A stretch of 64,000 nt of DNA, from contig JBBSCG010000003.1 in the NCBI GenBank assembly GCA_038250515.1, positions 23,675 through 87,674 on the forward strand, given 5' to 3'. A program made the translations under genes and the position numbers. The DNA comes from Candidatus Limnocylindria bacterium (GTDB lineage Bacteria > Chloroflexota > Limnocylindria > QHBO01). Shown here piece after piece: positions 1-64,000 of the stretch (position 1 is its first letter; every line of letters begins with the position of its first letter). Under the pieces are notes generated by a model. The model was not told where the DNA came from. It was given only the letters and a program-made list of their open reading frames with translations, and did not search any database.

Positions 1-644
1 CCGGCGGTCCGCTCCCGCCCTCGCCGGCACGGTTGCATCCCGATGAGCGCTGGCTCTGGCTCGAGCATCACCCCCTGCGGGCGCGGATCAGCGCTCCGGT
101 CGATCTCGGCGGCATCGGCAAGGGTCTCGCGCTGCGCTGGGCGGCGGCGGCGGTGCGCAGACTCGGCGTCGACAGCTTCCTGATCGTGGCGGGTGGCGAC
201 GTGGTCGCCGGTGCGGCGCCATCACCGGACGCAGCCTGGCGGATCGCGATCGAGCACCCGCATGCTCCGGATCCGGCCGCACTCATCGAGGTCCACGACT
301 GCGGCGTGGCAACGAGCTCGCTCGCAGTGAGGCGGTGGATCGGAGCCGATGGCCTGCCGGCCCACCACCTCATCGATCCGCGCACCGGGCACCCGGCCCC
401 TTCGAACGTGGCATCGGTGACGGTCATTGCGGCCGATCCCGCCTGGGCCGAGGTCTGGTCGAAGGTCGGGTTCGTCGGCGGCATCGAAGCAATCGCGGGC
501 AGACCAGCCTGGTGGTTGACGTGCGCAGGTGAGCTCGAGACGTCGAAGCGGGCGGCCGATCTCACGGTGTGGCAGCGGCGGTCAGTTGCCGCGGGTTCAG
601 AGCGTGATGGCCACCTGCCGCATCCATCGGCTGGTGGTCATTGA
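1..644 (+). CDS. FAD:protein FMN transferase (ApbE family), C-terminal part; 5' end lies outside the window
   Basis: Frame of ORF 33..644 is open to the window edge. DLGGIGKG motif and overall composition are typical of ApbE. The exact 3' end is uncertain. Confidence 0.55.
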   Translation, partial: GGPLPPSPARLHPDERWLWLEHHPLRARISAPVDLGGIGKGLALRWAAAAVRRLGVDSFLIVAGGDVVAGAAPSPDAAWRIAIEHPHAPDPAALIEVHDCGVATSSLAVRRWIGADGLPAHHLIDPRTGHPAPSNVASVTVIAADPAWAEVWSKVGFVGGIEAIAGRPAWWLTCAGELETSKRAADLTVWQRRSVAAGSERDGHLPHPSAGGH

Positions 645-730
645 CGACGAAGACCGCGCGATCGGAATCGTCAGCGCGCTCGACCTGCGCCGAACGATCC
701 TGGACGACCCGTCCGTCGTCTGATGGCGGG

Positions 731-3265
731 TCAGGCGATCCAGATTCGACCTGGTCGCAGCGTTCGGATCAACTCCGCGAGCAGCGCCGGCGCCAGGGCA
801 ATCACGGCGATCACCAACCACTCGCCGGCGTCGAGGGGGTGCGCACGGAACGCGCTGGCGAGCGCGGGGACCGCCGGGATCAACAGCTGAACAAGGACCA
901 CGATCCCGCACGCGATCGCGAGCAGCCAGCTCGGTCGCAGCCGATGAATCGGCTCGATCAGGCTCCTGTTCGCGTATGCACGGACGACCTGGCCGATGAC
1001 CAGCGCTGTGTAGGCGACCCATCGCAGCTCGTCGAACTCATCGGTCCCGACCAGGAGGACGGCCAGCGCGGCAAACGCCGTGAAACCGCCGGCGACGGCG
1101 ATCCGCACCAGGATGCCGGTGGTCAGCAGCGGTTCACCACGACGCCGCGGCGGATGGGTCATGGCATCGGGCTCTGCCGGCTCGCGCTCGAAGGCGACCG
1201 AGGTCGACAGATCGATGAACAGCTCGAGCCACAGGATCTGGAGCGGCAGCAGCGGCTGGCCGAACCCGGCGATCGTCGCGATCAGGATGAATCCAAGCAG
1301 CGCGACGTGGGTCGAAACGATGAACACGAGCCCCTTCTGCACGTTGGCCACGATGCGTCGGCCCTCGCGCAGCGCGTTCATCAGCGTGGCGAACGAGTCG
1401 TCTCCGAGCACCAGGTCGGATGCCTCTCGTGCCACGGCTGTGCCGCTGCCCATCGCGACCGCTACGTCGGCGTTATTCAGCGCCGGCGCATCGTTCACGC
1501 CGTCGCCGGTGACCGCCACCGTCCGATCCGCGGCGCGCGCCAGACGAACGAGGCGCAGCTTCTGCTCGGGCAACGCTCGCGCCACGATGCGCAGCTCGGG
1601 AAGCAGGTCTCGAACCTCGTCATCGGTCAACATGGCGAGCTGGGGACCACTGATCTCGCGTCCCGGGGGCAACCCGGCCGAGGCAGCGATGGCGGCCGCT
1701 GTGGTCGAGTGATCGCCGGTCACGACGACCGCCTGGATGCCCGCGCCGGTGGCCATCGCCATCGCTGCGGGCACGTCGTCGCGAAGCGCATCGGCGAAGC
1801 AGAGCACCCCGCGTGGGCGCCAATCGTGGCCATCTCGCCGTTCGGCGAGAAGCACCAGGCGGCCGCCGTGCCCGGCCTGCGCGTGGAGGAGATCCTCCCA
1901 ACCCGCGCGCTCTGTCGCAGCAAGGTCCGCGCTGAAGCCGAGCACAACCTCGGGCGCGCCGAGCGCCAGCTCACGCGTTCCCGCGCCGTCGACCAGCGTC
2001 GCCTGTGAATAGGGCCGGCCGGCACCAGGGCCGGTGACGCCCCGCAGCTCTTCACGCGCGAGCGGTGCAGCCGCGCCGACCCGGTCCCGGGCGGCCTCGA
2101 TGGCGCGGGTGAACGAGCTGCGATGCGCGGCGACATCGCTCCACGCCTCCTCCTGGGTGCGCAGTGCGTCGAGGAGGACCTCTTCGCTACCCTCTCGTGT
2201 GAGCGAGGTTCCCGGCGCGAGCACGTCTAGCAGCTCGAGCCGGTTGCGCGTCAGCGTTCCAGTCTTATCGGTGATGATCAGATCGACGGCGCCAAGCGTC
2301 TCCTGCGCAGACAGGCGCCGCACCAGGACGCCGCGTCGCAGTAGCCGGTACGCGCCGAGTCCCAGGATGACAGCCAGCAGGACGGGCGGCTCCTCGGGGA
2401 TCGCCGCGATCGCCGCGGAGATGCCGGCCAGCAGATTCGCGCCGGCCGGCTGGCCGCGCAGGAAGCCGAGCCCGACGGTGATGACGATCAGCACCGTGGC
2501 GACGACCAGCAGGATGCGCACAAGCCGGTCGAGCTCGCGTTGCAGCGGCGAGCGGCCGCGATCAGCACGCCCGAGGCGACCGGCAATATTTCCCAGCTCA
2601 GTCCGCGGACCGGTGGCGACGACCATCGCGCGTCCGCGTCCCTCGACGACGCTTGTGCCGGCATACACCATCGAGTGACGCTCGAGGACCGGCGAGTCGG
2701 CGGAGTCCGCGCCAACGCGGGCCGACTCCGGGACCGATTCGCCGGTCAGCACGCTGCGGTCGATGAGCAGCGCGGATGCCTCCAGGACCCGGCCGTCCGC
2801 CGGGAGCACATCGCCGGCGTTGAGCAGCAACACGTCGCCTGGCACCACTTCCCCCGCCGCGACCTCGAGATCGCGCCCGCCCCGGAGGACGTGGGCACGT
2901 GGCGCGGCCGCCGCGTGGAGCGCCTCGAGCGCCCGCTCCGAGCGGTACGTCGTGACGACGCCCGCGCCGACGATAGGAATCAGGCCGGCAAGGACGAACA
3001 GGCCGTCGCGCACCTCCCCGAGGAGCACGGCACCGATGCCGGCCGCCGCGAGCAACAGCACGAACGGCTCGGTCATCGCCTCGCGGAGCGCCACCCACAC
3101 GGACGGTCGCTGCAGAGCCTTCAGCTCGTTGCGCCCGACGACGGCCAGACGCGCCGCGGCGGCCGCCCGAGTCAAACCGGTTGCCGGATCCACCTCCAGC
3201 GCCGCCGCGACCTCAGCCGGTCCGCGGGCGTGCGGATCGGTCAGCCCAATCGTTTGCCCAGTCAC
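731..3265 (-). CDS. Cation-transporting P-type ATPase (type II, Ca2+/Mg2+-like; CtpF-like)
   Basis: 844 aa ORF. DKTGTLT phosphorylation motif, TGDGVNDAPAL hinge, TGES actuator motif, about 10 predicted TM helices. Confidence 0.9.
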   Translation of the reverse strand: MTGQTIGLTDPHARGPAEVAAALEVDPATGLTRAAAAARLAVVGRNELKALQRPSVWVALREAMTEPFVLLLAAAGIGAVLLGEVRDGLFVLAGLIPIVGAGVVTTYRSERALEALHAAAAPRAHVLRGGRDLEVAAGEVVPGDVLLLNAGDVLPADGRVLEASALLIDRSVLTGESVPESARVGADSADSPVLERHSMVYAGTSVVEGRGRAMVVATGPRTELGNIAGRLGRADRGRSPLQRELDRLVRILLVVATVLIVITVGLGFLRGQPAGANLLAGISAAIAAIPEEPPVLLAVILGLGAYRLLRRGVLVRRLSAQETLGAVDLIITDKTGTLTRNRLELLDVLAPGTSLTREGSEEVLLDALRTQEEAWSDVAAHRSSFTRAIEAARDRVGAAAPLAREELRGVTGPGAGRPYSQATLVDGAGTRELALGAPEVVLGFSADLAATERAGWEDLLHAQAGHGGRLVLLAERRDGHDWRPRGVLCFADALRDDVPAAMAMATGAGIQAVVVTGDHSTTAAAIAASAGLPPGREISGPQLAMLTDDEVRDLLPELRIVARALPEQKLRLVRLARAADRTVAVTGDGVNDAPALNNADVAVAMGSGTAVAREASDLVLGDDSFATLMNALREGRRIVANVQKGLVFIVSTHVALLGFILIATIAGFGQPLLPLQILWLELFIDLSTSVAFEREPAEPDAMTHPPRRRGEPLLTTGILVRIAVAGGFTAFAALAVLLVGTDEFDELRWVAYTALVIGQVVRAYANRSLIEPIHRLRPSWLLAIACGIVVLVQLLIPAVPALASAFRAHPLDAGEWLVIAVIALAPALLAELIRTLRPGRIWIA

Positions 3266-3293
3266 TACGGCTATGATGCGCTACGAGACTGCG

Positions 3294-4052
3294 CTACCGT
3301 GCCGTCCAGCCGCCGTCGACGTAGATCTCCGATCCGGTCATGTACGAGGCTGCATCCGTCGCCATGAAGGCGATGACGTCGCCGATCTCCTCCGGGCGTC
3401 CCCATCGGCCCATCGGCGTCGAGTCGATGATCGCCGTCTCGGTGGGGGTGCCCTTCAGCGACTCGACCAGCGGCGTGTCGATGAAGCCGGGATGGATCGA
3501 GTTGACCCGGACACCCTCCTTGGCGTAGCGGATCGCGGCGTTCTTGGTCATCAGCCGCACCGCGCCCTTGCTGGCGTGGTAGGCGATCGATGCGCCAAAG
3601 CCACCGACCGCGCCGAAGATTGAGCTGACGTTGACGATCGAGCCACCGTCGCCGGCCTTCATCTTCGGGATCGCGGCCTTCATTCCCAGCCAGACGCCCT
3701 CCTGGTTGATGGCGATCGTCCGATCCCAGCCCTCGGTCGTCTCCTGCTCCACATCGGCCATGGAGCCGATGCCCGCATTGTTGACCAGGACGTCGACGCG
3801 CCCAAACTCGGCGGCAGTCCGGTCGACCAGCTGTTGCCATTGCCCCTCATCGGTCACGTCAAGATGCGCGTACTGCACAGAGCCGCCCTCGGCGCCGATC
3901 TCGCGCGCCAGGTCCTCGCCCTCGTCGTCCAGCACGTCCGTTGCAATGACCGTAGCCCCGTCGCGCGTCAGCGACCGGACTGTCGCTGCGCCGATGCCTC
4001 GTGCGGCCCCGGTGACGATCGCCACCTTGCCGCGCAGTGTCTCTGCCATGGC
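3294..4052 (-). CDS. SDR-family short-chain dehydrogenase/reductase
   Basis: TGAARGIG cofactor motif, NNAG, and YHASK catalytic motif. Start refined to the ATG coding MAETLRGKVAIVTG at complement 4050..4052. Confidence 0.85.
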   Translation of the reverse strand, partial: AMAETLRGKVAIVTGAARGIGAATVRSLTRDGATVIATDVLDDEGEDLAREIGAEGGSVQYAHLDVTDEGQWQQLVDRTAAEFGRVDVLVNNAGIGSMADVEQETTEGWDRTIAINQEGVWLGMKAAIPKMKAGDGGSIVNVSSIFGAVGGFGASIAYHASKGAVRLMTKNAAIRYAKEGVRVNSIHPGFIDTPLVESLKGTPTETAIIDSTPMGRWGRPEEIGDVIAFMATDAASYMTGSEIYVDGGWTAR

Positions 4053-4135
4053 TCTCGTGCCTCTGTTACGTGTTATCGCCCGACGAGCGATCGCCGCGCG
4101 AGTCCATTGTCGTACGACCGATGCCGCACAGCGAG

Positions 4136-4407
4136 TGCCGAACGTCATCACGCCACGGGCCACCGGTCGGGCCGAACGTCATGCCGCCAGCCTGTACCAG
4201 GTCACGCTCCCGGACGGCCGCCTGTACCTCATCTGCTTCTCCGATCGGGAGCCGGACTGGGGCGGCCCATATCGGATCAGCGAAGCGCAGCTCCGCGGCG
4301 CGTTCGCCGATGGCTGGCAGGTCGAATCGGTCGAGCCGTCGACGTTCGCGACCGGCTTCGAGGGCGGAGCGGCGCAAGCCTGGCTGGCGCGGATCCGCCG
4401 CAGCTAG
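4136..4407 (+). pseudogene. Short C-terminal fragment resembling a SAM-dependent methyltransferase tail (orphan fragment)
   Basis: Only about 90 codons from a GTG. Protein-like C-terminus (YLICFSDREPDWGGPYRISEAQLRGAFADGWQVESVEP) with no upstream catalytic region. Confidence 0.3.
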
Positions 4408-4419
4408 CTCGCGGAGAGA

Positions 4420-4872
4420 TCAGGGCACCCAGTCGCGCTCCCGCGGATCGTCGAGGACGCCGCACTCCGGGCAGGCGGTCGCCAGGAACTTGAACCATTC
4501 CTCGAGCGCGCGGGCGTCCGGCAAGCCGTCGGCCTCCGGCGCGTCGATCGTCTCGTAGACCTGACCGTAGCGATCGACGATCGCCACGCGATGCTGCGCC
4601 TCGCCGCCCGGCTCGAGGGCAATCACCCGACCGTCCCACGCGGCAAGGTCGTCGCGCGCCACATCCAGCCCCGCGAGATACGCGTCGAGACCAGCTGCGT
4701 CGGGTAACACGAAGGCAGTCGCGTCCAGCCGGCGTGCGAGGCCGAACTCGACGGTCTCCGGTGGCAAGAGCTCGCCGACCCGCGCGCTTCGGATGAGCGA
4801 CGCCAGCCGCCCGGCCTCGACTTGCAGTGTCAAATGAGCTCGATCATCAGCTCCGGGATGATGTCGGCGCAT
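4420..4872 (-). CDS. Hypothetical protein (CPEC-containing C-terminus)
   Basis: 150 aa ORF with protein-like composition and no recognisable family. It may be frameshift-connected to ORF 4830..5012. Confidence 0.45.
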   Translation of the reverse strand: MRRHHPGADDRAHLTLQVEAGRLASLIRSARVGELLPPETVEFGLARRLDATAFVLPDAAGLDAYLAGLDVARDDLAAWDGRVIALEPGGEAQHRVAIVDRYGQVYETIDAPEADGLPDARALEEWFKFLATACPECGVLDDPRERDWVP

Positions 4873-5104
4873 CGGTCGTGATCGCCAGCCTCGGCCTCGT
4901 CAGCGAAGCCGCAGGCCCAGCGGTCGAGCATCTGGTCGCGCGTGACGACATCGGTTTGAGCCGTGGCGTCGACCTCGTCGCGCGCTGCATCGGCCTCGGT
5001 CAGGACAAGCATGTGAACTCTCCTTTACTGCTGCCTTATGAAACCAGCGCAGGCCAGCCCTGCGACAGGGCCGCACGGCTCACGATCACCGGGCCGTCGG
5101 TCAC

Positions 5105-5560
5105 TCAGGCCGGCTGCACGACGTTGGCCGCAGCCGTTCGACCGATGCGAACGCGCCACACCTGCGGCCCCTGCTCGATGTAGTCCCAGCTGAACGTCCC
5201 ACCCTGCTCGGCGGCGAACTGGTAGTAGAGCGGCTTGGGATCGTGGTCGTTCACCAGCACGAAGGCCGTGCCGACGTCGAGCGCGTCGAACGCCTCGAAG
5301 ATCATGGTGTGCCGGCGGGCCGGCGGGTCGTTGCGCACGTCGAGAACAAGATCGTCAGTCACCGGTTTGCTCCTCTCAGCTGTTGCCTGCGCGGCTTCCT
5401 CGAGCCGCGCCAGGTGATGCATCTCGCCGTCGATGCGGGATGCGATGCGCGGCTTATCGCGCCGTACGCTTGCGTAGGCCTCTGCGGCCAGTCGATTGGC
5501 CGCCTCGGGCTGACCGGCGGTGCCAAGCCGTCGCAGGGCCTTGATGAGCACCCCGGCCAA
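5105..5560 (-). CDS. DUF2249-domain protein
   Basis: C-terminal half (MIFEAFDALDVGTAFVLVNDHDPKPLYYQ...FSWDYIEQGPQVWRVRI) matches DUF2249. This family typically sits next to hemerythrin genes. Confidence 0.7.
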   Translation of the reverse strand: MAGVLIKALRRLGTAGQPEAANRLAAEAYASVRRDKPRIASRIDGEMHHLARLEEAAQATAERSKPVTDDLVLDVRNDPPARRHTMIFEAFDALDVGTAFVLVNDHDPKPLYYQFAAEQGGTFSWDYIEQGPQVWRVRIGRTAAANVVQPA

Positions 5561-5580
5561 CCCGTCGACGGCGGAATCGG

Positions 5581-6054
5581 TCAGTTGTCGTCCCGTCCGC
5601 TGCCCAGCAGCTCGTGCATGCCGCCGAGCAGATCGGCGAGCGACACGTTCTCGTCTGCGACCAGCGCTGGGATCAGCAGGTCGTTCTCCTTGGTGAGGTG
5701 TGACTCGAAGAGCGCCAGGATGGCGCTGCCCAGGCCGATCGCCTGGACCGCATCGCTGGCGTCTCGGAACGCGTCGACGTGCGCGACCAGATTGCGATGC
5801 TCGTCACGCATGGCGCGCACCAGTAATGCGGTCACGCCCGTGTCGCCCGCCGGGTAGAGCGCCCGTTCCTCCGCGATCGCATGCGGCAGCAGCTCACCCT
5901 CGAGAAAGTCGAGCACCGCCTGCTGCTCCGCAAAGTGCGGCTGTCGCGCCTGGACGGCGGCGCCGAGTCCGGCGACCCGCCTGCGCAGTCCCATCTCGAG
6001 CTCGGCATGGTGAGTGCGCATGGCATCGGCCGCCTGCGCATCGGTGAAGGTCAT
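5581..6054 (-). CDS. Hemerythrin-domain (HHE cation-binding) protein
   Basis: Repeated H..E / HHAELE / HxxxE motifs of hemerythrin-like di-iron proteins. Start refined to the ATG for MTFTDAQA at complement 6052..6054. Confidence 0.75.
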   Translation of the reverse strand: MTFTDAQAADAMRTHHAELEMGLRRRVAGLGAAVQARQPHFAEQQAVLDFLEGELLPHAIAEERALYPAGDTGVTALLVRAMRDEHRNLVAHVDAFRDASDAVQAIGLGSAILALFESHLTKENDLLIPALVADENVSLADLLGGMHELLGSGRDDN

Positions 6055-6067
6055 CACTTCGGGCTCC

Positions 6068-6120
6068 TTGCCGGAATTCCGTGAACACTTGATATTTACG
6101 CCGACTTCCGTGCAAAATGC
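6068..6120. promoter_or_regulatory. Divergent promoter/operator region between the hemerythrin and ArsR-like genes
   Basis: TTGCCG-17-GATATT promoter-like pair on the + strand. Perfect 10-bp palindrome CGGAATTCCG (6072..6081). Direct repeats TTCCGTGAACA / TTCCGTGCAAA (6077, 6106). Confidence 0.4.
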
Positions 6121-6124
6121 AAGC

Positions 6125-6790
6125 ATGACTTCTCCGCTGGTGCGACATCGGGTCCTGGCCGGCATCAGCCGTTCGCGGCTGTTGGCGGTGTTGCTTCAGG
6201 CGTCTGGACCGATGGGCGTTCGCGAGCTGGCCGATGCGGTCGATCTCCATCCAAATACCGCCCGCGAGCACCTCGATCAGCTGGTCGCCGTCGGGCTCGT
6301 CATCCGCGACACGGCTCAGTCGAGCGGACGCGGCCGTCCGGCGCTGCGCTACCTCGCGCAGTCCGACGCGGGCGAGGAGGATCCCCAGGCCTATCGAGCG
6401 CTCGCCGGCGTGCTGGCCAATGAGCTTGCGCGGCGCCCAGATGCGCCGACTGCGGCTACGAAGGCCGGGGAGCGCTGGGGCCATGCTCTCGCCGATGGCC
6501 TACCGTCGACGCCAACCGATGGCGATGCAGTCGCTCGTCTTGTCAGCCTGCTCGATGACACAGGCTTCGCCCCCGAGGCACCCGACGGATCCGACAACAC
6601 AATCAGGCTGCGCCATTGCCCGTTCGGAACGCTGGCGCGAGACCGCCGCGACGTGGTCTGCGCGGTCCACCTGGGCCTGATGCGCGGCGCGCTGCACGAG
6701 CTGGGCGCGCCGCTGGAGGCCATCGGCCTTGAGCCATTCGTCGAACCGAGCCTCTGTCTGGCGCACCTGGGAGCACGAGACGGTGGCTGA
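6125..6790 (+). CDS. ArsR-family (winged HTH) transcriptional regulator with C-terminal Cys/His-rich domain
   Basis: N-terminal LLAVLLQASGPMGVRELADAVDLHPNTAREHLDQLVAVGLV HTH. Divergent from the hemerythrin gene. Start at the ATG coding MTSPLVRH. Confidence 0.75.
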   Translation: MTSPLVRHRVLAGISRSRLLAVLLQASGPMGVRELADAVDLHPNTAREHLDQLVAVGLVIRDTAQSSGRGRPALRYLAQSDAGEEDPQAYRALAGVLANELARRPDAPTAATKAGERWGHALADGLPSTPTDGDAVARLVSLLDDTGFAPEAPDGSDNTIRLRHCPFGTLARDRRDVVCAVHLGLMRGALHELGAPLEAIGLEPFVEPSLCLAHLGARDGG

Positions 6791-6797
6791 GCGATCG

Positions 6798-7127
6798 ATG
6801 GATCTCTCTGACCTGCTCGCGACGCCGGTCAATCAGAGCGCAGTCACCGAACAGCTGCGCACGGTGATCGACCCGGAGCTCGGCGTGAACATCGTCGACC
6901 TGGGACTCGTCTACGACGCCGAGGTGGTCGACGGCGTGGCGCGGGTGCTGATGACGACCACCACCCCGGCCTGCCCCATCGGCGCCTACCTGTCGGATGG
7001 CATCCGCTGGGCGCTGCTCGGCCTGGACGGCGTGCTCGACGTGGCCGTCGAGCTGACACACGAACCGCCCTGGTCCCCCGACAAGATGACCGATACCGCC
7101 AAGGCACAGCTCGGCTGGAACCGATGA
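6798..7127 (+). CDS. DUF59 / MIP18-family Fe-S assembly protein (SufT-like)
   Basis: LRTVIDPELGVNIVDLGLVY ... TTPACPIG motif of DUF59. Start refined to the ATG for MDLSDLL. Confidence 0.8.
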   Translation: MDLSDLLATPVNQSAVTEQLRTVIDPELGVNIVDLGLVYDAEVVDGVARVLMTTTTPACPIGAYLSDGIRWALLGLDGVLDVAVELTHEPPWSPDKMTDTAKAQLGWNR

Positions 7128-8263
7128 TCGACCGGCGCAGCCTAGCGTTGCTCACGCTCGGTGGCGCGTCGCTGTTGGCCGGCCTCACCGGGGCCCTGGC
7201 GCTGCTCGGCCTGGCAGTGGCGCCCGGCACCGCCCACCTCGCGGCGGCCCACGGCCTGCTGATGGCGCTCGGCTTCCTGGGCACCATGATCGCCCTGGAG
7301 CGGGCGGTCGCACTGGGCGCGCGCTGGGCCTACCTCGCCCCGCTGGCCGCCGGGCTGGCCGCCGTGGCGCTCGTGCTCGGCATGCCGCACCTGCTCGCCG
7401 GCCTCCTCTTCCTGATCGGTGGCCTCACCTTCGTCGCCATGTACGTCGCCTTCGACCGCATCGAGGCGTCGCTGCACACCCGGGTCCAGGCCGCCGGGGC
7501 GCTCGCCTGGCCCGTCGCCGTACTGCTCTGGCTGACCGGCCGCCCGGTGAGCGCCATCGTCCCCTGGCTGGCGGCCTTTCTGGTGCTCACCATCGCCGGG
7601 GAGCGGCTCGAGCTGTCGCGCCTCGGCCGGCTCTCGCGGCGCGCCCGTCTGACCTTCATCGGCGCCGCGGCGCTCTTCTGCGCGGGCGTCATCGTGAGCG
7701 TGGCCGGCCCCGAGACCGGGACGCGGCTCGCCGGCATCGGCCTGGTGGCGGTGGCAGCCTGGCTGGCGAGCCATGACCTGGCGCGCCGGACCGTCCGGAT
7801 GGCAGGCGTCACCCGGTACATCGCCGCGTGCCTGCTCGTCGGCTACGGCTGGCTGGCCGTCGCTGGGATCTCGTGGCTGGTGTTCGGCGCGGGCAGCCCT
7901 TCCGCGTACGACGCGATGCTGCACACCCTCTTCCTGGGCTTCGTGATCTCGATGGTCTTCGGCCACGCGCCGGTCATCGTGCCGTCCGTGCTCCGCGTGC
8001 CACTCCCCTATCACCCGCGCTTCTACACGCACCTGGCGCTGCTGCATGCCGGGCTGCTGCTGCGGGTGGTCGGCGGCGACCTGCTCGGAGCTCGGCCGCT
8101 GTGGCAGGCCGGCGGCATGCTAAACGTGCTCGCGCTGCTGCTCTTCGTTGCCTCGTCCGCCATCGCGGTCGTCCAAGGCCTCGCTTCGCGGCGACCGCAC
8201 CCGCCGCGGCGGGTGGTCGGCGACGTTCAGCGGATCCAACGAGAGGCCATCCGCATCGACTGA
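7124..8263 (+). CDS. Polytopic integral membrane protein, unknown function
   Basis: 379 aa with about 10 hydrophobic helices. ATG overlaps the DUF59 stop (ATGA). Confidence 0.7.
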   Translation: MIDRRSLALLTLGGASLLAGLTGALALLGLAVAPGTAHLAAAHGLLMALGFLGTMIALERAVALGARWAYLAPLAAGLAAVALVLGMPHLLAGLLFLIGGLTFVAMYVAFDRIEASLHTRVQAAGALAWPVAVLLWLTGRPVSAIVPWLAAFLVLTIAGERLELSRLGRLSRRARLTFIGAAALFCAGVIVSVAGPETGTRLAGIGLVAVAAWLASHDLARRTVRMAGVTRYIAACLLVGYGWLAVAGISWLVFGAGSPSAYDAMLHTLFLGFVISMVFGHAPVIVPSVLRVPLPYHPRFYTHLALLHAGLLLRVVGGDLLGARPLWQAGGMLNVLALLLFVASSAIAVVQGLASRRPHPPRRVVGDVQRIQREAIRID

Positions 8264-8279
8264 GAGAGCTCGGCGCGTG

Positions 8280-9590
8280 TCAGCCGCGAACCGGGTTCGA
8301 TGAGCCCACAAGCAGTGCGGCGACCAGCAGGCCGATGGCGGCGACCAGCGCGCCGCCGAGCAGGATTGCTCCCGCGGCAATCAGTGGCCCGATGCCGAGG
8401 CCCAGCCCGGTCCACAACAGGAGCACACCCAGGTTCCAGGCCACGATGCGCAGAGAGCCCCAGCGCGACAGCACCTCGCGCTGCCGCGCCTTGGCGGCCA
8501 TGTCGCCCGGGCCGACCGCCGGCAGGAGGTGTCCCCACGCGCCGACCAGTTCCTGCAGCGCCCAACCGCCGATGAGCGGCACCGCCATGGCGCCAACCGA
8601 CCAGGCTGGGGGCGCAACGCCATCGCGCACGAGCCCGACCAGCGCCGTCGCCACCGTCACCACGAACCACGCCATGCCGGCGATGCCATGGCGCGCCGTC
8701 AGGGCATGCCAGGCCAGGTCGTTCGCCCATCGGCCGCGGCGGCGCCACACATCCACGCCGTAGCCGAGCAGCCCCAGCCCGCCGGCCAGCGTCGTCGCCG
8801 CCCCGGCCACCGCGATCGCCTGCGCTTCCAGCGCCGCGCCCGCCGCGACGATCGGCGGTCCGATGAGCAGCCCGAACACCGCCACCGCCATGCTCGGATG
8901 CGGCCGGATGCGCGTCCCGAGCATCGTCGGGTAGAGGTAAATCAAGGTTCCGGTGATCGTCAGCGACACGAAGCCGAACACGTTCAGCCAGACGTGCGCC
9001 GGCTTCAGCGCGATCCAATGCGAAGCGACCGGCCCCCAGCCGAGCAGCAGCAGGATCGCCAGCGACGCGCCCACCGTCATGTCGGTGAGCGCGACGCCGT
9101 AGGTCACCTGCACGATCGGGTGTCGACGCGCGAGCCCGGATCGCATGGGGGCATACGTGTTCCAGGCGGTGATCCCTAGACCGATGAGGACCAGCAGGCC
9201 ACTCCCGGCCGCCACGCGATTACCGGCCAGTGGCCGGCCGAGCGCCACGCCGGCCATGCCGAGCGCCAGGCAGAGCACACCCGCCAGGCGCACGCGGGCC
9301 GGCTCCGCGCGCGTCCCCGCCAGCGTCACGCCGAAGTGCGGCATGAAGGTGCCGATCGCGACGGTCGTCGCGCCGGCCAGCGCCAGGTGGATCGCGGTCC
9401 AGCCATGAAGCGGTCCGAACGGCATCAGGCCGCCAACGAGGGAAAGGACCACGAAGCTTGCCGCCAGGGCAACGCCCAGCTGCAGGATGGTGCGTTCGGT
9501 GAGACGTCGAGATGCCGGAGCTGCATCACGCCGCTCCGGCATCGGACCGATGACCAGGTCCATCGGGTCAGTTGAGCGGATCGCCATCAC
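8280..9590 (-). CDS. Polytopic membrane protein, possibly NnrS-like (NO-response heme-copper membrane protein)
   Basis: 436 aa, about 12 TM helices with conserved His in TM segments. It overlaps the 3' end of nirK on the same strand (operon). The NnrS assignment is tentative. Confidence 0.65.
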   Translation of the reverse strand: MMAIRSTDPMDLVIGPMPERRDAAPASRRLTERTILQLGVALAASFVVLSLVGGLMPFGPLHGWTAIHLALAGATTVAIGTFMPHFGVTLAGTRAEPARVRLAGVLCLALGMAGVALGRPLAGNRVAAGSGLLVLIGLGITAWNTYAPMRSGLARRHPIVQVTYGVALTDMTVGASLAILLLLGWGPVASHWIALKPAHVWLNVFGFVSLTITGTLIYLYPTMLGTRIRPHPSMAVAVFGLLIGPPIVAAGAALEAQAIAVAGAATTLAGGLGLLGYGVDVWRRRGRWANDLAWHALTARHGIAGMAWFVVTVATALVGLVRDGVAPPAWSVGAMAVPLIGGWALQELVGAWGHLLPAVGPGDMAAKARQREVLSRWGSLRIVAWNLGVLLLWTGLGLGIGPLIAAGAILLGGALVAAIGLLVAALLVGSSNPVRG

Positions 9591-10917
9591 CCGCCTGGAC
9601 CAGGCCGAGTGCGCCGCGGCCCACCATGTTGAAGGCGTGCGTCACCATCGGGTAGAGGCCGTCCTCCGCTGTGGTGAACTCGACGATCCCGCCCTGGGCC
9701 GGGGAGAGGTCGACCGCCTGCGAGCCCCAGTTGCCGTCGTTGCCGCGCTTGAGGTGGATGCCCTCCTTGATCACGTCGTCGAAGATCGTGCCGACAATAT
9801 GGAAGGAGCTGTCCACGTCCGGACCGGCGTCCAGCACGAAGACGCGCACCCGCGCACCGGTCGCGACCTTGATCGGGTTGTCCTTGTACTGGTTGGCGAT
9901 GCCGTTGAAGACCACGAAGTCTGGAGCCGGAGCGGCGGCGGAGGCCTTCTCGAGGCTGGCCGGCTGGCCCTGCGGGCCGAGATACCACTCGCTCTGCACG
10001 ATGGCATACTCGGCGTCAACCTTGGGCAGGCCGGCTGTTGGCTCGACGATGATCATGCCGTACATGCCGTTGGCGATGTGCTGCAGGGTCGGGTTGGTGC
10101 CACAGTGGTACATCCACACGCCTGCGTGCTCGGCGGTGAACTCGTAGAGCTTCTCCTCGCCGGGAGCGATATCGGTCATCTCGTCGTTCCAGGCAACCAT
10201 GCTGGCATGGAAGTCAATCGAGTGCGTCATCTGGCTTGTCGCCGGATTCTTGAGATGGATGCGCACCGTGTCTCCGACCTTGACGCGCAGCACCGGACCG
10301 GGGACGCTCCCGTTGAAGGTCCACACCTTCTGCACGTAGCCATCGGCGACGGTCATCAGCTTCTCCTCGGCGACGAGGTCGATGTCATGCACCTTGCCGG
10401 GCAGGGCCTTCGGCGCGGTGGCGTCGCGCGGCTCGTACTTCGGCGCCTTCGGGTCCTTCGCGACGTCCAGCGTCGGTGCCGACCCACCATGGTCCCCGGT
10501 GCCCGCGGCTGGAGAGGCGGCAGTACCCGCGGCGGCTGCGCCGGCGACCGTGATCGTGCTCTTCATGCCTGCGGCGGCGTGACCCGGAACGGAGCAGATG
10601 AAGCCGATCCCGGCTGCCGGCACGTCGACTTCCACGGTCACGGTCTTGCCCGGCGCGGCGACCCCGGATGCTCCATCAGCGAAGGTGATGTCGTGCGGCA
10701 TCTTGCCGTCGTTGGTGAACTTCACCGTGTAGCGCCCGGCCTCTGGCACCTCGACCATCGTCGGCTGGAACGCCAGGTCAATGGCGTGAACTTCCACGAC
10801 GCCCAGCGATGCGGCCGGCGCTTCGGCACGAGTCGGCTGATCCGACACCTGTGCGTAGATCAAGGTCAGCAACGACATGCTGACGAATGCGGCGATGAAG
10901 ATGATTGCCCTGGTCAT
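9568..10917 (-). CDS. nirK: Copper-containing nitrite reductase (NirK) with N-terminal cupredoxin-domain fusion and signal anchor
   Basis: Motifs HSIDFHA, HCGTNPTLQHIANGMYGMIIVEP (type 1 Cu Cys/His/Met) and an N-terminal plastocyanin-like block (PHDITFADG ... CSVPGHAAAGM). Start refined to the ATG for MTRAIIFIAAF (TM/signal). Confidence 0.85.
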   Translation of the reverse strand: MTRAIIFIAAFVSMSLLTLIYAQVSDQPTRAEAPAASLGVVEVHAIDLAFQPTMVEVPEAGRYTVKFTNDGKMPHDITFADGASGVAAPGKTVTVEVDVPAAGIGFICSVPGHAAAGMKSTITVAGAAAAGTAASPAAGTGDHGGSAPTLDVAKDPKAPKYEPRDATAPKALPGKVHDIDLVAEEKLMTVADGYVQKVWTFNGSVPGPVLRVKVGDTVRIHLKNPATSQMTHSIDFHASMVAWNDEMTDIAPGEEKLYEFTAEHAGVWMYHCGTNPTLQHIANGMYGMIIVEPTAGLPKVDAEYAIVQSEWYLGPQGQPASLEKASAAAPAPDFVVFNGIANQYKDNPIKVATGARVRVFVLDAGPDVDSSFHIVGTIFDDVIKEGIHLKRGNDGNWGSQAVDLSPAQGGIVEFTTAEDGLYPMVTHAFNMVGRGALGLVQAGDGDPLN

Positions 10918-11032
10918 CGGTTCCCTACTGGCTTGCGAGCCATACGTGGCAGTCCCTTTTTCGACATTTCCATTTGGCCAGAACGATACAGGGTTGCGGA
11001 TGTGCCATTCGGCCCCCGCTCGCACGACCGAT

Positions 11033-11049
11033 GTCCCCTTGCGTGGGAC
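11033..11049. promoter_or_regulatory. Inverted repeat GTCCC-N7-GGGAC 20 nt upstream of the sensor kinase ATG; an AGTCCC half-site at 10951
   Basis: Seen directly. Half-sites resemble DevR/DosR-box halves (GGGAC/GTCCC). Confidence 0.35.
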
Positions 11050-11068
11050 GTGCAGGTAGGCTTGCTGC

Positions 11069-12571
11069 ATGCCTGAGCGCGTCGTTCTGCCCTTGTCGCT
11101 GCTGCTCGACGCCCTGGCGGCCTGGCAGCGCGGCCGGGGCGAGGCTCAACGCACACAGCTGACCGATGCGCTTGACGGCCTGGTGCGACCCCTCGGACTG
11201 CGCGGCGCCGCACTCAGCGTGGAGGCGGCACCTCTCGCCGGGGTTGACATCTCGTGCGGGACGCTGGCGGGCGAATCGGCGCGCGATGGGGTCGCGATCG
11301 GCGCAATCGAAACGGGGGTCAGCCTGGGCCACCTGCGCCTCGACCCGGCCGATGCCGACGGCGCACGGCTGGCGGCGCAGGCCATCGGTCTCGCGCTGGC
11401 GGGAGAGCATGGCAAGGCCCGAGCGGATCTGGCCGAGGCGAACCTGGCCGCCCTCGACATCGCCGTCCGTGGAGTGGCCGGCGTGCTCGCGCTCGACCGC
11501 GTGCTGCAGGAAATCGTCGATCGCGTCCGCGAGCTGGCCGGTGCCGAATACGCCGCGCTGGGCATCGTCGACGAGCAGGGCGTGATCGAGGAGTTCATCA
11601 CCAGCGGCATGAGCGCCAAGGTGCGAAAACGGATCGGCTCACTGCCGGTCGGCCGCGGACTGCTCGGACTGATCATCCGCGAGAACCGCGCGTTTCGGAT
11701 CCCGGACATCAACACGGATCCGCATCGCTATGGCTTTCCGCCCCAGCACCCGCCGATGCACTCGTTCCTCGGCGTGCCGATCACGGTCAAGGGCCGCTCC
11801 ATCGGCCGCCTGTACCTGACCAACAAGCGCGGAGCGCCGGAGTTCAGCGAGGACGACCAGCGGCTGGTCGAGCGCTTTGCGCTGCATGCCGGCATCGCCA
11901 TGGAGAACGCCCGGCTGCACGACAGGGTGCGACGGCTGGGCATCGTCAGCGAGCGGGAGCGCATCAGCCGCGATCTGCACGACTCGATCATCCAGCGCAT
12001 CTACGGCGTGACCCTTTCGCTCGAGGACGTCCCGGAGCTGGTCGACGAGGCGCCTGCCGAGGCGCGCGAACGGGTCGATCGCGCCATCGACGCACTGCAC
12101 GCCACGATCAATGAGATCCGCAGCTTCATCTTCGGGCTGCGGCCGGTCCTGCTCGAGGAGGGCGGGCTGCTCGTTGCGCTCGAGACGCTCGCCAACGAGG
12201 TGCGCCTGAACTCGACCGTCGAGATCGATGTGCACGGCACCGAACCCGAGCCGTTGCCGGTCGCGGTGAGCGCCGAGCTGCTCAGCATCGTGCGCGAGAC
12301 GCTGAGCAACGTCGCTCGCCACGCGGATGCGCACCACGCCAGCATCACAATCCGCCCGGACGCGGAAGCGCTCCACCTGGAGATTGCCGATGACGGCCGT
12401 GGCTTCGACCCCCACGCACCGCTGGTCGGCACGCACGACGGCCTGCGCAACGTCACCGATCGCACCGCGCGCCTGGGGGGGACGCTTCAGATCGAAAGCC
12501 GCGCGGGAGCCGGCACCCGTATCATCGTCGAGATCCCGCATGGCTCGGACCCAGGAGCGGATTCAGAATGA
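11069..12571 (+). CDS. GAF-domain sensor histidine kinase (NarL/DevS-type HisKA_3 + HATPase)
   Basis: GAF region followed by the RISRDLHDSIIQ H-box and an HATPase C-terminus (DDGRGFD, GLRN, GG). Confidence 0.85.
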   Translation: MPERVVLPLSLLLDALAAWQRGRGEAQRTQLTDALDGLVRPLGLRGAALSVEAAPLAGVDISCGTLAGESARDGVAIGAIETGVSLGHLRLDPADADGARLAAQAIGLALAGEHGKARADLAEANLAALDIAVRGVAGVLALDRVLQEIVDRVRELAGAEYAALGIVDEQGVIEEFITSGMSAKVRKRIGSLPVGRGLLGLIIRENRAFRIPDINTDPHRYGFPPQHPPMHSFLGVPITVKGRSIGRLYLTNKRGAPEFSEDDQRLVERFALHAGIAMENARLHDRVRRLGIVSERERISRDLHDSIIQRIYGVTLSLEDVPELVDEAPAEARERVDRAIDALHATINEIRSFIFGLRPVLLEEGGLLVALETLANEVRLNSTVEIDVHGTEPEPLPVAVSAELLSIVRETLSNVARHADAHHASITIRPDAEALHLEIADDGRGFDPHAPLVGTHDGLRNVTDRTARLGGTLQIESRAGAGTRIIVEIPHGSDPGADSE

Positions 12572-13242
12572 CGCAAGAGACGCCGGACGCGCACCATCCA
12601 CTGCGGCTGCTGGTGGTCGACGACCACGAGATCGTGCGCCAGGGCCTGGTCGCGCTCCTCGAGCGGCGCCCCGAGTTCAGCGTGGTGGCGCAGGCTGGCA
12701 CGGTGGCCGAGGCGATCGCCGCCGCGCGCCGGCACCAACCCGACCTGATCGTGATGGACGTGCGACTGCCCGACGGCTCCGGGATCGAAGCGTGCCGCGA
12801 GATCCGCGCCGAGATGCCGCAGACGCGGGTGCTGATGCTGACCAGCTACCCCGATGAGGAGGCGGTGCTGTCGGCGATCATCGCCGGGGCCAGCGGCTAT
12901 CTGCTGAAGCAGGTCCGTGGCCGTGACCTGGTCGCCGCGCTCGAGGCAGTCGGCGGTGGCGACTCACTTCTCGACCCGGCGGTCACCGAGAGGGTGCTCG
13001 AACGCGTTCGGCGCGCGGCGTCCGGCGACGACCACGACGAGCTTGCCGACCTTACCGCTCAGGAGCGCAAGATCCTGCTGCTGGTGGCGGAGGGCAAGAC
13101 CAACAAGGAGATCGCCGCCGAGGTGTTCCTCTCCGACAAGACGGTCAAGAACTACGTCAGCAGCATCCTGTCGAAGCTCGACCTCCAGCGACGCGCCCAG
13201 GCTGCAGCGTTCATGGCCAAGCACGGCCTCGATCGCAGCTAG
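12568..13242 (+). CDS. NarL/LuxR-family response regulator (DevR/DosR-like)
   Basis: Receiver domain (LLVVDDHEIVRQG ... DLIVMDVRLPDGSG) plus LuxR HTH (LTAQERKILLLVAEGKTNKEIA). ATGA overlap with the kinase gene. Confidence 0.9.
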   Translation: MTQETPDAHHPLRLLVVDDHEIVRQGLVALLERRPEFSVVAQAGTVAEAIAAARRHQPDLIVMDVRLPDGSGIEACREIRAEMPQTRVLMLTSYPDEEAVLSAIIAGASGYLLKQVRGRDLVAALEAVGGGDSLLDPAVTERVLERVRRAASGDDHDELADLTAQERKILLLVAEGKTNKEIAAEVFLSDKTVKNYVSSILSKLDLQRRAQAAAFMAKHGLDRS

Positions 13243-13766
13243 CGCTTCTCCTCTTCCAGGCAGCGAACGGCGTCGGCGAGCGCGCCAAGCAGCCACCGAG
13301 CGGTTGCACGCGCGGCGATCTGGAGCAGCACGTTGTCGGCGAACCGACCGACGAATCCGCCGGGCGGCGCGTACCAGCCTTCGAGCCGCAGCTCTCCGTC
13401 GGCGATGGCCAAGCGGCCCGAAAAGACCGGGAAGAGCGGCGCGAGCGTCGCGGCGCGCCAGCCGATCTCCATTTCGTAGCCGCCGCCGACCCTGCGGCCG
13501 GGACCAAGATCGACGAACGCCGCCTTCCGGAACATGCCGCCGGAACGATCGCCGATCTGCAGACCCAAGTCGGTCAGATGCCGCTCCATGCCGATCGGCG
13601 CGTCGGCCTCCTCGAGCGCTGGCCCGAGCCACCCCAGGTCGCGGTTGCCGAGCGCCAGGCGAAAGCGATCGGCCGAGAGGTCGACCTCCTGAACGACGAC
13701 GAGGTGGGACATGCCTGTCCTCGCCCGCTCGCTCCGGGATGCGTTGTGGATGGAATCGGCCTGCAT
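13239..13766 (-). CDS. Hypothetical protein
   Basis: 175 aa ORF convergent with the response regulator. Protein-like, no family recognised. Start uncertain; a likely ATG (MSHLVVVQ) is at about 13712. Confidence 0.45.
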   Translation of the reverse strand: MQADSIHNASRSERARTGMSHLVVVQEVDLSADRFRLALGNRDLGWLGPALEEADAPIGMERHLTDLGLQIGDRSGGMFRKAAFVDLGPGRRVGGGYEMEIGWRAATLAPLFPVFSGRLAIADGELRLEGWYAPPGGFVGRFADNVLLQIAARATARWLLGALADAVRCLEEEKR

Positions 13767-13897
13767 GCACCGAATGGTGACGGCGGCCAGAGGGCAGCAG
13801 CAGGGCCAGATGGCCTACCACGAGCGAGCCATGGTTCCCGTTGTTAGGCCCATTGCGACCATGTGCGCGGAGACCATGCCCGCGAGAATAGAAAGAA

Positions 13898-14131
13898 ATG
13901 AGAACAGGAGACGATCGAAACGCGGCCTTCTTCGGGATCGTGATGAATGCCAACTACCTGCTCGCCGGCACCGTCAGCAGCAATCCGATCCTGATCATCC
14001 TCGGCACGCTCGTCGTGCTTGCCTGGCGCAACGCCGGTTGGATCGGGCTCGACCGATGGCTTCTTCCGGCACTCGGCACTCCCTGGCAGCCCGGCGAGGT
14101 GTTCGACCGCTCGACCGATGCAACCTCATGA
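13898..14131 (+). CDS. Small predicted membrane protein
   Basis: Locally lower-GC stretch. Hydrophobic helix NPILIILGTLVVLAW. Weak. Confidence 0.3.
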   Translation: MRTGDDRNAAFFGIVMNANYLLAGTVSSNPILIILGTLVVLAWRNAGWIGLDRWLLPALGTPWQPGEVFDRSTDATS

Positions 14132-14142
14132 CGCAGGAGCCT

Positions 14143-14215
14143 GGACGCCTGCGGCAACGGCCATCGGGCCGATATCGCTGGCCCGATGGCTGATCGCCCC
14201 AAATGCTGCAGCGAA
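14143..14215. repeat. Intergenic repeat element (family A)
   Basis: See 16757..16845. About 35 nt upstream of the MFS start at 14251. Confidence 0.7.
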
Positions 14216-14250
14216 TAGGCCGAGTCCCCCTGAGCCGATAGACTCCCGCC

Positions 14251-15477
14251 GTGAAATCTCCACAGGGCTGGCGCTCGTTGCTCGTCGCCTACGGCATCAC
14301 CTCGACCATCGAGGCGCTGGGGGTCAGCCAGATCTTCGCCTTCCTGCCACTGCGGCTCGGTGAGGTCGGCCTTCCCCAGGCCGATATTCCCGCGTTCACG
14401 GGCATCTTCAGCTCTCTGATCTTCGTTTTCGGCATCCTGCTCGTGCCGTTCTGGGGCGTCTGGGCGGACAAGTACAGCCGCCGCGCGGTCATCGTGCGCA
14501 GCGCCGTCGTCGAGGCGGTCGTCTTCGTTGGGGTCGCGGCTGCCCAGGTGCCCTGGCAGCTCGCCGCCGTGCTGCTGCTCGTGGGCCTACAGCTGGGGAA
14601 TACGGGCGTGATGCTCGCCGCCCTGCGCGACGTGACGCCGCACCACCGGCTCGGGACAGCCACGGCCATCTTCGGGGCGATGGGGCCCATCGGTTTCGCG
14701 GTGGGACCGGTGATCGGCGGGGTCATGGTCGACGCATTGCATCTGCCGCTGACATCGGTCTTCTGGCTTTCAGCGGCGCTCTCGATGGCGATCGTGGGCG
14801 TCCTGCTGATCGGTACACGCGAGGTCCGGCCACAGGTGGTGCCGGTCGGACGAGTGACCGCCTTGGCGAAGCGCGCCCTGGTGGGCGTCCTGCGCGACGC
14901 CGCCATTCGCCGCCTCTTCATCGTCTTCGGCGTCTCGATGCTGGCCAACCAGATGTATCGACCCTTTCTCCCGCTGCTGGTCGCGGGAGTCCAGGGCAGC
15001 GGACCGGGCCTGGCCAGCGCCATCGGCCTGGTGACCGGGACCGCGGCGCTGGTCGGCGCGCTGGTGTCACCCATCTCGGGGCCGATCGGCGATCGAATCG
15101 GCTTCCGCCCGGTCCTCGCGGCGGCATTGATCGGCGGCGGCGTGGCGGTCGCGCTCATGCCGCTGGCGAGTGTCGTCCCGGTGCTCGCGCTATTCGCGGC
15201 GATCTACGCCGCGTTCCAGGCAGCGGTGCAGGCCATGATGTTCAGCCTGATCGCCACCGAGGCGGCACCCGAGGGTCGCTCGGCCACGCTCAACCTGGTG
15301 CTGCTGCCGCTCTACGTGGCCGGGATCATCGGTCCAAGCCTGGGCGCGATCATCGTTTCCACGACTGGCGTCGAAGGCGTCTTCCCGGCGGCCGGCTTCG
15401 TCTTCCTGCTCGGCGGGCTGGGGATCGCCGGCGTGCTCGGCCGTCTCCGTCGCGGCCCCACCGTCATTCTCGACTGA
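14251..15477 (+). CDS. MFS transporter
   Basis: 408 aa, 12 TM helices, MFS-like signature (PFWGVWADKYSRR). Confidence 0.85.
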   Translation: MKSPQGWRSLLVAYGITSTIEALGVSQIFAFLPLRLGEVGLPQADIPAFTGIFSSLIFVFGILLVPFWGVWADKYSRRAVIVRSAVVEAVVFVGVAAAQVPWQLAAVLLLVGLQLGNTGVMLAALRDVTPHHRLGTATAIFGAMGPIGFAVGPVIGGVMVDALHLPLTSVFWLSAALSMAIVGVLLIGTREVRPQVVPVGRVTALAKRALVGVLRDAAIRRLFIVFGVSMLANQMYRPFLPLLVAGVQGSGPGLASAIGLVTGTAALVGALVSPISGPIGDRIGFRPVLAAALIGGGVAVALMPLASVVPVLALFAAIYAAFQAAVQAMMFSLIATEAAPEGRSATLNLVLLPLYVAGIIGPSLGAIIVSTTGVEGVFPAAGFVFLLGGLGIAGVLGRLRRGPTVILD

Positions 15478-16645
15478 CGAGCGCCTCGTACAGAGCGACC
15501 GTCTGCTCAGCGATCGCGTCCCAGCCGAATTCTTCGACCGCCCGACGCCGGCCGGCCTTGCCCATGCGGGCGCGAAGCTCGGGCTGGGCCATGAGAGCGT
15601 TGATCGCATCGGCCAGGTCATGCTCGAACCGGTCTGTGTCAGGGGCGACCGGCACCAAGACGCCGGTCTCGCGGTCAGCCACCACCTCGGGAATACCGCC
15701 AACCGCGCTGGCGACCACCGCTGCCTGGCAGGCCATCGCCTCCAGGTTGATGATCCCGAACGGCTCATAGACCGATGGGCAGCAGAACAGCGCCGCATGA
15801 CTGTACAGCTGCCGCACCGCTTCGCGGCTGACCATCTCCGGAATCCAGACAACATTCGACCGATGCCGCCGCGCCTCGGCCACCCCGTCTTCCATCTCCC
15901 GCGCGATCTCCGGCGTGTCCGGCTGCCCGGCGCACAGCACCACGCCGATGCCCGGATCCAGGTGTTGGATGGCGCGCACCAGGTGCACGATCCCCTTCTG
16001 GCGAGTGATGCGACCGACGAACAGCACGTACGGCTGCGAGGGCTCGATGTTGTAGTGCTCGAGCGCGTCCCTCGTCGCCACGGGGTGATAGAACCCCGCG
16101 TCGATCCCGTTGTGAATGACGCTCACCTTTTCGGGCGCCACCTTGAACAGCCGCAGGATGTCGGCGCGCGTCTCGCTGCTGACCGCGATCACCGCGTCCG
16201 CCATCTCGAGCGCCGACCGCTCGATCCATGCCGAGACGTCGTAGCCGCCGCCCAGCTGCTCCCGCTTCCAGGGCCGCAGCGGCTCGAGCGAATGGACCGT
16301 TATGACCAACGGAATGCCGTACGCCAGCTTGGTCATGATGCCGGCGAAATGGGCGTACCAGGTGTGCGCGTGGACGACATCGGCCTCGACCGGCTGCGCC
16401 GCCATGCCGATGTCCCGGCTGAGCGCCGCGAACATCGGCTTCAATCGTTCATCGGTCGATGGCAGGTCGTGGGCGGCCGGAAAGCCGCGGATGCGCCAGC
16501 CGTCGGCCTGCTCGTCCTGCGCGCCGAACGTTCGCACCTCGACCTCGATCAGCCTGCGCAGTGCGCGCGTCAGCTCGCCGACGTGCACGCCGGCGCCGCC
16601 GTAGACGTTCGGCGGAAACTCGTTGGTCAGGATCAGCGCACGCAT
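15464..16645 (-). CDS. GT4 glycosyltransferase, GlgA/GlgM-like (glycogen or alpha-maltose-1-phosphate synthase family)
   Basis: N-terminus MRALILTNEFPPNVYGGAGVHV and a GT4 C-terminus EPFGIINLEAMA. Start refined to the ATG at complement 16643..16645. Confidence 0.8.
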   Translation of the reverse strand: MRALILTNEFPPNVYGGAGVHVGELTRALRRLIEVEVRTFGAQDEQADGWRIRGFPAAHDLPSTDERLKPMFAALSRDIGMAAQPVEADVVHAHTWYAHFAGIMTKLAYGIPLVITVHSLEPLRPWKREQLGGGYDVSAWIERSALEMADAVIAVSSETRADILRLFKVAPEKVSVIHNGIDAGFYHPVATRDALEHYNIEPSQPYVLFVGRITRQKGIVHLVRAIQHLDPGIGVVLCAGQPDTPEIAREMEDGVAEARRHRSNVVWIPEMVSREAVRQLYSHAALFCCPSVYEPFGIINLEAMACQAAVVASAVGGIPEVVADRETGVLVPVAPDTDRFEHDLADAINALMAQPELRARMGKAGRRRAVEEFGWDAIAEQTVALYEALVSRE

Positions 16646-16756
16646 GAGCACGTAGCCTACCGTCGGCGTCGGGCCGACTTGCAGCATTTGGTCGTAACGG
16701 CCAGCAGGGACGCAAATCGGCCCAATCGAGCCGGCTCGTTGGCCGACAGCAATCAG

Positions 16757-16845
16757 CCGGTGCAAAAACGGCCATCGGGGGCCGAATCTCGATGTCCCGG
16801 TGGCAGATACGGCCAAATGCTGCAAGGCCAACCATTTGGCCCGAC
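16757..16845. repeat. Intergenic repeat element (family A), contains GTCCCGGTGGCAGAT and CCAAATGCTGCA
   Basis: Related to 14143..14215 (AACGGCCATCGGG, GCCGA(T/A)ATC, CCAAATGCTGCAG blocks). About 20 nt upstream of the copA start. Confidence 0.7.
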
Positions 16846-16865
16846 GCGGTATACTCCCCGGTAGT

Positions 16866-19079
16866 ATGAGCACCACCAATCAGCCCGAGCTCAGCCTGCC
16901 GGTGACCGGCATGACCTGCGCGTCGTGCGTGAACCGGATCGAGCGCTTCCTGAACAAGGCCGATGGCGTGACGACCGCGACCGTCAACCTCGCCACCGAG
17001 CGCGCCACGGTGCAGTTCGATCCGACAAAGATCGATCGAACGGGCATCGTGCAGACCATCCAGGCGGCCGGCTACGACGTCCGGGCCGACGCCGGCACGA
17101 GCGAGGCCGCGACCGAGCACGACGATGAGCAGCGCAGCCTGTTGGTCCAGGCGCTGGCCGCGGCCGGCATCGGCCTGGCGATGATGGTCGTCATGCTCTG
17201 GCCGGGCGGCGTGCCGTGGTCGATGGAACGCGTCAACGTCTGGTTCCTCGTGCCGGCCACCATCGTCCAGTTCATCTTCGGTCGGCGGTTCCTGGTCGCG
17301 GCCGCGCGCGGCCTCCCCCATCTCGACCTCAACATGAACACGCTGGTCGCCATGGGCACGCTGGCGGCGTACGGCTACTCGCTGTTCGTGACGCTCTTTC
17401 CGGAGGCGGTCAGGTCTGCCGGGCTCGGCATGGAGACCTACTTCGACAGCGCTGCGCTCATCGTCGGCCTGATCCTCTTCGGCCGATGGCTCGAGGCACG
17501 CGCCAAGGGACAGGCCGCGGGCGCGGTCAAGGCACTGCTGGAGCTTCAACCGCGGACGGCTCGGATGATTCGCAACGGGGTCGAGATGGACCTCCCGGTC
17601 GACCAGGTGCGCGTCGACGACCTACTACGCGTGCGGCCGGGCGACAAGGTTCCGGTCGACGGCATCCTGACCGATGGCGCCTCCGCCCTCGACGAGTCGA
17701 TGCTCACCGGCGAATCACTCCCCGTCGAAAAGAGCATGGGCGATCGGGTCATCGGCGCGACGCTCAACACCAGCGGATCCTTCGTGATGCGTGCCGAGAA
17801 GGTCGGGGCGGAGACCGCGCTGTCGCAGATCGTCGCGATGGTCGAGCAGGCCCAGGGGTCGAAGGCGCCCATCCAGCGCGTCGCCGATCGGGTCACCGGC
17901 TGGTTCGTGCCCGCCGTCGTGGGAGTGGCGCTGCTCACCTTCGCGCTATGGATGCTGCTCGGGCCGGAGCCGCGCCTGCCGCTCGCCCTGTCGAGTGCGA
18001 TCACGGTGCTGATCATCGCCTGCCCGTGCGCGATGGGCCTCGCCACGCCGACGGCAATCATGGTCGGCACCGGCAAGGGCGCCGAGCACGGCATCCTGGT
18101 GCGCAACGGTGCCGCGCTCGAGCAGGCACAGCGCGTCACGACGGTCGTGCTCGACAAGACCGGCACGCTGACGCGCGGCGTGCTCAGTGTCATCAACGTC
18201 ATTCCAGAGAGTATCGACGAGCGGGAGCTGCTGAGCCTTGCGGCCGCCGCCGAGCGCGGCAGCGAGCATCCCATCGCCGAAGCCATCGTCCGACATGCCG
18301 AGGCGGCTGGCCTGGCACTGCCAGACGCATCGACCTTCGAGGCGATCGCCGGACGCGGCGTGCGCGCCACAGTCGACGGTCGGAAGGTCCTGATCGGAAC
18401 CGAGAAACTGCTCGACGAAAGCGGCGTCGACGTCGACGCACCGCCAACCGACCCTGCCCACTCTCCGATCTTCGTTGCGCTCGACGGCCGGCTGGCGGGC
18501 GTCATCACCGTGGCGGACACGATCCGTCCCGAGGCCGCCGAGGCGGTCCGCCGTCTCCGCGATCGCGGCCTCGATGTGTGGCTGATCAGCGGCGATCGCG
18601 CGGCAACGGCGCATGAGATCGGCGCCCGGGCCGGGATCGGAGCAGACAGAATTCTCGCCGAGGTGCTGCCCGGCCAGAAGTCGGCCAAGATCGCGGAGCT
18701 CCAGGCGAACGGCGCAGTGGTGGCCATGGTCGGTGACGGCATCAATGACGCGCCGGCGCTGGCGCAGGCCGATCTCGGCATCGCCATCGGAACGGGCGCC
18801 GACGTAGCGCTCGAGGCATCTGACATCACGATCCTGGGCGAAGACCTGCGCAGCGTGCCGAACAGCATCGGTCTATCGCGAGCCACCATGCGAACCATCC
18901 GCCAGAACCTGGGCTGGGCGTTCGGCTACAACGTGGTGCTGATCCCGGTGGCCGCGGGCGCGCTGTTCCCCATCTTCGCGCTGCTGCTGAATCCGGCGCT
19001 GGCGGCCGCTGCCATGGCGCTGTCGAGCGTCAGCGTGGTGAGCAATTCGCTGCGGTTGCGCGCCTTCAATCCCGCCTGA
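16866..19079 (+). CDS. copA: Copper-translocating P1B-type ATPase
   Basis: N-terminal HMA domain ([12 protein letters not shown]), CPC motif in TM6 ([12 protein letters not shown]), [17 protein letters not shown]. Start refined to the ATG for MSTTNQPEL. Confidence 0.9.
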
Positions 19080-19097
19080 CCAAGAGGTTTTCGACCG

Positions 19098-19298
19098 ATG
19101 ACCGATCTCGACCAGCTCATGGACCACGAGACCGATCCCGTGTGTGGCATGGCGATCAACCCCGACGCCGCCCGCGCTGAGGGGCTCACCGCGGAGTATC
19201 AGGGACGCAGCCACTTCTTCTGCGGTCGCGGATGCCTGCTCGAATTCGCCGATGACCCGGAGCGCGTCTTCAAGCCGGACCACGTCCCGCACATGTAG
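19098..19298 (+). CDS. YHS/TRASH-domain metal-binding protein
   Basis: 66 aa with DPVCGM ... FFCGRGC Cys motifs of the YHS domain. Immediately downstream of copA. Confidence 0.75.
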   Translation: MTDLDQLMDHETDPVCGMAINPDAARAEGLTAEYQGRSHFFCGRGCLLEFADDPERVFKPDHVPHM

Positions 19299-19448
19299 TC
19301 ATGTACCGTCGGGATGGCGAACCGCGACCACCCTCAGCTCATCGATTCCCACGAAGTCGCCCGGGTTGCAGGTGTAGAGCGGCAGCCCATTCGCAATGGC
19401 GGATGGGACGAGATCGGGGCGGCGGTCCGCTCGGCTACACTGCCCGCG

Positions 19449-20399
19449 ATGCCGCTCATCGCAGCCCGAGCCCTGACGAAGCGATATTCCGGGGGCGTGA
19501 CTGCCCTCGACGGACTGACGCTGGACGTCGAACCGGGAATCATCGGTCTGGTGGGCGCCAACGGCGCAGGCAAGAGCACCTTGCTGAAGATCCTGCTGGG
19601 GCTCATCAAGCCGACCAGCGGCAGTGTCAGCGTGATGGATATGGACGTCACCACGCAGGGCACCCAAATTCGCCAGTTTGTGGGTTACCTGCCAGAGCAC
19701 GATTGCCTGCCGCCGGACCTGTCGGCGACCGACTTCGTGACCCACATGGGCCGCATGGCCGGACTGCCGGCCGATGCGTCGCGCGAACGCACGGCGGAAG
19801 TGCTGCGACATGTCGGGCTGTACGAGGAGCGTTACCGCGCAATGGGCGGCTACTCGACCGGCATGAAGCAACGCGTCAAGCTGGCGCAGGCGCTGGTGCA
19901 CGACCCCAAGCTGCTGCTCCTCGACGAGCCGACCAACGGCCTAGATCCCGCCGGGCGTAACGAGATGCTCGACCTCGTGAAGCGGACCGGCACGGAGTTC
20001 GGCATCGCGACCATCGTGGCCAGCCACCTGCTCGGCGAGATCGAGCGGGTCTGCAACTTCCTGCTGGCGATCGACGGCGGCAAGCTGCTGCGCGCCGCGC
20101 CCATCGCCAGCTTCACCGAGCAGACCGGGACGCTGGCGGTCGACGTCGAGGAGGGCGCGGAGACGCTGGTGCGGCGCCTGGCCGACCACGGCCTGACCGC
20201 CACCCTGGACGGCAGCAGCGTCCTGGTCGACCTGCCGAATGCCGATCCCTACGACATCGTGCGCGACACGGTCGACGAGCTGGGGCTGGGGCTGCTGCGG
20301 CTGGAGCAGCGGCGGCATCGGCTCGAGGACCTGTTCAGCGAGCGCGTCGGCGCGCGCGCGGGCGACGCGGAGGAGGAATCCGCGCATGACGCTGCCTGA
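19449..20399 (+). CDS. ABC transporter ATP-binding protein
   Basis: Walker A GANGAGKST, signature YSTGMKQRV, Walker B LLLLDEPTNGLD. Confidence 0.9.
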   Translation: MPLIAARALTKRYSGGVTALDGLTLDVEPGIIGLVGANGAGKSTLLKILLGLIKPTSGSVSVMDMDVTTQGTQIRQFVGYLPEHDCLPPDLSATDFVTHMGRMAGLPADASRERTAEVLRHVGLYEERYRAMGGYSTGMKQRVKLAQALVHDPKLLLLDEPTNGLDPAGRNEMLDLVKRTGTEFGIATIVASHLLGEIERVCNFLLAIDGGKLLRAAPIASFTEQTGTLAVDVEEGAETLVRRLADHGLTATLDGSSVLVDLPNADPYDIVRDTVDELGLGLLRLEQRRHRLEDLFSERVGARAGDAEEESAHDAA

Positions 20400-21299
20400 C
20401 GCCCGGCCCGCCGGCCGCAGCGGCGCCATCTACGACCTCGGCTACCAGGGCTACGACGGTCAGCGACTGGGGCGCCGCGCCGCCATCGCCGCCCTCTTCT
20501 GGTCGAGCTGGCGCTCCGCTTTCGGCCTGGGGCGCAGCGGCAAGTCGAAGATCGTGCCGTGGGGCGTCACCGTCCTGGCGCTGCTGCCCGCCGCGGTGGC
20601 CGTCGGCATTACCGCGTTGGTCGGCGACGCGGTGCAGCCGTTCACCTACGACAACTACCTGCCCCAGATCGCCATCACGCTCAGCATCTTCGTGGCGGCA
20701 CAGGCGCCCGAGCTGGTGGGCGGCGACCAGCGCAACCACGTCCTGTCCCTGTACTTCAGCCACGCCATCCAGCGCATCGACTACGCCGTGGCCAAGCTGG
20801 CGGCACTCACCGCCGCGCTCCTGGTGCTGACGCTCGTTCCCCAGCTGGTCCTGTTCGCCGGCAAGGTGCTCAGCACGACCGATGTGCTGACGGCGCTCGG
20901 CAACGAGGCTCCCAAGCTGGGACAGATCCTCCTCACCTCGCTGATCTACTCGGTGGCCCTGGCGATCATAGGTCTGGCCATCGCCGTGTTCACGCCGCGA
21001 CGATCGTTCGCCACCGGCGGGATCATCGCCTTCTTCCTGGTGACCGCCATCGTGGCCCAGATCCTGACGTCAATGGATGCCGGCGACATCAGCCGATACG
21101 CCCAGCTGATCGACATCGACCAGGTGCTGATCGGCGTGACCTACACGATCTTCGGCGGCCCGGGCTTCTCGTTCGGCGCAGCGCGCAACCCCCCGAGCCT
21201 CACCCCGGGTCTGCCGGGCATCGCCTATGTCGGCGCCCTCGTTGCGATCCTGGCCGTGGGCATCGCGGTGATCGTGCAGCGCTACCGCCGGGTGCAGGC

Positions 21300-21303
<4 letters not shown>
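20386..21303 (+). CDS. ABC-2 type transporter permease
   Basis: 6 TM helices. Overlaps the upstream ATPase stop. Confidence 0.75.
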
Positions 21304-22225
<922 letters not shown>

Positions 22226-22229
<4 letters not shown>

Positions 22230-22978
22230 ACGCGGTCGTCGCGCGCCTTACCCTGCGGCAACTTCTCGGTCGACGCCGCGTGCTGCTGCTCCTGCTCCTC
22301 GGCGGGCTGATGGTGCTGGTCGCCTTCATCTACCTGCTGAACACCACCGGCGGCGGGCAGGTGGCCGATGCACGGGCGCGCATCTTCACGAGCCGGCTGC
22401 TGCAGAACTTCGGGCTTGCGGTCCTGATGCCGCTCGTCGCGCTGCTGATGGGCACGGCCACACTGGGCGCCGAGATCGAGGACGGCACGGTCGTCTACCT
22501 GCTGGCCAAGCCCGTGTCGCGACGCACGATCGTGCTCACCAAGCTCGCGATCGCGATCGTCGGCGCGGTCCTGCTCACGAGCGTGCCGATCTTCCTCGCC
22601 GGCCTCATCGCGGCGCGTGGGCTTGCCGACGGTCTGGTCCCGGCCTTCGCGCTGGCGGCGGTCATCGGCTCGGCGATCTACTGCGCCATGTTCCTGGCGT
22701 TCAGCCTCGTCACCAGTCGCGCTCTGATCTTCGGCCTGCTCTACGTGCTGGTCTGGGAAGCACTGCTCGCTGGGCTCTTCGCCGGGACGCGAACGCTCAG
22801 CGTGCGGCAGCAGACGCTCGCCTTCGCCGACGCGCTCAGCGATGCGCCGCGCAGCGTGCTCAACGCACAGCTGGACCTGACCACGGCCGTGGTGGTCGGC
22901 GGGATTCTGCTGATCGGCGCCACGATTTTGGCGGTTCGGCGGCTCCAGCACTTCGAAATCTCGGGCGAGACCGGCTGA
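22226..22978 (+). CDS. ABC-2 type transporter permease
   Basis: 250 aa, 6 TM helices. ATGA overlap. Confidence 0.75.
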
Positions 22979-23042
22979 GGCCTGGCGCTCCGCTGAACGC
23001 CGAAGGACGGCCAGACGGACGCGCCGCTGCTATCTTGCTGCG

Positions 23043-24071
23043 ATGCAGCCGTGGAGCCACGAATTCGCCGGCCGGATCGACGAGCACGTCATCGACAGCC
23101 AGGCGCTCACCGCCAATCCGCTCGGCGACCCGCATCGGCGCCCGCTGTATGTCTACACCCCGCCCGACTACGACGCGGACGCCGACCGAACCTATCCGAG
23201 CATCTACGTCATCCAGGGACTGACCGGTCAGCTCGACATGTGGCGCAACCGCAAGGCGTTCGCGCCGAACCCGCTGGAGCTGACCGACACGATGTTCGCG
23301 GCAGACGACGCCCCCCGTGCCATCGTGGTGTACGTGGACTGCTGGACCAGTCTCGGCGGCAGCCAATTCCTGGACTCGCCAGCGACCGGCCGCTACCACA
23401 CCTACCTGTGCGATGAGGTCGTGCCCTTCATCGACGCGCACTACCAGACGGCGCCCAAGCGCGAGCATCGCGGCATCGCGGGCAAATCGAGCGGGGGCTA
23501 CGGCGCGATGGTGACGCCCATGCTTCGTCCCGACCTGTTCGGCGGGCTCGCGACGCATGCGGGCGACGCGCTGTTCGAGGTCAGCTACCAGCCCGACATG
23601 CGCGAAGCGGCTCGCGCCGTGCGCGACCAGTACGACGGCAGCCTCGACGCGTTCTGGGCCGATTTTCGCTCGCGCCCCGGACAACCAAAGAAGTCCGATG
23701 GCTCGCTGCTGAACGTGTACTGCATGGCCGCCTGCTACTCGGCCGATGCGGACGGTACCGTCCGGCTTCCGTTCGACCTCGCGACGGGACGCATGATTCC
23801 CGAGATCTGGGACCGATGGCTCGCCTGGGATCCGGTGCGCATGGCGCCGCAGCACGCGGACGACCTCCGCGCCATGCGCGCCATCTGGATCGATGCCGGA
23901 CGTTCCGACGACTTCTACCTCGACCTCGGCGCCGAGGCATTCCGCGACGAGCTGACGAAGCTCGGCGTCAGCGAACAGGTCCATTTCGAGCTGTTCGACG
24001 GCACGCATGCCAATATCGAGTGGCGCTACCCCATGGCCATCCGCTTCCTCGCTGAGCGGCTAGCCCCTTGA
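23043..24071 (+). CDS. Esterase-family alpha/beta hydrolase (enterochelin-esterase-like)
   Basis: GKSSGGYGA nucleophile elbow. Typical putative-esterase architecture. Confidence 0.75.
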   Translation: MQPWSHEFAGRIDEHVIDSQALTANPLGDPHRRPLYVYTPPDYDADADRTYPSIYVIQGLTGQLDMWRNRKAFAPNPLELTDTMFAADDAPRAIVVYVDCWTSLGGSQFLDSPATGRYHTYLCDEVVPFIDAHYQTAPKREHRGIAGKSSGGYGAMVTPMLRPDLFGGLATHAGDALFEVSYQPDMREAARAVRDQYDGSLDAFWADFRSRPGQPKKSDGSLLNVYCMAACYSADADGTVRLPFDLATGRMIPEIWDRWLAWDPVRMAPQHADDLRAMRAIWIDAGRSDDFYLDLGAEAFRDELTKLGVSEQVHFELFDGTHANIEWRYPMAIRFLAERLAP

Positions 24072-24176
24072 CCATTGGCCCGGAGATTGCTGCGCTGAAT
24101 CTGGAGCGGGCCGGCGGCATGGGCATGGGCCTGGCGGTCTGCCCGGAGCAAGCCTGGAAACGGTCCAGCCAAACAC

Positions 24177-24210
24177 GTCGGCAGCGGTTGTCCAGTCGAA
24201 CCCGCCTGAG
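24177..24210. repeat. Direct repeat copy 1 (CAGCGGTTGTCC..GTCGAACCCGCCTGAG), non-coding
   Basis: 30/32 identical to 26352..26385. The pair brackets the GGDEF gene. Confidence 0.75.
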
Positions 24211-24220
24211 TCGGTCGCGG

Positions 24221-26260
24221 TTAGGCGGCCACCACGCGGTCGCGGCCGGCGCGTTTGGCCATGAACAGCCCTACGTCCGCGCTGCGCAGTAACTGCTCGC
24301 GGCTGGCGTCGAAGGGATCGAGCGATGCGCACCCTGCGGAGATGCTGACGGTGAGCGGGGTACTCCCATCGGTGACCACGACCCGCTTGGAAACCGCCAT
24401 GCGCACCTCTTCGGCGATCCGGACCGCGTCCTGGAGGGTCGATCCGTCGAGCACCGCGACGAACTCCTCGCCGCCGAAACGCGCCACGATGTCGCTGCGC
24501 CGGAATCGAGAGCGCAGCACCTGGCCGATTTCGCGCAGCACCTGGTCGCCAACCTGGTGGCCGTGCAGCTTGTTGAACTGCCCGAAATGATCGACGTCGA
24601 AGATTACGGCCGAAACAGGGCGCCGATGCTCGGCATCCAGGCGCAGCCATCCAGCAAGGACGCGCTCGAATGCCTCATCGAAGTACCGACGGTTATACAG
24701 ACCTGTCAATGGGTCACGGATCGCCAGCTCCTCGACGTCGGCGTGCAGGAACGCATTCGCCAGCGCAAGCGCTGCGTGGCTCGCCACCAGCGTGATGAGC
24801 TCCAGCTCGATCGGGCGAAACCGATCGGAGGCGCTGAAGCGACCGATGGTCAGGGCCCCGAGGGCGATCCCCTCGCGCACGAGGGGAATACCCAGGGCCA
24901 GCTCACAGGGCGCGTGCTCGCCGCCCATTCGATAGGCGGCCGGGTAGCTCTGCGGGCCGAACTGATCGTCCACCACGATGGCGCGGTCGCGCACGGCACG
25001 GCCGGCGACGCCCTCGCCAATGCGAATTTCGCGATTGAGGACCGCCGGATCTGCATCGGTGGCGGCACGGAGCAGATAGCGGCCGGTCGGCCGATCCAGC
25101 ACGGTGACGGCAACCATGTCGCAATGCACGACATCGGCGACGCTGGTGCTCAATGTCTCCGCGAGCCGATCCACGGCGAGGCTGCTGTTCACACTCTCCG
25201 AGAAATCGTGCAGCTTCGCAAAGAGTCCTGCGCGTTCTGCCAGCGCCTGGCGGTCGCGGCCGAGCGCAACCGCCACGCCGATACGCCCGGCGAGCGTGGC
25301 CACGAGGTCCCGATCGGTCCAGTCCAATGGTCGCCGCGCCTCAACGTTGAGGATTCCCAGGAACTGGCGGTCGACCATCAGCGGTGCGCAGATCTCGCTG
25401 ACAACCGCCGCATCGACGGTCACGTAGTCGGTGTCGACGGCCACATTTCCGACGAACGCCAGCTCTCGAGTGCGCATCACACGGCCAACCACGCCCGCGC
25501 TGCCGTCGAACTCGGGGATGGGAGTTTCATAGCCACACTGCGCACCGAGCCGCACGACCGCACCATCCGCAAGGTAGATCGCCACGTTTGCGTATCCGAA
25601 TCGGTCGACGAGCACGCCGAGCGTCTGGTCAAGCAGCTCGGCGGTCGGACCGCCGGATGCGAGTAATCGGCCGACCTCCTCGAGGCCGGCGATCTGCCGC
25701 GACCTTCGTCGATCGGCCACGACAGCCGAACGCAGCTGCCGGGTCCGTTGCTCGAGAATCCCGACCAGCCTTCGCGTGCCAATAGTCAGGAACAGGCTGA
25801 CTCCGGCCAGGCTCAGCCCGCGAAGCGGGACTTCGGCCGCGCTTCCCGGTTGGACCAGCTCCGGCAGGAGATAGATCAGCGCGGCCAGCGCACCGATGGC
25901 GATGGCCTGCGTGGCACCAAGCGCGGCGGCGGCCGCGACGACCGGAAGGTAGAGCGAAGTCAAGGCGCGACCGCTACCGCCCGCGAGCTCGAGCAGAATC
26001 GCGGCGAACGCCAGGGCGAGGATGAGCCGCAGCAGCGACCATCCGGTCGGACCGATGGGCCGACGCCGAGACGGAAGGCCTCCGAGCACGAGCTGCACGC
26101 CGATGAACAGGCCGCTGACACCGGTCACCATCAGCGTCGTCTGCGTCCCGCGTCCGATCAGCGAAACCGCCAGCGCGATCGCCGCGATGGTGAGCGTGGC
26201 AAGCAGATGAGCATCCCGGGCGTGACGGCTGAAGGCGCGTCTTCGATTGGTGGGCCGCAT
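24221..26260 (-). CDS. Membrane-anchored GAF-GAF-GGDEF diguanylate cyclase
   Basis: N-terminal TM helices, two GAF-like regions, C-terminal GGEEF active site. Confidence 0.85.
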   Translation of the reverse strand: MRPTNRRRAFSRHARDAHLLATLTIAAIALAVSLIGRGTQTTLMVTGVSGLFIGVQLVLGGLPSRRRPIGPTGWSLLRLILALAFAAILLELAGGSGRALTSLYLPVVAAAAALGATQAIAIGALAALIYLLPELVQPGSAAEVPLRGLSLAGVSLFLTIGTRRLVGILEQRTRQLRSAVVADRRRSRQIAGLEEVGRLLASGGPTAELLDQTLGVLVDRFGYANVAIYLADGAVVRLGAQCGYETPIPEFDGSAGVVGRVMRTRELAFVGNVAVDTDYVTVDAAVVSEICAPLMVDRQFLGILNVEARRPLDWTDRDLVATLAGRIGVAVALGRDRQALAERAGLFAKLHDFSESVNSSLAVDRLAETLSTSVADVVHCDMVAVTVLDRPTGRYLLRAATDADPAVLNREIRIGEGVAGRAVRDRAIVVDDQFGPQSYPAAYRMGGEHAPCELALGIPLVREGIALGALTIGRFSASDRFRPIELELITLVASHAALALANAFLHADVEELAIRDPLTGLYNRRYFDEAFERVLAGWLRLDAEHRRPVSAVIFDVDHFGQFNKLHGHQVGDQVLREIGQVLRSRFRRSDIVARFGGEEFVAVLDGSTLQDAVRIAEEVRMAVSKRVVVTDGSTPLTVSISAGCASLDPFDASREQLLRSADVGLFMAKRAGRDRVVAA

Positions 26261-26351
26261 GAATTCGGACGGTACGGCAGCGCGCGCGGTGCGAGCAGGT
26301 GTCGAAAGTACTCGCCGCTACCGGCGTCGGTACGCCTACCGGCAGTCAGTC

Positions 26352-26385
26352 GCCGATCAGCAGCGGTTGTCCGCGTCGAACCCGC
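26352..26385. repeat. Direct repeat copy 2, overlapping the last codons (SGGFDADNRC) of the hydrolase-like gene
   Basis: See 24177..24210. Confidence 0.75.
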
Positions 26386-27283
26386 CTGAGAAGTACTGGC
26401 TCAGCGCTACCCGGCCGGTGGTGAAGCCTGACCCGATGCAGTTGCGCTTGGCACCCTGCAGGTTGCTCGCGCCGGCGACCCAGCTGGGATAGCTGCTGAA
26501 GGCGCCGGTGTTGCCGGTGATCTGGCCCCACATCCGCGGCGCCGAGTAGAAGCCAACGCTCGCCGCATTGACTGTTTCGAGGTAGGCGACCGCGCCCTGA
26601 AGGGCCGCGACATTCAGCGCGGTATCGTCGCGCCACGAGTTCGCGGTCTCGACGTCCAACCACCAGTGATTGGCAACCGGCGTGCGCGTGGCGCCCTGGT
26701 TGGCCCAACCGAGCGAGATATAGGCATCGACGGCGGTGCGATACGAATCAGCGGCGGCATTCCAGCCGTAATCGAATGCGCAGTCGGCCGTATCGGGGTT
26801 CGCCGCGTCGCAGACGCGCGGCACGCTCTGGCCGGTGGGCCAACGCGACGAAAGCTGCGGCCCGGGATTGCCGGTGTTCGCGTACAGCTCGGCGTTCATG
26901 CCCGCCCAGTTCAGCTGGCTCGATTGGGTCCCGGCGCCCAGGCACGGATTGGCCCTGAACACGATTCCCTGGTTGACGCCCACGATGCCGAAGGCAACGT
27001 TGGTCGGCAGGGTTGTGCTGCACTGTGGATAGCTCACGTCGTAACCGATCGGCGTGGGCGGCTTCACCGGCTTGGCATGGTCGCCATTCGATCGCTCGAC
27101 GTCGACGCCCGCGACCGGGCCACCTGCCGCGGAGAGTCCGGGAAGCAGGCCGACGAGGATGACGGCGAAGATGGACGCGGCGACGAAACGCCTGTGGCGG
27201 CGCTCCGCAGTTCGCGAAAGCATGGTCTCGGCGCTCGGTGAAACTACGAACGTACAGCCTAGCAGGCCCCGTGCGGATCGCAA
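26357..27283 (-). CDS. Secreted hydrolase-like protein (GH25/DUF1906-like fold), signal anchor
   Basis: N-terminal hydrophobic segment, GYDVSYPQC ... FGIVGVNQG motifs. Start uncertain. Confidence 0.6.
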   Translation of the reverse strand: MRSARGLLGCTFVVSPSAETMLSRTAERRHRRFVAASIFAVILVGLLPGLSAAGGPVAGVDVERSNGDHAKPVKPPTPIGYDVSYPQCSTTLPTNVAFGIVGVNQGIVFRANPCLGAGTQSSQLNWAGMNAELYANTGNPGPQLSSRWPTGQSVPRVCDAANPDTADCAFDYGWNAAADSYRTAVDAYISLGWANQGATRTPVANHWWLDVETANSWRDDTALNVAALQGAVAYLETVNAASVGFYSAPRMWGQITGNTGAFSSYPSWVAGASNLQGAKRNCIGSGFTTGRVALSQYFSGGFDADNRC

Positions 27284-27332
27284 GCAGCCAGGCGGCGGCG
27301 TCCGAGCGGCGTCGGCCTCGTATGCTCAGCGC

Positions 27333-27869
27333 ATGACGTTGCTCTCCCGACCAACCGTCCTGCTTGGGCCGGGTGCATCGGGCGGAATCGAGCGACTGGT
27401 GCCCTACGTCGACGGGCTTGAACGCCGCGGCCTTACGGCGCGGGCCGTTGCGCTGTCCCGCGGCAAAACCGACCCGGCCCTGGCAGCGTACCGGGCCGCA
27501 CTTGCACAGCTCGCGCCGGAACGGACGGTCATCGGCGGGCACTCATTCGGTGGCCGCGTTGCGTCGCTGCTGACCGCCGAGATCGAGGTCGCCGGATTGG
27601 TCCTCTTTGCCTATCCGCTTCATCCACCCGGAAAGCCGCATCTCTGGGACGAGCGCACCGCCCACTGGCCGGCCATCACCTGTCCGGTGCTGCTGCTCTC
27701 CGGTGAGTCGGACCCCTTCGCGGAAATCGGGCTGCTGCGCGCCGCCATCAAACGGTTGCCGAATGCCGAGCTGGTGACGTATCCGCGGGTGCGCCACGGC
27801 ATCGGTCCCGTGCTGGATGACGCACTCGACCGGGTCGCAGGCTTCGTCAAGTCGCACGTCGCGTACTAA
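27333..27869 (+). CDS. Small alpha/beta-fold hydrolase
   Basis: GGHSFGG nucleophile motif. Start refined to the ATG for MTLLSRP. Confidence 0.7.
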   Translation: MTLLSRPTVLLGPGASGGIERLVPYVDGLERRGLTARAVALSRGKTDPALAAYRAALAQLAPERTVIGGHSFGGRVASLLTAEIEVAGLVLFAYPLHPPGKPHLWDERTAHWPAITCPVLLLSGESDPFAEIGLLRAAIKRLPNAELVTYPRVRHGIGPVLDDALDRVAGFVKSHVAY

Positions 27870-27922
27870 ACCGAATATTCGATGGGCCGAGCCGGGCATG
27901 GTATCTTCGGCACATTCCGCGG

Positions 27923-27998
27923 GCGGGAGTAGCTCAGTTGGTAGAGCGTCAGCCTTCCAAGCTGAATGTCGCGAGTTCGAACCTCGTCTCCCGCTCCA
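27923..27998 (+). tRNA. tRNA-Gly (anticodon TCC)
   Basis: Cloverleaf by eye: acceptor GCGGGAG/CTCCCGC, D-arm GCTCAGTTGGTAGAGC, anticodon stem TCAGC/GCTGA with loop CTTCCAA, T-arm GCGAGTTCGAACCTCGT, encoded CCA. Confidence 0.85.
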
Positions 27999-28091
27999 AA
28001 GCACATCGGTGGCTGCCTGAATGGCAGAAAGCACTCCGAGGTCGCCTCGAGCAGGGGGCAGCGGGGCTGGCCTACGGCCCTGGCCTGGCGC

Positions 28092-30614
28092 ATGATGACC
28101 GTCGTGCGCTCTGATCTCCCCAGCGGCACCGTCACCTTCCTGTTCACCGACATCGAGGGTTCGACCAGGCTGTTGCACGAGATCGAGGCTGAGGCCTATG
28201 CCGATGCCCTGGCCGAGCACCGCCGCATCGTGCGCGAGGCGTTCCGGGCCGAGGGCGGGGTAGAGGTCGACACCCAGGGGGATGCCTTCTTCGTGGCCTT
28301 TCCAACCGCGCCAGGCGCTCTGCGGGCAGCGGCTGCGGCGAACGAAGGACTGGCGCCGGGTCCGATCCGCGTGCGGATGGCCATCCACACCGGCACGCCG
28401 TACCTGACCGAGGAGGGCTACGTCGGGGTCGACGTCCACCGCGGTGCGCGCATCGCGGCGTCCGGCCACGGCGGCCAGGTGCTCGTCTCAGCCTCCACGG
28501 CTGCCCTCCTTGGCACGGATGGGCTGCGTAACCTGGGCGAGCACCGCCTCAAGGACCTTTCGGCACCCGAGCGCATTTACCAGCTCGGCGACGACGACTT
28601 TCCGGCACTCAAGTCGCTGTATCGGACCAACCTGCCGGTACCGGCGACCCCGTTTCTGGGTCGCGAGCGGGAGCTGGCCGAAGTGGTCAAGCTCCTGGAG
28701 CACGACGACCTACATCTGCTCACCCTGACCGGGCCGGGCGGCACCGGCAAGACGCGGCTCGCCCTGCAGGCCGCGGCGGAGGCTTCCGAGTCCTTCCCCG
28801 ACGGCATCTACTGGGTGCCACTCGCGCCCCTGCGCGACCCCGAACTCGTGCTCTCATCGGTTGCGCGGACGCTTGAAGTCAATGAAGAGCCCGATCGCCC
28901 CATCCAGGACACGCTCAGCGCGCACCTGGCGGGCAAGCGCCTGTTGCTCGTCCTCGACAACCTCGAGCACCTGTTGCCGCAGGCGACCGCACCGATCGCC
29001 GCACTCCGTGACGCAAACGGGTCTTCCCTCCTGGTGACGAGCCGCGAGCGGCTGCGGATCCGCGGCGAGCAAACCTGGCCGGTGCCGCCGCTCGCCGACA
29101 AGGACGGGGCGGCGCTGTTCGTGGCTCGTGCGCAAGCGGTCGACCCGTCCTTCACCCACACCCCCGCAGTTGACGAACTGTGCGCTCGACTCGACGAGCT
29201 TCCGCTGGCGATCGAACTCGCCGCCGCCCGCACCGCGGTCTTCTCGAGCGCGCAGTTGCTCGAGCGACTGTCCGGGCGCCTTGACCTGCTCAAAGGTGAG
29301 CGCGACGCCGATCCGCGCCAGCAGACGCTGCGCGCCACCATCGAATGGAGTCACGCCCTGCTCGCACCGCCGGAGGCACAACTCTTCCGCGGGCTCGCGG
29401 TCTTTGCCGGCGGCTGCACGTATGACGCCGCCGAGCAGGTCTCGGGCGCGGACCCCGACACCCTGCAATCGCTCCTCGACAAAAGCCTTCTGCGCAAACG
29501 GGATGCCGCCTACGGGCCTCGTTACTGGATGCTCGAAACGATCCGCGAGTTCGCCGCCGAGCGGCTCGAGGAGTCGGGCGAGGCCGAGCCGTCACAGCGG
29601 CGGCACGCCGAGCACTTCATGGCCCTGGCCCAGGACGCGGAGCCGAATACACGCTCGTACTCCGCCGAGTGGATCGAGCGGCTAGAGATGGAGCATGACA
29701 ATCTGCGCGCCGCGCTCGACTACCTCGCGGCCTCAGGCGAAAACGAACTGGTCTTGCGATTGGCCGGAGCCCTGTCGGATTTCTGGCACTACGGGGGGCA
29801 CGTCGCCGAGGGCTGGCGTCGTCTCGAGAGCGCACTCGAACCAGAGGAGCGCCCGACGGCGGCCCGTGCCAGGGCCCTCACTGGGGCTGCCGACATGGCG
29901 TATGGGAGCGGAGATGCTGCAACAGCCAGGTTGATGGCCGAGAAGGCGCTCGCGCTCCATCGCCAGCTTGGGGACACGTGGGGCGCCGCATATGCGCTGA
30001 ACCTGCTCGGCGTGGCCTTCATCGAGGAAGGAGACTTCGAGCGGGCGCAGCAGCTCGTCGAAGAGGCAGTAGATCTCTTCCGCCGGCTCGGCGATGACCA
30101 GTTCACGCTCGCGGCAACTCGCACTCTGGCATTCGCTTACTACAGCCGCGGCGACCTCGACCGCGCCCGCACGCTCCACGAAGCGAACCTTCGCCGGGCG
30201 AGAGCGGGGGGCATGAAGGAGACCGAGGCTGGGACGTTGGGCTCCCTGGCGATCATTGCCGTCGACCAGGGCCGCGTCGATGACGCGCTCGCGTTGGTGA
30301 AGGAAAACGTATTGGTCGCGCGCGACCTTGGCTCCGCGCACGGAATCGCGCAGAGTCTCTGTCGCGCCGCCGATGTTCTCGCCCGGTTCCTCGGGAATGC
30401 GCACGCGGCCGCCCAACTCCTCTCCTGCTTCGAGGGCCTGCGACAGCAGATCGGCGTCAGCGAGGCCTGGGTCTCGAGGATGAACGAGCAGACGCTCGCG
30501 GCCGTCCACGCGCAACTCGACGCCGCCGCCTTTGCCGACGCATGGGAGCAAGGCCGGAAGCTGACGGTCGACGAGGCCGTCGCGCTCGCCCTCGGCTCGG
30601 TTGAACCGGCATGA
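28092..30614 (+). CDS. Class III adenylate/guanylate cyclase fused to AAA/NB-ARC-like ATPase and TPR repeats
   Basis: FLFTDIEGST ... TQGDAFF cyclase core, Walker A GPGGTGKT, C-terminal TPR-like repeats. Start refined to the ATG for MMTVVRSD. The longer ORF start would overlap the tRNA. Confidence 0.85.
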   Translation: MMTVVRSDLPSGTVTFLFTDIEGSTRLLHEIEAEAYADALAEHRRIVREAFRAEGGVEVDTQGDAFFVAFPTAPGALRAAAAANEGLAPGPIRVRMAIHTGTPYLTEEGYVGVDVHRGARIAASGHGGQVLVSASTAALLGTDGLRNLGEHRLKDLSAPERIYQLGDDDFPALKSLYRTNLPVPATPFLGRERELAEVVKLLEHDDLHLLTLTGPGGTGKTRLALQAAAEASESFPDGIYWVPLAPLRDPELVLSSVARTLEVNEEPDRPIQDTLSAHLAGKRLLLVLDNLEHLLPQATAPIAALRDANGSSLLVTSRERLRIRGEQTWPVPPLADKDGAALFVARAQAVDPSFTHTPAVDELCARLDELPLAIELAAARTAVFSSAQLLERLSGRLDLLKGERDADPRQQTLRATIEWSHALLAPPEAQLFRGLAVFAGGCTYDAAEQVSGADPDTLQSLLDKSLLRKRDAAYGPRYWMLETIREFAAERLEESGEAEPSQRRHAEHFMALAQDAEPNTRSYSAEWIERLEMEHDNLRAALDYLAASGENELVLRLAGALSDFWHYGGHVAEGWRRLESALEPEERPTAARARALTGAADMAYGSGDAATARLMAEKALALHRQLGDTWGAAYALNLLGVAFIEEGDFERAQQLVEEAVDLFRRLGDDQFTLAATRTLAFAYYSRGDLDRARTLHEANLRRARAGGMKETEAGTLGSLAIIAVDQGRVDDALALVKENVLVARDLGSAHGIAQSLCRAADVLARFLGNAHAAAQLLSCFEGLRQQIGVSEAWVSRMNEQTLAAVHAQLDAAAFADAWEQGRKLTVDEAVALALGSVEPA

Positions 30615-31024
30615 CGGAGTCACGTTCTGACCTCCCCTCCGGCACGGTCACCTTCCTGTTCACCGACATCGAGGGATCGACCAAGCTGTTGCACCAGCTC
30701 GGAGCCGAGGCGTATGCCGATGCCCTGGCCGAGACCCGGCGCGCTGCGCGCAGCGGCTGCGGTGACCGACGGGCTGGCCCATGGTCCGATCCGGGTGCGG
30801 ATGGCCATCCATACCGGCACGCCGCACCTGGGCGAGGAGGGCTACGTCGGCAGCGACGTGCACCGCGGCGCCCGCATCGCGGCGTCCGGCCACGGCGTGC
30901 TATCGATGAGCGACGGCGGCTCGTGGACCGGTGTGCTACCGAGGCGGACGCTGCCCGGCTGTGGGCCGATGGGCAGGCGATGAGCGTAGACGAGGCCGTC
31001 GCCTACGCGCTCATTGTCAGCTGA
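30611..31024 (+). pseudogene. Internally deleted, frameshifted duplicate of the upstream adenylate cyclase gene
   Basis: Starts (ATGA overlap) with MTESRSDLPSGTVTFLFTDIEGSTKLL, identical in pattern to the intact gene. The cyclase continues in a second frame (IRVRMAIHTGTPHLGEEGYVGSDVHRGARIAASGHG). It ends with a tail like the intact C-terminus (SVDEAVAYAL vs TVDEAVALAL). Confidence 0.7.
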
Positions 31025-31230
31025 CGCGGCACAGGCCCAGGGAACCCGAATCGGCTCTCGACACGAACCGCGCGCGTTTTGGACGTTCCAGTCCAAGTTG
31101 TCGATCAAGGCTCAGCCATTCACAGGATTCAGTGTGCGACGCACCTGATGTCCCATCGGGGTGACGAAGACACGATAACTGGACGCGTTTCGCTCAAGCC
31201 CCACGCTTGGTGCCACTGCGCTCACACGTC

Positions 31231-31280
31231 CCGGCCTTCCAAGGTCGATGTCGCGGGTTCGAACCCCGTCTCCCGCTCCA
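31231..31280 (+). other. 3' remnant of a tRNA-Gly(TCC)-like gene (anticodon loop through CCA; no 5' half)
   Basis: CCTTCCAAG ... GTCGCGGGTTCGAACCCCGTCTCCCGCTCCA parallels positions 27956..27998 of the intact tRNA. No D-arm or acceptor 5' strand upstream. Confidence 0.6.
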
Positions 31281-31304
31281 AATTTCCCACCGCGCGACAA
31301 CGCG

Positions 31305-31475
31305 TCAGTCGGATCGAACGCTCCTCCGGGCCTCTTCGAGCATCGCGGTCAGCTCCTCATCACATTCCAGCTCGAACTTCACCGCGACGACATCGAGCAT
31401 CTCGAGAGCGCGCTTCTTGAGCCGTTCCCTGTCACCGTTGTGAGCATGGCTCAGCGCCGCGTGGTAGCTCACCAT
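31305..31475 (-). CDS. Small hypothetical protein
   Basis: 56 aa (MVSYHAALSHAHNGDRERLKKRALEMLDVVAVKFELECDEEL...). Weak. Confidence 0.25.
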   Translation of the reverse strand: MVSYHAALSHAHNGDRERLKKRALEMLDVVAVKFELECDEELTAMLEEARRSVRSD

Positions 31476-31716
31476 CACGGTCCTGACCGCTAATCCGATT
31501 CTGCTGTGACCGTCCACACGTCCCCCTGGGTACGTGCGACGCCTCTCAGCACACTCCGTGCCCACGGGTAGGCCGAGGAGCGCGCAGCCCGCACCGTGAA
31601 CAAGGAGCGCCGCGAAGCTGGCGAGACCAAGAGGAAGGCCTGAGCGCAGCTCGGCGGCGACAGGCTGAGCGGTTCGGTGCGAGACCGCCTGGCGCCGTGC
31701 AACCGCGTCGGCACCG

Positions 31717-32393
31717 GTGTTGCATGCTGCGTTGGGAATGATCAACCGCTCAACTGCACCGATCATCATCGGACCGTCCGTCGCGCGGGCCGCGGGAATC
31801 GGGCTCACCGCCTACGGCCTGATCGGAATCGTGCTCATCGCCGTGACGCTGCTGGTCGGCGGCGCTGCGCTCGGTCGCGTGGAACGTCTGACGGGTTCGC
31901 TGAACGGCACGCTGACCGCCGCCGCAACGACGGCGCGCAGCTCCGTCAAGGCCCTCGGTAACCTCCAGGAAGGCGTCGGCACCAGCAGTACGGCGGCCCA
32001 CGACGCGAGCGGGCTCGTCGACCAGGCCTCGACTACCAGCGCGCAGCTGGGCGCAGCCATGACCCTGTCCATCCTCGGCGCGCAGCCACTGCTGCCCATG
32101 GCGGCCAGCTTCAACGACCTGTCGACGCAGCTGCGCAGCCTGTCGGGCGATCTGCGCTCGATATCAGCGGCGGGGACCTCGACCGGCTGCAGCTCGACAT
32201 GCAGCGACTAACGACCCGCCTCGAGAGCCTCGACGCGAGCAGCGCGATCGTCACCGGCGGCAATCTGCGGCTCGCGCTCCTGGCGCTGCTCACCTGGCTC
32301 GCCTTTCTTGCACTTGGCTCGCTGCTGCTGGGGATCGCACTGCTCGCCTTCGTCCGCCGGCGCGTGCCTGTCGTTCCTGTCAGCGACGCTTGA
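31717..32393 (+). CDS. Membrane protein with coiled-coil middle, interrupted by a frameshift near 32165-32185 (possible pseudogene or sequencing error)
   Basis: ORF 31717..32211 (N-terminal TM) continues in another frame as ORF 32199..32393 (C-terminal TM). The alternate frame reads smoothly across the junction (…LDISGGDLDRLQLDMQRLTTRLESL). Confidence 0.5.
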
Positions 32394-32407
32394 CGCCTGG
32401 CTGAACC

Positions 32408-33223
32408 TTACTGAACCTGACCCCGCAGCCACGCAACAACGTCGGCAACCACTGCCCGTCCCTCGGGCTCGTTATGCAGCTCGTGGCGTAGCCCGGGATA
32501 CACCCGCCGGGTCACGCCCGGCACCCGCGCCAGCGGTTCGGAGGCTGACGGCGGCACGAGCCAATCCGCATCGCCATGCATTACCAGGGTTGGAACGTGG
32601 ATGCGTCCGATCCCCGCCCGCGTCCGTGCCTGCGCTGCGAACGCCTCCCGGCCGAAGCGGAAGGTCTGGCGGTTGACGACAAGCGGGTCGCTGCGGAACG
32701 CCTCCGCGACCGCCGGATCACGTGACAGCACCGAGAAGTCGTCGTCGCCCGACACGCTGACCCACGGCAGGACGCGTCCGAGCACGGCCGCCGCCCAGCG
32801 CAACCACTTCGGATGCCCCGAATCCAGCCCCGGCGCCGACAGCACCATGAGATCCGGCTGCGGCCTCGCACTTTCCGCGTACTCGACGCAGATCAGGCCG
32901 CCCATCGAGTGGCCGTACAGCACCAGCGGCAGCCCCGGCCGCCGCGCAGCCGCCATCCGGCCCTCGAGATCGTCGAGCAACGACCGCCAAACCCGCACAT
33001 CACCGCGACGCCCTCCCGACCCGCCAAAGCCCCGTTGGTCGTAGGCGCGCACCTCCAGACCCGCCTCGGAAAGCCACTCACCGACGTGCTCGTAGCGACC
33101 GCTGTGCTCCGATACGCCGTGAACGAGCAGTACAACGCCCCACGGCTCGCCGCGCGCGGCCCACGACCGCGCGAGCAGCGGCGTGCCGTCGGCGGCGGCG
33201 ACCGGATCGGTCTGTGAAGCCAT
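32408..33223 (-). CDS. Alpha/beta hydrolase (lysophospholipase / monoacylglycerol lipase-like)
   Basis: HGVSEHSGRY and GHSMGG motifs, 271 aa. Confidence 0.8.
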   Translation of the reverse strand: MASQTDPVAAADGTPLLARSWAARGEPWGVVLLVHGVSEHSGRYEHVGEWLSEAGLEVRAYDQRGFGGSGGRRGDVRVWRSLLDDLEGRMAAARRPGLPLVLYGHSMGGLICVEYAESARPQPDLMVLSAPGLDSGHPKWLRWAAAVLGRVLPWVSVSGDDDFSVLSRDPAVAEAFRSDPLVVNRQTFRFGREAFAAQARTRAGIGRIHVPTLVMHGDADWLVPPSASEPLARVPGVTRRVYPGLRHELHNEPEGRAVVADVVAWLRGQVQ

Positions 33224-33240
33224 AAGCCCGATAATGACCC

Positions 33241-33861
33241 ATGGCCGACCTGTTGATCGAGGACCTCCTGCGCGACGAGGGCTTCCACAAGACCGATGCG
33301 CGCGCCGCCGCGCGCGAGGTGCTGGAGGCGAACGGCCTCACCCGGCCGGGCAAGGCGCGCATGGCACCGGACAAGCTCGACCGCGTACGTGCCGCACTCG
33401 ACCGTGCCATCGTGCGCCACTGCTCGGATCCGGCGTGCATCGCCGCGGTCGCGGCCGACCCGCGTCGCCACCTCGAGGTCAATCGACCGCGCTGCTCCAT
33501 CTGCTCCGGTTCGAACAACCGCCGCGCACTGCGTGCCATGGCGGAGGCCTGTCTTGCGGCCGGCGTGCGGCGCGTGCTGATCGTCGGTGGGCGCTCGCCT
33601 GCGTACGTCGAGCTGGAGCGCACGCTGACCGAGCTCGAGCTGCGCTTTGTGGACGGCACCTCCAACCTGCCCAACGGGACCGATGCGCTGCGCGACTGCG
33701 CCTGGGCCGACCTGCTCATCGTTTGGGCGCCGACGCCGTTGCCGCACAAGGTCAGCACGTTGTATCGGTCCGAGGTATGCGACGTCGCGCACCGCGTGAT
33801 GGTCCATCGACGCGGGCTCGAGGCGCTGGCCCATGAGGTGGTGACGCACCTGTCGCGCTGA
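33241..33861 (+). CDS. Hypothetical protein with CxxC Zn-ribbon-like motifs
   Basis: HCSDPAC and RCSICSG motifs followed by a Rossmann-like segment (RVLIVGG). No family recognised. Confidence 0.5.
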   Translation: MADLLIEDLLRDEGFHKTDARAAAREVLEANGLTRPGKARMAPDKLDRVRAALDRAIVRHCSDPACIAAVAADPRRHLEVNRPRCSICSGSNNRRALRAMAEACLAAGVRRVLIVGGRSPAYVELERTLTELELRFVDGTSNLPNGTDALRDCAWADLLIVWAPTPLPHKVSTLYRSEVCDVAHRVMVHRRGLEALAHEVVTHLSR

Positions 33862-33894
33862 GGCTTGGCCCTGCACTTGCCAGAGGAGGCCCTC

Positions 33895-34566
33895 ATGCGC
33901 AAGTTCTTTCGCGACAATGGCCTCGCCATCTCGATGTTCGGGTTCTTCTTCCTCTTTGTCATCGGTCTGTCGATCACCGGCTGGATGGAGGAGAACAGCA
34001 CTTTGGTGGAGCATGGACAGCCGGAGACCGGCTTCCTCGCCTACCTGTTCAGCGGTGCGTTCGGTGAGGCAATCTTCGAGAACTGGGAGAGCGAGTTCCT
34101 CCAGATGGCCGCCTACGTGGGGCTCACCGCGGTCCTGGTGCAGCGCGGATCCGCCGAGTCCAAGCCCGATGCTGGCCGCAGCCCGGTCGACGCCGATCCC
34201 GCCAAAAAGCCCGGTCGGAAGCGGGACGACGCTCCCTGGCCGGTCCGCGCCGGCGGCGGGTGGCTGAAGCTGTACCAGCACTCGCTGACCATCGCACTGG
34301 CGCTCATCTTCCTGTTCTCCTTCGCTATGCACGCCGTGACCGGCGCCGCCGATTACTCAGAGGAGCTCATGGCGCACGGCGAGCCAGGGATCTCGGTTCT
34401 GGGCTACGTCACCGGCTCGCGCTTCTGGTTCGAGTCGTTCCAGAATTGGCAGAGCGAGTTCCTGGCGGTCGGGATGCTGATCGTGCTGTCGATCTTTCTG
34501 CGCCAGCGCGGATCCCCCGAGTCGAAGCCGGTCGACGAGTCCAATGCCAAGACGGGCTCAGACTGA
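33895..34566 (+). CDS. Membrane protein built from two internally duplicated halves
   Basis: Halves end ...FENWESEFLQMAAYVGLTAVLVQRGSAESKP and ...FQNWQSEFLAVGMLIVLSIFLRQRGSPESKP. Start is either GTG 33865 or ATG 33895. Confidence 0.6.
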   Translation: MRKFFRDNGLAISMFGFFFLFVIGLSITGWMEENSTLVEHGQPETGFLAYLFSGAFGEAIFENWESEFLQMAAYVGLTAVLVQRGSAESKPDAGRSPVDADPAKKPGRKRDDAPWPVRAGGGWLKLYQHSLTIALALIFLFSFAMHAVTGAADYSEELMAHGEPGISVLGYVTGSRFWFESFQNWQSEFLAVGMLIVLSIFLRQRGSPESKPVDESNAKTGSD

Positions 34567-34648
34567 CCGTTCCGTCCCACGGCATCCGACGTTGCAAGCC
34601 CCCGACCGCCCCATGCCGCGACCGAGCAGGCTGGACGCCAAGTACGCC

Positions 34649-34750
34649 TAATGGGCCGATGCGGAACCGGTATCTCAGCGCACCGCCGCCAAAGCGGCGT
34701 AATGGGCCGATGCGGAACCGGTATTTCAGCGCACCGCCGCGAGGCCGCCC
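34649..34750. repeat. Tandem direct repeat, 2 copies of about 51 bp
   Basis: TAATGGGCCGATGCGGAACCGGTAT(C/T)TCAGCGCACCGCCGC repeated at 34649 and 34700 with one mismatch. Intergenic. Confidence 0.8.
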
Positions 34751-34872
34751 CGACGGAGCGGTATCGGCTCTCACGGGAGCCGTTACAGCGACATTCGAAC
34801 CCGACCCAACTGTGGACCGGATATAGCGCATCTCAGCAGGCCCGATAGCTCACTTGCCTCAGCGGGCCCCGT

Positions 34873-35112
34873 TCAGTCATCCGCGCCGGATCCGAACACC
34901 AGCCGCCGGCCGCGACCCAACAGCCGCGGCAGATACGGGACCAGCATGGCGCTGACCGCCAACAGCAGAATGACCAGCGAGATCGGCCGGGTGATGAACA
35001 CCGTGGGGTCTCCCTGGCTGATCTGGAGGGCGCGACGGAACTTCTGCTCCATGAGCGGCCCCAAGATCACGCCCAGGATCATCGGCGCCACCGGAAAGTC
35101 GTATCGCCGCAT
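34873..35112 (-). pseudogene. C-terminal remnant of a TctA-family tripartite tricarboxylate transporter permease
   Basis: Only the last about 80 aa ([50 protein letters not shown]) are present. There is no upstream TctA body. Confidence 0.5.
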
Positions 35113-35468
35113 GAGGAAGCCCACGACAACGTGTACACCCGGCGAAATATCCGGAAGGTCCGGTCGGGTCTGACCTCGATGTTTCCGTCGCGAGAGGAGC
35201 CGCCCGACGCGGAGGCGTAATGCGTCTGACCGGTCCCGATGCGGAGCGCAGCGTTCATCTGACGAAGGACACCGCTCTGCTTCGCCCACTCGCTCGCTGA
35301 GCGTTCCAACCGCAAAGCACGAAACGCGCCGCTACCGCTCCTCGACGGACACGACCCCGATGCCGTGTCGGTACGACATCTCTCCACCCAACCAGCCGGT
35401 GACCATGCGCAGGACCGATGCGATGCCGCCGGCGTGCCTCGCGTCCATATATCGGACAATTGATCAGA

Positions 35469-36014
35469 ATGACGAGCATGCGACAGACGCGGTACGTGGC
35501 GCTGCTGCGCGGCGTCAACGTCGGCGGTAACGCCAGGGTCTCGATGGAGGCGCTGCGCGAAACCTGCCCGTCCATCGGCTGCAAGGACGTCGCGACCTAT
35601 ATCCAGAGCGGCAACGTCGTGCTCAGCAGCTCACTCACGGCCGATGGGCTTCGCGACCGCCTGGCATCCGCCATCGCCGAGCAGCTCAGCGTGCCGGCGG
35701 CGGTCATGATTCGGACCCACACGCAAATGGCGAAGGTCATCGAGGCCAATCCGTTTACCGACGCGGACGCCGGCCACTTGCACGTCGCCTTCCTCAGTGA
35801 TGAGCTGGACGACCGGGCGAAAGGCGCTGCCAACGAGATCTCGATGCCGCCCGAGGAGTTCGCCATCCGCGGTCCGGAAATCTACCTGCACCTGCCGAAC
35901 GGGATGGGCCAATCGAAGCTGCCGGCGGCATTGCTCAATCCGCGGCGGCTCGGCGTTGCCGCCACGGTGCGCAACTGGCGAACGGTCACGAAGCTTGTCG
36001 AGATGTCGGCGTAG
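35469..36014 (+). CDS. DUF1697-family protein
   Basis: YVALLRGVNVGGN ... typical DUF1697 N-terminus. Start refined to the ATG for MTSMRQTRY. Confidence 0.75.
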   Translation: MTSMRQTRYVALLRGVNVGGNARVSMEALRETCPSIGCKDVATYIQSGNVVLSSSLTADGLRDRLASAIAEQLSVPAAVMIRTHTQMAKVIEANPFTDADAGHLHVAFLSDELDDRAKGAANEISMPPEEFAIRGPEIYLHLPNGMGQSKLPAALLNPRRLGVAATVRNWRTVTKLVEMSA

Positions 36015-36022
36015 GCGAAGGG

Positions 36023-37093
36023 TCAGCCGTCGTAGCGCCACGCGCTCCGCGAGCGGCCGATGCAGGCGTAGCATGTTCCGCCGTCCCACGGCTGGGCGAG
36101 GTGTCCGCAGCCACGCACGGTCTGGACCGATGACGCCGGCGCCGCAGTCGCGGTGGCCGATTGCGTCCGTCGTGATTTCGACCAGAAACCGCGATCCTCG
36201 TCCGGAGCGGCGCGCTCGGACTTGGCGCACGACACCACCAGGTAACGCAGCGTGCCCTGGTGCAGGTATCGCGCGAAGCGTTCCCAGATCCACGACCGCC
36301 CGGACGCCTGCATCTCGGCCGCCCACTCCCGAAAGGCCGGCGATGCATCAGCGCGGTTCATGACCTGGATCAGTGGCTTCTCTCCGTCCTCCAGCAGCCG
36401 CACGATGTCGTGCCACAAGTCCAGCCGCGACGGCTCGACCATGGTGCGATGTCGAATCCGCAGCGCCACGCCAAGCTCGTCGCACAGTCCGGACACCACG
36501 TCGATCAACTGCCGGTCATCGATCTCCACCGGATCGACCCAGACCGCCACGACGTGGCGCAGATCGAGCATGCCGGAGCGACGCGGCGAGAGCAGCACCT
36601 CAACCGCACTCGCATCCCGCGAGCCGAACGCCTCGCGCAGGTGATCATCGAAGCGGATCCAGGTGCTGCGCGGGAATCCCGCATCGGCCTCGTACCAGAA
36701 GAGCTCGTCAAGCAGGTCGACATCGGACAGCGAGTCGCGCGCCACGTCGAAGCCGGGTGCGGCGGCGGAGCGCAGGCAGAAGCCGGCATCGGTCACTTCG
36801 GTCAGGACGGACGGCGCAAGCTGGAGCGCGATCGGGCCGGAGACGTTGGGCGTCATCGCCCAGCCGGCCGCAAATCCATGACCGATGTCGTCGAGGCTGC
36901 AGAAGACGCGGTCGATCGCATCGGTCTGCATGGAAGTGAAGGGCAGGCCGGTCCGCTCCAGGGCAGCTCGTGAACCGATGCCGCCCATGCGCAGGTACGC
37001 CGCAAGATCGATCAGTTGGCAGGCATGCCACAGCGACGCCTCGCGTCGCTCAAGGACGCGAATGACGTCGGGCATCTGCGATTCGTCGAACAC
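36023..37093 (-). CDS. Hypothetical protein, 356 aa, C-terminal Cys cluster (CGH ... CYAC)
   Basis: Long ORF with good protein-like composition and no recognisable motifs. Lies between mazEF and the DUF1697 gene. Confidence 0.55.
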   Translation of the reverse strand: MFDESQMPDVIRVLERREASLWHACQLIDLAAYLRMGGIGSRAALERTGLPFTSMQTDAIDRVFCSLDDIGHGFAAGWAMTPNVSGPIALQLAPSVLTEVTDAGFCLRSAAAPGFDVARDSLSDVDLLDELFWYEADAGFPRSTWIRFDDHLREAFGSRDASAVEVLLSPRRSGMLDLRHVVAVWVDPVEIDDRQLIDVVSGLCDELGVALRIRHRTMVEPSRLDLWHDIVRLLEDGEKPLIQVMNRADASPAFREWAAEMQASGRSWIWERFARYLHQGTLRYLVVSCAKSERAAPDEDRGFWSKSRRTQSATATAAPASSVQTVRGCGHLAQPWDGGTCYACIGRSRSAWRYDG

Positions 37094-37195
37094 CCAAGCC
37101 CCTCAAGCAAGAACGTGAGCATCGTCGCGCACCCGAGCCAAAACGACCATGGGAGATGAGTCCCATGCTGCGTTGCCCCGGACCGATGGCGCCTG

Positions 37196-37585
37196 TCAGG
37201 CGGCTCCATCTGCAACCCCGGGAATATCCAGCCCCAGGTGATGCGCGAGAGCCACACGCACAGCGCGTCGCAATCGCGAGTCGCCGAGGTAACCGACAGG
37301 GGCGCCTGTAACACGACTCACCGACACAGTTCGCAGCTGACTGACAACGATCACGCCCGATTTGGTCTGTCCAACCTGCCCCACAGGATTTGGGATGTCG
37401 CCCGGGTAGCGAGCCTCCGAGCGTGCGGCGGTGATCGGGCAGACCGTCATCAGTCCTGAGCGATGAAACGGCTCGTAAGAGACAACCAAAGCACGGCGCC
37501 TTCCGGCCTGCTCATGACCTTCGACGGGATCGAGATCAACCATTACGACGGCCCAGCGCAGCGGCGCACCGGTCAGGCTGGCCAT
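37196..37585 (-). CDS. mazF: MazF/PemK-family endoribonuclease toxin
   Basis: VDLDPVEGHEQAGRRRALVVS and PITAARSEARYPG motifs of PemK/MazF. Confidence 0.8.
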   Translation of the reverse strand: MASLTGAPLRWAVVMVDLDPVEGHEQAGRRRALVVSYEPFHRSGLMTVCPITAARSEARYPGDIPNPVGQVGQTKSGVIVVSQLRTVSVSRVTGAPVGYLGDSRLRRAVRVALAHHLGLDIPGVADGAA

Positions 37586-37869
37586 GTCTCGCGATCGGCG
37601 GAATGGTAGGCGGTCTCGATATCCGCGACCTCATCGCGGAACGTCGGATCCTTGGCCGCGGCCTCCCATGCATCGGCCTCGCGGGCTTCACGGAGGTGTC
37701 GTTCGAGCTCATCGATGGCAAGCTCGACGACGGCGTCCTGCGACGGTCCGACGTTGTATCGCTCCGCCAGCTCGCGGACGCGCTTCACGGTATTCGACGA
37801 CAGGTTGTACGTGCGCTTGATGCGGGTCGACACGTTCGGAAGCGTAGTACGTCCGGTTCGACGTGTCAA
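37573..37869 (-). CDS. Antitoxin partner of MazF (RHH/MazE-like)
   Basis: 98 aa ORF overlapping the mazF start. TA operon arrangement. Confidence 0.6.
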   Translation of the reverse strand: MTRRTGRTTLPNVSTRIKRTYNLSSNTVKRVRELAERYNVGPSQDAVVELAIDELERHLREAREADAWEAAAKDPTFRDEVADIETAYHSADRETWPA

Positions 37870-37881
37870 TCTACGTGTATG

Positions 37882-38754
37882 TTAGTGGAGCCGGCCTCCG
37901 CCGCCGCCCCCCGGCTCGCCGTTGCCGCCGCGGTCACGCAGGAATCGCTCGATATCCGCGATGAGCTCGTCGCCCTCCGGCAGCCGCGACTGGTCGGCCA
38001 GCAGCTCCAGCCGCGCCACGTGCGCCTTGGTGTCACTGTCCGATGCGGCCGCCGCATCCAACTGGGTGCGCCGCTCCAGCGCACGGGTCGCCAGGGAACC
38101 CATCGGCACATCCACGCCGAGGTACTTCGCCAACATGTCCAGCAGCGCGATCGACGCCGCGGGATACGACGCGTTGACGTAATGCGGCACCTGGGCGAAG
38201 AAGCCGACCGCCGGGATCCCCGCCGCCGCAACCTCCACCTCCAGGACCGATAGCGCCGCCGCCGGCACCCGCAGCAGCCCGTCCGGACCCTGCTTGGTTC
38301 CCTCCGGCAGCAGACCATCGGCCGATGCGGTGGCCAGCACCGGCACCTGCCGCGTGTGCGGCACCGCCGCCGGGATGGCGCCCAGGCTGGCCCAACCGAC
38401 CACGCCGAAGCGCCGCGCCAGGTCGACAACGTCCGAGGCGAGCTGGTGCCAGCGGTAATCGGGCTCGGCGCCGAGCAGGACAAGCAGGTCGCGCTCGCCG
38501 ACGCGTGTGTGGGTGAGCGTGAGCGCCGACCATTCGAGGCGCATCGGTCGACCGTCGACGATATCCAGGGTCGGACGGCGTACGCGGTAGTCGAAGATCG
38601 CATCCTGGTCGAAGGCCGCGATGACGTCGCCATCCTCGGCCAGCTGCGCCGCCGCGCTCGTCCCGGCGCCACCGGCATCCACCCAGCCCTCCAGCGCCGC
38701 CACGATGACCGGCGCGGTCAGCTGGGGTTCATCGTGGATCTCGTAGAGCGGCAT
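37882..38754 (-). CDS. PAC2-family protein
   Basis: 290 aa. PVIVAALEGWVDAGGAG N-terminus characteristic of actinobacterial PAC2-family proteins. Confidence 0.75.
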   Translation of the reverse strand: MPLYEIHDEPQLTAPVIVAALEGWVDAGGAGTSAAAQLAEDGDVIAAFDQDAIFDYRVRRPTLDIVDGRPMRLEWSALTLTHTRVGERDLLVLLGAEPDYRWHQLASDVVDLARRFGVVGWASLGAIPAAVPHTRQVPVLATASADGLLPEGTKQGPDGLLRVPAAALSVLEVEVAAAGIPAVGFFAQVPHYVNASYPAASIALLDMLAKYLGVDVPMGSLATRALERRTQLDAAAASDSDTKAHVARLELLADQSRLPEGDELIADIERFLRDRGGNGEPGGGGGGRLH

Positions 38755-39246
38755 GCGGTGAAGTCTACGGCGGGGTGCATAGCGTGGCGTTCAGCGAGCT
38801 TTGGCCATCGCCTGCATCCAGGCCTCGGTATCGATCTCGAGCCACCGGTCATCACAAATGCCGGTTTCGATCGGCGCGCGTTCGACATGATCATCCGCTT
38901 CAGTGCCGTGCGCGCGGGGGTTGAGGGTTACACGCGATTTCGAGACTGCCAGGCACAGTTGCGCTCATGCTTCCTGAAGCAGCGCGATGCCGGCGTCGAA
39001 CGCCTGTTCATCGTGGTAAAGGGAACGCGCCACAATCGCCTCGCTGTCGCGGCCGTTGGTGACCTCATCTTGGCTGCTCTCCCGCTCGGCACGCGCCAGG
39101 TGCTTACGGCACTGGCCGCCGGCCGCGATCCAGGTGCCAACGGGCTGGTTTTTCTGTAGTCGCTCGTCGCCACCGCTGGCGCCACGATCGCCTTTGTCAC
39201 CCGCTGGAGGTACCAACCAAGAAAAGGCGGTTATCGGGGCTGCCGG

Positions 39247-39348
39247 CCTGCAAATCGGCCGCACGCTGACCGAAACCGCCAACCTGAGACCGGTTTTGGC
39301 GGCTACTTGTTCGTTAGCTCCGGAGAACACCTCCACCCGGTGGCAAAT
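39247..39348. repeat. About 100-nt intergenic repeat element (family B) ending in CTCCACCCGGTGGCAAAT
   Basis: See 46977..47050. Upstream of the MFS gene at 39463. Confidence 0.75.
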
Positions 39349-39462
39349 TGACCGCTCATCCCTTCAGTCCCCGATCCACCCGGCGGAACGACATCGAACG
39401 AAGACTGACCGATGCCGCCGTCTCGCCTGCAGCCGGGCCGCCCCATCGCGTAACGTGCGGCC

Positions 39463-40692
39463 GTGGCCATTCCCCCCGCCGCCGACGCGCTCGTTCGACC
39501 GATTCGGACGTTGTGGCTGCTCGCCGGTGCGCATGCCGTCAACCATGCCCTCGCAATCCTGATGCCGCTGGTCTACCTGCAGGTCATTCGCGAAATGCAC
39601 GTCGATGGGGCGGCGATCGCCATCCTGACCGCGGTGGGCAGCCTCAGCTCGGGCCTGGCGCAGTTGGCGTACAGCGGGCTGACCCGCGTCTTCTCGCGTC
39701 GCTCGATCCTGGTTCTCGGCGGCCTGCTGCTCGGTGGCGGGATGGCCGTGCAGGGGCTCGTCAGCAACTTCACCGCATTCTCGGCGGCCAATATCGCCTC
39801 GAAGGTCGGTGGCTCGCCGCAACACCCGGTCGGCAACGCATTGCTGGCGGAGCAGTTTCCGCCGCACCGACGCGGATTCGCCATCAGTGCCCATATCTCC
39901 GGCGGCAACGTGGGAACGCTGGCGGTGCCGCTGATCGGGACGTGGCTGATCGCCGGCATCGGCTGGCGCAACACGGTGATCCTCTTCGGCGTGCCGGGGA
40001 TCCTGATCGCCATCGCCATCGCGGCGCTCGTCCGCGAGTCGGGATCGGACCGCGAAGCAGCCCGTGCACACGGCAACCTGGCGGATGGCTTCCGGCGGGT
40101 GTTCCATGACCGCGACCTGCTGCTGCTCTACTTCGCCTCGACCGTCGCGGCCGGCGGTCGCGGCCTGGGTGTCATCACCCTGTTCGTGCCGCTCTACCTG
40201 TCCGAGGTCCTGCACCTCGACACCGCGACCATCGGCTGGATGTACACCGTCCTGCTGCTCGGCAGCGTGCCTGCGCCGCTCGCCGCGGGGTGGCTGTCGG
40301 ACCGCATCGGTCGACGACCGGTCATCCTCGTGGCCTACCTGCTGGCCGCGGCCGGCATGGCGCTGTTCGTCGCATCCGGCCAAAACCAGGCCGGCGTGTG
40401 GGCGGCGATCGCAGTCATGAGCGTGTTCGCCTACGTCGAGAGCCCGCAGTTGCAGGCGATCCTGGCCGATATTTCGCCGCCGGCCATCCGCGACACCGCC
40501 TTCTCGACCTACTTCACGCTTGCCTTCGGCGTCGGCTCCCTGTGGACGGCGGTCTTCGGCGTCATCCTCGGTGCGGCCGGCGATACGGCGGGCCTGCCGA
40601 TCGTCTTTTGGATCATGGCCGCCACCTTCGTTGCCGGAGGTTTGGCCGTCTTACCGATACGGACCACGCCTCACGACGGACACCCGGCGTGA
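39463..40692 (+). CDS. MFS transporter
   Basis: 409 aa, 12 TM helices, GTG start. Confidence 0.8.
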   Translation: MAIPPAADALVRPIRTLWLLAGAHAVNHALAILMPLVYLQVIREMHVDGAAIAILTAVGSLSSGLAQLAYSGLTRVFSRRSILVLGGLLLGGGMAVQGLVSNFTAFSAANIASKVGGSPQHPVGNALLAEQFPPHRRGFAISAHISGGNVGTLAVPLIGTWLIAGIGWRNTVILFGVPGILIAIAIAALVRESGSDREAARAHGNLADGFRRVFHDRDLLLLYFASTVAAGGRGLGVITLFVPLYLSEVLHLDTATIGWMYTVLLLGSVPAPLAAGWLSDRIGRRPVILVAYLLAAAGMALFVASGQNQAGVWAAIAVMSVFAYVESPQLQAILADISPPAIRDTAFSTYFTLAFGVGSLWTAVFGVILGAAGDTAGLPIVFWIMAATFVAGGLAVLPIRTTPHDGHPA

Positions 40693-42338
40693 ACGCGGCG
40701 GATCTCGTCTTCGTCAACGCGAGCGTCCTGACCATGGACCCGGCGCGCAGCACCGCCTCCGCCGTGGCCGTGCGGAACGGCCGAATCGTCACGGTGGGCG
40801 CAGATCACGACGTCGCCCACCTGGTTGGCCCGCGCACACGGCGCCTGGATCTCGAAGGCCGCACGCTGCTCCCGTCGTTTCAGGACGCGCACGTCCATCC
40901 CTCGTCGGCGGGCGTGAAGCTGATGCGATGCCCCCTCTACGACCTGCCGCCATCGCTCGATGCCTACCTGGAGGCGATCGCCGCCTACGCCGCCGACCAC
41001 CCGGAGAAGCCATGGATCATCGGCAGCGGTTGGTATATGGAAGCGTTCCCGGGCGGGGCGCCGTCGCGCCGCGACCTCGATCGGGTCGTGCCGGATCGGC
41101 CGGCGTTTTTCACCGACCGCGACGGGCATCGGGCCTGGCTCAACAGCCGCGCGCTGGAGCTCGTCGGATTCGACCGCGAGACAGCCGACCCGCCCGACGG
41201 ACGCATCGAGCGGGAGCCAAACAACACGCCGGCGGGCACAATCCACGAAGGCGCGATGGAGCGAGCCAGCCGGTTCTTGCCGGAGACGACGCTCGATGAG
41301 GTCGTCGCAGGCATCGGTCTCGCGCAGGTGTACCTCAACCGACTGGGGATCACGGCCTGGCAGGATGCCTGGGTGACCCCACTGGAGCTCGAGGCCTACC
41401 GGCGCCTGGCCGAGGAGCGGAAGCTGACCGCCCGCGTGATCGCGGCGCACTGGTGGGAGCGCGAGCAGGGCGCTGAGCAGGTCGGGTCCATCATTGAGCG
41501 GCGCGAACGCGGCACCGTCGGCCGGCTGCGAGCCGATACGGTGAAGATCATGCTCGACGGCGTCGCCGAGAACTTCACCGCCGCCATGCTCAAGCCCTAC
41601 CTGGATGGCTCTGGCCGTCCAACCGAGAACCGCGGGCTGAGCTTCGTCGACCCTCAGCTGCTCAAGACGTACGTCACGCAGCTCGACGCGCTGGGCTTCC
41701 AGGTGCACTTCCATGCCCTGGGCGACCGTGCGGTGCGCGAGGCGCTCGACGCCATCGAGGCCGCGCTGCGGGCTAATGGCGACAGCGACCGGCGGCATCA
41801 CCTGGCGCATCTGCAGATGATTGACCCTGCGGACACTCCGCGGTTCGCGGCCCTCGGCGCGGTCGCAAATATCCAGCCCTACTGGGCCTGCCACGACGCG
41901 CAGATGGACGACTACACCATCCCGTTCCTGCCCGCCCATCGCGTTCGTTTTCAGTACCCATTCGCGAGCCTGCTGCGCGCGGGCGTGGTGCTGGCCGGCG
42001 GCAGCGACTGGACGGTCAGCACGCCCAATGTGCTGATGGAGGTCGAGACCGCCGTCAACCGGGTCTCGCCCGAGGACCGCTTGGCTGCGCCATTCCTGCC
42101 GGACGAAGCCCTTGAACCGATGCAGGCGCTGGCGGCGTACACCATCGGGACCGCCTATGTGAACCACCTCGAGACCGATACCGGCTCGATCGAGCCGGGC
42201 AAGTCCGCGGACCTCGTGGTGCTCGACCGCGACGTGCTGGACTGCGGCGCCGGGCACTTGGGGGAGGCGGCGGTGCTCATGACCCTGCTCGAGGGCGAGG
42301 TCCTGCGCGAAGGATTGGAGCTGGCCGGGCTCGGCTGA
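40689..42338 (+). CDS. Amidohydrolase-family metal-dependent hydrolase (Amidohydro_3/YtcJ-like)
   Basis: QDAHVHP metal-binding motif, about 549 aa. GTG start overlaps the upstream stop (GTGA). Confidence 0.8.
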   Translation: MNAADLVFVNASVLTMDPARSTASAVAVRNGRIVTVGADHDVAHLVGPRTRRLDLEGRTLLPSFQDAHVHPSSAGVKLMRCPLYDLPPSLDAYLEAIAAYAADHPEKPWIIGSGWYMEAFPGGAPSRRDLDRVVPDRPAFFTDRDGHRAWLNSRALELVGFDRETADPPDGRIEREPNNTPAGTIHEGAMERASRFLPETTLDEVVAGIGLAQVYLNRLGITAWQDAWVTPLELEAYRRLAEERKLTARVIAAHWWEREQGAEQVGSIIERRERGTVGRLRADTVKIMLDGVAENFTAAMLKPYLDGSGRPTENRGLSFVDPQLLKTYVTQLDALGFQVHFHALGDRAVREALDAIEAALRANGDSDRRHHLAHLQMIDPADTPRFAALGAVANIQPYWACHDAQMDDYTIPFLPAHRVRFQYPFASLLRAGVVLAGGSDWTVSTPNVLMEVETAVNRVSPEDRLAAPFLPDEALEPMQALAAYTIGTAYVNHLETDTGSIEPGKSADLVVLDRDVLDCGAGHLGEAAVLMTLLEGEVLREGLELAGLG

Positions 42339-42447
42339 CGCGGAGGTCGTCGTCCAAGACGCGGTCGCGGCCGGCTGAAGCTGCCAAATTTACACCACTC
42401 ATGCGTTAGGCTCGGTGAGGCCCGCTCGGAGCGTCCGCATTCCCGTC

Positions 42448-42846
42448 CTACACAGGCTCCCGCAGCGGAAGGCCATACGCCTTCATGGACCGATCGAACG
42501 TCAGGAGTGGCGACGCGCCTGCTTCACGGCACGCACCGACGATCAGCGCGTCCGGGATCGGGCGACCGGGTGCGCCGCGCGCCTGCACCAGCGCGTCGAC
42601 CGCCGTTTCGTTGCGCATGCCCAGCAGGACGATGTTCTCGCGCAGCAGCAGCTCGATCAGGCTGTGAATGATGTCGGCCTGGTCGACACCGTACTGGGTT
42701 CGCAGCACGTGTGCGCACTCAACGAGTCCCACCAGCGACAGTCCGATGCGCTGCGTGCCATTGATCACGCGCGCCGCCCGAGCGGCGGCTGCTGACGGAG
42801 TCCCGACGAGGTAACGGACGATCAGCGACGTGTCCGCACCGATCAC
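42448..42846 (-). CDS. vapC: PIN-domain toxin VapC
   Basis: PIN acidic residues (D5 ..., D near the C-terminus), 132 aa. Overlaps the upstream antitoxin. Confidence 0.8.
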   Translation of the reverse strand: MIGADTSLIVRYLVGTPSAAAARAARVINGTQRIGLSLVGLVECAHVLRTQYGVDQADIIHSLIELLLRENIVLLGMRNETAVDALVQARGAPGRPIPDALIVGACREAGASPLLTFDRSMKAYGLPLREPV

Positions 42847-43100
42847 GCGGATCGGTCCGGGTCAGGCGTCTCCCACGCCGCGCGTCGAAGGGCCGGCCAG
42901 GACTCGTCCGACGGTTGCTTTCGAATCTTGTCCTTGAGGCTGCCGGCGAGCGAACGAGTGTGCCGGCCAGGAACGAACTCGATCACGACGCGGCCCTGTT
43001 CGATGCGCTGCACTGCTCCGTCGCCCGGATACACGCCCAGCTCTTCTCGAATCGCCTTCTCGAGCGTGATCTGGCCTCGCTCACCAACCCGACTGACCAT
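42843..43100 (-). CDS. vapB: AbrB/SpoVT-type antitoxin VapB
   Basis: 85 aa. GQITLEKAIREELGV swapped-hairpin motif. Confidence 0.75.
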   Translation of the reverse strand: MVSRVGERGQITLEKAIREELGVYPGDGAVQRIEQGRVVIEFVPGRHTRSLAGSLKDKIRKQPSDESWPALRRAAWETPDPDRSA

Positions 43101-43225
43101 GTCGCCACCACGATATGAATGCTTGACGGGAGTATGAATCCCACTCGGATGTACGTCAACGGCCGCTCGCGCCGGCCGCGCATGAGACGTATTGACAAGC
43201 GTACCGTCAAGCGTATCGTGGACCG

Positions 43226-43501
43226 ATGAAGTCCATCCCCATCACCGACCTCCGACAGCGCGCTGCTGACGTCATCGATGACGCCCGCACCAGCGACGAG
43301 CCGACCGTCATCCTGCAGCGATCGCGGAAGGCGGCGTACCTCGTCAGTCCGGATCGGTACGAGCGCGACCAGGAGGAGCTGCGCACACTTCGCCGAGCAC
43401 TCTTCGTGGCCGAGGTCCGCGAGGCAGAGGCGGAATACACGGCCGGCACGGCTTCGTCGTTCGAAGACATGGAGGAGCTGCTGGCCGAGCTCCGGCGTTG
43501 A
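43226..43501 (+). CDS. Phd/YefM-family antitoxin
   Basis: ITDLRQRAADVIDDARTSDEPTVILQRSRKAAYLVSPDRYE, typical Phd/YefM. Confidence 0.8.
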   Translation: MKSIPITDLRQRAADVIDDARTSDEPTVILQRSRKAAYLVSPDRYERDQEELRTLRRALFVAEVREAEAEYTAGTASSFEDMEELLAELRR

Positions 43502-43758
43502 GGATGCGGCTGAGCGCATCCCGCCGGTTCGTTCGGCGAGTGAAGAAGCTGCGAGAGCCGCAGGCGACCATGCTGCGTGCAGCGCTGCGTCGGTTCGCCG
43601 CGGACCCGGGCGATCCCCTCCTGCGCGTCCATAAACTGAAGGGCGAGCTGGCGGACTACTGGGCGTTCAGCGTCGACGACGACCTGCGCGTGCTGTTCCG
43701 ATGGAACGGCGACGAAGTCTTTCTGGTCAACCTCGGCTGCCACGAAGAGGTGTACTGA
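43498..43758 (+). CDS. relE: RelE/ParE-family toxin
   Basis: 86 aa. ...RVHKLKGELADYWAFSVDDDLRVLFRW...VFLVNLGCHEEVY. ATGA overlap with the antitoxin. Confidence 0.8.
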   Translation: MRMRLSASRRFVRRVKKLREPQATMLRAALRRFAADPGDPLLRVHKLKGELADYWAFSVDDDLRVLFRWNGDEVFLVNLGCHEEVY

Positions 43759-43766
43759 CGGTCGGG

Positions 43767-45740
43767 GTGACGACGGCAGCATCGGTCCTGGATGGCCTCA
43801 ATGAGGAACAGCGCGAGGCTGCCATGGCGACAAGCGGCCCGGTTGCCATCCTCGCAGGCGCGGGCACGGGCAAGACGCGAGTGATCAGCCACCGCGTCGC
43901 GTATGCGGTCGCGACCCGCGTCGTGGATCCCAAGCGCATCCTCGTCGTGACGTTCACCGAGAAGGCGGCGACGGAGATGAAGCATCGGCTGAGCCGGCTG
44001 GGACTGCCAGGGGTGGCGGCTTCGACCTTTCACTCGGCTGCCAAGCGACAGCTCGAGTTCTACTGGCCGCGTCTGCATGGCCAGCCGCTGCCGAATGTGC
44101 TGGATTCAAAGCTGGGCATTGTCATTCCACTCGCTCGCCAACTGCCCGGCGGATACAAGTTCACGCCAGCCAAAGACCTGGCCGATGAGATTGAATGGGC
44201 CAAAGCCCGTCGCATCGGTCCTGGGGAGTACGCGGCCGAGGCCGCGCGAGCGCATCGGGAGTCGCCCATTCCTGCCGACGTGTTTCAAACGGTGTATCGC
44301 CGCTACGAACAGGGCAAGCAGCGGGCGGGTGTCATCGATTTCGAGGACATGCTCAGCCTGGCGGTTGACCTGTACGAGACCGATGCGGATGCCGCCGCCC
44401 TCGTGCGGCAGCGCTACGACTGGTTCTCGGTCGACGAGTACCAGGACACCAACCGGCTGCAGGAGGATCTGCTTCGCCTGTGGCTGGGCGATCGACGCGA
44501 TCTCTGCGTCGTCGGCGATGAAAACCAGACGATCTACAGCTTCACCGGCGCGACCGCGGACTACCTGACGACCTTCAAGGACCGATATCCCGGCTGCCGC
44601 GTCATCAATCTCACGCAGAACTACCGCAGCACGCCGCAGATCCTGGCGCTGGCCAACCGGCTGATCGCGAGCTCGGGCCAACTGAGAGCGACGCTCGACG
44701 ACGGCAGCGAGCCAAGCCTGGTCGCCTACGCGAACGGGGCTCAGGAGGAATCGGCGATTGTCGCTGCGATTCGTCAACACGCGAGCAGGCAAATGCAGCT
44801 GACCGAGATCGCGATCCTGGTGCGCACCAACGCGCAGCTTGTGCCGTTCGAGTCGGCGCTGACTCGGGCGGGCATTCCGTTCACCGTTCGCGGCCAGCGC
44901 TTCTTCGCTCGGGCAGAGGTTCGGGCGGCACGGCAGGCGCTGAGCAGCGGTCGTGCAACCGGCACATTGGAAGAGGTGCTCGCAGCTCGATGGCGGACGA
45001 TCCTGGGCTTCGATGAGCAGGAGCCATCGGGTCCAGGTGCCGAGGCACGTGACCGACACGCGTCGCTGCTGACGCTGCTGGGCATCGCGCGGGAGCTCGT
45101 CGCACGCGAGCCGGACGCCACGGTCACCGACTACCTCACCGAGCTGCAGCGTCGCGATGGCGATGAGGCTGCAGCCGGCGGTGCGGGCGTGGTGCTCTCC
45201 ACGTACCACCGGGCGAAGGGACTCGAATGGGATGTCGTCTTCCTGCCGATGCTGGAGGATGGGACGCTGCCCAGTCGCCAGTCACTGAGCGACGACGCCG
45301 CGGTGCGGGAAGAGCGACGGCTGCTGTACGTCGGCATCACGCGGGCACGCAAACAGTTGGCGGTGTCCTGGGCAGCGCAGCGCCTGAACCCCAAGGGCGG
45401 CGTCGCACGGGCGAAGCCCTCACGCTTCATTGCGGAGCTGCATCCAGGGCGCGTGATGCGCCCGACGGCTGCAACAGCGGTTCCACCCGCCGGCGCGGCC
45501 CCGGCCAAGGGCGCCGCGGCCGACCTGTACGAGGCGCTCCGGTCGTGGCGCATCAAGCGTGCGCGAACCGACGGCGTGCCTGCGTACGTCGTCGCCGACA
45601 ACAAGACGCTCACCGCAGTGGCGACGGAGAGACCGATGAACGCGGCCGAGCTGCTCGCCGTTCCCGGCATGGGACCGCACCGCGTCGCGACCTATGGAGC
45701 GGAGATGCTGCAGATCATCGCTTCGGCGTCTGAGAAATAG
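43767..45740 (+). CDS. UvrD/PcrA-family SF1 DNA helicase with C-terminal HRDC-like domain (UvrD2-like)
   Basis: Walker A GAGTGKTRV, DEYQDTN motif, VTFTEKAA motif, C-terminal HRDC-like tail (LYEALRSWR ... VVADNKTL). GTG start assumed. Confidence 0.85.
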   Translation: MTTAASVLDGLNEEQREAAMATSGPVAILAGAGTGKTRVISHRVAYAVATRVVDPKRILVVTFTEKAATEMKHRLSRLGLPGVAASTFHSAAKRQLEFYWPRLHGQPLPNVLDSKLGIVIPLARQLPGGYKFTPAKDLADEIEWAKARRIGPGEYAAEAARAHRESPIPADVFQTVYRRYEQGKQRAGVIDFEDMLSLAVDLYETDADAAALVRQRYDWFSVDEYQDTNRLQEDLLRLWLGDRRDLCVVGDENQTIYSFTGATADYLTTFKDRYPGCRVINLTQNYRSTPQILALANRLIASSGQLRATLDDGSEPSLVAYANGAQEESAIVAAIRQHASRQMQLTEIAILVRTNAQLVPFESALTRAGIPFTVRGQRFFARAEVRAARQALSSGRATGTLEEVLAARWRTILGFDEQEPSGPGAEARDRHASLLTLLGIARELVAREPDATVTDYLTELQRRDGDEAAAGGAGVVLSTYHRAKGLEWDVVFLPMLEDGTLPSRQSLSDDAAVREERRLLYVGITRARKQLAVSWAAQRLNPKGGVARAKPSRFIAELHPGRVMRPTAATAVPPAGAAPAKGAAADLYEALRSWRIKRARTDGVPAYVVADNKTLTAVATERPMNAAELLAVPGMGPHRVATYGAEMLQIIASASEK

Positions 45741-46137
45741 GACGCAGTGGTTCTTCAAAGTGGCCGCAGATGCTGCAGGTTCGGTTTGGCGTCTGAGAAA
45801 GAGGCCCAGTGGTCCTCTCGCGAGTCTCCCGACCCTCCACCGATTCGACACAGCCGACAGCCGGGGTGATCGTCCGTTCAGAGGACCTCGGACACGATTG
45901 GCGCGTGATTGCTGTCGAGTTGGCTGTCGACGTGCTGCAATCCCTGCGCGGGGATGAAAGCCACCTCGCGACCGCACACGAGGCATCATCGTTGTCGTCA
46001 TCGTCCACGCGTTCGTACCCCGTCCTCACTAAGACGCAAGAACGCGTCGCCCTCCGGCCGGGCAAGCGCGGATTTTACTAACTCCGCGTTCCCAGCCCTC
46101 CCTGTGCGGCGCTCCTTGCGGACCGAGGGCGGCAATT

Positions 46138-46521
46138 TCAGGAAGGCGACGCGACGACGAGTCCGACAGCACGAGCAGCATCGGCCAAGCGAAGGTCATA
46201 TGTGACGAACGCCTCGAGCGTCTCAGCGAACGCGAGGGCGGAAGCCAGGTGGATCGCATCCAGGGATCGAAGGGTGTTGGGTAGCAAACGCCCAGCGAGC
46301 TCCGCAATCGCTGCATCCAGCTCCACGTAGTCCAGGAAGCCCATCACGGCCGGAATCTCGCCCAATGCGTCAGGCCTGCGCGACCCCACTGCCCGCGCGA
46401 TCTCAACAGACAGAACGCGGCTGCTGACGCGTGCGGAACAGCTCTCCAGATACGAGATAAGCGCACTCGTTTCCGCCTCCGCGACCACGAGCTTCACTGC
46501 GGCCGACGCATCGAGGTACAC
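46138..46521 (-). CDS. vapC: PIN-domain toxin VapC
   Basis: MYLDASAAVKLV ... PIN fold signature, 127 aa. Confidence 0.75.
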   Translation of the reverse strand: MYLDASAAVKLVVAEAETSALISYLESCSARVSSRVLSVEIARAVGSRRPDALGEIPAVMGFLDYVELDAAIAELAGRLLPNTLRSLDAIHLASALAFAETLEAFVTYDLRLADAARAVGLVVASPS

Positions 46522-46526
46522 CGGCG

Positions 46527-46832
46527 CTACCAGGGTTCCTCCTCCCGCATCTCGATGATGATCTGCGACAGCGGCTTCCCGCCGGTCGCGGGCAGCGGGG
46601 GCGGCAAGTCCTCCCAGCGCCGGGTCGCCAACGTGATGCGGCCGTCCGCCACCATCTGCTCATATACCGATGTGGTTCGGCCCTCGAGGGGAGTCAGCCG
46701 CGCCACCGGCTCACCACGCTCGGTCACCTCGTACGCGCGCCCCTCCTCACGCACGCGCTTCACGTACACAGATAGATTCTGCCGCAGCTCGCGGATCCCC
46801 ACGCGCTCAGGCCCTGGCTTCCTGGTGCTCAT
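46527..46832 (-). CDS. Phd/YefM-type antitoxin partner of VapC
   Basis: VGIRELRQNLSVYVKRVREEGRAYEVTERGEPVARLTP. Start refined to the ATG for MSTRKPG. Confidence 0.7.
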   Translation of the reverse strand: MSTRKPGPERVGIRELRQNLSVYVKRVREEGRAYEVTERGEPVARLTPLEGRTTSVYEQMVADGRITLATRRWEDLPPPLPATGGKPLSQIIIEMREEEPW

Positions 46833-46895
46833 GACGCACAATTGTAGCACATCAACGCCGCCGAACCAGCCGCGCATGGCCAGAAGTGGCCGATG

Positions 46896-46910
46896 TGCCA
46901 CCGGGTGGAG
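46896..46910. repeat. Palindrome-like 15-mer TGCCACCGGGTGGAG, reverse complement of the motif at 47030 and 39331
   Basis: Exact reverse complement of CTCCACCCGGTGGCA. 64 nt upstream of the antitoxin start at 46832. Confidence 0.8.
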
Positions 46911-46976
46911 ATAACGGCGAAGATGAGGCTCTCGCAGGCCTGATTCAGCCCGCTTCGTCGCCGCTTCTGCCACCTG

Positions 46977-47050
46977 CTGACCGAAACCGCCAACTCGGGG
47001 CCGATTCGCACGGCAACTTGTCCGTTAGCTCCACCCGGTGGCAGATCGGC
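46977..47050. repeat. About 75-nt intergenic repeat element (family B) ending in CTCCACCCGGTGGCAGAT
   Basis: Shares the blocks CTGACCGAAACCGCCAAC, ACTTGT(T/C)CGTTAGCTCC and CACCCGGTGGCA with 39247..39348. Confidence 0.75.
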
Positions 47051-47158
47051 GCGATCACAGCCGCGCTGTCGCCTCTCTGGGGTCGCCTCAGCCGCCTGAG
47101 GACCGCGCCAGCTCGGGATGGGTCGAGGTGATCTCCCCGGCGAGGTCAATGACCGCCG

Positions 47159-48259
47159 CTACAGCGCGACCCCGACCAGTACCGGCTCGGGCTGCAGCAC
47201 GACGCCGAACTCCGCCTGCACGCGGCCTTGCACGAACCTGGCTAGCTCCACGATCTCGGCCGCGGTCGCCCCGCCCCTGTTGATCAGCGCGAGTGTGTGC
47301 TTGCTCGATATCGCGGCGCGCGACCCCGGCAACGCAAAGCCGCGCATGATACCGGACCGTTCGATCAGCCACGCAGCGCTCAACTTCACCCGAGAATCGG
47401 CCGGCCACCGCGGCGCGGCAGCTGGCAGCGAGCGCCCAATGTCTTCACTCACGATCGGATTGGTGAAGAACGAACCGGCACTCACCGAGTCCGGATCCGC
47501 GGCATCCAGCACCATGCCCTTCGATGCTCGGAGGGCCAGCACCGCACGCCGCAAGTCGGCCAGCGGAACGCGCTCGCCGACACGAACACCGAGGGTCGTT
47601 GCCAGCTGTCCGTACGCCACCGGCTGGCTGAGCGCAGATGACTCGTCTGCGCCGGCCGAGCCCGCGCCGTCCTCGAACACGTCCAGCTCGATCGCCAGAA
47701 TGATGCCGCGAACAAGGCCCGCCTTGACCCTGGACGTCCGGTACCCCAGTTTGAGCTCGGAGGCGAGAACCCGCGAGGCTGCACGGGTCTCGAAGTCCAA
47801 CAAGTGCACAGCGACGAGGCTCTCCGAGAGTTCCTGTCCGTAGGCGCCGATGTTCTGCACGGGTGCCGCACCGCAGCATCCGGGGATGCCCGATAAGGCT
47901 TCGATCCCGGTCCAGCCCTGATCGACGGTGTACGCGACCAGGTTGTCCCACGGCTCGCCGGCCTGCACGCGGAGGCGGACCGTGCCGTTTTGCTGCGGAA
48001 CGTCCAGCTGCTCGATGCCCCTCGTGACCAGGCGGATCACCGTCCCCTCGAACCCCTTATCGCTGGTGACGGTATTCGACCCGCCGCCGACCAGCAGCCA
48101 GTCATCGTCCCTGTCCCAGACTTCGAGGGCATCGGCCACGAGCTCCAGTTCAGTTCGCGGCGCGATCATGCGTTCGGGCGGACCGCCCACACGCAACGTG
48201 GTCAGCGCCGACAGCGGCACAATTGGCGGCTCAATTGGCGATAACGGGCCGGCGGTCAT
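47159..48259 (-). CDS. murB: UDP-N-acetylenolpyruvoylglucosamine reductase MurB
   Basis: FAD-binding LVGGGSN, NIGAYG and GSFFTNP motifs. Start refined to the ATG for MTAGPLSPIE. Confidence 0.85.
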   Translation of the reverse strand: MTAGPLSPIEPPIVPLSALTTLRVGGPPERMIAPRTELELVADALEVWDRDDDWLLVGGGSNTVTSDKGFEGTVIRLVTRGIEQLDVPQQNGTVRLRVQAGEPWDNLVAYTVDQGWTGIEALSGIPGCCGAAPVQNIGAYGQELSESLVAVHLLDFETRAASRVLASELKLGYRTSRVKAGLVRGIILAIELDVFEDGAGSAGADESSALSQPVAYGQLATTLGVRVGERVPLADLRRAVLALRASKGMVLDAADPDSVSAGSFFTNPIVSEDIGRSLPAAAPRWPADSRVKLSAAWLIERSGIMRGFALPGSRAAISSKHTLALINRGGATAAEIVELARFVQGRVQAEFGVVLQPEPVLVGVAL

Positions 48260-48485
48260 GTCGCCCGCACTGTGCGAGACTGACGGGGGTCTGCGCCAAC
48301 CCGGCCCATGGCGGGCACCTCTTTGCTGTCGCAGGGATTCTCCCACGATCCGCATTGCTCCTCCACTCGTTGAACAGGGCGTTGCCAAGGATCAGGTTGG
48401 CGCCTCAATGCTGCCACCACCTGTTGGTACACGCTTCGAACCTCCGGCGCCGTGTCCGGCACTCGGTGCCTTGGCGCCTTGACTT

Positions 48486-48512
48486 TACACGGCACATGCC
48501 GTATAAATTAGG
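48486..48512 (+). promoter_or_regulatory. Strong sigma-70-like promoter candidate
   Basis: TTGACT 17-bp spacer TATAAA in an otherwise GC-rich context. The spacer contains the inverted repeat CGGCA-ca-TGCCG. AGGAG follows at 48511. Confidence 0.45.
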
Positions 48513-48532
48513 AGCCACCGAACGGCCCCCAT

Positions 48533-48868
48533 GTGTTAGAGGGAATGGGCTCGCATGTGGAAACGATGACGCTAAGCGACCTCCTCTCAGGAGAAGCTGT
48601 CTCGGACTGGCGACGTCACCGTCCGCCAATTGGGGTGTTCGACTCAGCGGCTGGTTCTTGGACGGCAACGGTCGGATTCGCTGCGGCCATCATCCTGGGG
48701 ACACTCCCGATCCTCGCTCTGGTCGGGCTGTGCTGGCTTGGCGGCCGCCACCTCCGGCGCGCCGTACCGTCAGGGCCATTGACAACTGCGGAGCACGGAC
48801 GCGGGACGCCAGCGATGACGGAGGCCCCGGCCCCTCCGCGAACGACGTCCCGCCGTGGCGCGCAGTGA
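48533..48868 (+). CDS. Small hypothetical membrane protein
   Basis: One hydrophobic helix (TATVGFAAAIILGTLPILALVGLCWLGG). Downstream of the promoter candidate. Exact start unclear. Confidence 0.4.
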   Translation: MLEGMGSHVETMTLSDLLSGEAVSDWRRHRPPIGVFDSAAGSWTATVGFAAAIILGTLPILALVGLCWLGGRHLRRAVPSGPLTTAEHGRGTPAMTEAPAPPRTTSRRGAQ

Positions 48869-48902
48869 CGCTTGAGGCCGCGGAGCAGCTGGGAGTCGCC
48901 CG

Positions 48903-49310
48903 ATGACGATCGACCTTCCGGCTGCTGACGCTCCAGCAGCTGCGCCACGTACCGGCGGCAGCTCTGGGCTCGAGGCTGACGAGCTGACCGCGGCCATTCT
49001 GCGGTTTCTGCGTCGCTTCCCAAACAAGTTTGTCGACCTGACGCCGCTGGCCGAGGAGCTCGGTGTTGATCCGATTGCGATGCAGCTCACCGTGGAGCGA
49101 CTGGCGCGACGCGGGTTGTTGACGTTGCCGTTCATCGAACCCAGCACGGCCGGCGGGGGCGAACTGACGGAGCGCGGCGTGGCCTGGCTGATCGGGCACA
49201 AGGGCGGGACGCCGGTCGACGTGCCGGACGTTCTGAAGCCCGCCACGGCGCCGACCATCCACCGGGGCGGCAGGCTACCCCGCGCCGACGTCTACGGTCC
49301 AGGTCGCTGA
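48903..49310 (+). CDS. Hypothetical protein (possible winged-helix)
   Basis: 135 aa, 34 nt after the previous ORF. No family recognised. Confidence 0.45.
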   Translation: MTIDLPAADAPAAAPRTGGSSGLEADELTAAILRFLRRFPNKFVDLTPLAEELGVDPIAMQLTVERLARRGLLTLPFIEPSTAGGGELTERGVAWLIGHKGGTPVDVPDVLKPATAPTIHRGGRLPRADVYGPGR

Positions 49311-49438
49311 GATCTGCAGGCGAGCACCGGCCCGCCGAGCATGGTCCCAGGCGTTGCGGACCATGCTCGTGAGTTCGGGCGTCGACGAGGACGACATCCG
49401 GACCGAAGAGTTCACCGGCTACTGAAGGAGTGAGATCC

Positions 49439-49903
49439 ATGAGACTCGATTACGCGCACGAACTTCCCGAGGCATCACGAGCGATGAGCCAGCTCGAGCG
49501 CGTCGTCGAGGCGAGCACGCTGGAACCGAACATGCGCGAGCTCATCAAGCTCCGTGCCTCGCAGATCAATGGCTGCGCGTACTGCGTGGACATGCACACG
49601 AAGGACGCCCAGGCGATGGGCGAGGATGCACAACGGCTGCACCTGGTCGCGGTCTGGCGCGAGACAGCGGTGTTCAGCCCTCGGGAGCGGGCGGCCCTCG
49701 CCTGGACCGAAGCGCTCACGCTTCTGCCCGAATCCGCGGCGCCCGATGATGTCTATGAGGAGGTCGCACGGCAGTTCGGACCCGCGGAGCAGGTCGCCTT
49801 GACACTGGCGATCATCGCGATCAACGGATGGAATCGCCTCGCGATCGGCTTCCGGCGACCGGTCGGCGCCTACGTGTCGCACCGTCATGCAGTGGCGGCG
49901 TGA
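49439..49903 (+). CDS. Carboxymuconolactone decarboxylase / AhpD-like peroxidase-fold protein
   Basis: CAYCVDMH (CxxCxxxH) motif. GAAGGAG RBS 8 nt upstream of the ATG. Confidence 0.8.
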   Translation: MRLDYAHELPEASRAMSQLERVVEASTLEPNMRELIKLRASQINGCAYCVDMHTKDAQAMGEDAQRLHLVAVWRETAVFSPRERAALAWTEALTLLPESAAPDDVYEEVARQFGPAEQVALTLAIIAINGWNRLAIGFRRPVGAYVSHRHAVAA

Positions 49904-51016
49904 GGCCGATAGCCTTGCCTCGGCGCCCCGGTCCCCATCGCCGACGACCCGCGATGCACCCACTGGGTATGACATCCCTCAGTCGAACCTTCGGCATAGG
50001 TGAAGATCTCGACCGGCCGGCCGTCGGGGCCGACGGCGATGGGCGGCGGCGCGTCCGTATCGGTCAGGGCGTAGCGGGCGGCGAATTCGTGGATGGCCTT
50101 GCTCGAGCGCCGGTTCTCGTTGAGGTAGTAGACCGGCGGCGACTCCGGCATGACGACGCCGAGCTCGTCGGGCTGGCGGGCGTGGTAAAGGTCCTGGTTG
50201 GCGTCGCCGAAGACGTACATGATCCCCCGTTGGCGGTCGCGCAGCAGGTCGAGCAGCGGCAGCCACCAGACCGCGTCGAGATCCTGGCGCTCGTCAACCA
50301 CGATGGCGTCAAACCGATGGTCCGGCAGGCGCGTGAGTGCCTGGTCCAGCACGTTCGGCAGCTCATCGAAGTAGGCCGTGTCGCGCACCGGGGTGGGACC
50401 GATGAGCCCGGCATCGGTCCCCAGCCGCTCCGCCAGGCGATGGAAGGTGCTGACCGTCACGCCGCTGGACCTGACCGATGGTCGCGGCCAGGTGCTCGGC
50501 CAGCGGCCGGTTGAAGCAGGTGAGCAGCACCTCGAAGCCCTGGGCGGCCAAGCGGCGCGCCTTCTCGGCGGCGAGCAGCGTCTTGCCCGAGCCCGCCACG
50601 CCGAGGACGAGTGCCCGACGCTGGGCGTTGAGCATGTCGAACGCGCCGAACTGCAGGGCGCTCAGTCCGATGCGGGCCTCGTCGGATGCGACGTCGGCGG
50701 CGAGCGGCGAGGCGATCTCGATGGGCCGCGCCAGCAGGGCGTCGAGCGCTTCCATGCCCATCCTGCCGGGTGGCCCACCGTCGGCCGACGCATCGCCCGA
50801 GGCGCTCCACCAGTCGAAGATCTCGCGCACCCGCTCGCCGACGCGCTCGAGGTCGCCGTGGTCGATGACGATCTTGCGCGGCCCATCCGCCGGCGCGGGA
50901 TGCGGGTCGTAGGTAGCATCCGGGAAGGCGACGGCGTGCGTGAATCGCACCTCGTGGGCCGGCCAGGCCGGCAGGTCGTGGCAGACGCGCCGCAGGGCGT
51001 GCATCGCGCGGGTCAC
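49885..51016 (-). pseudogene. Frameshifted and C-terminally truncated SF1 helicase (nuclease-related N-terminus + UvrD-like ATPase core)
   Basis: ORF 50363..51016 carries Walker A GVAGSGKTLLA. The downstream frame ORF 49885..50460 continues with TVSTFHRL, DAIVVDERQDL (Walker B/DExx) and later helicase motifs. The two frames are joined only by a shift near 50460. The helicase C-terminal domain is missing. Confidence 0.6.
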
Positions 51017-51049
51017 CTGCGCGAACGGGTCCTTGATGTAGCGTTCGGC

Positions 51050-51547
51050 TCAGCGGCGGCGATCGATCTCGTCGCGCAGGGCGCCGAGCACCTCCACCTC
51101 GATGAGATCCTTCGGCCGACCGGCGGCCCGCTTCATCCTGATCAAGTCGTCGAGCGCAGCGACCTGGATCGTGAGCCCGTCGAGATCGGTGGCGATCGCG
51201 GTGCGCACCAGGTCGTCGTACCCACCTGTGCCCTGGGGGGTGGCGAGGATGTCGAAGTCGCCGGCATCGGTGGTGAACGTGAACGAGTCGCCGGCCGCCA
51301 GGGTCCGGGCGTCGAGCATGAACGGGACCTCCACATCGACGCCGCGCAGGCGGGCGCCCAAGTCGCGGAGGACCCCCGTCAGCGCCTCCTGGTTGGGCCG
51401 ATCGCGCGCATGGCAGATGTCCAGGTCGCGCGTCATGGTCGGTGAGCCAAGGATTCGGCCGGCGAAGGCGCCGATGACGACGTAGCGCACGCCGGCATCG
51501 TTGAGAGCGCGAAAGATCCGGAGCGGATCAAAGCGTGCCGGCCTCAA
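51050..51547 (-). CDS. Nucleotidyltransferase-fold protein (TA/abortive-infection-like NTase)
   Basis: 165 aa. GVRYVVIGAFAGRILG and DLDI motifs of minimal nucleotidyltransferases. Confidence 0.6.
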   Translation of the reverse strand: MRPARFDPLRIFRALNDAGVRYVVIGAFAGRILGSPTMTRDLDICHARDRPNQEALTGVLRDLGARLRGVDVEVPFMLDARTLAAGDSFTFTTDAGDFDILATPQGTGGYDDLVRTAIATDLDGLTIQVAALDDLIRMKRAAGRPKDLIEVEVLGALRDEIDRRR

Positions 51548-51909
51548 GGTCGGCCGGACCGATCGAAGACCGCGGCGGCCGCGGCATCGGCGGCAGCCAG
51601 GCGCGCGCGCTCGCCGGGGGTCAGCCGCAGCAGCTCTCGGATCTGGGTCCGATCGACCCCCTCGCCCAGCGCCGGGGCCAGCTCCAGGGTGTAGCCGCTC
51701 GCGCGCAGAAGCCGATCCAGGGTGTCGGCGCGCGGGGTCAGCAAGCCGAGCTCGATCCGCGCCACCGTCGATTGCGGCACACCGGCAGCCTGGGCCAACT
51801 CACGCTGCGTCATCTGGCAGGCGCGTCGAACGTGACGGACGAGTCGTGCGGCATTCACGGAACGCAGCATAGCTGATAGCATTTGAGCTAGCAGCGGACG
51901 CGACCTCAA
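51544..51909 (-). CDS. XRE-family HTH transcriptional regulator (putative antitoxin partner of the NTase)
   Basis: MTQRELAQAAGVPQSTVARIE HTH. ATGA overlap with the downstream NTase gene. Confidence 0.7.
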   Translation of the reverse strand: MRSRPLLAQMLSAMLRSVNAARLVRHVRRACQMTQRELAQAAGVPQSTVARIELGLLTPRADTLDRLLRASGYTLELAPALGEGVDRTQIRELLRLTPGERARLAAADAAAAAVFDRSGRP

Positions 51910-52241
51910 TCAGCCGCTGCGTAGCTGAGAAGCGAGTCGTTACGATGTGAAGGTCGAGCACGAACCGGCTCACACTCAGGTGGACTTCCATAACGCAGCA
52001 GCACGCAAGGGATCGCTCGACCGGCTCCGCGCGCCGCGTGACGCCCGAGTCGCGGACGATGCCATCCGAGCGCGATACGCCGGCGACGCGCGCTCCGGAC
52101 TCATCGGACCCAATTGCAGTCAACGAGTGGTGGGACAGCCTCCGGGCGGAGGCGTCGGAATCGAAGCCAGATACAGGTGCCGGTTAAGCGCGGCTAGGTG
52201 CCCGAGGCCGCGGGCGTCCTGAGCCGACGCGCGCGTCAGTA

Positions 52242-52721
52242 CTACGACGACGTGCCCGTAGCGCGCCCGCCGAGGCCGATGAGCTCCGCGCGCAACGCCT
52301 GCACGAAGGCTCCCGGTTCGGACACGCGGATCCGATCGGTTCGGAAGTCGCGGAGATTGAAGGTCACCAGCCATCGACACTCTGCCGCGAGCGCGGCGGC
52401 CAGGATCGGTGCGTCCTTCGGATCGGCCTCTCTGGCATCCACCAGCTCCGCCGCCAGCTCGGCGGAAACCATCGGCAACGGCTGGCACGAAAGCTCGATC
52501 AGCGTGCGGAAGGCGGGCAGGGCCGCCGGGAGCTTCTCCGCCAGGTTGCGCTCGGCCTCGATGCGCGCCTGCTCCGGCACACCGACCTCGATGATCCCCA
52601 GCTCGCCGAGTTGGAGCACCACGTGGCTCGCCCCCGCGACCGATGCCGCCCCTGCAAAGAGCGCGTCCGCGTCGAGGCAGATGCGCAGGCGAGGGGAAAG
52701 CGAGGGGTCAGGGGCGCTCAA
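52242..52721 (-). CDS. PIN-domain protein (VapC-like toxin)
   Basis: RICLDADALFAG N-terminus and a PIN-like acidic pattern. Overlaps the upstream AbrB-type gene. Confidence 0.6.
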   Translation of the reverse strand: MSAPDPSLSPRLRICLDADALFAGAASVAGASHVVLQLGELGIIEVGVPEQARIEAERNLAEKLPAALPAFRTLIELSCQPLPMVSAELAAELVDAREADPKDAPILAAALAAECRWLVTFNLRDFRTDRIRVSEPGAFVQALRAELIGLGGRATGTSS

Positions 52722-52980
52722 GTCGCTCGGCGTGATACCGGGCGCGCTGCTCGCGGAGGCCGTCCAACAGCTCCTCCAGACTCAGGCCGGCGCCGGTGCG
52801 CAGATACTCGATCTCGGCGGAGAGCTTGTCCGCGACGCTCAACTTGGGCGACAGGAGGATCGCGCCGTCGAGATCGACGAGTGTCAGCGGATCGCCGTCG
52901 GCCAGGTCGTACCGCTCGCGGATGGGTGCAGGCAGGGTTACGGTTCCTCTGCCGCGTATCTGCACAGTCTTTGTCTGCAT
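52708..52980 (-). CDS. AbrB/SpoVT-type antitoxin
   Basis: VQIRGRGTVTLPAPIRERYDLADGDPLTLVDLDGAILLSP swapped-hairpin motif. Confidence 0.7.
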   Translation of the reverse strand: MQTKTVQIRGRGTVTLPAPIRERYDLADGDPLTLVDLDGAILLSPKLSVADKLSAEIEYLRTGAGLSLEELLDGLREQRARYHAERLERP

Positions 52981-53247
52981 TCCGGCACCCTACTTGAATT
53001 ACCGATTTACCGCAATCCTGCGCATGTCCTCGGGGGATGAGCGAACTCATCGCAGCCTACCGCGCGCGCCGAGCCAAGACCTTCTGGCGCCGCGCAGCCC
53101 GAGCGGGTCGTGGTTTGTGACCTATGGCCCGCCATCACGCGGTCGGTGGCCCGCGGAATGGGTCCGTGTGTCACATGTGTCCGGAACGGAAACCGACGAC
53201 AGTGCACACAGGGGACGACCAAAACACAGATCGAGAAGGATGTTCAC

Positions 53248-53931
53248 GTGATCAGTCGGTTGAAGGGACTCGGAATTGTCCTGGCAATTATCGGTATCGT
53301 CTTCGTGGCGGCCGGTGCGTTTGCTTACATGAAGACCCAGGAAGGGTATAAGTCGCTGAATGCCTTCAGCGCCGCACAGAACGTTCAGCTCAGCTACAAC
53401 AAGGACGGCCAGCTGGTCGACCGCGGCGAGACCAAAGATGCGCAGGCCATCATGGCCCTGCTGAAGGACGACTGGGGCTACCCGGTCGCTAGTTCGGAGC
53501 TCAACCCGAACAACCCCCTCGTCAACACGGCAAGCGAGTACATGTACCAGATGGCGACCGTCGCCTACCACACCCTGAACGGGACCCAGACCGTGGTCCT
53601 GCCCAAGGACGCGGAGTACAAGGGCAAGCTTTACAAGGCCGGCGAGTACCAGTTCCCGGTCGACGGGCGCTACTGGACCGGCTTCGATCGCGAGAATCCG
53701 ATCGAGGGCCCGGCGCGCGAGCAGGCGTGGACGGGCACCGCACATGCCCTGATCGCCGAACTTGGCGTAGGCACCGCCACCGCTTCGGCCCTCCAGCTCG
53801 GACTCGGACTGGCGGCCCTCTTCGCGGCCATCGGCGGCACGTTCCTGCTGACCGGCGCTGGCCTGGTGTGGGCGACCCGCACCGAGCCCGAACGGGTCCC
53901 GGTGCTGCGTCCAGCCACCATGCCGATCTGA
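53248..53931 (+). CDS. Hypothetical membrane protein (N- and C-terminal TM helices, extracytoplasmic middle)
   Basis: GAGAAGGA RBS then GTG. Aromatic-rich central region. No family recognised. Confidence 0.6.
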   Translation: MISRLKGLGIVLAIIGIVFVAAGAFAYMKTQEGYKSLNAFSAAQNVQLSYNKDGQLVDRGETKDAQAIMALLKDDWGYPVASSELNPNNPLVNTASEYMYQMATVAYHTLNGTQTVVLPKDAEYKGKLYKAGEYQFPVDGRYWTGFDRENPIEGPAREQAWTGTAHALIAELGVGTATASALQLGLGLAALFAAIGGTFLLTGAGLVWATRTEPERVPVLRPATMPI

Positions 53932-53977
53932 CCGGCCTATGAGGAAAGGCTTCTAAGAACCGGGCGACCTCTCGAGG

Positions 53978-54041
53978 AGCCTGGCCCGCACGGCGACCGA
54001 TCCACGAGGACGATCGCCGGCGGCCAGGCTCCTCGTCTGTT
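53978..54041 (+). other. Perfect 14-bp inverted repeat (CGAGGAGCCTGGCC / GGCCAGGCTCCTCG) enclosing a 35-nt partly self-complementary loop
   Basis: Seen directly. Lies 45 nt downstream of the preceding gene. Confidence 0.6.
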
Positions 54042-54289
54042 TCATCGCCACGGATTCCTTATCTGCTTGGCCTTGCGGGCTCGCCGAATCCCCAGTTCCG
54101 ACAGAGGGGGGAACGACACGGGGAGAGCCTCAGTGGCGCCCAGTAATCGCCCGGCGCAGCTGTCGGCCAGACAGGATCACCGGCACGCCGAGTGGCCGTT
54201 GTCGGAAGAGCGGCGCATCGGCCTTCTGAACGAACAAGATGGGCCTGATCGGGACCTCTGAGACGCCAGCCTCGTCCAAGAGCGATTCA

Positions 54290-54790
54290 AGTATCTCGGC
54301 CTCGGTGCAGCACCTGGTCGACCATTCTCGTGTTGCGGCCGCGAACGAAGACCTCGTTGGATTGGAGCTGCGTTGGGGGGCCAGACTGTCTGCTCGATGC
54401 CTGGCGGGGGGGGTCAGGCTCCGCGACGCCATCGGGCAGGTCGATGCTGCGGCTATTGACGTGCTGTTGCCGATATCGGCCCGCAGCCGGACGGACCACT
54501 ATTCCTGCCGCACTCGCGGCGGATAACCGCGCAACACGATCGCTTCGATAACGAGGAAGACGGTGTTCAGCGCGAAGCCGATGCTCACCAAGCACCTGGC
54601 GGCGCATGGGGACAATCGATGCCTCCTGCTGACCGATGGCATGGCCAACGTCGGCTGCACCGAGCCGGACCAGCTGGCCGCGTACGGCGCCGACCTGCGC
54701 GCGTCGGGTGTGACCACCACCACGTTCGGCATGGGCGAGCAGTTCGACGACGAGCCGCTGAGCCCGGTCGTGGCCGCCGCGGCCGTCCCC
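54290..54790 (+). pseudogene. Decayed remnant of a vWA-domain gene, paralog of 61724..62983
   Basis: ORF 54563..54847 reads NRCLLLTDGMANVGCTEPDQLAAYGADLRASGVTTTTFGMG, matching NRCLLLTDGLANIGLTEPVALAAFAKDLRASGVATSTFGVG in the intact gene. An upstream frame carries ARSRTDHY, like ARGSTDLHGG. Frames are broken. Confidence 0.55.
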
Positions 54791-54839
54791 GGTGAAGCAT
54801 CGGCGGTCGGCGGCCAGCTTCTGACGCTAGAGTTGTCGG

Positions 54840-55826
54840 GTGGTTGATAGGAGCCCCGCCCTCGACTGGCTTCTGGCATCCGATGAGCCAGCCAACCGCT
54901 ACCGGACCCAGACCTGGCTGCTCGACCAGCCCGAAACCGATCCGGCAGTCCGGCAGGAGCGCGCGCGCGTCGCCGATGGCCCGATCGTGTCGACCCTTCT
55001 CGACTTCCCGGAGCCGAAGCTCGACCCGTACCGCAAGTGGTTCGGGCTGCATTGGCGCCTCGTGTCACTGGCCGATTTCGGGTTACCGGCGGACGGGGCG
55101 GAGGTTCGCGCCAGGCTCGATGACGGGGTCGATCGCGAGCTGGCCTGGATCGCCGACCCGCGCCACCTCGAGGCCGTCAAACGGATTGATGGGCTCTACC
55201 GCGCGCATGCCGCGATGGAGGGCAACGCCCTCTACGCCGCCAGTCGATTCGGCCACGCCGATGACGAGCGCGCACGCCGCCTGGTCGACAAGCTCCTCGA
55301 ATGGCAGTGGCGCGACGGCGGCTGGAACTGCGATCGCCAATCATCGGGGTACCGGTCGTCATTTCACGAGAGCTGGGCGACAGCCATCGGCCTGGCGGCC
55401 TACCACGACGCCACCGGTGACGCCAATGCCCTGGCCGCCGCGCGCCGGACGGCCGAATTGCTGCTGGAGCATCGGCTGTTTCGTGGCCTGAGCGACCATC
55501 GTCCGATGCCCGGCAGCTTCGCGGCCCTCCACTGGCCCGCGTACTGGCATTACGACTTCCTGGGTGGCCTGCGCGTCGTCCGGGCGGCCGGCATGCTGTC
55601 GGATCCGCGCGCGACCGATGCGCTCGACCTCCTCGAGTCGCTCCAGCTGCCGAACGGCCGCTTCCAGGCCAAACGCGCGTGGTGGCAGGCCGGGCGCCAC
55701 GTGACATCGCCGGTCGACGTGGTTGACTGGGGCAAGGGCCGGCCCAGCGAGGTGCTGACGCTCCATGCCCTGTCGCTGCTCAAGGCGTCGGGACGCTGGA
55801 AGACAGGTCCCGCGGATGGTTCGTAA
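54840..55826 (+). CDS. Hypothetical protein with alpha/alpha-toroid (prenyltransferase/terpene-cyclase-like) repeat features
   Basis: LEWQWRDGGWNC and LQLPNGRF motifs resemble QW/prenyltransferase repeats. GTG start. Confidence 0.5.
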   Translation: MVDRSPALDWLLASDEPANRYRTQTWLLDQPETDPAVRQERARVADGPIVSTLLDFPEPKLDPYRKWFGLHWRLVSLADFGLPADGAEVRARLDDGVDRELAWIADPRHLEAVKRIDGLYRAHAAMEGNALYAASRFGHADDERARRLVDKLLEWQWRDGGWNCDRQSSGYRSSFHESWATAIGLAAYHDATGDANALAAARRTAELLLEHRLFRGLSDHRPMPGSFAALHWPAYWHYDFLGGLRVVRAAGMLSDPRATDALDLLESLQLPNGRFQAKRAWWQAGRHVTSPVDVVDWGKGRPSEVLTLHALSLLKASGRWKTGPADGS

Positions 55827-55890
55827 CTGAATCCGTTACGAATTACCTGGCGGGTGCACCCTCGGCGCGGGCTCTGCTGAGAACCCGTCT

Positions 55891-56085
55891 TCAATCCTCT
55901 TGCGGTGGGCCGCTCGGAATAGATCGGAGCGCCTCGTTCACGGCTTGGGAGGTTGGAAACCGCTTCGCGACGTCGGGGTCGAGGTGGACAACTGAGCCCC
56001 GCTCCGAGATCTGACGACTGTGCCGGCCGCGCGTGCCATACCGGAAGTCGTATTCCTCTCGCGGCTCGTCCTCAGGCTTCTTCAT
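55891..56085 (-). CDS. BrnA-like (DUF4415, RHH) antitoxin, apparently orphan
   Basis: EEYDFRYGTRG ... VHLDPDVAKRFPTSQAVNEALRSI matches the BrnA pattern. No BrnT-sized ORF upstream. Confidence 0.55.
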   Translation of the reverse strand: MKKPEDEPREEYDFRYGTRGRHSRQISERGSVVHLDPDVAKRFPTSQAVNEALRSIPSGPPQED

Positions 56086-56276
56086 AGTCGTGTCTCTCGA
56101 GCGAGGTCGCTCGCGTTGCAAAGATCAGTCGGATCTTACTCGCCACTCCAGAGCAGGCGGACAGTACGCATCGGGGCTTACTGAGCAATTACCGCGCGCT
56201 TACCGTCCGCTGCCACTCGCGACACGCAAGCTGTCACGCCCTCGCGCTACCGTATGGATGGGAGGGAGTGCCCTAC

Positions 56277-59200
56277 ATGCAATTGATCGACGGCAAGCCC
56301 GTCTTCTCGGCCACGGATCTTGTCGGCTACCTCGCCTGCGAGCATCTGACCGCACTCGAGACCGCGGCGCTCAGCGGCCTGGTCGAACGCCCGAATCGGC
56401 CCGATCCGGAGCTCGACGTCATCCGCCGCCGCGGTGAGCAGCACGAGCAGCGGTACCTCGGTGGGCTGCGTGCCGAGGGCAAGTCGGTGGTGACCATCGA
56501 GCGGTACGAGGACGAGCAGCGCGGCGCGCGGCTCATTCGCCAGGCGGACGAGACGATCGCCGCCATGCGCGAGGGCGCCGATGTCATCTACCAGGCCACC
56601 TTCTTCGACGGCCGATGGCTCGGCTATGCCGACTTCCTGCTGCGCGTGGACGATGCCGCCCGACCGTCGGCGTGGGGGCCGTACCACTACGAGGTCGCCG
56701 ACACGAAGCTGGCGCGGCACGTCAAGGCGGGCGCGGTGCTGCAGATCTGCTCGTACGTCGACCAGCTCGAACGACTCCAGGGGGTGCGGCCGGCGACGAT
56801 GAAGGTCGTCCTGGGCGGCAGCGCGCACGAGGTCGCCGAGCTGCGCACCGACGACTACATGGCCTACTACCACGCGGCGAAGCGGCGATTCGAGGCAACG
56901 GTGCTCGGCACCGATGATGCACCTGCGCCGCCGCCGGCATATCCGCCGGCGAGCACCTACCCGGAGCCGGTCGAACATTGCGCCGTCTGCCGCTGGGCGC
57001 CCGAATGCCAGGCGCGGCGGCGAGCCGACGACCACCTCTCGCTCGTCGCCGGCATCAGCGCCCGACAGCGCAAGGAGCTCGGCAAACGTGACATCGGCAC
57101 GCTGACCGAGCTTGGCACCACGCCGATCCCATTTGATCCGTCGCTCAAGGACGGCGAGGCGAGCATGGAACGTGTCCGAGAGCAGGCCCGCATCCAGCTC
57201 GAGGGCCGCGGCCGCACGCCGCCGCTCCACGAGCTGCTGCCGGTCGAGCCGGAGCGCGGCCTGGCGATCCTGCCCGAGCCCGATGCGGGCGACCTCTTCT
57301 TCGACATCGAGGGCGACCCATTCGCGTTCGACGATGGGATCGACTACCTGTTCGGGTTCCTCGACACGGCGGACGATTTCACCGCCTTCTGGTCGTTCGA
57401 TGCCAGCGGAGAGGTCTCGCTGGAGGGCGAGAAGCTCGCCTTCGAGCGGTTCATGGACTTCGTGATGGCCCGCCTCGCCGCGTACCCCAACATGCACATC
57501 TACCACTACGCGCCATACGAGCCGACGGCGCTGAAGCGGCTGATGGGCCGCCATGCGACGCGCGAAACGGAGGTCGACAGGCTGCTGCGCGGTGGCGTGC
57601 TGGTCGACCTCTTCCGCGCGGTGCGGCAGGGGGTTCGCGCATCGGTCGAGAGCTACTCGATCAAGAAGCTGGAGTCGATCTACGGCTTCCACCGCGAGAT
57701 CGACCTGCGCGACGCGGGATCGAGCATCGTGGCCTTCGAGGAGTGGCTCCAGTTGGGTGAGGGCGAGCGTCCATCGTCCGACATCCTGCAGCGGATCCAG
57801 ACCTACAATCGCGACGACGTGGTGAGCAACGCGCGCCTGCGCGACTGGCTGGAGCAGCTGCGCTTCGAAGTCGAAAGCGAGACCCGCACGCCGGTTCCGC
57901 GTCCGGCGGACCGCGTTGCCGAAGCGCCCGAGGAACTGACGGAGGCCGATGCGCAGGTCCAGCGCGTCGCCGACCGGCTGACCGACGGCGTCCCCGTCGA
58001 TCCGGCCGAGCGATCCGACGAGCAGCAGGCGCGATGGTTCCTCGCGCAGCTCCTGTCATGGCATCGGCGCGAAAACAAGGCGACGTGGTGGGACTTCTTC
58101 CACCGCATCGCCCTGACGTCGGAGGAGCTCGTCGATGAGGATGGCGCGTTGGGGCAGCTCGAGCTCGTGTCGGTGAGTCCACCGTACAAGCCGACACCCC
58201 GCAGCGGCCAGCGCCGGAAGGCGACGTATCGCTTCCCTCCCCAGGAGCATAAGAACGTCGAGTCGCGTTCCGATCTGTTCGATCCGGCGCTGGCGCAGGA
58301 GGCCCCGGCCGCCCCGAAATGGGACTGGCGTGTCAATGCCGACCTCGCCGAGCTGGACGACAAGACCGCCACGGTCACCCTGCTGTGGAAGGGCGAGGCG
58401 CCGATTCGCCACCCGGAAGCCCTCGTGGCCGTGAACCGGATCGATGACAAGGTGCTGCGTGCGGCGCTGCTGCGACTCGGTGAATGGGTGGCGGAGTACG
58501 GCATCGACGCCGACGGACCCTCCCGCGCTGCCCGCGACCTGCTCCTCAGGCGTGCGCCGCGCTGCGGGCATGCAGCGGAGGCGCCACTCAAGCAACCCAA
58601 TGAAACGGATCTCGATGCCGCTTGCCGGCTGATTGGGCAGCTGGACCGCGGCACGCTCGCCATCCAGGGGCCGCCCGGCTCGGGCAAGACCTACACCGGG
58701 GCGCGGATGGCGGTCGAGCTGCTGCGCGCCGGCAAGAAGGTCGGCATCAGCGCAACGAGCCACAAGGTGATCGGCAACTTCCTCGACATGCTGCTGAAGG
58801 CCGGCCGCGAGGCGGGCGTCGCGGTCAACGCGGTCCAGCGCGCGGACCCTGAGCAGGGCCTCGACCACGACGTGGAGCTCGCCAGCGACGGCGCCAGGGT
58901 CCGCAATGGCCTGGCCGATGGCACGTTCAATGTCGCCGCGGGCACGCCCTGGCTCTGGGCCCCTGAACAATGCTGCGACCTCGTCGACGTGCTGTTCGTC
59001 GACGTGGCCGGCCAGATCTCGCTTGCCAACGTCCTGGCCATGGGTGCCGCAACCGGCAGCATCGTCCTGCCGGGCGATCCCCAGCAACTCGACCAGCCGC
59101 TGCAGGGTACGCACCCGCTTGGGGCGGACAAGTCGGCCCTCGCCCACCTCCTCGGTTCGCACGACACCATGCCGGAGGCACTCGGCCTGTTCCTCGAGCG

Positions 59201-59801
59201 AACATGGCGGCTGCACCCACGCATCACGGAGTTCACCTCCGAGGCGTTCTACGAGGGGCGCCTCCTCTCGCGGGAAGGCCTGGAATCCCAGGAGCTGCGT
59301 GGGCCGGCACCGCTCGGGGGCGTCGGGCTGCGGCTCTCGCCATCGGTCCACAGCGGAGACGCGAACGAGTCCGACGAGGAAGCTCGACAGGTCGCCGAAC
59401 TCGTGCGGAACCTGGTCGAAGGACGGTCGACCTGGGTCAACCAGGACGGGGAGGAGCGCCCGGTGACCTGGACCGACGTCCTGGTCGTCGCTCCGTATAA
59501 CGCACAGGTCGGCGCGATTCGTCAGCTGCTGCCCGCCGAGGCGCGCGTCGGGACGGTCGACAAGTTCCAGGGCCAGGAGGCCCCGATCAGCATCTACTCC
59601 ATGACGACCAGCTCACCCGAGGACGCGCCGCGCGGCATGGACTTCCTCTACTCACGCAACCGCCTGAACGTCGCGACCTCCCGGGCGCGGTGCGTCGCGG
59701 TGGTCGTCGCGTCTCCAGAGCTGTTGCGGGTCCGCGCCCGAACGCCGGAGCAGATGCGCCTGGCAAACGCCCTCTGCCAGTTCGTGGAGTTAGCGACCTA
59801 G
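56277..59801 (+). CDS. RecB-like nuclease (TM0106 family) + RNase H-like domain + SF1 DNA2/AAA_11-AAA_12-type helicase fusion protein
   Basis: N-terminal Cys cluster CAVCRWAPEC and DxK-type nuclease region, FFDIEGDP RNase-H-like motif, Walker A GPPGSGKT, VLFVDVAGQ, VDKFQGQE, VATSRAR helicase motifs. GGGAGGGAG RBS 9 nt before the ATG 56277. Confidence 0.85.
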   Translation: MQLIDGKPVFSATDLVGYLACEHLTALETAALSGLVERPNRPDPELDVIRRRGEQHEQRYLGGLRAEGKSVVTIERYEDEQRGARLIRQADETIAAMREGADVIYQATFFDGRWLGYADFLLRVDDAARPSAWGPYHYEVADTKLARHVKAGAVLQICSYVDQLERLQGVRPATMKVVLGGSAHEVAELRTDDYMAYYHAAKRRFEATVLGTDDAPAPPPAYPPASTYPEPVEHCAVCRWAPECQARRRADDHLSLVAGISARQRKELGKRDIGTLTELGTTPIPFDPSLKDGEASMERVREQARIQLEGRGRTPPLHELLPVEPERGLAILPEPDAGDLFFDIEGDPFAFDDGIDYLFGFLDTADDFTAFWSFDASGEVSLEGEKLAFERFMDFVMARLAAYPNMHIYHYAPYEPTALKRLMGRHATRETEVDRLLRGGVLVDLFRAVRQGVRASVESYSIKKLESIYGFHREIDLRDAGSSIVAFEEWLQLGEGERPSSDILQRIQTYNRDDVVSNARLRDWLEQLRFEVESETRTPVPRPADRVAEAPEELTEADAQVQRVADRLTDGVPVDPAERSDEQQARWFLAQLLSWHRRENKATWWDFFHRIALTSEELVDEDGALGQLELVSVSPPYKPTPRSGQRRKATYRFPPQEHKNVESRSDLFDPALAQEAPAAPKWDWRVNADLAELDDKTATVTLLWKGEAPIRHPEALVAVNRIDDKVLRAALLRLGEWVAEYGIDADGPSRAARDLLLRRAPRCGHAAEAPLKQPNETDLDAACRLIGQLDRGTLAIQGPPGSGKTYTGARMAVELLRAGKKVGISATSHKVIGNFLDMLLKAGREAGVAVNAVQRADPEQGLDHDVELASDGARVRNGLADGTFNVAAGTPWLWAPEQCCDLVDVLFVDVAGQISLANVLAMGAATGSIVLPGDPQQLDQPLQGTHPLGADKSALAHLLGSHDTMPEALGLFLERTWRLHPRITEFTSEAFYEGRLLSREGLESQELRGPAPLGGVGLRLSPSVHSGDANESDEEARQVAELVRNLVEGRSTWVNQDGEERPVTWTDVLVVAPYNAQVGAIRQLLPAEARVGTVDKFQGQEAPISIYSMTTSSPEDAPRGMDFLYSRNRLNVATSRARCVAVVVASPELLRVRARTPEQMRLANALCQFVELAT

Positions 59802-59911
59802 GACTCAGTCTTCAGGTGAAAGGATCCGTCATCACGAGGCTCGCTGGTCGGCGCTTGCACGCGCGGCGCAAAGCTACGCCGTCCATCCTCAGCGCGGGCT
59901 GAGACGGCGCG

Positions 59912-60121
59912 TTAGACCGCCTCGACTATTCCGACACCAGTTGTCGGCGAAGGGACGGCCTCGCCAGTCGCCCGCATGGCTTCGATATGAAGCTGGATCG
60001 CCGCGCTGATGCGGCGCTCGACTCCCGCGCGGGTTCTCCCGGTGGCAACGCAGCCGGGCAGGTCCGGCACGTACGCAGCCCAGTTCCGATCGGTTTGTTC
60101 AAAGACGACTGCGTACTTCAT
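59912..60121 (-). CDS. hicB: HicB-family antitoxin
   Basis: 69 aa. YAVVFEQTDRNWAAYVPDLPGCVATGRT, typical HicB/UPF0150. Confidence 0.8.
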   Translation of the reverse strand: MKYAVVFEQTDRNWAAYVPDLPGCVATGRTRAGVERRISAAIQLHIEAMRATGEAVPSPTTGVGIVEAV

Positions 60122-60321
60122 GGGTCCTCATCTCGATCGGCGCCTGCTTGTCGGAGGATACTCCGATAGGTTCCTGGCGGCAGATCATCCGAAAGATCTC
60201 CTGCAACTGTCACGGTGCCTCGACGTACCGGATGCTGCAACTGGCGGTGACTGCCGGCGCGACGCACTTCACGCCATCCCGCCTCGCGAAGCCTACGGAG
60301 CACATCTCGGACCTTGGGCAC
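60118..60321 (-). CDS. hicA: HicA-family mRNA interferase toxin
   Basis: 67 aa. VLRRLREAGWREVRRAGSHRQLQHP, typical HicA (YcfA-like). Confidence 0.8.
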   Translation of the reverse strand: MPKVRDVLRRLREAGWREVRRAGSHRQLQHPVRRGTVTVAGDLSDDLPPGTYRSILRQAGADRDEDP

Positions 60322-60450
60322 ACACAGACAGTACGGATCAGCCCTTACCGCGCTGTTACCAGTTCCTTATTTGAACGGAGCTCATGGACCCGGCGCGAGC
60401 CCACCCAACGCGACACACAAGCTGTCACGACACATCCCGATACTCCCCGT

Positions 60451-61710
60451 ATGAACAGCAGCGTCACCATCACCGCGGACCGCATCGTCGTCGAGCATCT
60501 GGAGCTCCACGACCCGCAACTGGCCGCCTTCGTCGCCGAGCGCGACCCGGGTGAGCGGCCGGCGCTGGTGGAGCGCGCTCTGCGCATCGGCCTCATGACC
60601 ATCTGTAACGCCGGCGTCAGCCTGACGACCGACGTCGTGCGAACCGAGTTCACACGCCTCAGCGAGCGCCTGAAGGCGACGAACGCGCGCGCCGCGGAGG
60701 CGCTCGAGCAGCAGTTGCGTGCCAACTTCGCCGATGGCGACGGCCGACTGCCCCGGACCCTCGAGGCCTTCCTGGGCGACGAGGGCAAGCTGCGCCGGCT
60801 TGTGGGCGAGCTGTTCGATCCGAATCGGCGCGAGGGCGCCATGGGCCAGCTCACCACCCTGCTGCAGCGCTACTTCGACGGCGACGCCTCGCAGCTCGCC
60901 CGCCTGCTGGACCCGACCCGCGAGGGCTCGCCGCTGCACCAGTTCCGCAACGAGGTGACCGGCGAGTTCCGCTCCCTCCAGGAGCGGCTGACCGCGCTGG
61001 AGGCCGGCGAGAAGGCCCGGGCCGAGGAGCGCGCTCGCGGCACCGCCAAGGGCGTCGATTTCGAGGACGCGCTGGAGGCCCGCCTCGCCGAGCTGGCCCG
61101 CGCGCAGGGTGACCTGCTGGAGCGCACCGGCGCCGAAGCGGGAGACAGCCTTCGCAGCAAGAAGGGCGACTTCGTGCTGGGCATCGACCCCAGCCGCACG
61201 CGCGGCGTGGACCTGCGGGTGGCCATCGAGGCCAAGGACCGCACGGTGAGCCTGCGCCGATTCAGCACTGAGCTGGCGGAGGCGAAGGCGAACCGCCGCG
61301 CCGCCATCGCGCTCGCCGTCTTCACACCGCATAGCGCACCGCCCGGCGTGGCACCGCTGACCGTCATCGGTTCAGACGTCTACTGCGTGTATGACCCGGA
61401 GGCCGATGACGCCATCGCCCTGGAGGCCGCCGTCCGCCTCGCCCGCGCGCTGGCGCTGGCCAGCCTACGCGAGTCGACCGTCCAGCTCGACGTGCCGGCC
61501 GTGCAGGACGCGCTCGCCGAGATCGTGCGCCAGGTGGGCGAGGTGCAGGGCATGAAGTCGCGCCTCACCTCCATCTCGAATGCGGCCGGCGACGTGAGCC
61601 GAACCCTCGACATGATGCGGATGGGCATCCTGCGCAGCGTCAAGGACGTTGAGGCGCAGCTGGACGTCGTCGATTCCAAGACCGATACCGCTGGCGCGCT
61701 GAGCGCCTGA
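60451..61710 (+). CDS. Hypothetical coiled-coil protein with C-terminal PD-(D/E)xK-like motif
   Basis: 419 aa from the ATG for MNSSVTIT. Long helical/charged N-terminal region, then GDFVLGID-x11-VAIEAKD. No Walker motifs. Confidence 0.65.
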   Translation: MNSSVTITADRIVVEHLELHDPQLAAFVAERDPGERPALVERALRIGLMTICNAGVSLTTDVVRTEFTRLSERLKATNARAAEALEQQLRANFADGDGRLPRTLEAFLGDEGKLRRLVGELFDPNRREGAMGQLTTLLQRYFDGDASQLARLLDPTREGSPLHQFRNEVTGEFRSLQERLTALEAGEKARAEERARGTAKGVDFEDALEARLAELARAQGDLLERTGAEAGDSLRSKKGDFVLGIDPSRTRGVDLRVAIEAKDRTVSLRRFSTELAEAKANRRAAIALAVFTPHSAPPGVAPLTVIGSDVYCVYDPEADDAIALEAAVRLARALALASLRESTVQLDVPAVQDALAEIVRQVGEVQGMKSRLTSISNAAGDVSRTLDMMRMGILRSVKDVEAQLDVVDSKTDTAGALSA

Positions 61711-61723
61711 AAGAGAGCAACCC

Positions 61724-62983
61724 GTGACCGCATTCAGTGCCCGAACCGACCGCCACCTCGTCCGCACTGATGGACGCAGCCGGCGCCACGTCCTCCTCTG
61801 CCTCACCGCACCGAAGCCCCGCCGCAAGCCGGCGCAGCGCCCGCCGGTCAATGTCGCCTTCGTCCTGGACCGCAGCGGCTCGATGGGCGGGCAGAAGATC
61901 GCGCTGGCCAAGTACGCCGTCGAGCGTGCGCTCCAGGGGCTCGGCTCCAGGGACCGATTCAGCGTCGTGACCTACGACGACCAGGTGGAGAGCGTCGCGA
62001 GCAGCCGCACCGCCACCGCCAAGGCAAAGCAGGATGCGCTCCTTCGCCTCCAGACAGTCGACGCGCGCGGCAGCACCGACCTCCATGGCGGCTGGACCGC
62101 CGGCGCGGAGCAGGTCAAGTCGCACTTGGCCACCGACGGCGTGAACCGATGCCTGCTCCTGACCGATGGACTCGCCAACATCGGCCTCACCGAGCCGGTC
62201 GCCCTGGCCGCATTCGCGAAGGACCTGCGCGCCTCCGGCGTCGCGACCAGCACCTTCGGCGTCGGCGCCGACTTCGACGAGGTGCTCCTGACCGCCATCG
62301 CCGATGCCGGCGGCGGCCACTTCTACTTCATCGGTCGCCCGGAGCACATCGTGGACGCCATGACCAGCGAGCTCGGCGAGCTGCTCGAGACGGTCGCGCG
62401 CGAGGTCGTGGTCGACATCAAGCACCATCCGGCGCTCGAGCTCCAGGCGCTCTCCCCGGTCGTCGACGCGGCCGCCATCCCCGGCGAGCTGCGCCTGCTC
62501 ATCGGCGACCTCGTCGCCGGCCAGAACGTGGAGCTCGTGCTTTCAGTGCGCTTTCCGGCCGCCGATGCCGGAATCGCGACGAGCGCCTTCTTCACCACCG
62601 GCGACCGCGACGGCGTCCTCAAGGCCGATGGCTGCACCCTGGCCTGGCGGCATGCCGAAGGTGCGGATGTCGACGCCCAGCCGCGCGACCGCGAGGTCGA
62701 CCGTGCCGTGGCCCGCATCTACGCCGCACGCGCCCGCATGGAGGCGGTGCACCTCAATCGGCTGGGCGAGTATCGCGATGCCCGTCATGCGCTCAGGGGC
62801 GTCGCGCGGCGCATCGCCGGCTACGCGGGCTCGGACACCGAGCTCAAGGAGCTCGCGGCCCAGCTCATCGCCGAGGAAGCCGCCTTCTCAGCACCGATGG
62901 CCGAGCTCGACCGCAAATCGACCCACTTCACCTCCGCCAACATCCAGCGCTCGCGCGATCAGACGGGCCAGGCGCGGCGATAG
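61724..62983 (+). CDS. vWA-domain protein with intact MIDAS and C-terminal extension
   Basis: VAFVLDRSGSMGG MIDAS and LLLTDGLAN, then a C-terminal domain of about 200 aa. 13 nt downstream of the previous gene. GTG start. Confidence 0.75.
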   Translation: MTAFSARTDRHLVRTDGRSRRHVLLCLTAPKPRRKPAQRPPVNVAFVLDRSGSMGGQKIALAKYAVERALQGLGSRDRFSVVTYDDQVESVASSRTATAKAKQDALLRLQTVDARGSTDLHGGWTAGAEQVKSHLATDGVNRCLLLTDGLANIGLTEPVALAAFAKDLRASGVATSTFGVGADFDEVLLTAIADAGGGHFYFIGRPEHIVDAMTSELGELLETVAREVVVDIKHHPALELQALSPVVDAAAIPGELRLLIGDLVAGQNVELVLSVRFPAADAGIATSAFFTTGDRDGVLKADGCTLAWRHAEGADVDAQPRDREVDRAVARIYAARARMEAVHLNRLGEYRDARHALRGVARRIAGYAGSDTELKELAAQLIAEEAAFSAPMAELDRKSTHFTSANIQRSRDQTGQARR

Positions 62984-63079
62984 GGTTCATCCGGAGTTAG
63001 CGTCGAGGCGTGGATGGGCCAGGCCGACTATGACCTCTAACGGGCCCTGTCTCACCTGCAATGAGCGCACGCCGCCAAA

Positions 63080-63328
63080 TTGGATCAGAGCGCGGCTGAG
63101 GCGAAGTTCAATACCGCCATGGTGGACATCTACGGGAGAACCGGCAAGGAGTTTGGGTATTGGCCGCACTCCTTCCAGTGGATGGTTCGGACGATGGGCA
63201 GCGTGGCCGCGGCCAAGAAGCCACTCGAAGATAGGCAAGTGTCCGATGGCTTCCTAAAGCTCGTCAAGGCGCGACGGATGGACCTGAGCGATGGCACCCC
63301 GCGTTCCGCCCTTGATACGCGACCATGA
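63080..63328 (+). CDS. Small hypothetical protein in a lower-GC segment
   Basis: 82 aa (MVDIYGRTGKEFGYWPHSFQWMVRTMG...). Weak. Confidence 0.25.
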   Translation: MDQSAAEAKFNTAMVDIYGRTGKEFGYWPHSFQWMVRTMGSVAAAKKPLEDRQVSDGFLKLVKARRMDLSDGTPRSALDTRP

Positions 63329-63769
63329 GGAGCGCGCGATCGCGCGACATCACCTCGAACGTATGGACACGACCATGACTCGGTGGGCCGAGTGATGGCC
63401 TGGCTGCACCTAGCGTTGGAGGTTCGCGAACGGCAGTCCCGTGGCGGTTGACGAAGACATCGAGGAGCCGGATCTCCTCAAGGCGAGGGCTGCCACGGCC
63501 TTCCAATGGACGCACAGATCTAGTGCATCAGCCAAATGCCACACCAGGCGCCCACCCCAATGACCAATAGGCCCGGCCCGCGCCAAGCTGAAGGTCATCC
63601 ACCGGCAGCGTCAGCCCTGTTATCCGGGGCTCAGGACCGCCGCGAGCCCGAATCCGATCTGCCGCCCGACGGCCCGACTAGCTTGGAACGGTGGTTTTGG
63701 TCGTGTTGCCTTGTCCGGAGCACGGGGTGTCGAGCGAGTTGGCGCCGAACCGGCTGCCACTCGCATCCG

Positions 63770-64000
63770 TCACACGAGTAGAACGCGGAGGCGATCAATG
63801 AAGTCCGACACATCGGCGGCCGGTAGGAGCCGCTCCTTACCACCAGCGCCGACTGCCTCGACTGCTTGGTGCGCCGATATCGCCGGAAAGTATCGCTGGA
63901 AGGCTTCGGGCGAGCTCCAAACGCGAAATGAACCGCCCTCAGCCGGTTGCGGCCACACCGTAAAGAGCATTACCTGCCTGTCGGAGTCCGGCGTGAACAT
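63770..64000 (-). CDS. Hypothetical protein, partial (runs off window end)
   Basis: Open frame to the window edge. Weak. Confidence 0.25.
   Translation of the reverse strand: MFTPDSDRQVMLFTVWPQPAEGGSFRVWSSPEAFQRYFPAISAHQAVEAVGAGGKERLLPAADVSDFIDRLRVLLV

Follow-up and report, generated by a model that had tools for sequence, protein, structure and literature searches.

Within a 64,000-nucleotide stretch of DNA from a Candidatus Limnocylindria bacterium (the window), we found that a gene for a TM0106-family nuclease-exonuclease-helicase (56277..59801, + strand; 1174 aa plus stop) is preceded by a palindromic box that has the geometry of mycobacterial PafBC/WYL promoters. This box is what our analysis newly adds to the locus, and it points to a DNA-damage response rather than to the adjoining toxin-antitoxin (TA) genes. 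We consider it somewhat probable that the product is a stand-alone enzyme, made as one polypeptide, that processes DNA ends and is induced by damage or single-stranded DNA (ssDNA).

The open frame extends from 56268 or 56277 to 59801 on the + strand. We took the ATG at 56277 as the start, a choice supported by the MQLIDG N-termini of homologues and by an upstream Shine-Dalgarno-like GGGAGGGAG (56260..56268, +) located 8 nt before it. The 1174-aa open reading frame (ORF) of the initial annotation is real, and its product is a full-length family member. Its reading frame is unbroken, with a GC3 of 0.87. The NCBIfam profile TIGR03491 (TM0106 RecB-like nuclease) matched residues 12-525 over the whole model (positions 3-462 of 462; E=1.6e-75), at 254.8 bits against a curated cutoff of 97.45. 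The homologue set comprised more than 150 full-length representatives of 50%-identity clusters, at 37-57% identity, and the protein's own cluster contains one member on one contig. The family is very large and uncharacterised and carries the NCBI name "TM0106 family RecB-like putative nuclease"; our literature search found no experiment on any TM0106-family member and nothing published on this enzyme. The 5' part of the gene is present in the source run SRR19962013.

Profiles and predicted structure bore out the earlier description of the protein as a TM0106-type Cys-cluster nuclease joined to an RNase-H-like segment and a DNA2-like SF1 helicase. Residues ~1-250 (56277..57026, +) form a Cas4/Dna2-like PD-(D/E)xK nuclease with a four-Cys iron-staple-type signature. 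Its key residues (C21, D119, D142, K144, Q156, Y160, C235, C238, and C244), which make up the PD-(D/E)xK site and the four Cys, are invariant or nearly so in family alignments and are all kept here. The structure model of this N-terminal part (pLDDT 90.1) matched Cas4 8d3l_I (TM 0.58 on target), Dna2 5eaw/5ean, and Cas4 4r5q in Foldseek. By its signature and these Cas4/Dna2 fold matches, the N-terminal domain is a predicted iron-staple RecB-family nuclease. Residues ~252-310 (57030..57206, +; DDHLSLVAGI...) may form a helix-hairpin-helix-like (HhH) DNA-binding segment, an assignment of low confidence: the motif is conserved in the family, and its profile match to the NusA C-terminal HhH repeat is weak (E ~1.5).

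An RNase H-fold DEDDy-type 3'-5' exonuclease domain occupies residues ~335-530 (57279..57866, +). Pfam RNase_H_2 (PF13482) matched residues 340-525 over model positions 1-164 of 165 (1.4e-23; 84.1 bits vs. a cutoff of 22), and residues D343, E345, E415, D434, Y510, and D514 are invariant or nearly invariant in the alignments, with those at the third and fourth DEDD positions being putative assignments. Foldseek aligned the domain with the exonuclease region of the family-B polymerase 5mdn_A (217 columns, rmsd 4.1, prob 1.00), and further matches were to ERI1, PolC-exo, and apPOL-exo. Residues ~531-775 (57867..58601, +), including a conserved WHRRE..WW motif, form a helical stalk and β-barrel, as seen in the secondary structure of the full-length AF2 model (pLDDT 87.7, pTM 0.83). 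In this model, they resemble the 1B/stalk accessory domains of Upf1-like SF1B helicases, and Foldseek alignments with IGHMBP2 and Upf1 cover ~640 columns, exceeding the two RecA domains. The remainder is an SF1B (Upf1/DNA2-like) helicase core (residues ~776-1174; 58602..59798, +) with Walker A GPPGSGKT at 58668-58691 (+). Here, Pfam AAA_12 matched residues 967-1146 (3.5e-24), AAA_11 and AAA_30 scored below cutoff, and the PDB sequence matches were to IGHMBP2, Upf1, Sen1, and DNA2.

By architecture, the closest characterised relatives of this protein are eukaryotic DNA2 and Bad, the bacterial DNA2-like helicase-nuclease of Geobacillus stearothermophilus (Wilkinson et al. 2020, PMC7430649). Bad translocates 5'->3', has ssDNA endonuclease activity, and contains an Fe-S cluster; the same work mentions a second bacterial class in mycobacteria and Rhodococcus (PMC7430649). 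The TM0106 family indeed has members in Mycolicibacter and Mycolicibacterium. Bad (1245 aa, nuclease D150, Walker A K815) and the present protein (1174 aa, D142, K804) agree in size and domain order: each is a stand-alone protein of sporadic distribution in which a four-Cys RecB-family nuclease at the N-terminus is followed by a large central part and, at the C-terminus, by an SF1B helicase. However, the central region of Bad, which we compared by description, has no recognisable domain according to its authors, whereas ours contains a clear RNase_H_2/DEDDy exonuclease. Bad (WP_053413574) is annotated as an AAA ATPase and not as a TM0106-family protein, and its methyltransferase neighbour in Geobacilli has no counterpart here. 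Mouse Dna2 (5EAN/5EAW/5EAX) likewise combines an Fe-S PD-(D/E)xK nuclease, a β-barrel/stalk, and an SF1B helicase, and Dna2 was the only solved protein that Foldseek aligned to our model across both nuclease and helicase. Nevertheless, identity is 11-15%, the domain orientation is not superposable (rmsd ~25 Å), and DNA2 has neither the DEDDy exonuclease nor the HhH insert. For residues ~1-250, the best fold match was Cas4 (type I-C, 8D3L; Pcal_0546, 4R5Q), which shares the arrangement of one N-terminal Cys plus C-x2-C-x5-C and the D..D/ExK..QxxxY motifs; unlike Cas4, the nuclease here has no CRISPR-Cas context and is fused to an exonuclease and a helicase.

Upstream of the gene lies a 21-nt palindrome, CGCGACACGCAAGCTGTCACG (56218..56238, +), a predicted operator or activator site that is conserved in orthologues. 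The right-hand arm, TGTCAC, falls at roughly -28 to -23, and a predicted -10 hexamer, TACCGT (TAnnnT; 56248..56253, +), can be read from the sequence 9 nt after the box. TGTCAC-N10-TACCGT thereby spans 56232-56253, and the gene would have a promoter of its own that contains no -35 box. A GTC element at ~-26, N10 to TAnnnT, and the missing -35 box together reproduce the geometry of PafBC/WYL-type promoters, the PafBC consensus being tGTCgg(N10)tA(N3)T with a -26 element (PMC8635444). The PafBC site differs in being non-palindromic and in reading tGTCgg instead of TGTCAC. In its palindrome just upstream of the -10, the locus is also like the target of SiwR, a homodimeric WYL factor that binds such a site (PMC10693628). 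PafBC-like motifs were found upstream of actinobacterial family members as well.

The box is kept Chloroflexota-wide upstream of orthologues (L001, L002, L005-L008, L010, L013, L025, L031, and L052), could be aligned in 13 promoters, and stands at the same distance from the -10 in most orthologous promoters. A position weight matrix (PWM) scan of 375 kb gave matches almost confined to these promoters, including that of L031, on which the matrix was not trained. In metagenomes, 20 of 31 box matches were upstream of family members, a figure biased because the pattern was derived from the gene's own promoters; three others preceded a Metallophos + AAA_27/AAA_23 (SbcDC-like) operon and one a UvrD helicase. 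The regulon list obtained from box matches is short. Within the window, we observed two matches against 0.03 expected. The second copy, CGCGACACACAAGCTGTCACG (60409..60429, +), is followed by a -10 GATACT (60439-60444) and an ATG at 60451, from which the transcript is predicted to be leaderless. It heads a two-gene module (60451..62983, +), in which 60451-61710 encodes a 419-aa product of unknown family and 61724-62983 a vWA protein. Because the box is common to both, this module is predicted to be co-regulated with the nuclease-helicase gene.

In six loci from non-Chloroflexota phyla (L027, L033, L047, L053, L056, and L058), a regulator of the HTH-WYL-WCX type is encoded directly upstream of the gene, and the L047 intergenic region has the same palindrome arms, GTGACAG-ATT-CTGTCAC. 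WYL regulators also lie near the gene in L005, L110, and L100, in the last case divergent from the box. PafBC, SiwR, and DriD are WYL-domain, ssDNA-sensing damage regulators, comparable with the HTH-WYL-WCX genes that adjoin family members. We infer that the cognate regulator is a WYL-type factor; our search of the window found no WYL gene. Alternatively, the palindrome could be the site of a dimeric repressor, LexA-like or otherwise.

If the enzyme works as Bad and DNA2 do, its helicase would engage free 5' ssDNA, at an end or a flap, and travel 5'->3', the translocated strand would be threaded into the Fe-S nuclease, and the DEDDy domain would trim 3' ends. With the 5' strand fed to the nuclease and the 3' end trimmed, one protein could resect or clear both strands of broken or flapped DNA. 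Expression would be switched on by an ssDNA-sensing WYL-type transcription factor in response to DNA damage, within a small repair regulon that here would also include the 60451..62983 module. More tentatively, and with doubt outweighing belief, we suggest that Chloroflexota, and probably other phyla, possess a hitherto undescribed WYL-controlled damage regulon marked by cGTGACAG-N5-CTGTCACg, of which this enzyme is the flagship effector. If true, the three-in-one enzyme would resect DNA ends as a single polypeptide, a functional parallel to RecBCD, AddAB, or AdnAB, and "sigma adaptation" promoter logic would reach beyond Actinobacteria, with the first evidence of PafBC-style promoters there. 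The ~1150-aa enzyme is widespread, being encoded in thousands of bacteria belonging to 12 or more phyla and on dozens of plasmids. If shown to be damage-induced and WYL-controlled, it would be a new player in bacterial double-strand-break and flap processing and would give a physiological context to the enigmatic bacterial DNA2-like (Bad) proteins. The conserved box offers a handle that predicts both a small regulon and a regulator-operator pair.

WYL regulators can also silence defence systems, examples being BrxR for BREX and CapW for CBASS, so WYL control alone does not separate repair from defence. It is rather unlikely, in our estimate, that the protein is a single-gene anti-phage or anti-plasmid nuclease-helicase, WYL-silenced and released by infection to degrade incoming DNA that is linear or replicating. 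Such a role would fit the spread of the family outside Chloroflexota, where it is patchy, plasmid-borne, and at times found in defence islands, with similarity that crosses phyla. The full-length homologues span at least 12 phyla and include copies on 59 plasmids (69 matching plasmid records, 26 of them conjugative); none was found in phage records. In Roseomonas, a copy adjoins SNF2 and VapBC as well as an integrase and an HNH nuclease; in Phenylobacterium, one lies next to a cluster of ubiquitin-like E1/E2 genes; and in Ensifer, one belongs to a helicase cluster of three genes next to repABC. Mycobacterial copies have no flanks in common, and one of them adjoins GHKL-ATPase-like and serine-recombinase-like ORFs, judged by sequence only; such differing contexts would also suit defence, as would the Type III-like methyltransferase gene next to Geobacillus bad (PMC7430649). 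Strong PADLOC matches among 133 immediate neighbours (HmaC, HKD+Snf2, SoFic, PDC-S01, DrmD, NERD+UvrD, and McrBC) lean the same way, although they were counted without a control set and carry no claim of enrichment.

The region of the window around the gene is TA-rich, as the initial annotation had pointed out, and this too would suit defence. Pfam confirmed both hicB (59912-60121, -) and hicA (60118-60321, -) near the gene as well as a MazE/PIN pair (52242-52980), and an Xre-type antitoxin-like HTH lies beside an NTase-like ORF (51050-51909). The small ORF that had been labelled brnA (55891-56121, -) lost this label, with no Pfam match at E<=0.01 and no NCBIfam match at E<=0.1. However, these nearby TA genes were not conserved neighbours of family members, and a search of 73-74 loci for a conserved operon partner, such as a methyltransferase or sensor, found none. 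PADLOC and NCBIfam models of known anti-phage systems gave no system-specific full-length match and no partner genes; what they recognised was the generic helicase core. Mokosh MkoA/MkoC, DpdJ, and PLuB share an Upf1-like SF1 core with residues ~780-1170 (E 1e-16 to 1e-33), but the match is limited to that core, and these systems have other nuclease types, partners, and architecture. None of the PADLOC/NCBIfam matches was to a model named Nhi, which we take to be a nuclease-helicase defence protein with an Upf1-like SF1 helicase core. The suggested link to anti-phage systems is therefore weak at this locus.

Repair, in turn, is favoured by the box that SbcDC-like and UvrD-like genes have in common with this one, and WYL regulators recur beside family members, so the earlier view that repair and defence cannot be told apart from sequence was too pessimistic. 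LigD lies within 6 kb of the gene in L002, L005, L010 (with Ku), and L015, and RmuC adjoins it in L032, L058, L061, and L063, which also points to repair. Moreover, synteny is stable in Chloroflexota sublineages, where divergence of the gene roughly keeps pace with that of adjacent genes, which argues against defence. This agrees only in part with the single-copy core gene in a conserved housekeeping neighbourhood that the initial annotation had weighed, as elsewhere the family is patchy, plasmid-borne, and sometimes located in defence islands. In several Chloroflexota, the gene occupies stable chromosomal settings among metabolic genes, and this, with the DNA2-like architecture and Dna2 as sole full-length structural analogue, would suit a constitutive housekeeping replication factor that processes Okazaki flaps or stalled forks as a functional DNA2 equivalent, the palindrome being LexA-type or unrelated. 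We regard this as very unlikely. DNA2 is essential and ubiquitous in eukaryotes, whereas many bacterial lineages have no TM0106-family member and plasmid copies exist. In addition, the authors of Bad argue against straightforward DNA2 orthology (PMC7430649), the DEDDy domain is absent from DNA2, and a conserved operator combined with no -35 box argues for conditional expression.

The preferred reading, of a damage-induced end-processing enzyme, was also weighed against the state of this particular copy. The initial annotation had called the helicase motifs complete, and all quoted motifs of the protein (FFDIEGDP, GPPGSGKT, DVAGQ, QGQE, and TSRAR) were indeed found in the translation, but DVAGQ departs from the family's DEAGQ. 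The codon GTG (59004..59006, +), one base from GAG, places Val910 in Walker B where 260 of 261 aligned full-length relatives have Glu, this protein being the sole exception. The family as a whole has a C-terminal SF1B helicase with intact ATPase motifs, whereas this copy departs from it at Walker B. In the alignment of relatives, a second codon, CCG (59070..59072, +), gives Pro932 (L932P) just before motif III GDPQQL, a position that is L, V, I, or M elsewhere in the family and Pro only here. A genuine E910V change may make this copy a non-motor or non-functional allele; ATP binding would probably persist without hydrolysis, leaving ATP-independent nuclease activities alone.

Both replacements are single-base changes, 66 nt apart, in a protein whose cluster has one member on one contig, and the region shows local signs of decay: a fragment of a vWA gene and a UvrD-like gene with a frameshift. 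These features would fit a decaying or crippled allele, or assembly or consensus errors of the metagenome-assembled genome (MAG) at two odd codons, with the locus being nothing special. We consider this improbable, since, among 194 columns conserved at >=90%, the protein otherwise differs at only 1, against a family median of 6, and since the intact frame, the GC3, the promoter box, the -10, and the Shine-Dalgarno-like element are unlike a pseudogene. If real, the natural Walker B E->V allele would be a ready-made separation-of-function variant.

The focal gene occupies an open reading frame on the forward strand (56268/56277..59801), and its start codon is likely the ATG at 56277, because GGGAGGGAG lies 8 nt upstream and homologues share the MQLIDG N-terminus. 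Residues 12-525 of the encoded protein match the NCBIfam model TIGR03491 ("TM0106 family RecB-like putative nuclease") far over its cutoff (E=1.6e-75); in Pfam, RNase_H_2 covers residues 340-525 and AAA_12 residues 967-1146, and AAA_11 and AAA_30 match weakly near the Walker A region. These matches bear out the nuclease/RNase-H-like/SF1 helicase architecture proposed in the initial annotation, and the motifs quoted there are all present. The helicase motifs had also been called complete; the SF1 motifs are indeed in place, but DVAGQ departs from the DEAGQ of the family, so that motif II is abnormal.

An alignment of 26 full-length relatives (37-57% identity) revealed three catalytic modules with invariant or near-invariant residues. 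The first (C21, D119, D142, K144, Q156, Y160 and C235-x2-C238-x5-C244) is a predicted PD-(D/E)xK nuclease, with a one-plus-three cysteine pattern in common with the "iron-staple" nucleases Cas4, AddB and DNA2. The second carries what is, judged from its residues, a DEDDy 3'-5' exonuclease signature (D343-x-E345, E415, D434 and Y510-x3-D514), and the third contains the SF1 helicase set from GPPGxGK(T/S) through TSRA. A full-length AlphaFold2 model was confident (pLDDT 87.7, pTM 0.83); when it was compared with the PDB using Foldseek, the C-terminal 640 residues matched IGHMBP2, Upf1 and Sen1, and mouse Dna2 was the sole entry aligned over nuclease and helicase together. For residues 1-532, modelled separately (pLDDT 90.1), Foldseek matched the first domain to Cas4 (8D3L, 4R5Q) and the Dna2 nuclease, and the second to the exonuclease region of one family-B polymerase and to the ERI1, PolC and apPOL exonucleases. 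Residues about 530-775 are modelled as a helical stalk and beta-barrel resembling the accessory domains of Upf1-type helicases. A short HhH-like segment at about residues 252-310 has marginal support, and the sequence of the N-terminal module returned nothing from the PDB beyond a marginal NusA HhH match. Together, sequence and predicted fold bear the marks of a Cas4/Dna2-type nuclease, a DEDDy exonuclease and an SF1B helicase joined in one chain.

The nearest characterised protein to the TM0106 family is Bad, the bacterial DNA2-like helicase-nuclease of Geobacillus stearothermophilus (WP_053413574), which combines an Fe-S endonuclease for ssDNA with a 5'->3' helicase; its authors report a second class in mycobacteria and state that the cellular role is not known to them (PMC7430649). 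Bad, by its published description, has the same layout and size as the focal protein, whereas the extra exonuclease domain of the TM0106 family is missing from DNA2 and, on the same description, from Bad.

The family is very large: at least 7977 of 8000 candidates scored match at E<=1e-10, and 3296 representatives of 50%-identity clusters do so at E<=1e-30, at least 150 of them full length. The closest relatives (65-74% identity) come from Candidatus Limnocylindria and other Chloroflexota MAGs. A scan of one genome per species found full-length copies in Chloroflexota, Acidobacteriota, Actinomycetota (including Mycolicibacter and Mycolicibacterium), Alpha-, Beta- and Gammaproteobacteria, Bacteroidota, Verrucomicrobiota, Planctomycetota, Myxococcota, Eremiobacterota, Melainabacteria and Pelagibacteraceae, with identity values that did not agree with taxonomy. 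Rv1251c of M. tuberculosis may, we presume, be a further member. Literature searches for TM0106 gave no paper in the biological sense, only unrelated corrosion papers, and those for RNase_H_2/PF13482 gave human RNASEH2 papers only; the family is present in databases and experimentally untouched.

The abnormal motif II is particular to the window copy. Across a 261-sequence alignment that included the window protein, this protein departed from the consensus at only 1 of 194 columns conserved at 90% or more (family median 6) and is thus otherwise entirely typical of its family. The lone deviation falls at the Walker B glutamate, where the other 260 sequences have E and the window protein alone has V, through a single-base change of GAG to GTG at 59004-59006 (+). 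Another single-base change, CTG to CCG at 59070-59072 (+), creates a unique proline 22 residues past the valine and directly before motif III, where relatives have L, V, I or M. In SF1 helicases, the Walker B glutamate activates the water for ATP hydrolysis, and the E910V allele should therefore, by analogy, bind ATP without turning it over. The sole independent contig (L090, from Logan) spans the first 463 residues of the focal protein only, and look-ups of the window protein itself and of HicB for an independent copy gave no match.

A repeat search uncovered a 21-nt sequence present twice in the window, at 56218-56238 ahead of the focal gene and at 60409-60429 ahead of the next forward-strand gene. 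Allowing up to 3 mismatches, the 64 kb contain exactly these two copies, where 0.03 would be expected. The box forms an imperfect palindrome, two 8-bp arms around a 5-nt spacer (orthologue-promoter consensus cGTGACAGGCGAGCTGTCACg), and in most orthologue promoters it is followed by 9 nt, TAnnnT and then a start codon within 3-30 nt. From 12 sites we built a weight matrix, which over 375 kb of the window and related loci gave matches almost confined to these promoters and recovered the promoter of the Chloroflexota locus L031, which had not been in the training set; the same scan found no box ahead of Ku or LigD. On sequence evidence, the focal gene has a conserved promoter of its own that carries the palindromic box.

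The second copy of the box lies past hicAB, upstream of two genes, one for a 419-aa protein (ATG 60451) that matches no family and one for a vWA protein (61724-62983). Only 6 nt separate a GATACT -10 box from ATG 60451, so the 60451..62983 transcript would seem to be leaderless and under common control with the focal gene, the shared box being the putative tie between the two. We had considered the 419-aa protein as RmuC-like, an assignment rejected for want of detectable similarity to RmuC neighbours or to the PDB.

Public metagenome contigs scanned with the box and -10 rule yielded 31 matches, 20 with a family member (43-75% identity to the window protein) starting directly downstream, a proportion inflated because the search pattern derives from the family's own promoters. 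The non-family matches have the same promoter geometry and include recognisable DNA-repair genes. On three contigs, the box precedes a Metallophos and AAA_27/AAA_23 operon that is SbcD/SbcC- or YhaO/YhaN-like, and on one contig a UvrD-type helicase; the remainder include an ARPP-1 domain protein and an alpha/beta hydrolase. The three operon contigs are from soil metagenomes (L108 1021-3213, L094 and L107), and on each the Metallophos gene overlaps the AAA_27/AAA_23 gene; the pair has the look of a second regulon operon. The ARPP-1 domain (PF20208) protein, at 1272-1921 of contig L101, has no evident tie to a damage regulon.

The box resembles promoters activated by WYL-domain regulators. In mycobacteria, PafBC promoters have the consensus tGTCgg(N10)tA(N3)T, its GTC element lying at -23 to -28, and the ssDNA-loaded WYL-domain activator replaces -35 recognition, termed "sigma adaptation" (PMC8635444). 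The right arm and spacing of the box (TGTCAC, N10, TAnnnT, no -35 box) match this consensus; PafBC is, however, a heterodimer with a non-palindromic site. A palindromic site, as in the box, is found with homodimeric WYL factors of the SiwR type, SiwR itself binding a palindrome between -35 and -10 in the response to genotoxic stress (PMC10693628). Relaxed PafBC-like motifs occur upstream of actinobacterial members at 8 of 73 loci, versus 2.9 expected. Evidence independent of the box comes from gene order: an HTH-WYL-WCX regulator lies directly upstream of the family gene at six loci of Rhodothermales, Gamma- and Alphaproteobacteria, Actinomycetota and Melainabacteria (L027, L033, L047, L053, L056 and L058), where chance adjacency, assuming 2-5 WYL genes per genome, is roughly estimated at about 0.1 in 73 loci. 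L005 and L110 likewise have WYL regulators in the vicinity of the family gene, and L100 has one that is divergent from a box. The region between regulator and family gene in L047 contains GTGACAG-ATT-CTGTCAC, with the same arms as the Chloroflexota box.

The box is common to the focal gene and to SbcDC-like and UvrD-like genes, on sequence grounds, and WYL regulators recur beside the family gene. By analogy, we think it reasonably probable that the focal enzyme is a DNA-damage nuclease-helicase, induced through a WYL ssDNA sensor, that processes DNA ends or flaps. Upon DNA damage, the WYL-type sensor would switch on the enzyme, which would load at a 5' ssDNA end or flap, travel 5'->3' and cleave the strand that it threads, in the manner of Bad and DNA2, while the DEDDy exonuclease would trim 3' ends. 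The main rival, an inducible anti-phage or anti-plasmid nuclease, strikes us as rather unlikely, and the two roles are not mutually exclusive. In favour of this rival, WYL factors gate defence systems too, some family copies are in defence-island contexts, and the family is carried on plasmids (69 records with a match, 59 of them full length; 26 of the 69 typed conjugative). No member was found among 50,697 phage records. At the window locus, the defence framing of the initial annotation, otherwise largely right, found no support, given the lack of a conserved partner in 74 loci and a box shared with repair-type genes. The conserved WYL/PafBC-like box makes the choice between repair and defence directly testable.

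All-against-all clustering of the genes within five positions on either side at the 74 loci gave a biggest cluster of 4 loci, so the focal protein would act as a single-gene unit. Chloroflexota copies 49-88% identical keep synteny (L001/L006, L002/L005, L007/L008 and L008/L031), and their flanking genes have diverged about as far as the family gene, which indicates ordinary vertical inheritance. The window context differs in that homologues of its upstream neighbour are not adjacent to the family gene in related genomes. Outside Chloroflexota the family gene behaves more like an accessory gene: two mycobacterial copies, 58% identical to each other, have no flanks in common, and plasmid copies adjoin SNF2, VapBC, integrase and HNH genes. 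Some of the 133 immediate neighbours are strong PADLOC matches (HmaC, HKD+Snf2, SoFic, DrmD, NERD+UvrD and McrBC), raw matches that are no measure of enrichment for defence genes, and many others have housekeeping roles (MFS transporters, an RNA polymerase subunit, cytochrome bd).

Repair genes also recur near the family gene, with LigD no more than 6 kb away in L002, L005, L010 (with Ku) and L015. On L010, a complete Chloroflexia MAG chromosome (8001-16754), a 381-aa gene comes next after the family gene on its strand, then Ku and then LigD, which places the NHEJ operon 1.4 kb downstream. RmuC-family genes begin 15-30 nt past the family-gene stop on the same strand in Xenophilus (L032 11421-13436) and Obscuribacterales (L058 11424-12956), which belong to unrelated phyla; in L061 and L063 further RmuC genes are at most 1.5 kb away. 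On Ensifer adhaerens plasmid NZ_CP118613.1 (L088, 2642-12363), a recombinase and repABC enclose three closely packed genes of one orientation, which encode a 1071-aa helicase-related protein, a hypothetical protein of 1034 aa and a TM0106-family protein, possibly a multi-gene variant of the system. A multiubiquitin, E2/UBC, ThiF-type E1 and DUF6527 cluster on Phenylobacterium plasmid NZ_CP101284.1 (L089, 5609-12342) stops 20 nt before a hypothetical gene and a TM0106-family gene, all on one strand.

Within the window, the toxin-antitoxin-dense surroundings reported earlier were confirmed, with hicAB, a MazE/PIN pair and an Xre-type antitoxin-like HTH adjoining an NTase-like ORF near the focal gene; the neighbour called brnA (55891-56121) had to be dropped, as neither Pfam nor NCBIfam gives it a match. 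The gene at 43701-45737 (+) encodes an intact UvrD/PcrA-type helicase that ends in a RecQ/RNase D-like (HRDC-like) C-terminal tail; it has no box upstream and is flanked by ORFs 42451-42846 and 46141-46521, whose N-termini are putative PIN domains by appearance. At 49885-51016 (-), two overlapping ORFs in different frames, jointly UvrD/NERD-type helicase-like (Walker A GVAGSGKT, weak PcrA/UvrD matches), are probably a frameshifted pseudogene. No convincing flanking repeats marked a mobile cassette, except the promoter box and a vWA fragment. The latter, a 94-aa ORF at 54563-54844, is 58% identical over 66 residues to the vWA protein of 61724-62983 (residues 130-195; DNA 70% identical over 197 nt). 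Probably a paralogue decayed here and left this piece behind, a hint that the surroundings of the focal gene have been rearranged.

Follow-up and report, generated by a model that had tools for sequence, protein, structure and literature searches.

Several groups of described proteins come closest to the two that concern us here. DUF2130 (PF09903, COG4487) is an uncharacterised family within the PD-(D/E)xK superfamily (Steczkiewicz et al., 2012; PMC3424549); ArnB has a domain layout that includes a beta-sandwich and a regulatory helical bundle (PMC12852372); and in the vWA-MoxR "ternary" conflict systems a restriction-endonuclease (REase) fold occurs among the effector domains to which the vWA component is fused (Kaur, Burroughs, Iyer, and Aravind, 2020; PMC7159879). 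In a 64,000-nucleotide stretch of DNA from a Candidatus Limnocylindria bacterium, hereafter called the window, an initial annotation had proposed that two neighbouring genes, one for a coiled-coil PD-(D/E)xK-like protein and the other for a vWA protein, constitute an uncharacterised two-gene module. We consider it highly probable that these are, instead, two independent accessory genes of that chromosome, which became adjacent by local rearrangement or deletion and form no conserved module.

The two open reading frames—hereafter gene 1 and gene 2—have the coordinates and lengths that the initial annotation gave them (Table 1), and are separated by exactly 13 nt (61711-61723) on one strand. The mechanical open reading frame of gene 1 opens at a TTG in position 60148; we placed the start at the ATG in position 60451 because the homologs, of 418 to 420 aa, align from there. 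The start codon of gene 2 is the GTG at 61724, in agreement with the N-termini of its homologs. A promoter and terminator scan between and around the genes gave nothing informative, and found no terminator-like site between them; since the gap is only 13 nt, the two are probably co-transcribed in this genome, which shared transcription is an accident of gene order.

Table 1. Features discussed in the text; positions are counted from the first nucleotide of the window.
Feature	Position	Strand	Description
vWA gene remnant	54593-54778	+	Only residues 134-195 left, inside ORF 54563-54847
TM0106-type RecB-like nuclease / RNase H-like / SF1 helicase fusion	56268-59801	+	1177 aa; TIGR03491 E 1.6e-75; PF13482; AAA_11/AAA_12
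hicB and hicA	59912-60121 and 60118-60321	-	Toxin-antitoxin pair, transcribed away from gene 1; Pfam HicB_lk_antitox 1.3e-8, HicA_toxin 3e-19
Gene 1	60451-61710	+	419 aa; begins with a beta-hairpin and long helices, has a central PD-(D/E)xK nuclease domain, and ends in a long helix
Nuclease core of gene 1	61048-61470	+	Residues ~200-340; alpha-beta-beta-beta-alpha-beta topology
Gene 2	61724-62983	+	419 aa; predicted cytoplasmic ArnB-like vWA protein: vWA domain splits beta-sandwich, then C-terminal helical bundle
vWA domain of gene 2	61847-62338	+	Residues ~42-205; Pfam VWA (PF00092) E 1.3e-17, residues 43-205
C-terminal half of gene 2	62390-62947	+	Beta-sandwich strands ~223-311, four-helix bundle ~313-408 (model secondary structure)

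The gene 1 protein is mostly helical in its AlphaFold model (pLDDT 79) and its sequence contains no Walker motif, both as first described; the motif GDFVLGID...VAIEAKD is likewise present, with a spacer of 10 residues and not the 11 originally counted. The PD-(D/E)xK-like fold that had been proposed from that motif is supported: the core has the topology of the superfamily, and the acidic/lysine signature E...D...(D/E)xK maps to helix 1, strand 2, and strand 3, with E205, D240, E260, and K262 as the catalytic candidates and the family motif GTxKGxxFE standing before helix 1. These four residues are invariant in an alignment of 19 close homologs, and among 46 diverse homologs D240 is again invariant, with E260 and K262 present in at least 90%, which conservation is far beyond that of a chance match. 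The product of gene 1 would be a stand-alone, probably metal-dependent, predicted PD-(D/E)xK DNA nuclease, in which the long helices surrounding the catalytic core most likely mediate oligomerisation. Its role could be in DNA-level conflict or defence, or in recombination or repair, as proposed for RmuC-like proteins.

The family to which gene 1 belongs is large (at least 3894 homologs, in 1855 clusters at 50% identity), and a search with gene 1 itself returned nothing significant in Pfam, NCBIfam, PADLOC, or PHROGs, no match in a PDB sequence search, and no relatives in a scan of viral contigs. Neither gene 1 nor ten distant members of the family matched PF09903 (E <= 0.1 for gene 1), and 6 of the 46 diverse homologs touched that model, with a best E of 1.2e-7. 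As judged from these profile comparisons, the family is a stand-alone one that Pfam does not cover, distantly related to DUF2130 and separate from it. A large family of nucleases for which Pfam has no model can now be placed in the PD-(D/E)xK superfamily, and its candidate catalytic residues are identified.

As to gene 2, the initial annotation had recognised a vWA domain with an intact MIDAS, a reading that the Pfam match (Table 1) and the residues D49-x-S51-x-S53, T118, and D148, invariant in 28 homologs, bear out. The remaining C-terminal ~200 aa, which had been left as of unknown nature, were resolved by structural matches of a predicted model (pLDDT 92.4, pTM 0.89). Foldseek aligned that model with ArnB (8s05_A) at an E of 5e-24 over 421 columns and TM of 0.68/0.74, and with PDB 4fx5—the bacterial structural ortholog, from Catenulispora acidiphila—at TM of 0.71/0.69; 5a8j was also matched, and Sec23/24 at a TM of ~0.58. 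The model displays the features of the ArnB-like architecture, namely a beta-sandwich that the vWA domain interrupts and a helical bundle at the C-terminus, and on the strength of the model the C-terminal half of gene 2 is the equivalent of the beta-sandwich and regulatory helical bundle of ArnB. A beta-sandwich and helical bundle of the ArnB/Sec23-24 type is thereby recognised in what had been the "unknown" half of a vWA protein common in bacteria. The N-terminus lacks a hydrophobic segment, which sequence feature points to a cytoplasmic protein; by analogy with ArnB, the product would most likely serve, in dependence on its MIDAS, as a scaffold for protein binding or as a regulatory adaptor.

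Comparison of the neighbourhoods of both genes across genomes did not support the two-gene module that was the main proposal. Among 80 gene 1 loci from distinct species (53-92% identity, flanks of up to 6 kb), none had a vWA gene adjoining gene 1, and only two had any vWA sequence nearby: in L045 a truncated and frameshifted vWA remnant lies 1.8 kb from the gene 1 homolog, and in L058 a MerR-vWA pair occupies the opposite strand at a distance of 5 kb. Nor was a gene 1 homolog found near the vWA gene in any of 80 metagenome vWA loci, many of which are short, so that this reverse test is weakened. The closest relatives of gene 1 with available context (L170 at 88% identity; L062, L066, and L076 at 90-92%) are unpaired, and the closest such relative of the vWA gene (L169, 84%) is not paired with gene 1. 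The pair is thus not co-conserved elsewhere, which outcome the initial annotation had itself named as speaking against its proposal. Furthermore, the two genes have discordant histories: gene 1 is 84% identical and the vWA gene 72% identical to their counterparts in contig_2995, whereas the corresponding values against L167 are 62% and 72%.

The usual neighbours of each gene point in the same direction. Around gene 1 the most frequent neighbour cluster occurs in at most 16 of the 80 loci, so that the family has no conserved partner, the immediate neighbours being a mixture of HD/GGDEF, GNAT, Cpn60, SLFN-like helicase, subtilase, PIN, and Ku genes. The family occupies variable, assembly-breaking regions, at times beside toxin-antitoxin genes, NERD/UvrD or SLFN-like helicases, WYL regulators, or Cas6. 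The vWA gene, for its part, is preceded directly and on the same strand by a MerR_1 gene in 14 of 20 loci at 40-60% identity, in which more distant relatives the homolog of gene 2 is usually the second member of a MerR-regulator plus vWA pair. This partner is absent from all five loci of the window's own vWA clade, which clade would have lost it, and tblastn detected no homolog of it in the window. The possibility that the beta-hairpin at the N-terminus of gene 1 (VTIT...DRIVVEHLELHD) mimics the conserved C-terminal motif WERIxLxxDVELHVRRPL of the MerR partners was also weighed, and set aside because all of the gene 1 family, which has no vWA linkage, conserves that hairpin.

In three other genomes both genes do recur on the same strand and in the same order, at 1.8 kb from each other in L045, at 4.5 kb in L167, and at ~13 kb in contig_2995 if that contig is circular; such same-order co-occurrence exceeds what random placement would give, and could be left over from an earlier linkage. 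This retained order and orientation, within 2-5 kb in the first two loci and possibly over the longer distance in the third, would suit a genuine sensor/adaptor plus effector pair—either recently assembled, or ancestral and by now mostly eroded, in effect a nascent defence operon—in which the ArnB-like vWA protein, binding a target or regulator via its MIDAS, would control the coiled-coil nuclease. The operon-like spacing without a terminator-like site, the toxin-antitoxin genes and RecB-nuclease/helicase nearby, and the precedent of the vWA-MoxR conflict systems, where vWA proteins are coupled with effectors that have an REase fold (PMC7159879), are in keeping with such a pair, which we nonetheless regard as decidedly unlikely in view of the adjacency found in neither direction, the unpaired closest relatives, the discordant identities, a nuclease family devoid of any conserved partner, and a vWA family whose conserved partner is a MerR protein and not a nuclease. 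Nor does either protein match a defence-system model of PADLOC-DB 2.0, gene 2 giving no match at all and gene 1 a sole weak one (PbeC, E 0.04), so that the earlier statement that neither can be assigned to a named system stands, and neither belongs to a known anti-phage system in that collection.

A further explanation would be that each gene is part of a larger multi-gene system with components outside the examined range, such as a vWA partner beyond position 64000, or a system uniting the RecB-nuclease/helicase with gene 1. Only 1017 nt of the window follow gene 2, and a downstream partner may lie beyond them; in L003 the vWA homolog is followed at 2.7 kb by a homolog of the RecB-like nuclease/helicase (64% identical), and NERD/UvrD-type helicases are found near the 88% identical gene 1 homolog of L170. 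The placement of the helicase homolog downstream of the vWA gene in L003 indicates that the synteny of the region is loose and rearranged. Against a larger system, the four clade relatives with usable downstream sequence (L003, L167, L168, and L169) have no Pfam family in common among the genes flanking the vWA gene, and tblastx of the clade's vWA flanks yielded no common neighbour, with only weak, noisy fragments of bit scores up to 46 among the matches listed; neighbour clusters of the helicase type accompany gene 1 in 16 of the 80 loci at most; and in the window hicAB, on the opposite strand, sits between the helicase gene and gene 1. We judge a larger system of this kind highly improbable, and retain two independent accessory genes, brought together in a variable region by what would have been a local rearrangement or deletion, as the explanation of the locus.

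The surroundings of the genes had been described as resembling a defence island, which description we could not sustain: the region is a stretch of Limnocylindria (Chloroflexota) chromosome, where toxin-antitoxin pairs are scattered among transporter, dehydrogenase, and signalling genes with no dense island. The hicAB pair directly upstream of gene 1 was rightly identified, both genes having Pfam support, as was the RecB-nuclease/SF1-helicase fusion, which ends 650 nt before gene 1; both are context only, and hicAB lies outside any system with genes 1 and 2. An "orphan brnA" reported at 55891-56121, by contrast with these, had no Pfam match and was not confirmed, and no Pfam match was found for an 82-aa open reading frame near gene 2. 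The decayed vWA paralog placed at 54290-54790 proved real in part: the segment listed in Table 1 is 61% identical to gene 2 at the amino-acid level (tblastn, E 4e-22) and 74% identical over 148 nt (blastn), whereas 54290-54590 gave no significant similarity and the interval 53801-55100 no other significant vWA piece by either search. This remnant documents the decay of vWA genes in this lineage; it had also been taken as proof that the module was duplicated or mobilised and then lost, which it does not show because no trace of gene 1 is present in that region.

The proposed two-gene defence module, then, does not hold and is unsuited to be taken forward as a system, and a better candidate for follow-up than the window's pair is the recurrent MerR plus ArnB-like vWA pair of related bacteria. 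On a broader and more speculative plane, it is conceivable, if unlikely, that the gene 1 family is an unrecognised single-gene, Shedu-like defence against mobile DNA, and that, separately, the MerR plus ArnB-like vWA pair does in bacteria what the ArnA-ArnB switch does in archaea, with DNA binding as its direct output. The variable locations of the gene 1 family and its occasional toxin-antitoxin, helicase, WYL, and Cas6 neighbours fit a single-gene defence; on that reading, gene 1 may in this genome have captured an orphan ArnB-like vWA protein as a new regulatory partner.

When set against the described systems, gene 1 resembles DUF2130 in having helical or coiled-coil regions together with a PD-(D/E)xK core, both being stand-alone bacterial proteins of uncharacterised function, and differs from it in that neither the window protein nor most of its family match PF09903, the two being distant relatives. 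To RmuC (PF02646), Shedu (DUF4263), and the PADLOC models there was no sequence-level match from gene 1; its Pfam search gave neither of the first two, and neither is among the 12 families that the 46 homologs match at E <= 0.01. Unlike the PD-(D/E)xK nucleases Can2/Card1, McrC, Bax1, NucS, and Cap4, gene 1 has no CARF/SAVED sensor, McrB-like partner, or helicase partner. With the vWA-MoxR ternary systems gene 2 shares the character of a predicted cytoplasmic vWA protein in a Chloroflexota genome; the nuclease here, however, is a separate gene from a family with no vWA linkage elsewhere, and the 7 kb upstream and the 1 kb downstream of gene 2 contain no MoxR AAA+, VMAP, or iSTAND gene. Membership in the vWA-MoxR, ArnAB, and Shedu systems was weighed in each instance and set aside. 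In the case of ArnA-ArnB, no ArnA-type ZnF-FHA partner, kinase, or phosphatase gene adjoins gene 2, whose neighbours are gene 1 (with no FHA or ZnF match), hicAB, and the 82-aa frame; the host, moreover, is a bacterium without an archaellum, and related bacterial loci have as partner a MerR-type HTH protein, whose gene is not found directly upstream of gene 2 in the window. Although sequence identity to ArnB is only ~17-20%, the full-length architecture of gene 2 is that of ArnB/ArnE of Sulfolobus acidocaldarius (PDB 8s05, 5a8j), of 4fx5, and of the Sec23/24 core (PMC12852372), and in ArnB and the gene 2 model alike an N-terminal pair of strands joins later strands to form the beta-sandwich that the vWA domain splits.

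The initial annotation had proposed that two ORFs on one strand, 13 nt apart and each encoding 419 aa, make up a two-gene module, and the ORFs themselves are present as it described them: gene 1, for a nuclease-fold protein, and gene 2, for a vWA protein. The mechanical ORF of gene 1 reaches upstream to a TTG at 60148, which extension overlaps hicA on the opposite strand; since the homologs measure 418–420 aa and the alignment begins at the ATG at 60451, we assigned the start to that ATG. A terminator scan revealed no plus-strand terminator-like site within the gap or close to it, its only match being on the minus strand, and the G+C content around the two genes (ca. 68–69%) is similar to that of the remaining window. 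Given their short spacing, the two genes would probably be co-transcribed in the window genome.

Coordinates of the features considered (L-numbers designate homolog loci from other genomes; all other positions are those of the window)
Feature	Position	Strand	Remarks
Gene 1	60451-61710	+	419 aa; ATG start
Gene 2	61724-62983	+	419 aa; GTG start
vWA remnant, window	54593-54778		186 nt; gene 2 residues 134-195
vWA remnant, L045	L045:8997-9826
MerR_1 partner genes	L085:5099-5812, L088:183-722, L091:971-1798, L092:3605-4393, L101:724-1287, and about 18 more loci		immediately upstream of each locus's vWA gene

From the side of gene 1, we surveyed 80 homolog loci, one per species, at 53–92% identity and including flanks of at most 6 kb, and in none did a vWA gene adjoin gene 1. 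A vWA sequence of any kind occurred at two of these loci: in L045, where a remnant with a truncated N-terminus and a frameshift follows the gene 1 homolog at a distance of 1.8 kb downstream, and in L058, where a MerR-vWA pair on the opposite strand lies some 5 kb upstream. The pairing is absent at the gene 1 homologs of 90–92% (L062, L066, L076) and 88% identity (L170). Likewise, no gene 1 homolog was found at any of 80 metagenome vWA loci, many of them short, or in the 5.2 kb of sequence upstream of an 84% vWA homolog (L169). Co-conservation, on which the initial annotation had itself staked the module, is thus missing from both surveys, and the module is not supported. In favor of a true functional pair, whether recent or eroded, the main argument is the identical order and orientation of the two genes in L045, L167, and possibly contig_2995, a 2.24-Mb contig of a relative. 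In L167 a 4.5-kb stretch with eight opposite-strand genes separates the homologs, and in contig_2995 they lie at opposite contig ends, where only circularity of the contig would bring their distance down to about 13 kb. The identities of gene 1 and the vWA gene, moreover, are discordant (84%/72% against contig_2995, 62%/72% against L167), and the two genes have different histories. We regard a functional pair as improbable, and consider it likely that gene 1 and gene 2 are independent genes whose adjacency is accidental.

The gene 1 protein of the window had no significant match in Pfam, NCBIfam, PADLOC, PHROGs, or the PDB sequences, and by sequence it belongs to neither RmuC nor Shedu nor any PADLOC family. 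Its family is nonetheless large: the 90% collection contains over 3894 relatives, and clustering at 50% identity gives 1855 clusters. Among 46 diverse members (23–84% identity), K200, G201, D221, G239, D240, E260, K262, and R282 are invariant or at least 90% conserved, and E205 is invariant among the closer members; the consensus, GTxKGxxFE ... GD ... ExK ... NR, reads as the classical E...D...(D/E)xK arrangement. In the AlphaFold model (mean pLDDT 79), the conserved residues fall within a core of alpha-beta-beta-beta-alpha-beta topology, with block-mean pLDDT values of about 81–96 for its strands and helices; a small N-terminal beta-hairpin precedes this core and long helices (33–93, 161–197, 348–413) flank it. 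Six of the 46 homologs touched PF09903 (DUF2130; best E 1.2e-7), a family listed among the PD-(D/E)xK families with function unknown (PMC3424549), and one touched Mrr_cat. The conserved residues, the modeled core, and these matches together bear out the earlier guess of a nuclease fold: the family, outside Pfam coverage, is distantly related to DUF2130, and gene 1 is a new, unmodelled PD-(D/E)xK superfamily member near DUF2130. The protein would be a metal-dependent DNA nuclease, which would oligomerise via its long helices.

Gene 1 is without a conserved partner: the commonest neighbor cluster occurs at 16 of the 80 loci, and the immediate neighbors (121 genes, 66 loci) form a mixed set that includes HD/GGDEF, GNAT, Cpn60, SLFN-like helicase (PDC-S41), subtilase, PIN, luciferase-like oxidoreductase, Ku, and NADH dehydrogenase subunits. 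Some contexts look defence-like, among them that of L170 with NERD/UvrD and MazE and those of 28%-identical homologs in two assemblies (L165:1260-4950, L166:879-4569), which are immediately followed by genes for a Cas6-like protein and a WYL-domain regulator; many other contexts do not. On large contigs (>50 kb), 10 of 48 homologs (L006, L018, L023, L054, L059, L064, L066, L076, L081, L082) are located within 5 kb of a contig end, versus 2.0 expected (P ~5e-5), which roughly 5-fold enrichment suggests that gene 1 resides in strain-variable or repeat-bordered, assembly-breaking regions.

One MAG (MFD05442.bin.1.16) contains two gene 1 copies (L066:3255-4509 and L076:6001-7240), both 91–92% identical to the window protein and each near a contig end. 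In L059, L062, L066, L076, and L081 the best alignment spans only the first 220–240 residues, reflecting either frameshifted genes or long-read indel errors that split them. Three homologs (L004, L017, L034; 62–82% identical to the window's Chloroflexota protein) are on contigs binned as Steroidobacteraceae (Gammaproteobacteria), probably through mis-binning, horizontal transfer being possible.

Gene 2 contains a Pfam VWA domain (residues 43–205, E 1.3e-17), and in 28 homologs its metal site, the MIDAS (D49, S51, S53, T118, D148), is invariant and the C-terminal half is well conserved too. The confident structure model (pLDDT 92.4, pTM 0.89) matched at full length ArnB (8s05_A; E 5e-24, TM 0.68/0.74), a Catenulispora vWA protein (4fx5; TM 0.71), and ArnE/VWA2 (5a8j), and more weakly Sec23/Sec24 (TM ~0.58). 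Those full-length matches resolve the C-terminal extension of some 200 aa, which the initial annotation could not place, into two known elements, the second part of a beta-sandwich and a four-helix bundle; since in the model N-terminal strands 3–28 complete the sandwich, the vWA domain is inserted in it. The N-terminus, as read from the sequence, lacks a hydrophobic segment, and the protein is thus cytoplasmic.

Regarding the surroundings, Pfam confirmed the hicAB genes already annotated and a MazE/PIN pair; two Phd/YefM and two PIN genes occur amid P-type ATPases, MFS transporters, GAF/GGDEF signaling genes, and dehydrogenases. The window is thus part of a chromosome in which toxin-antitoxin pairs are scattered, and not a dense defence island. 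For the supposed orphan brnA (55891-56121, minus strand) Pfam gave no match at E <= 0.01, yet its C-terminus ('VVHLDPDVAKRF...VNEALRSI') is antitoxin-like in look. Nor did Pfam match the 328-aa protein that directly follows the vWA remnant (54840-55826) or the 82-aa ORF behind gene 2 (63080-63328), whose third-position G+C (0.76) is below that of its neighbors. Of the decayed vWA paralog placed at 54290-54790, a fragment is indeed present; it does not show a duplication of the module, no gene 1 remnant having been found beside it. This fragment and the L045 remnant show that vWA genes decay often in the window's lineage. The two independent remnants start at nearly the same protein point (residue 134 in the window, 141 in L045, just before 'NRCLLLTDG') and both lack the N-terminal MIDAS half; breaks or recombination may recur at this point.

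For the vWA family, by contrast, a partner is conserved: a MerR_1 HTH protein of 180–250 aa, encoded just upstream on the same strand, which accompanies 14 of 20 vWA loci at 40–60% identity and 8 of 40 below 40%. This protein contains a low-complexity linker, and its C-terminus bears a conserved motif (consensus rsqWeRi.L.pdvELHvRrPl). It was not found in the window and is missing at every one of the five loci of the window's vWA clade. That partners of gene 1 and gene 2 lie outside the window we hold to be even less probable than a functional pair. What remains of value is the annotation of a large nuclease family not covered by Pfam and the MerR plus ArnB-like vWA pair of related bacteria.

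The architecture of gene 2 is exactly that of ArnB, a beta-sandwich split by the vWA domain plus a helical bundle, for which bacterial structural orthologs have also been named (PMC12852372), and we regard gene 2 as a bacterial member of that architecture. By analogy with ArnB it would be a MIDAS-dependent protein-binding adaptor, and in its usual setting the vWA protein would probably modulate a MerR-type regulator. At the window locus, gene 2 is accompanied by neither ArnA nor a kinase/phosphatase, MoxR, or MerR. The paper on the vWA-MoxR ternary conflict systems (PMC7159879) does not use the word MerR. The MerR_1 plus ArnB-like vWA pair may be a bacterial analogue of ArnA-ArnB with a DNA-binding output.
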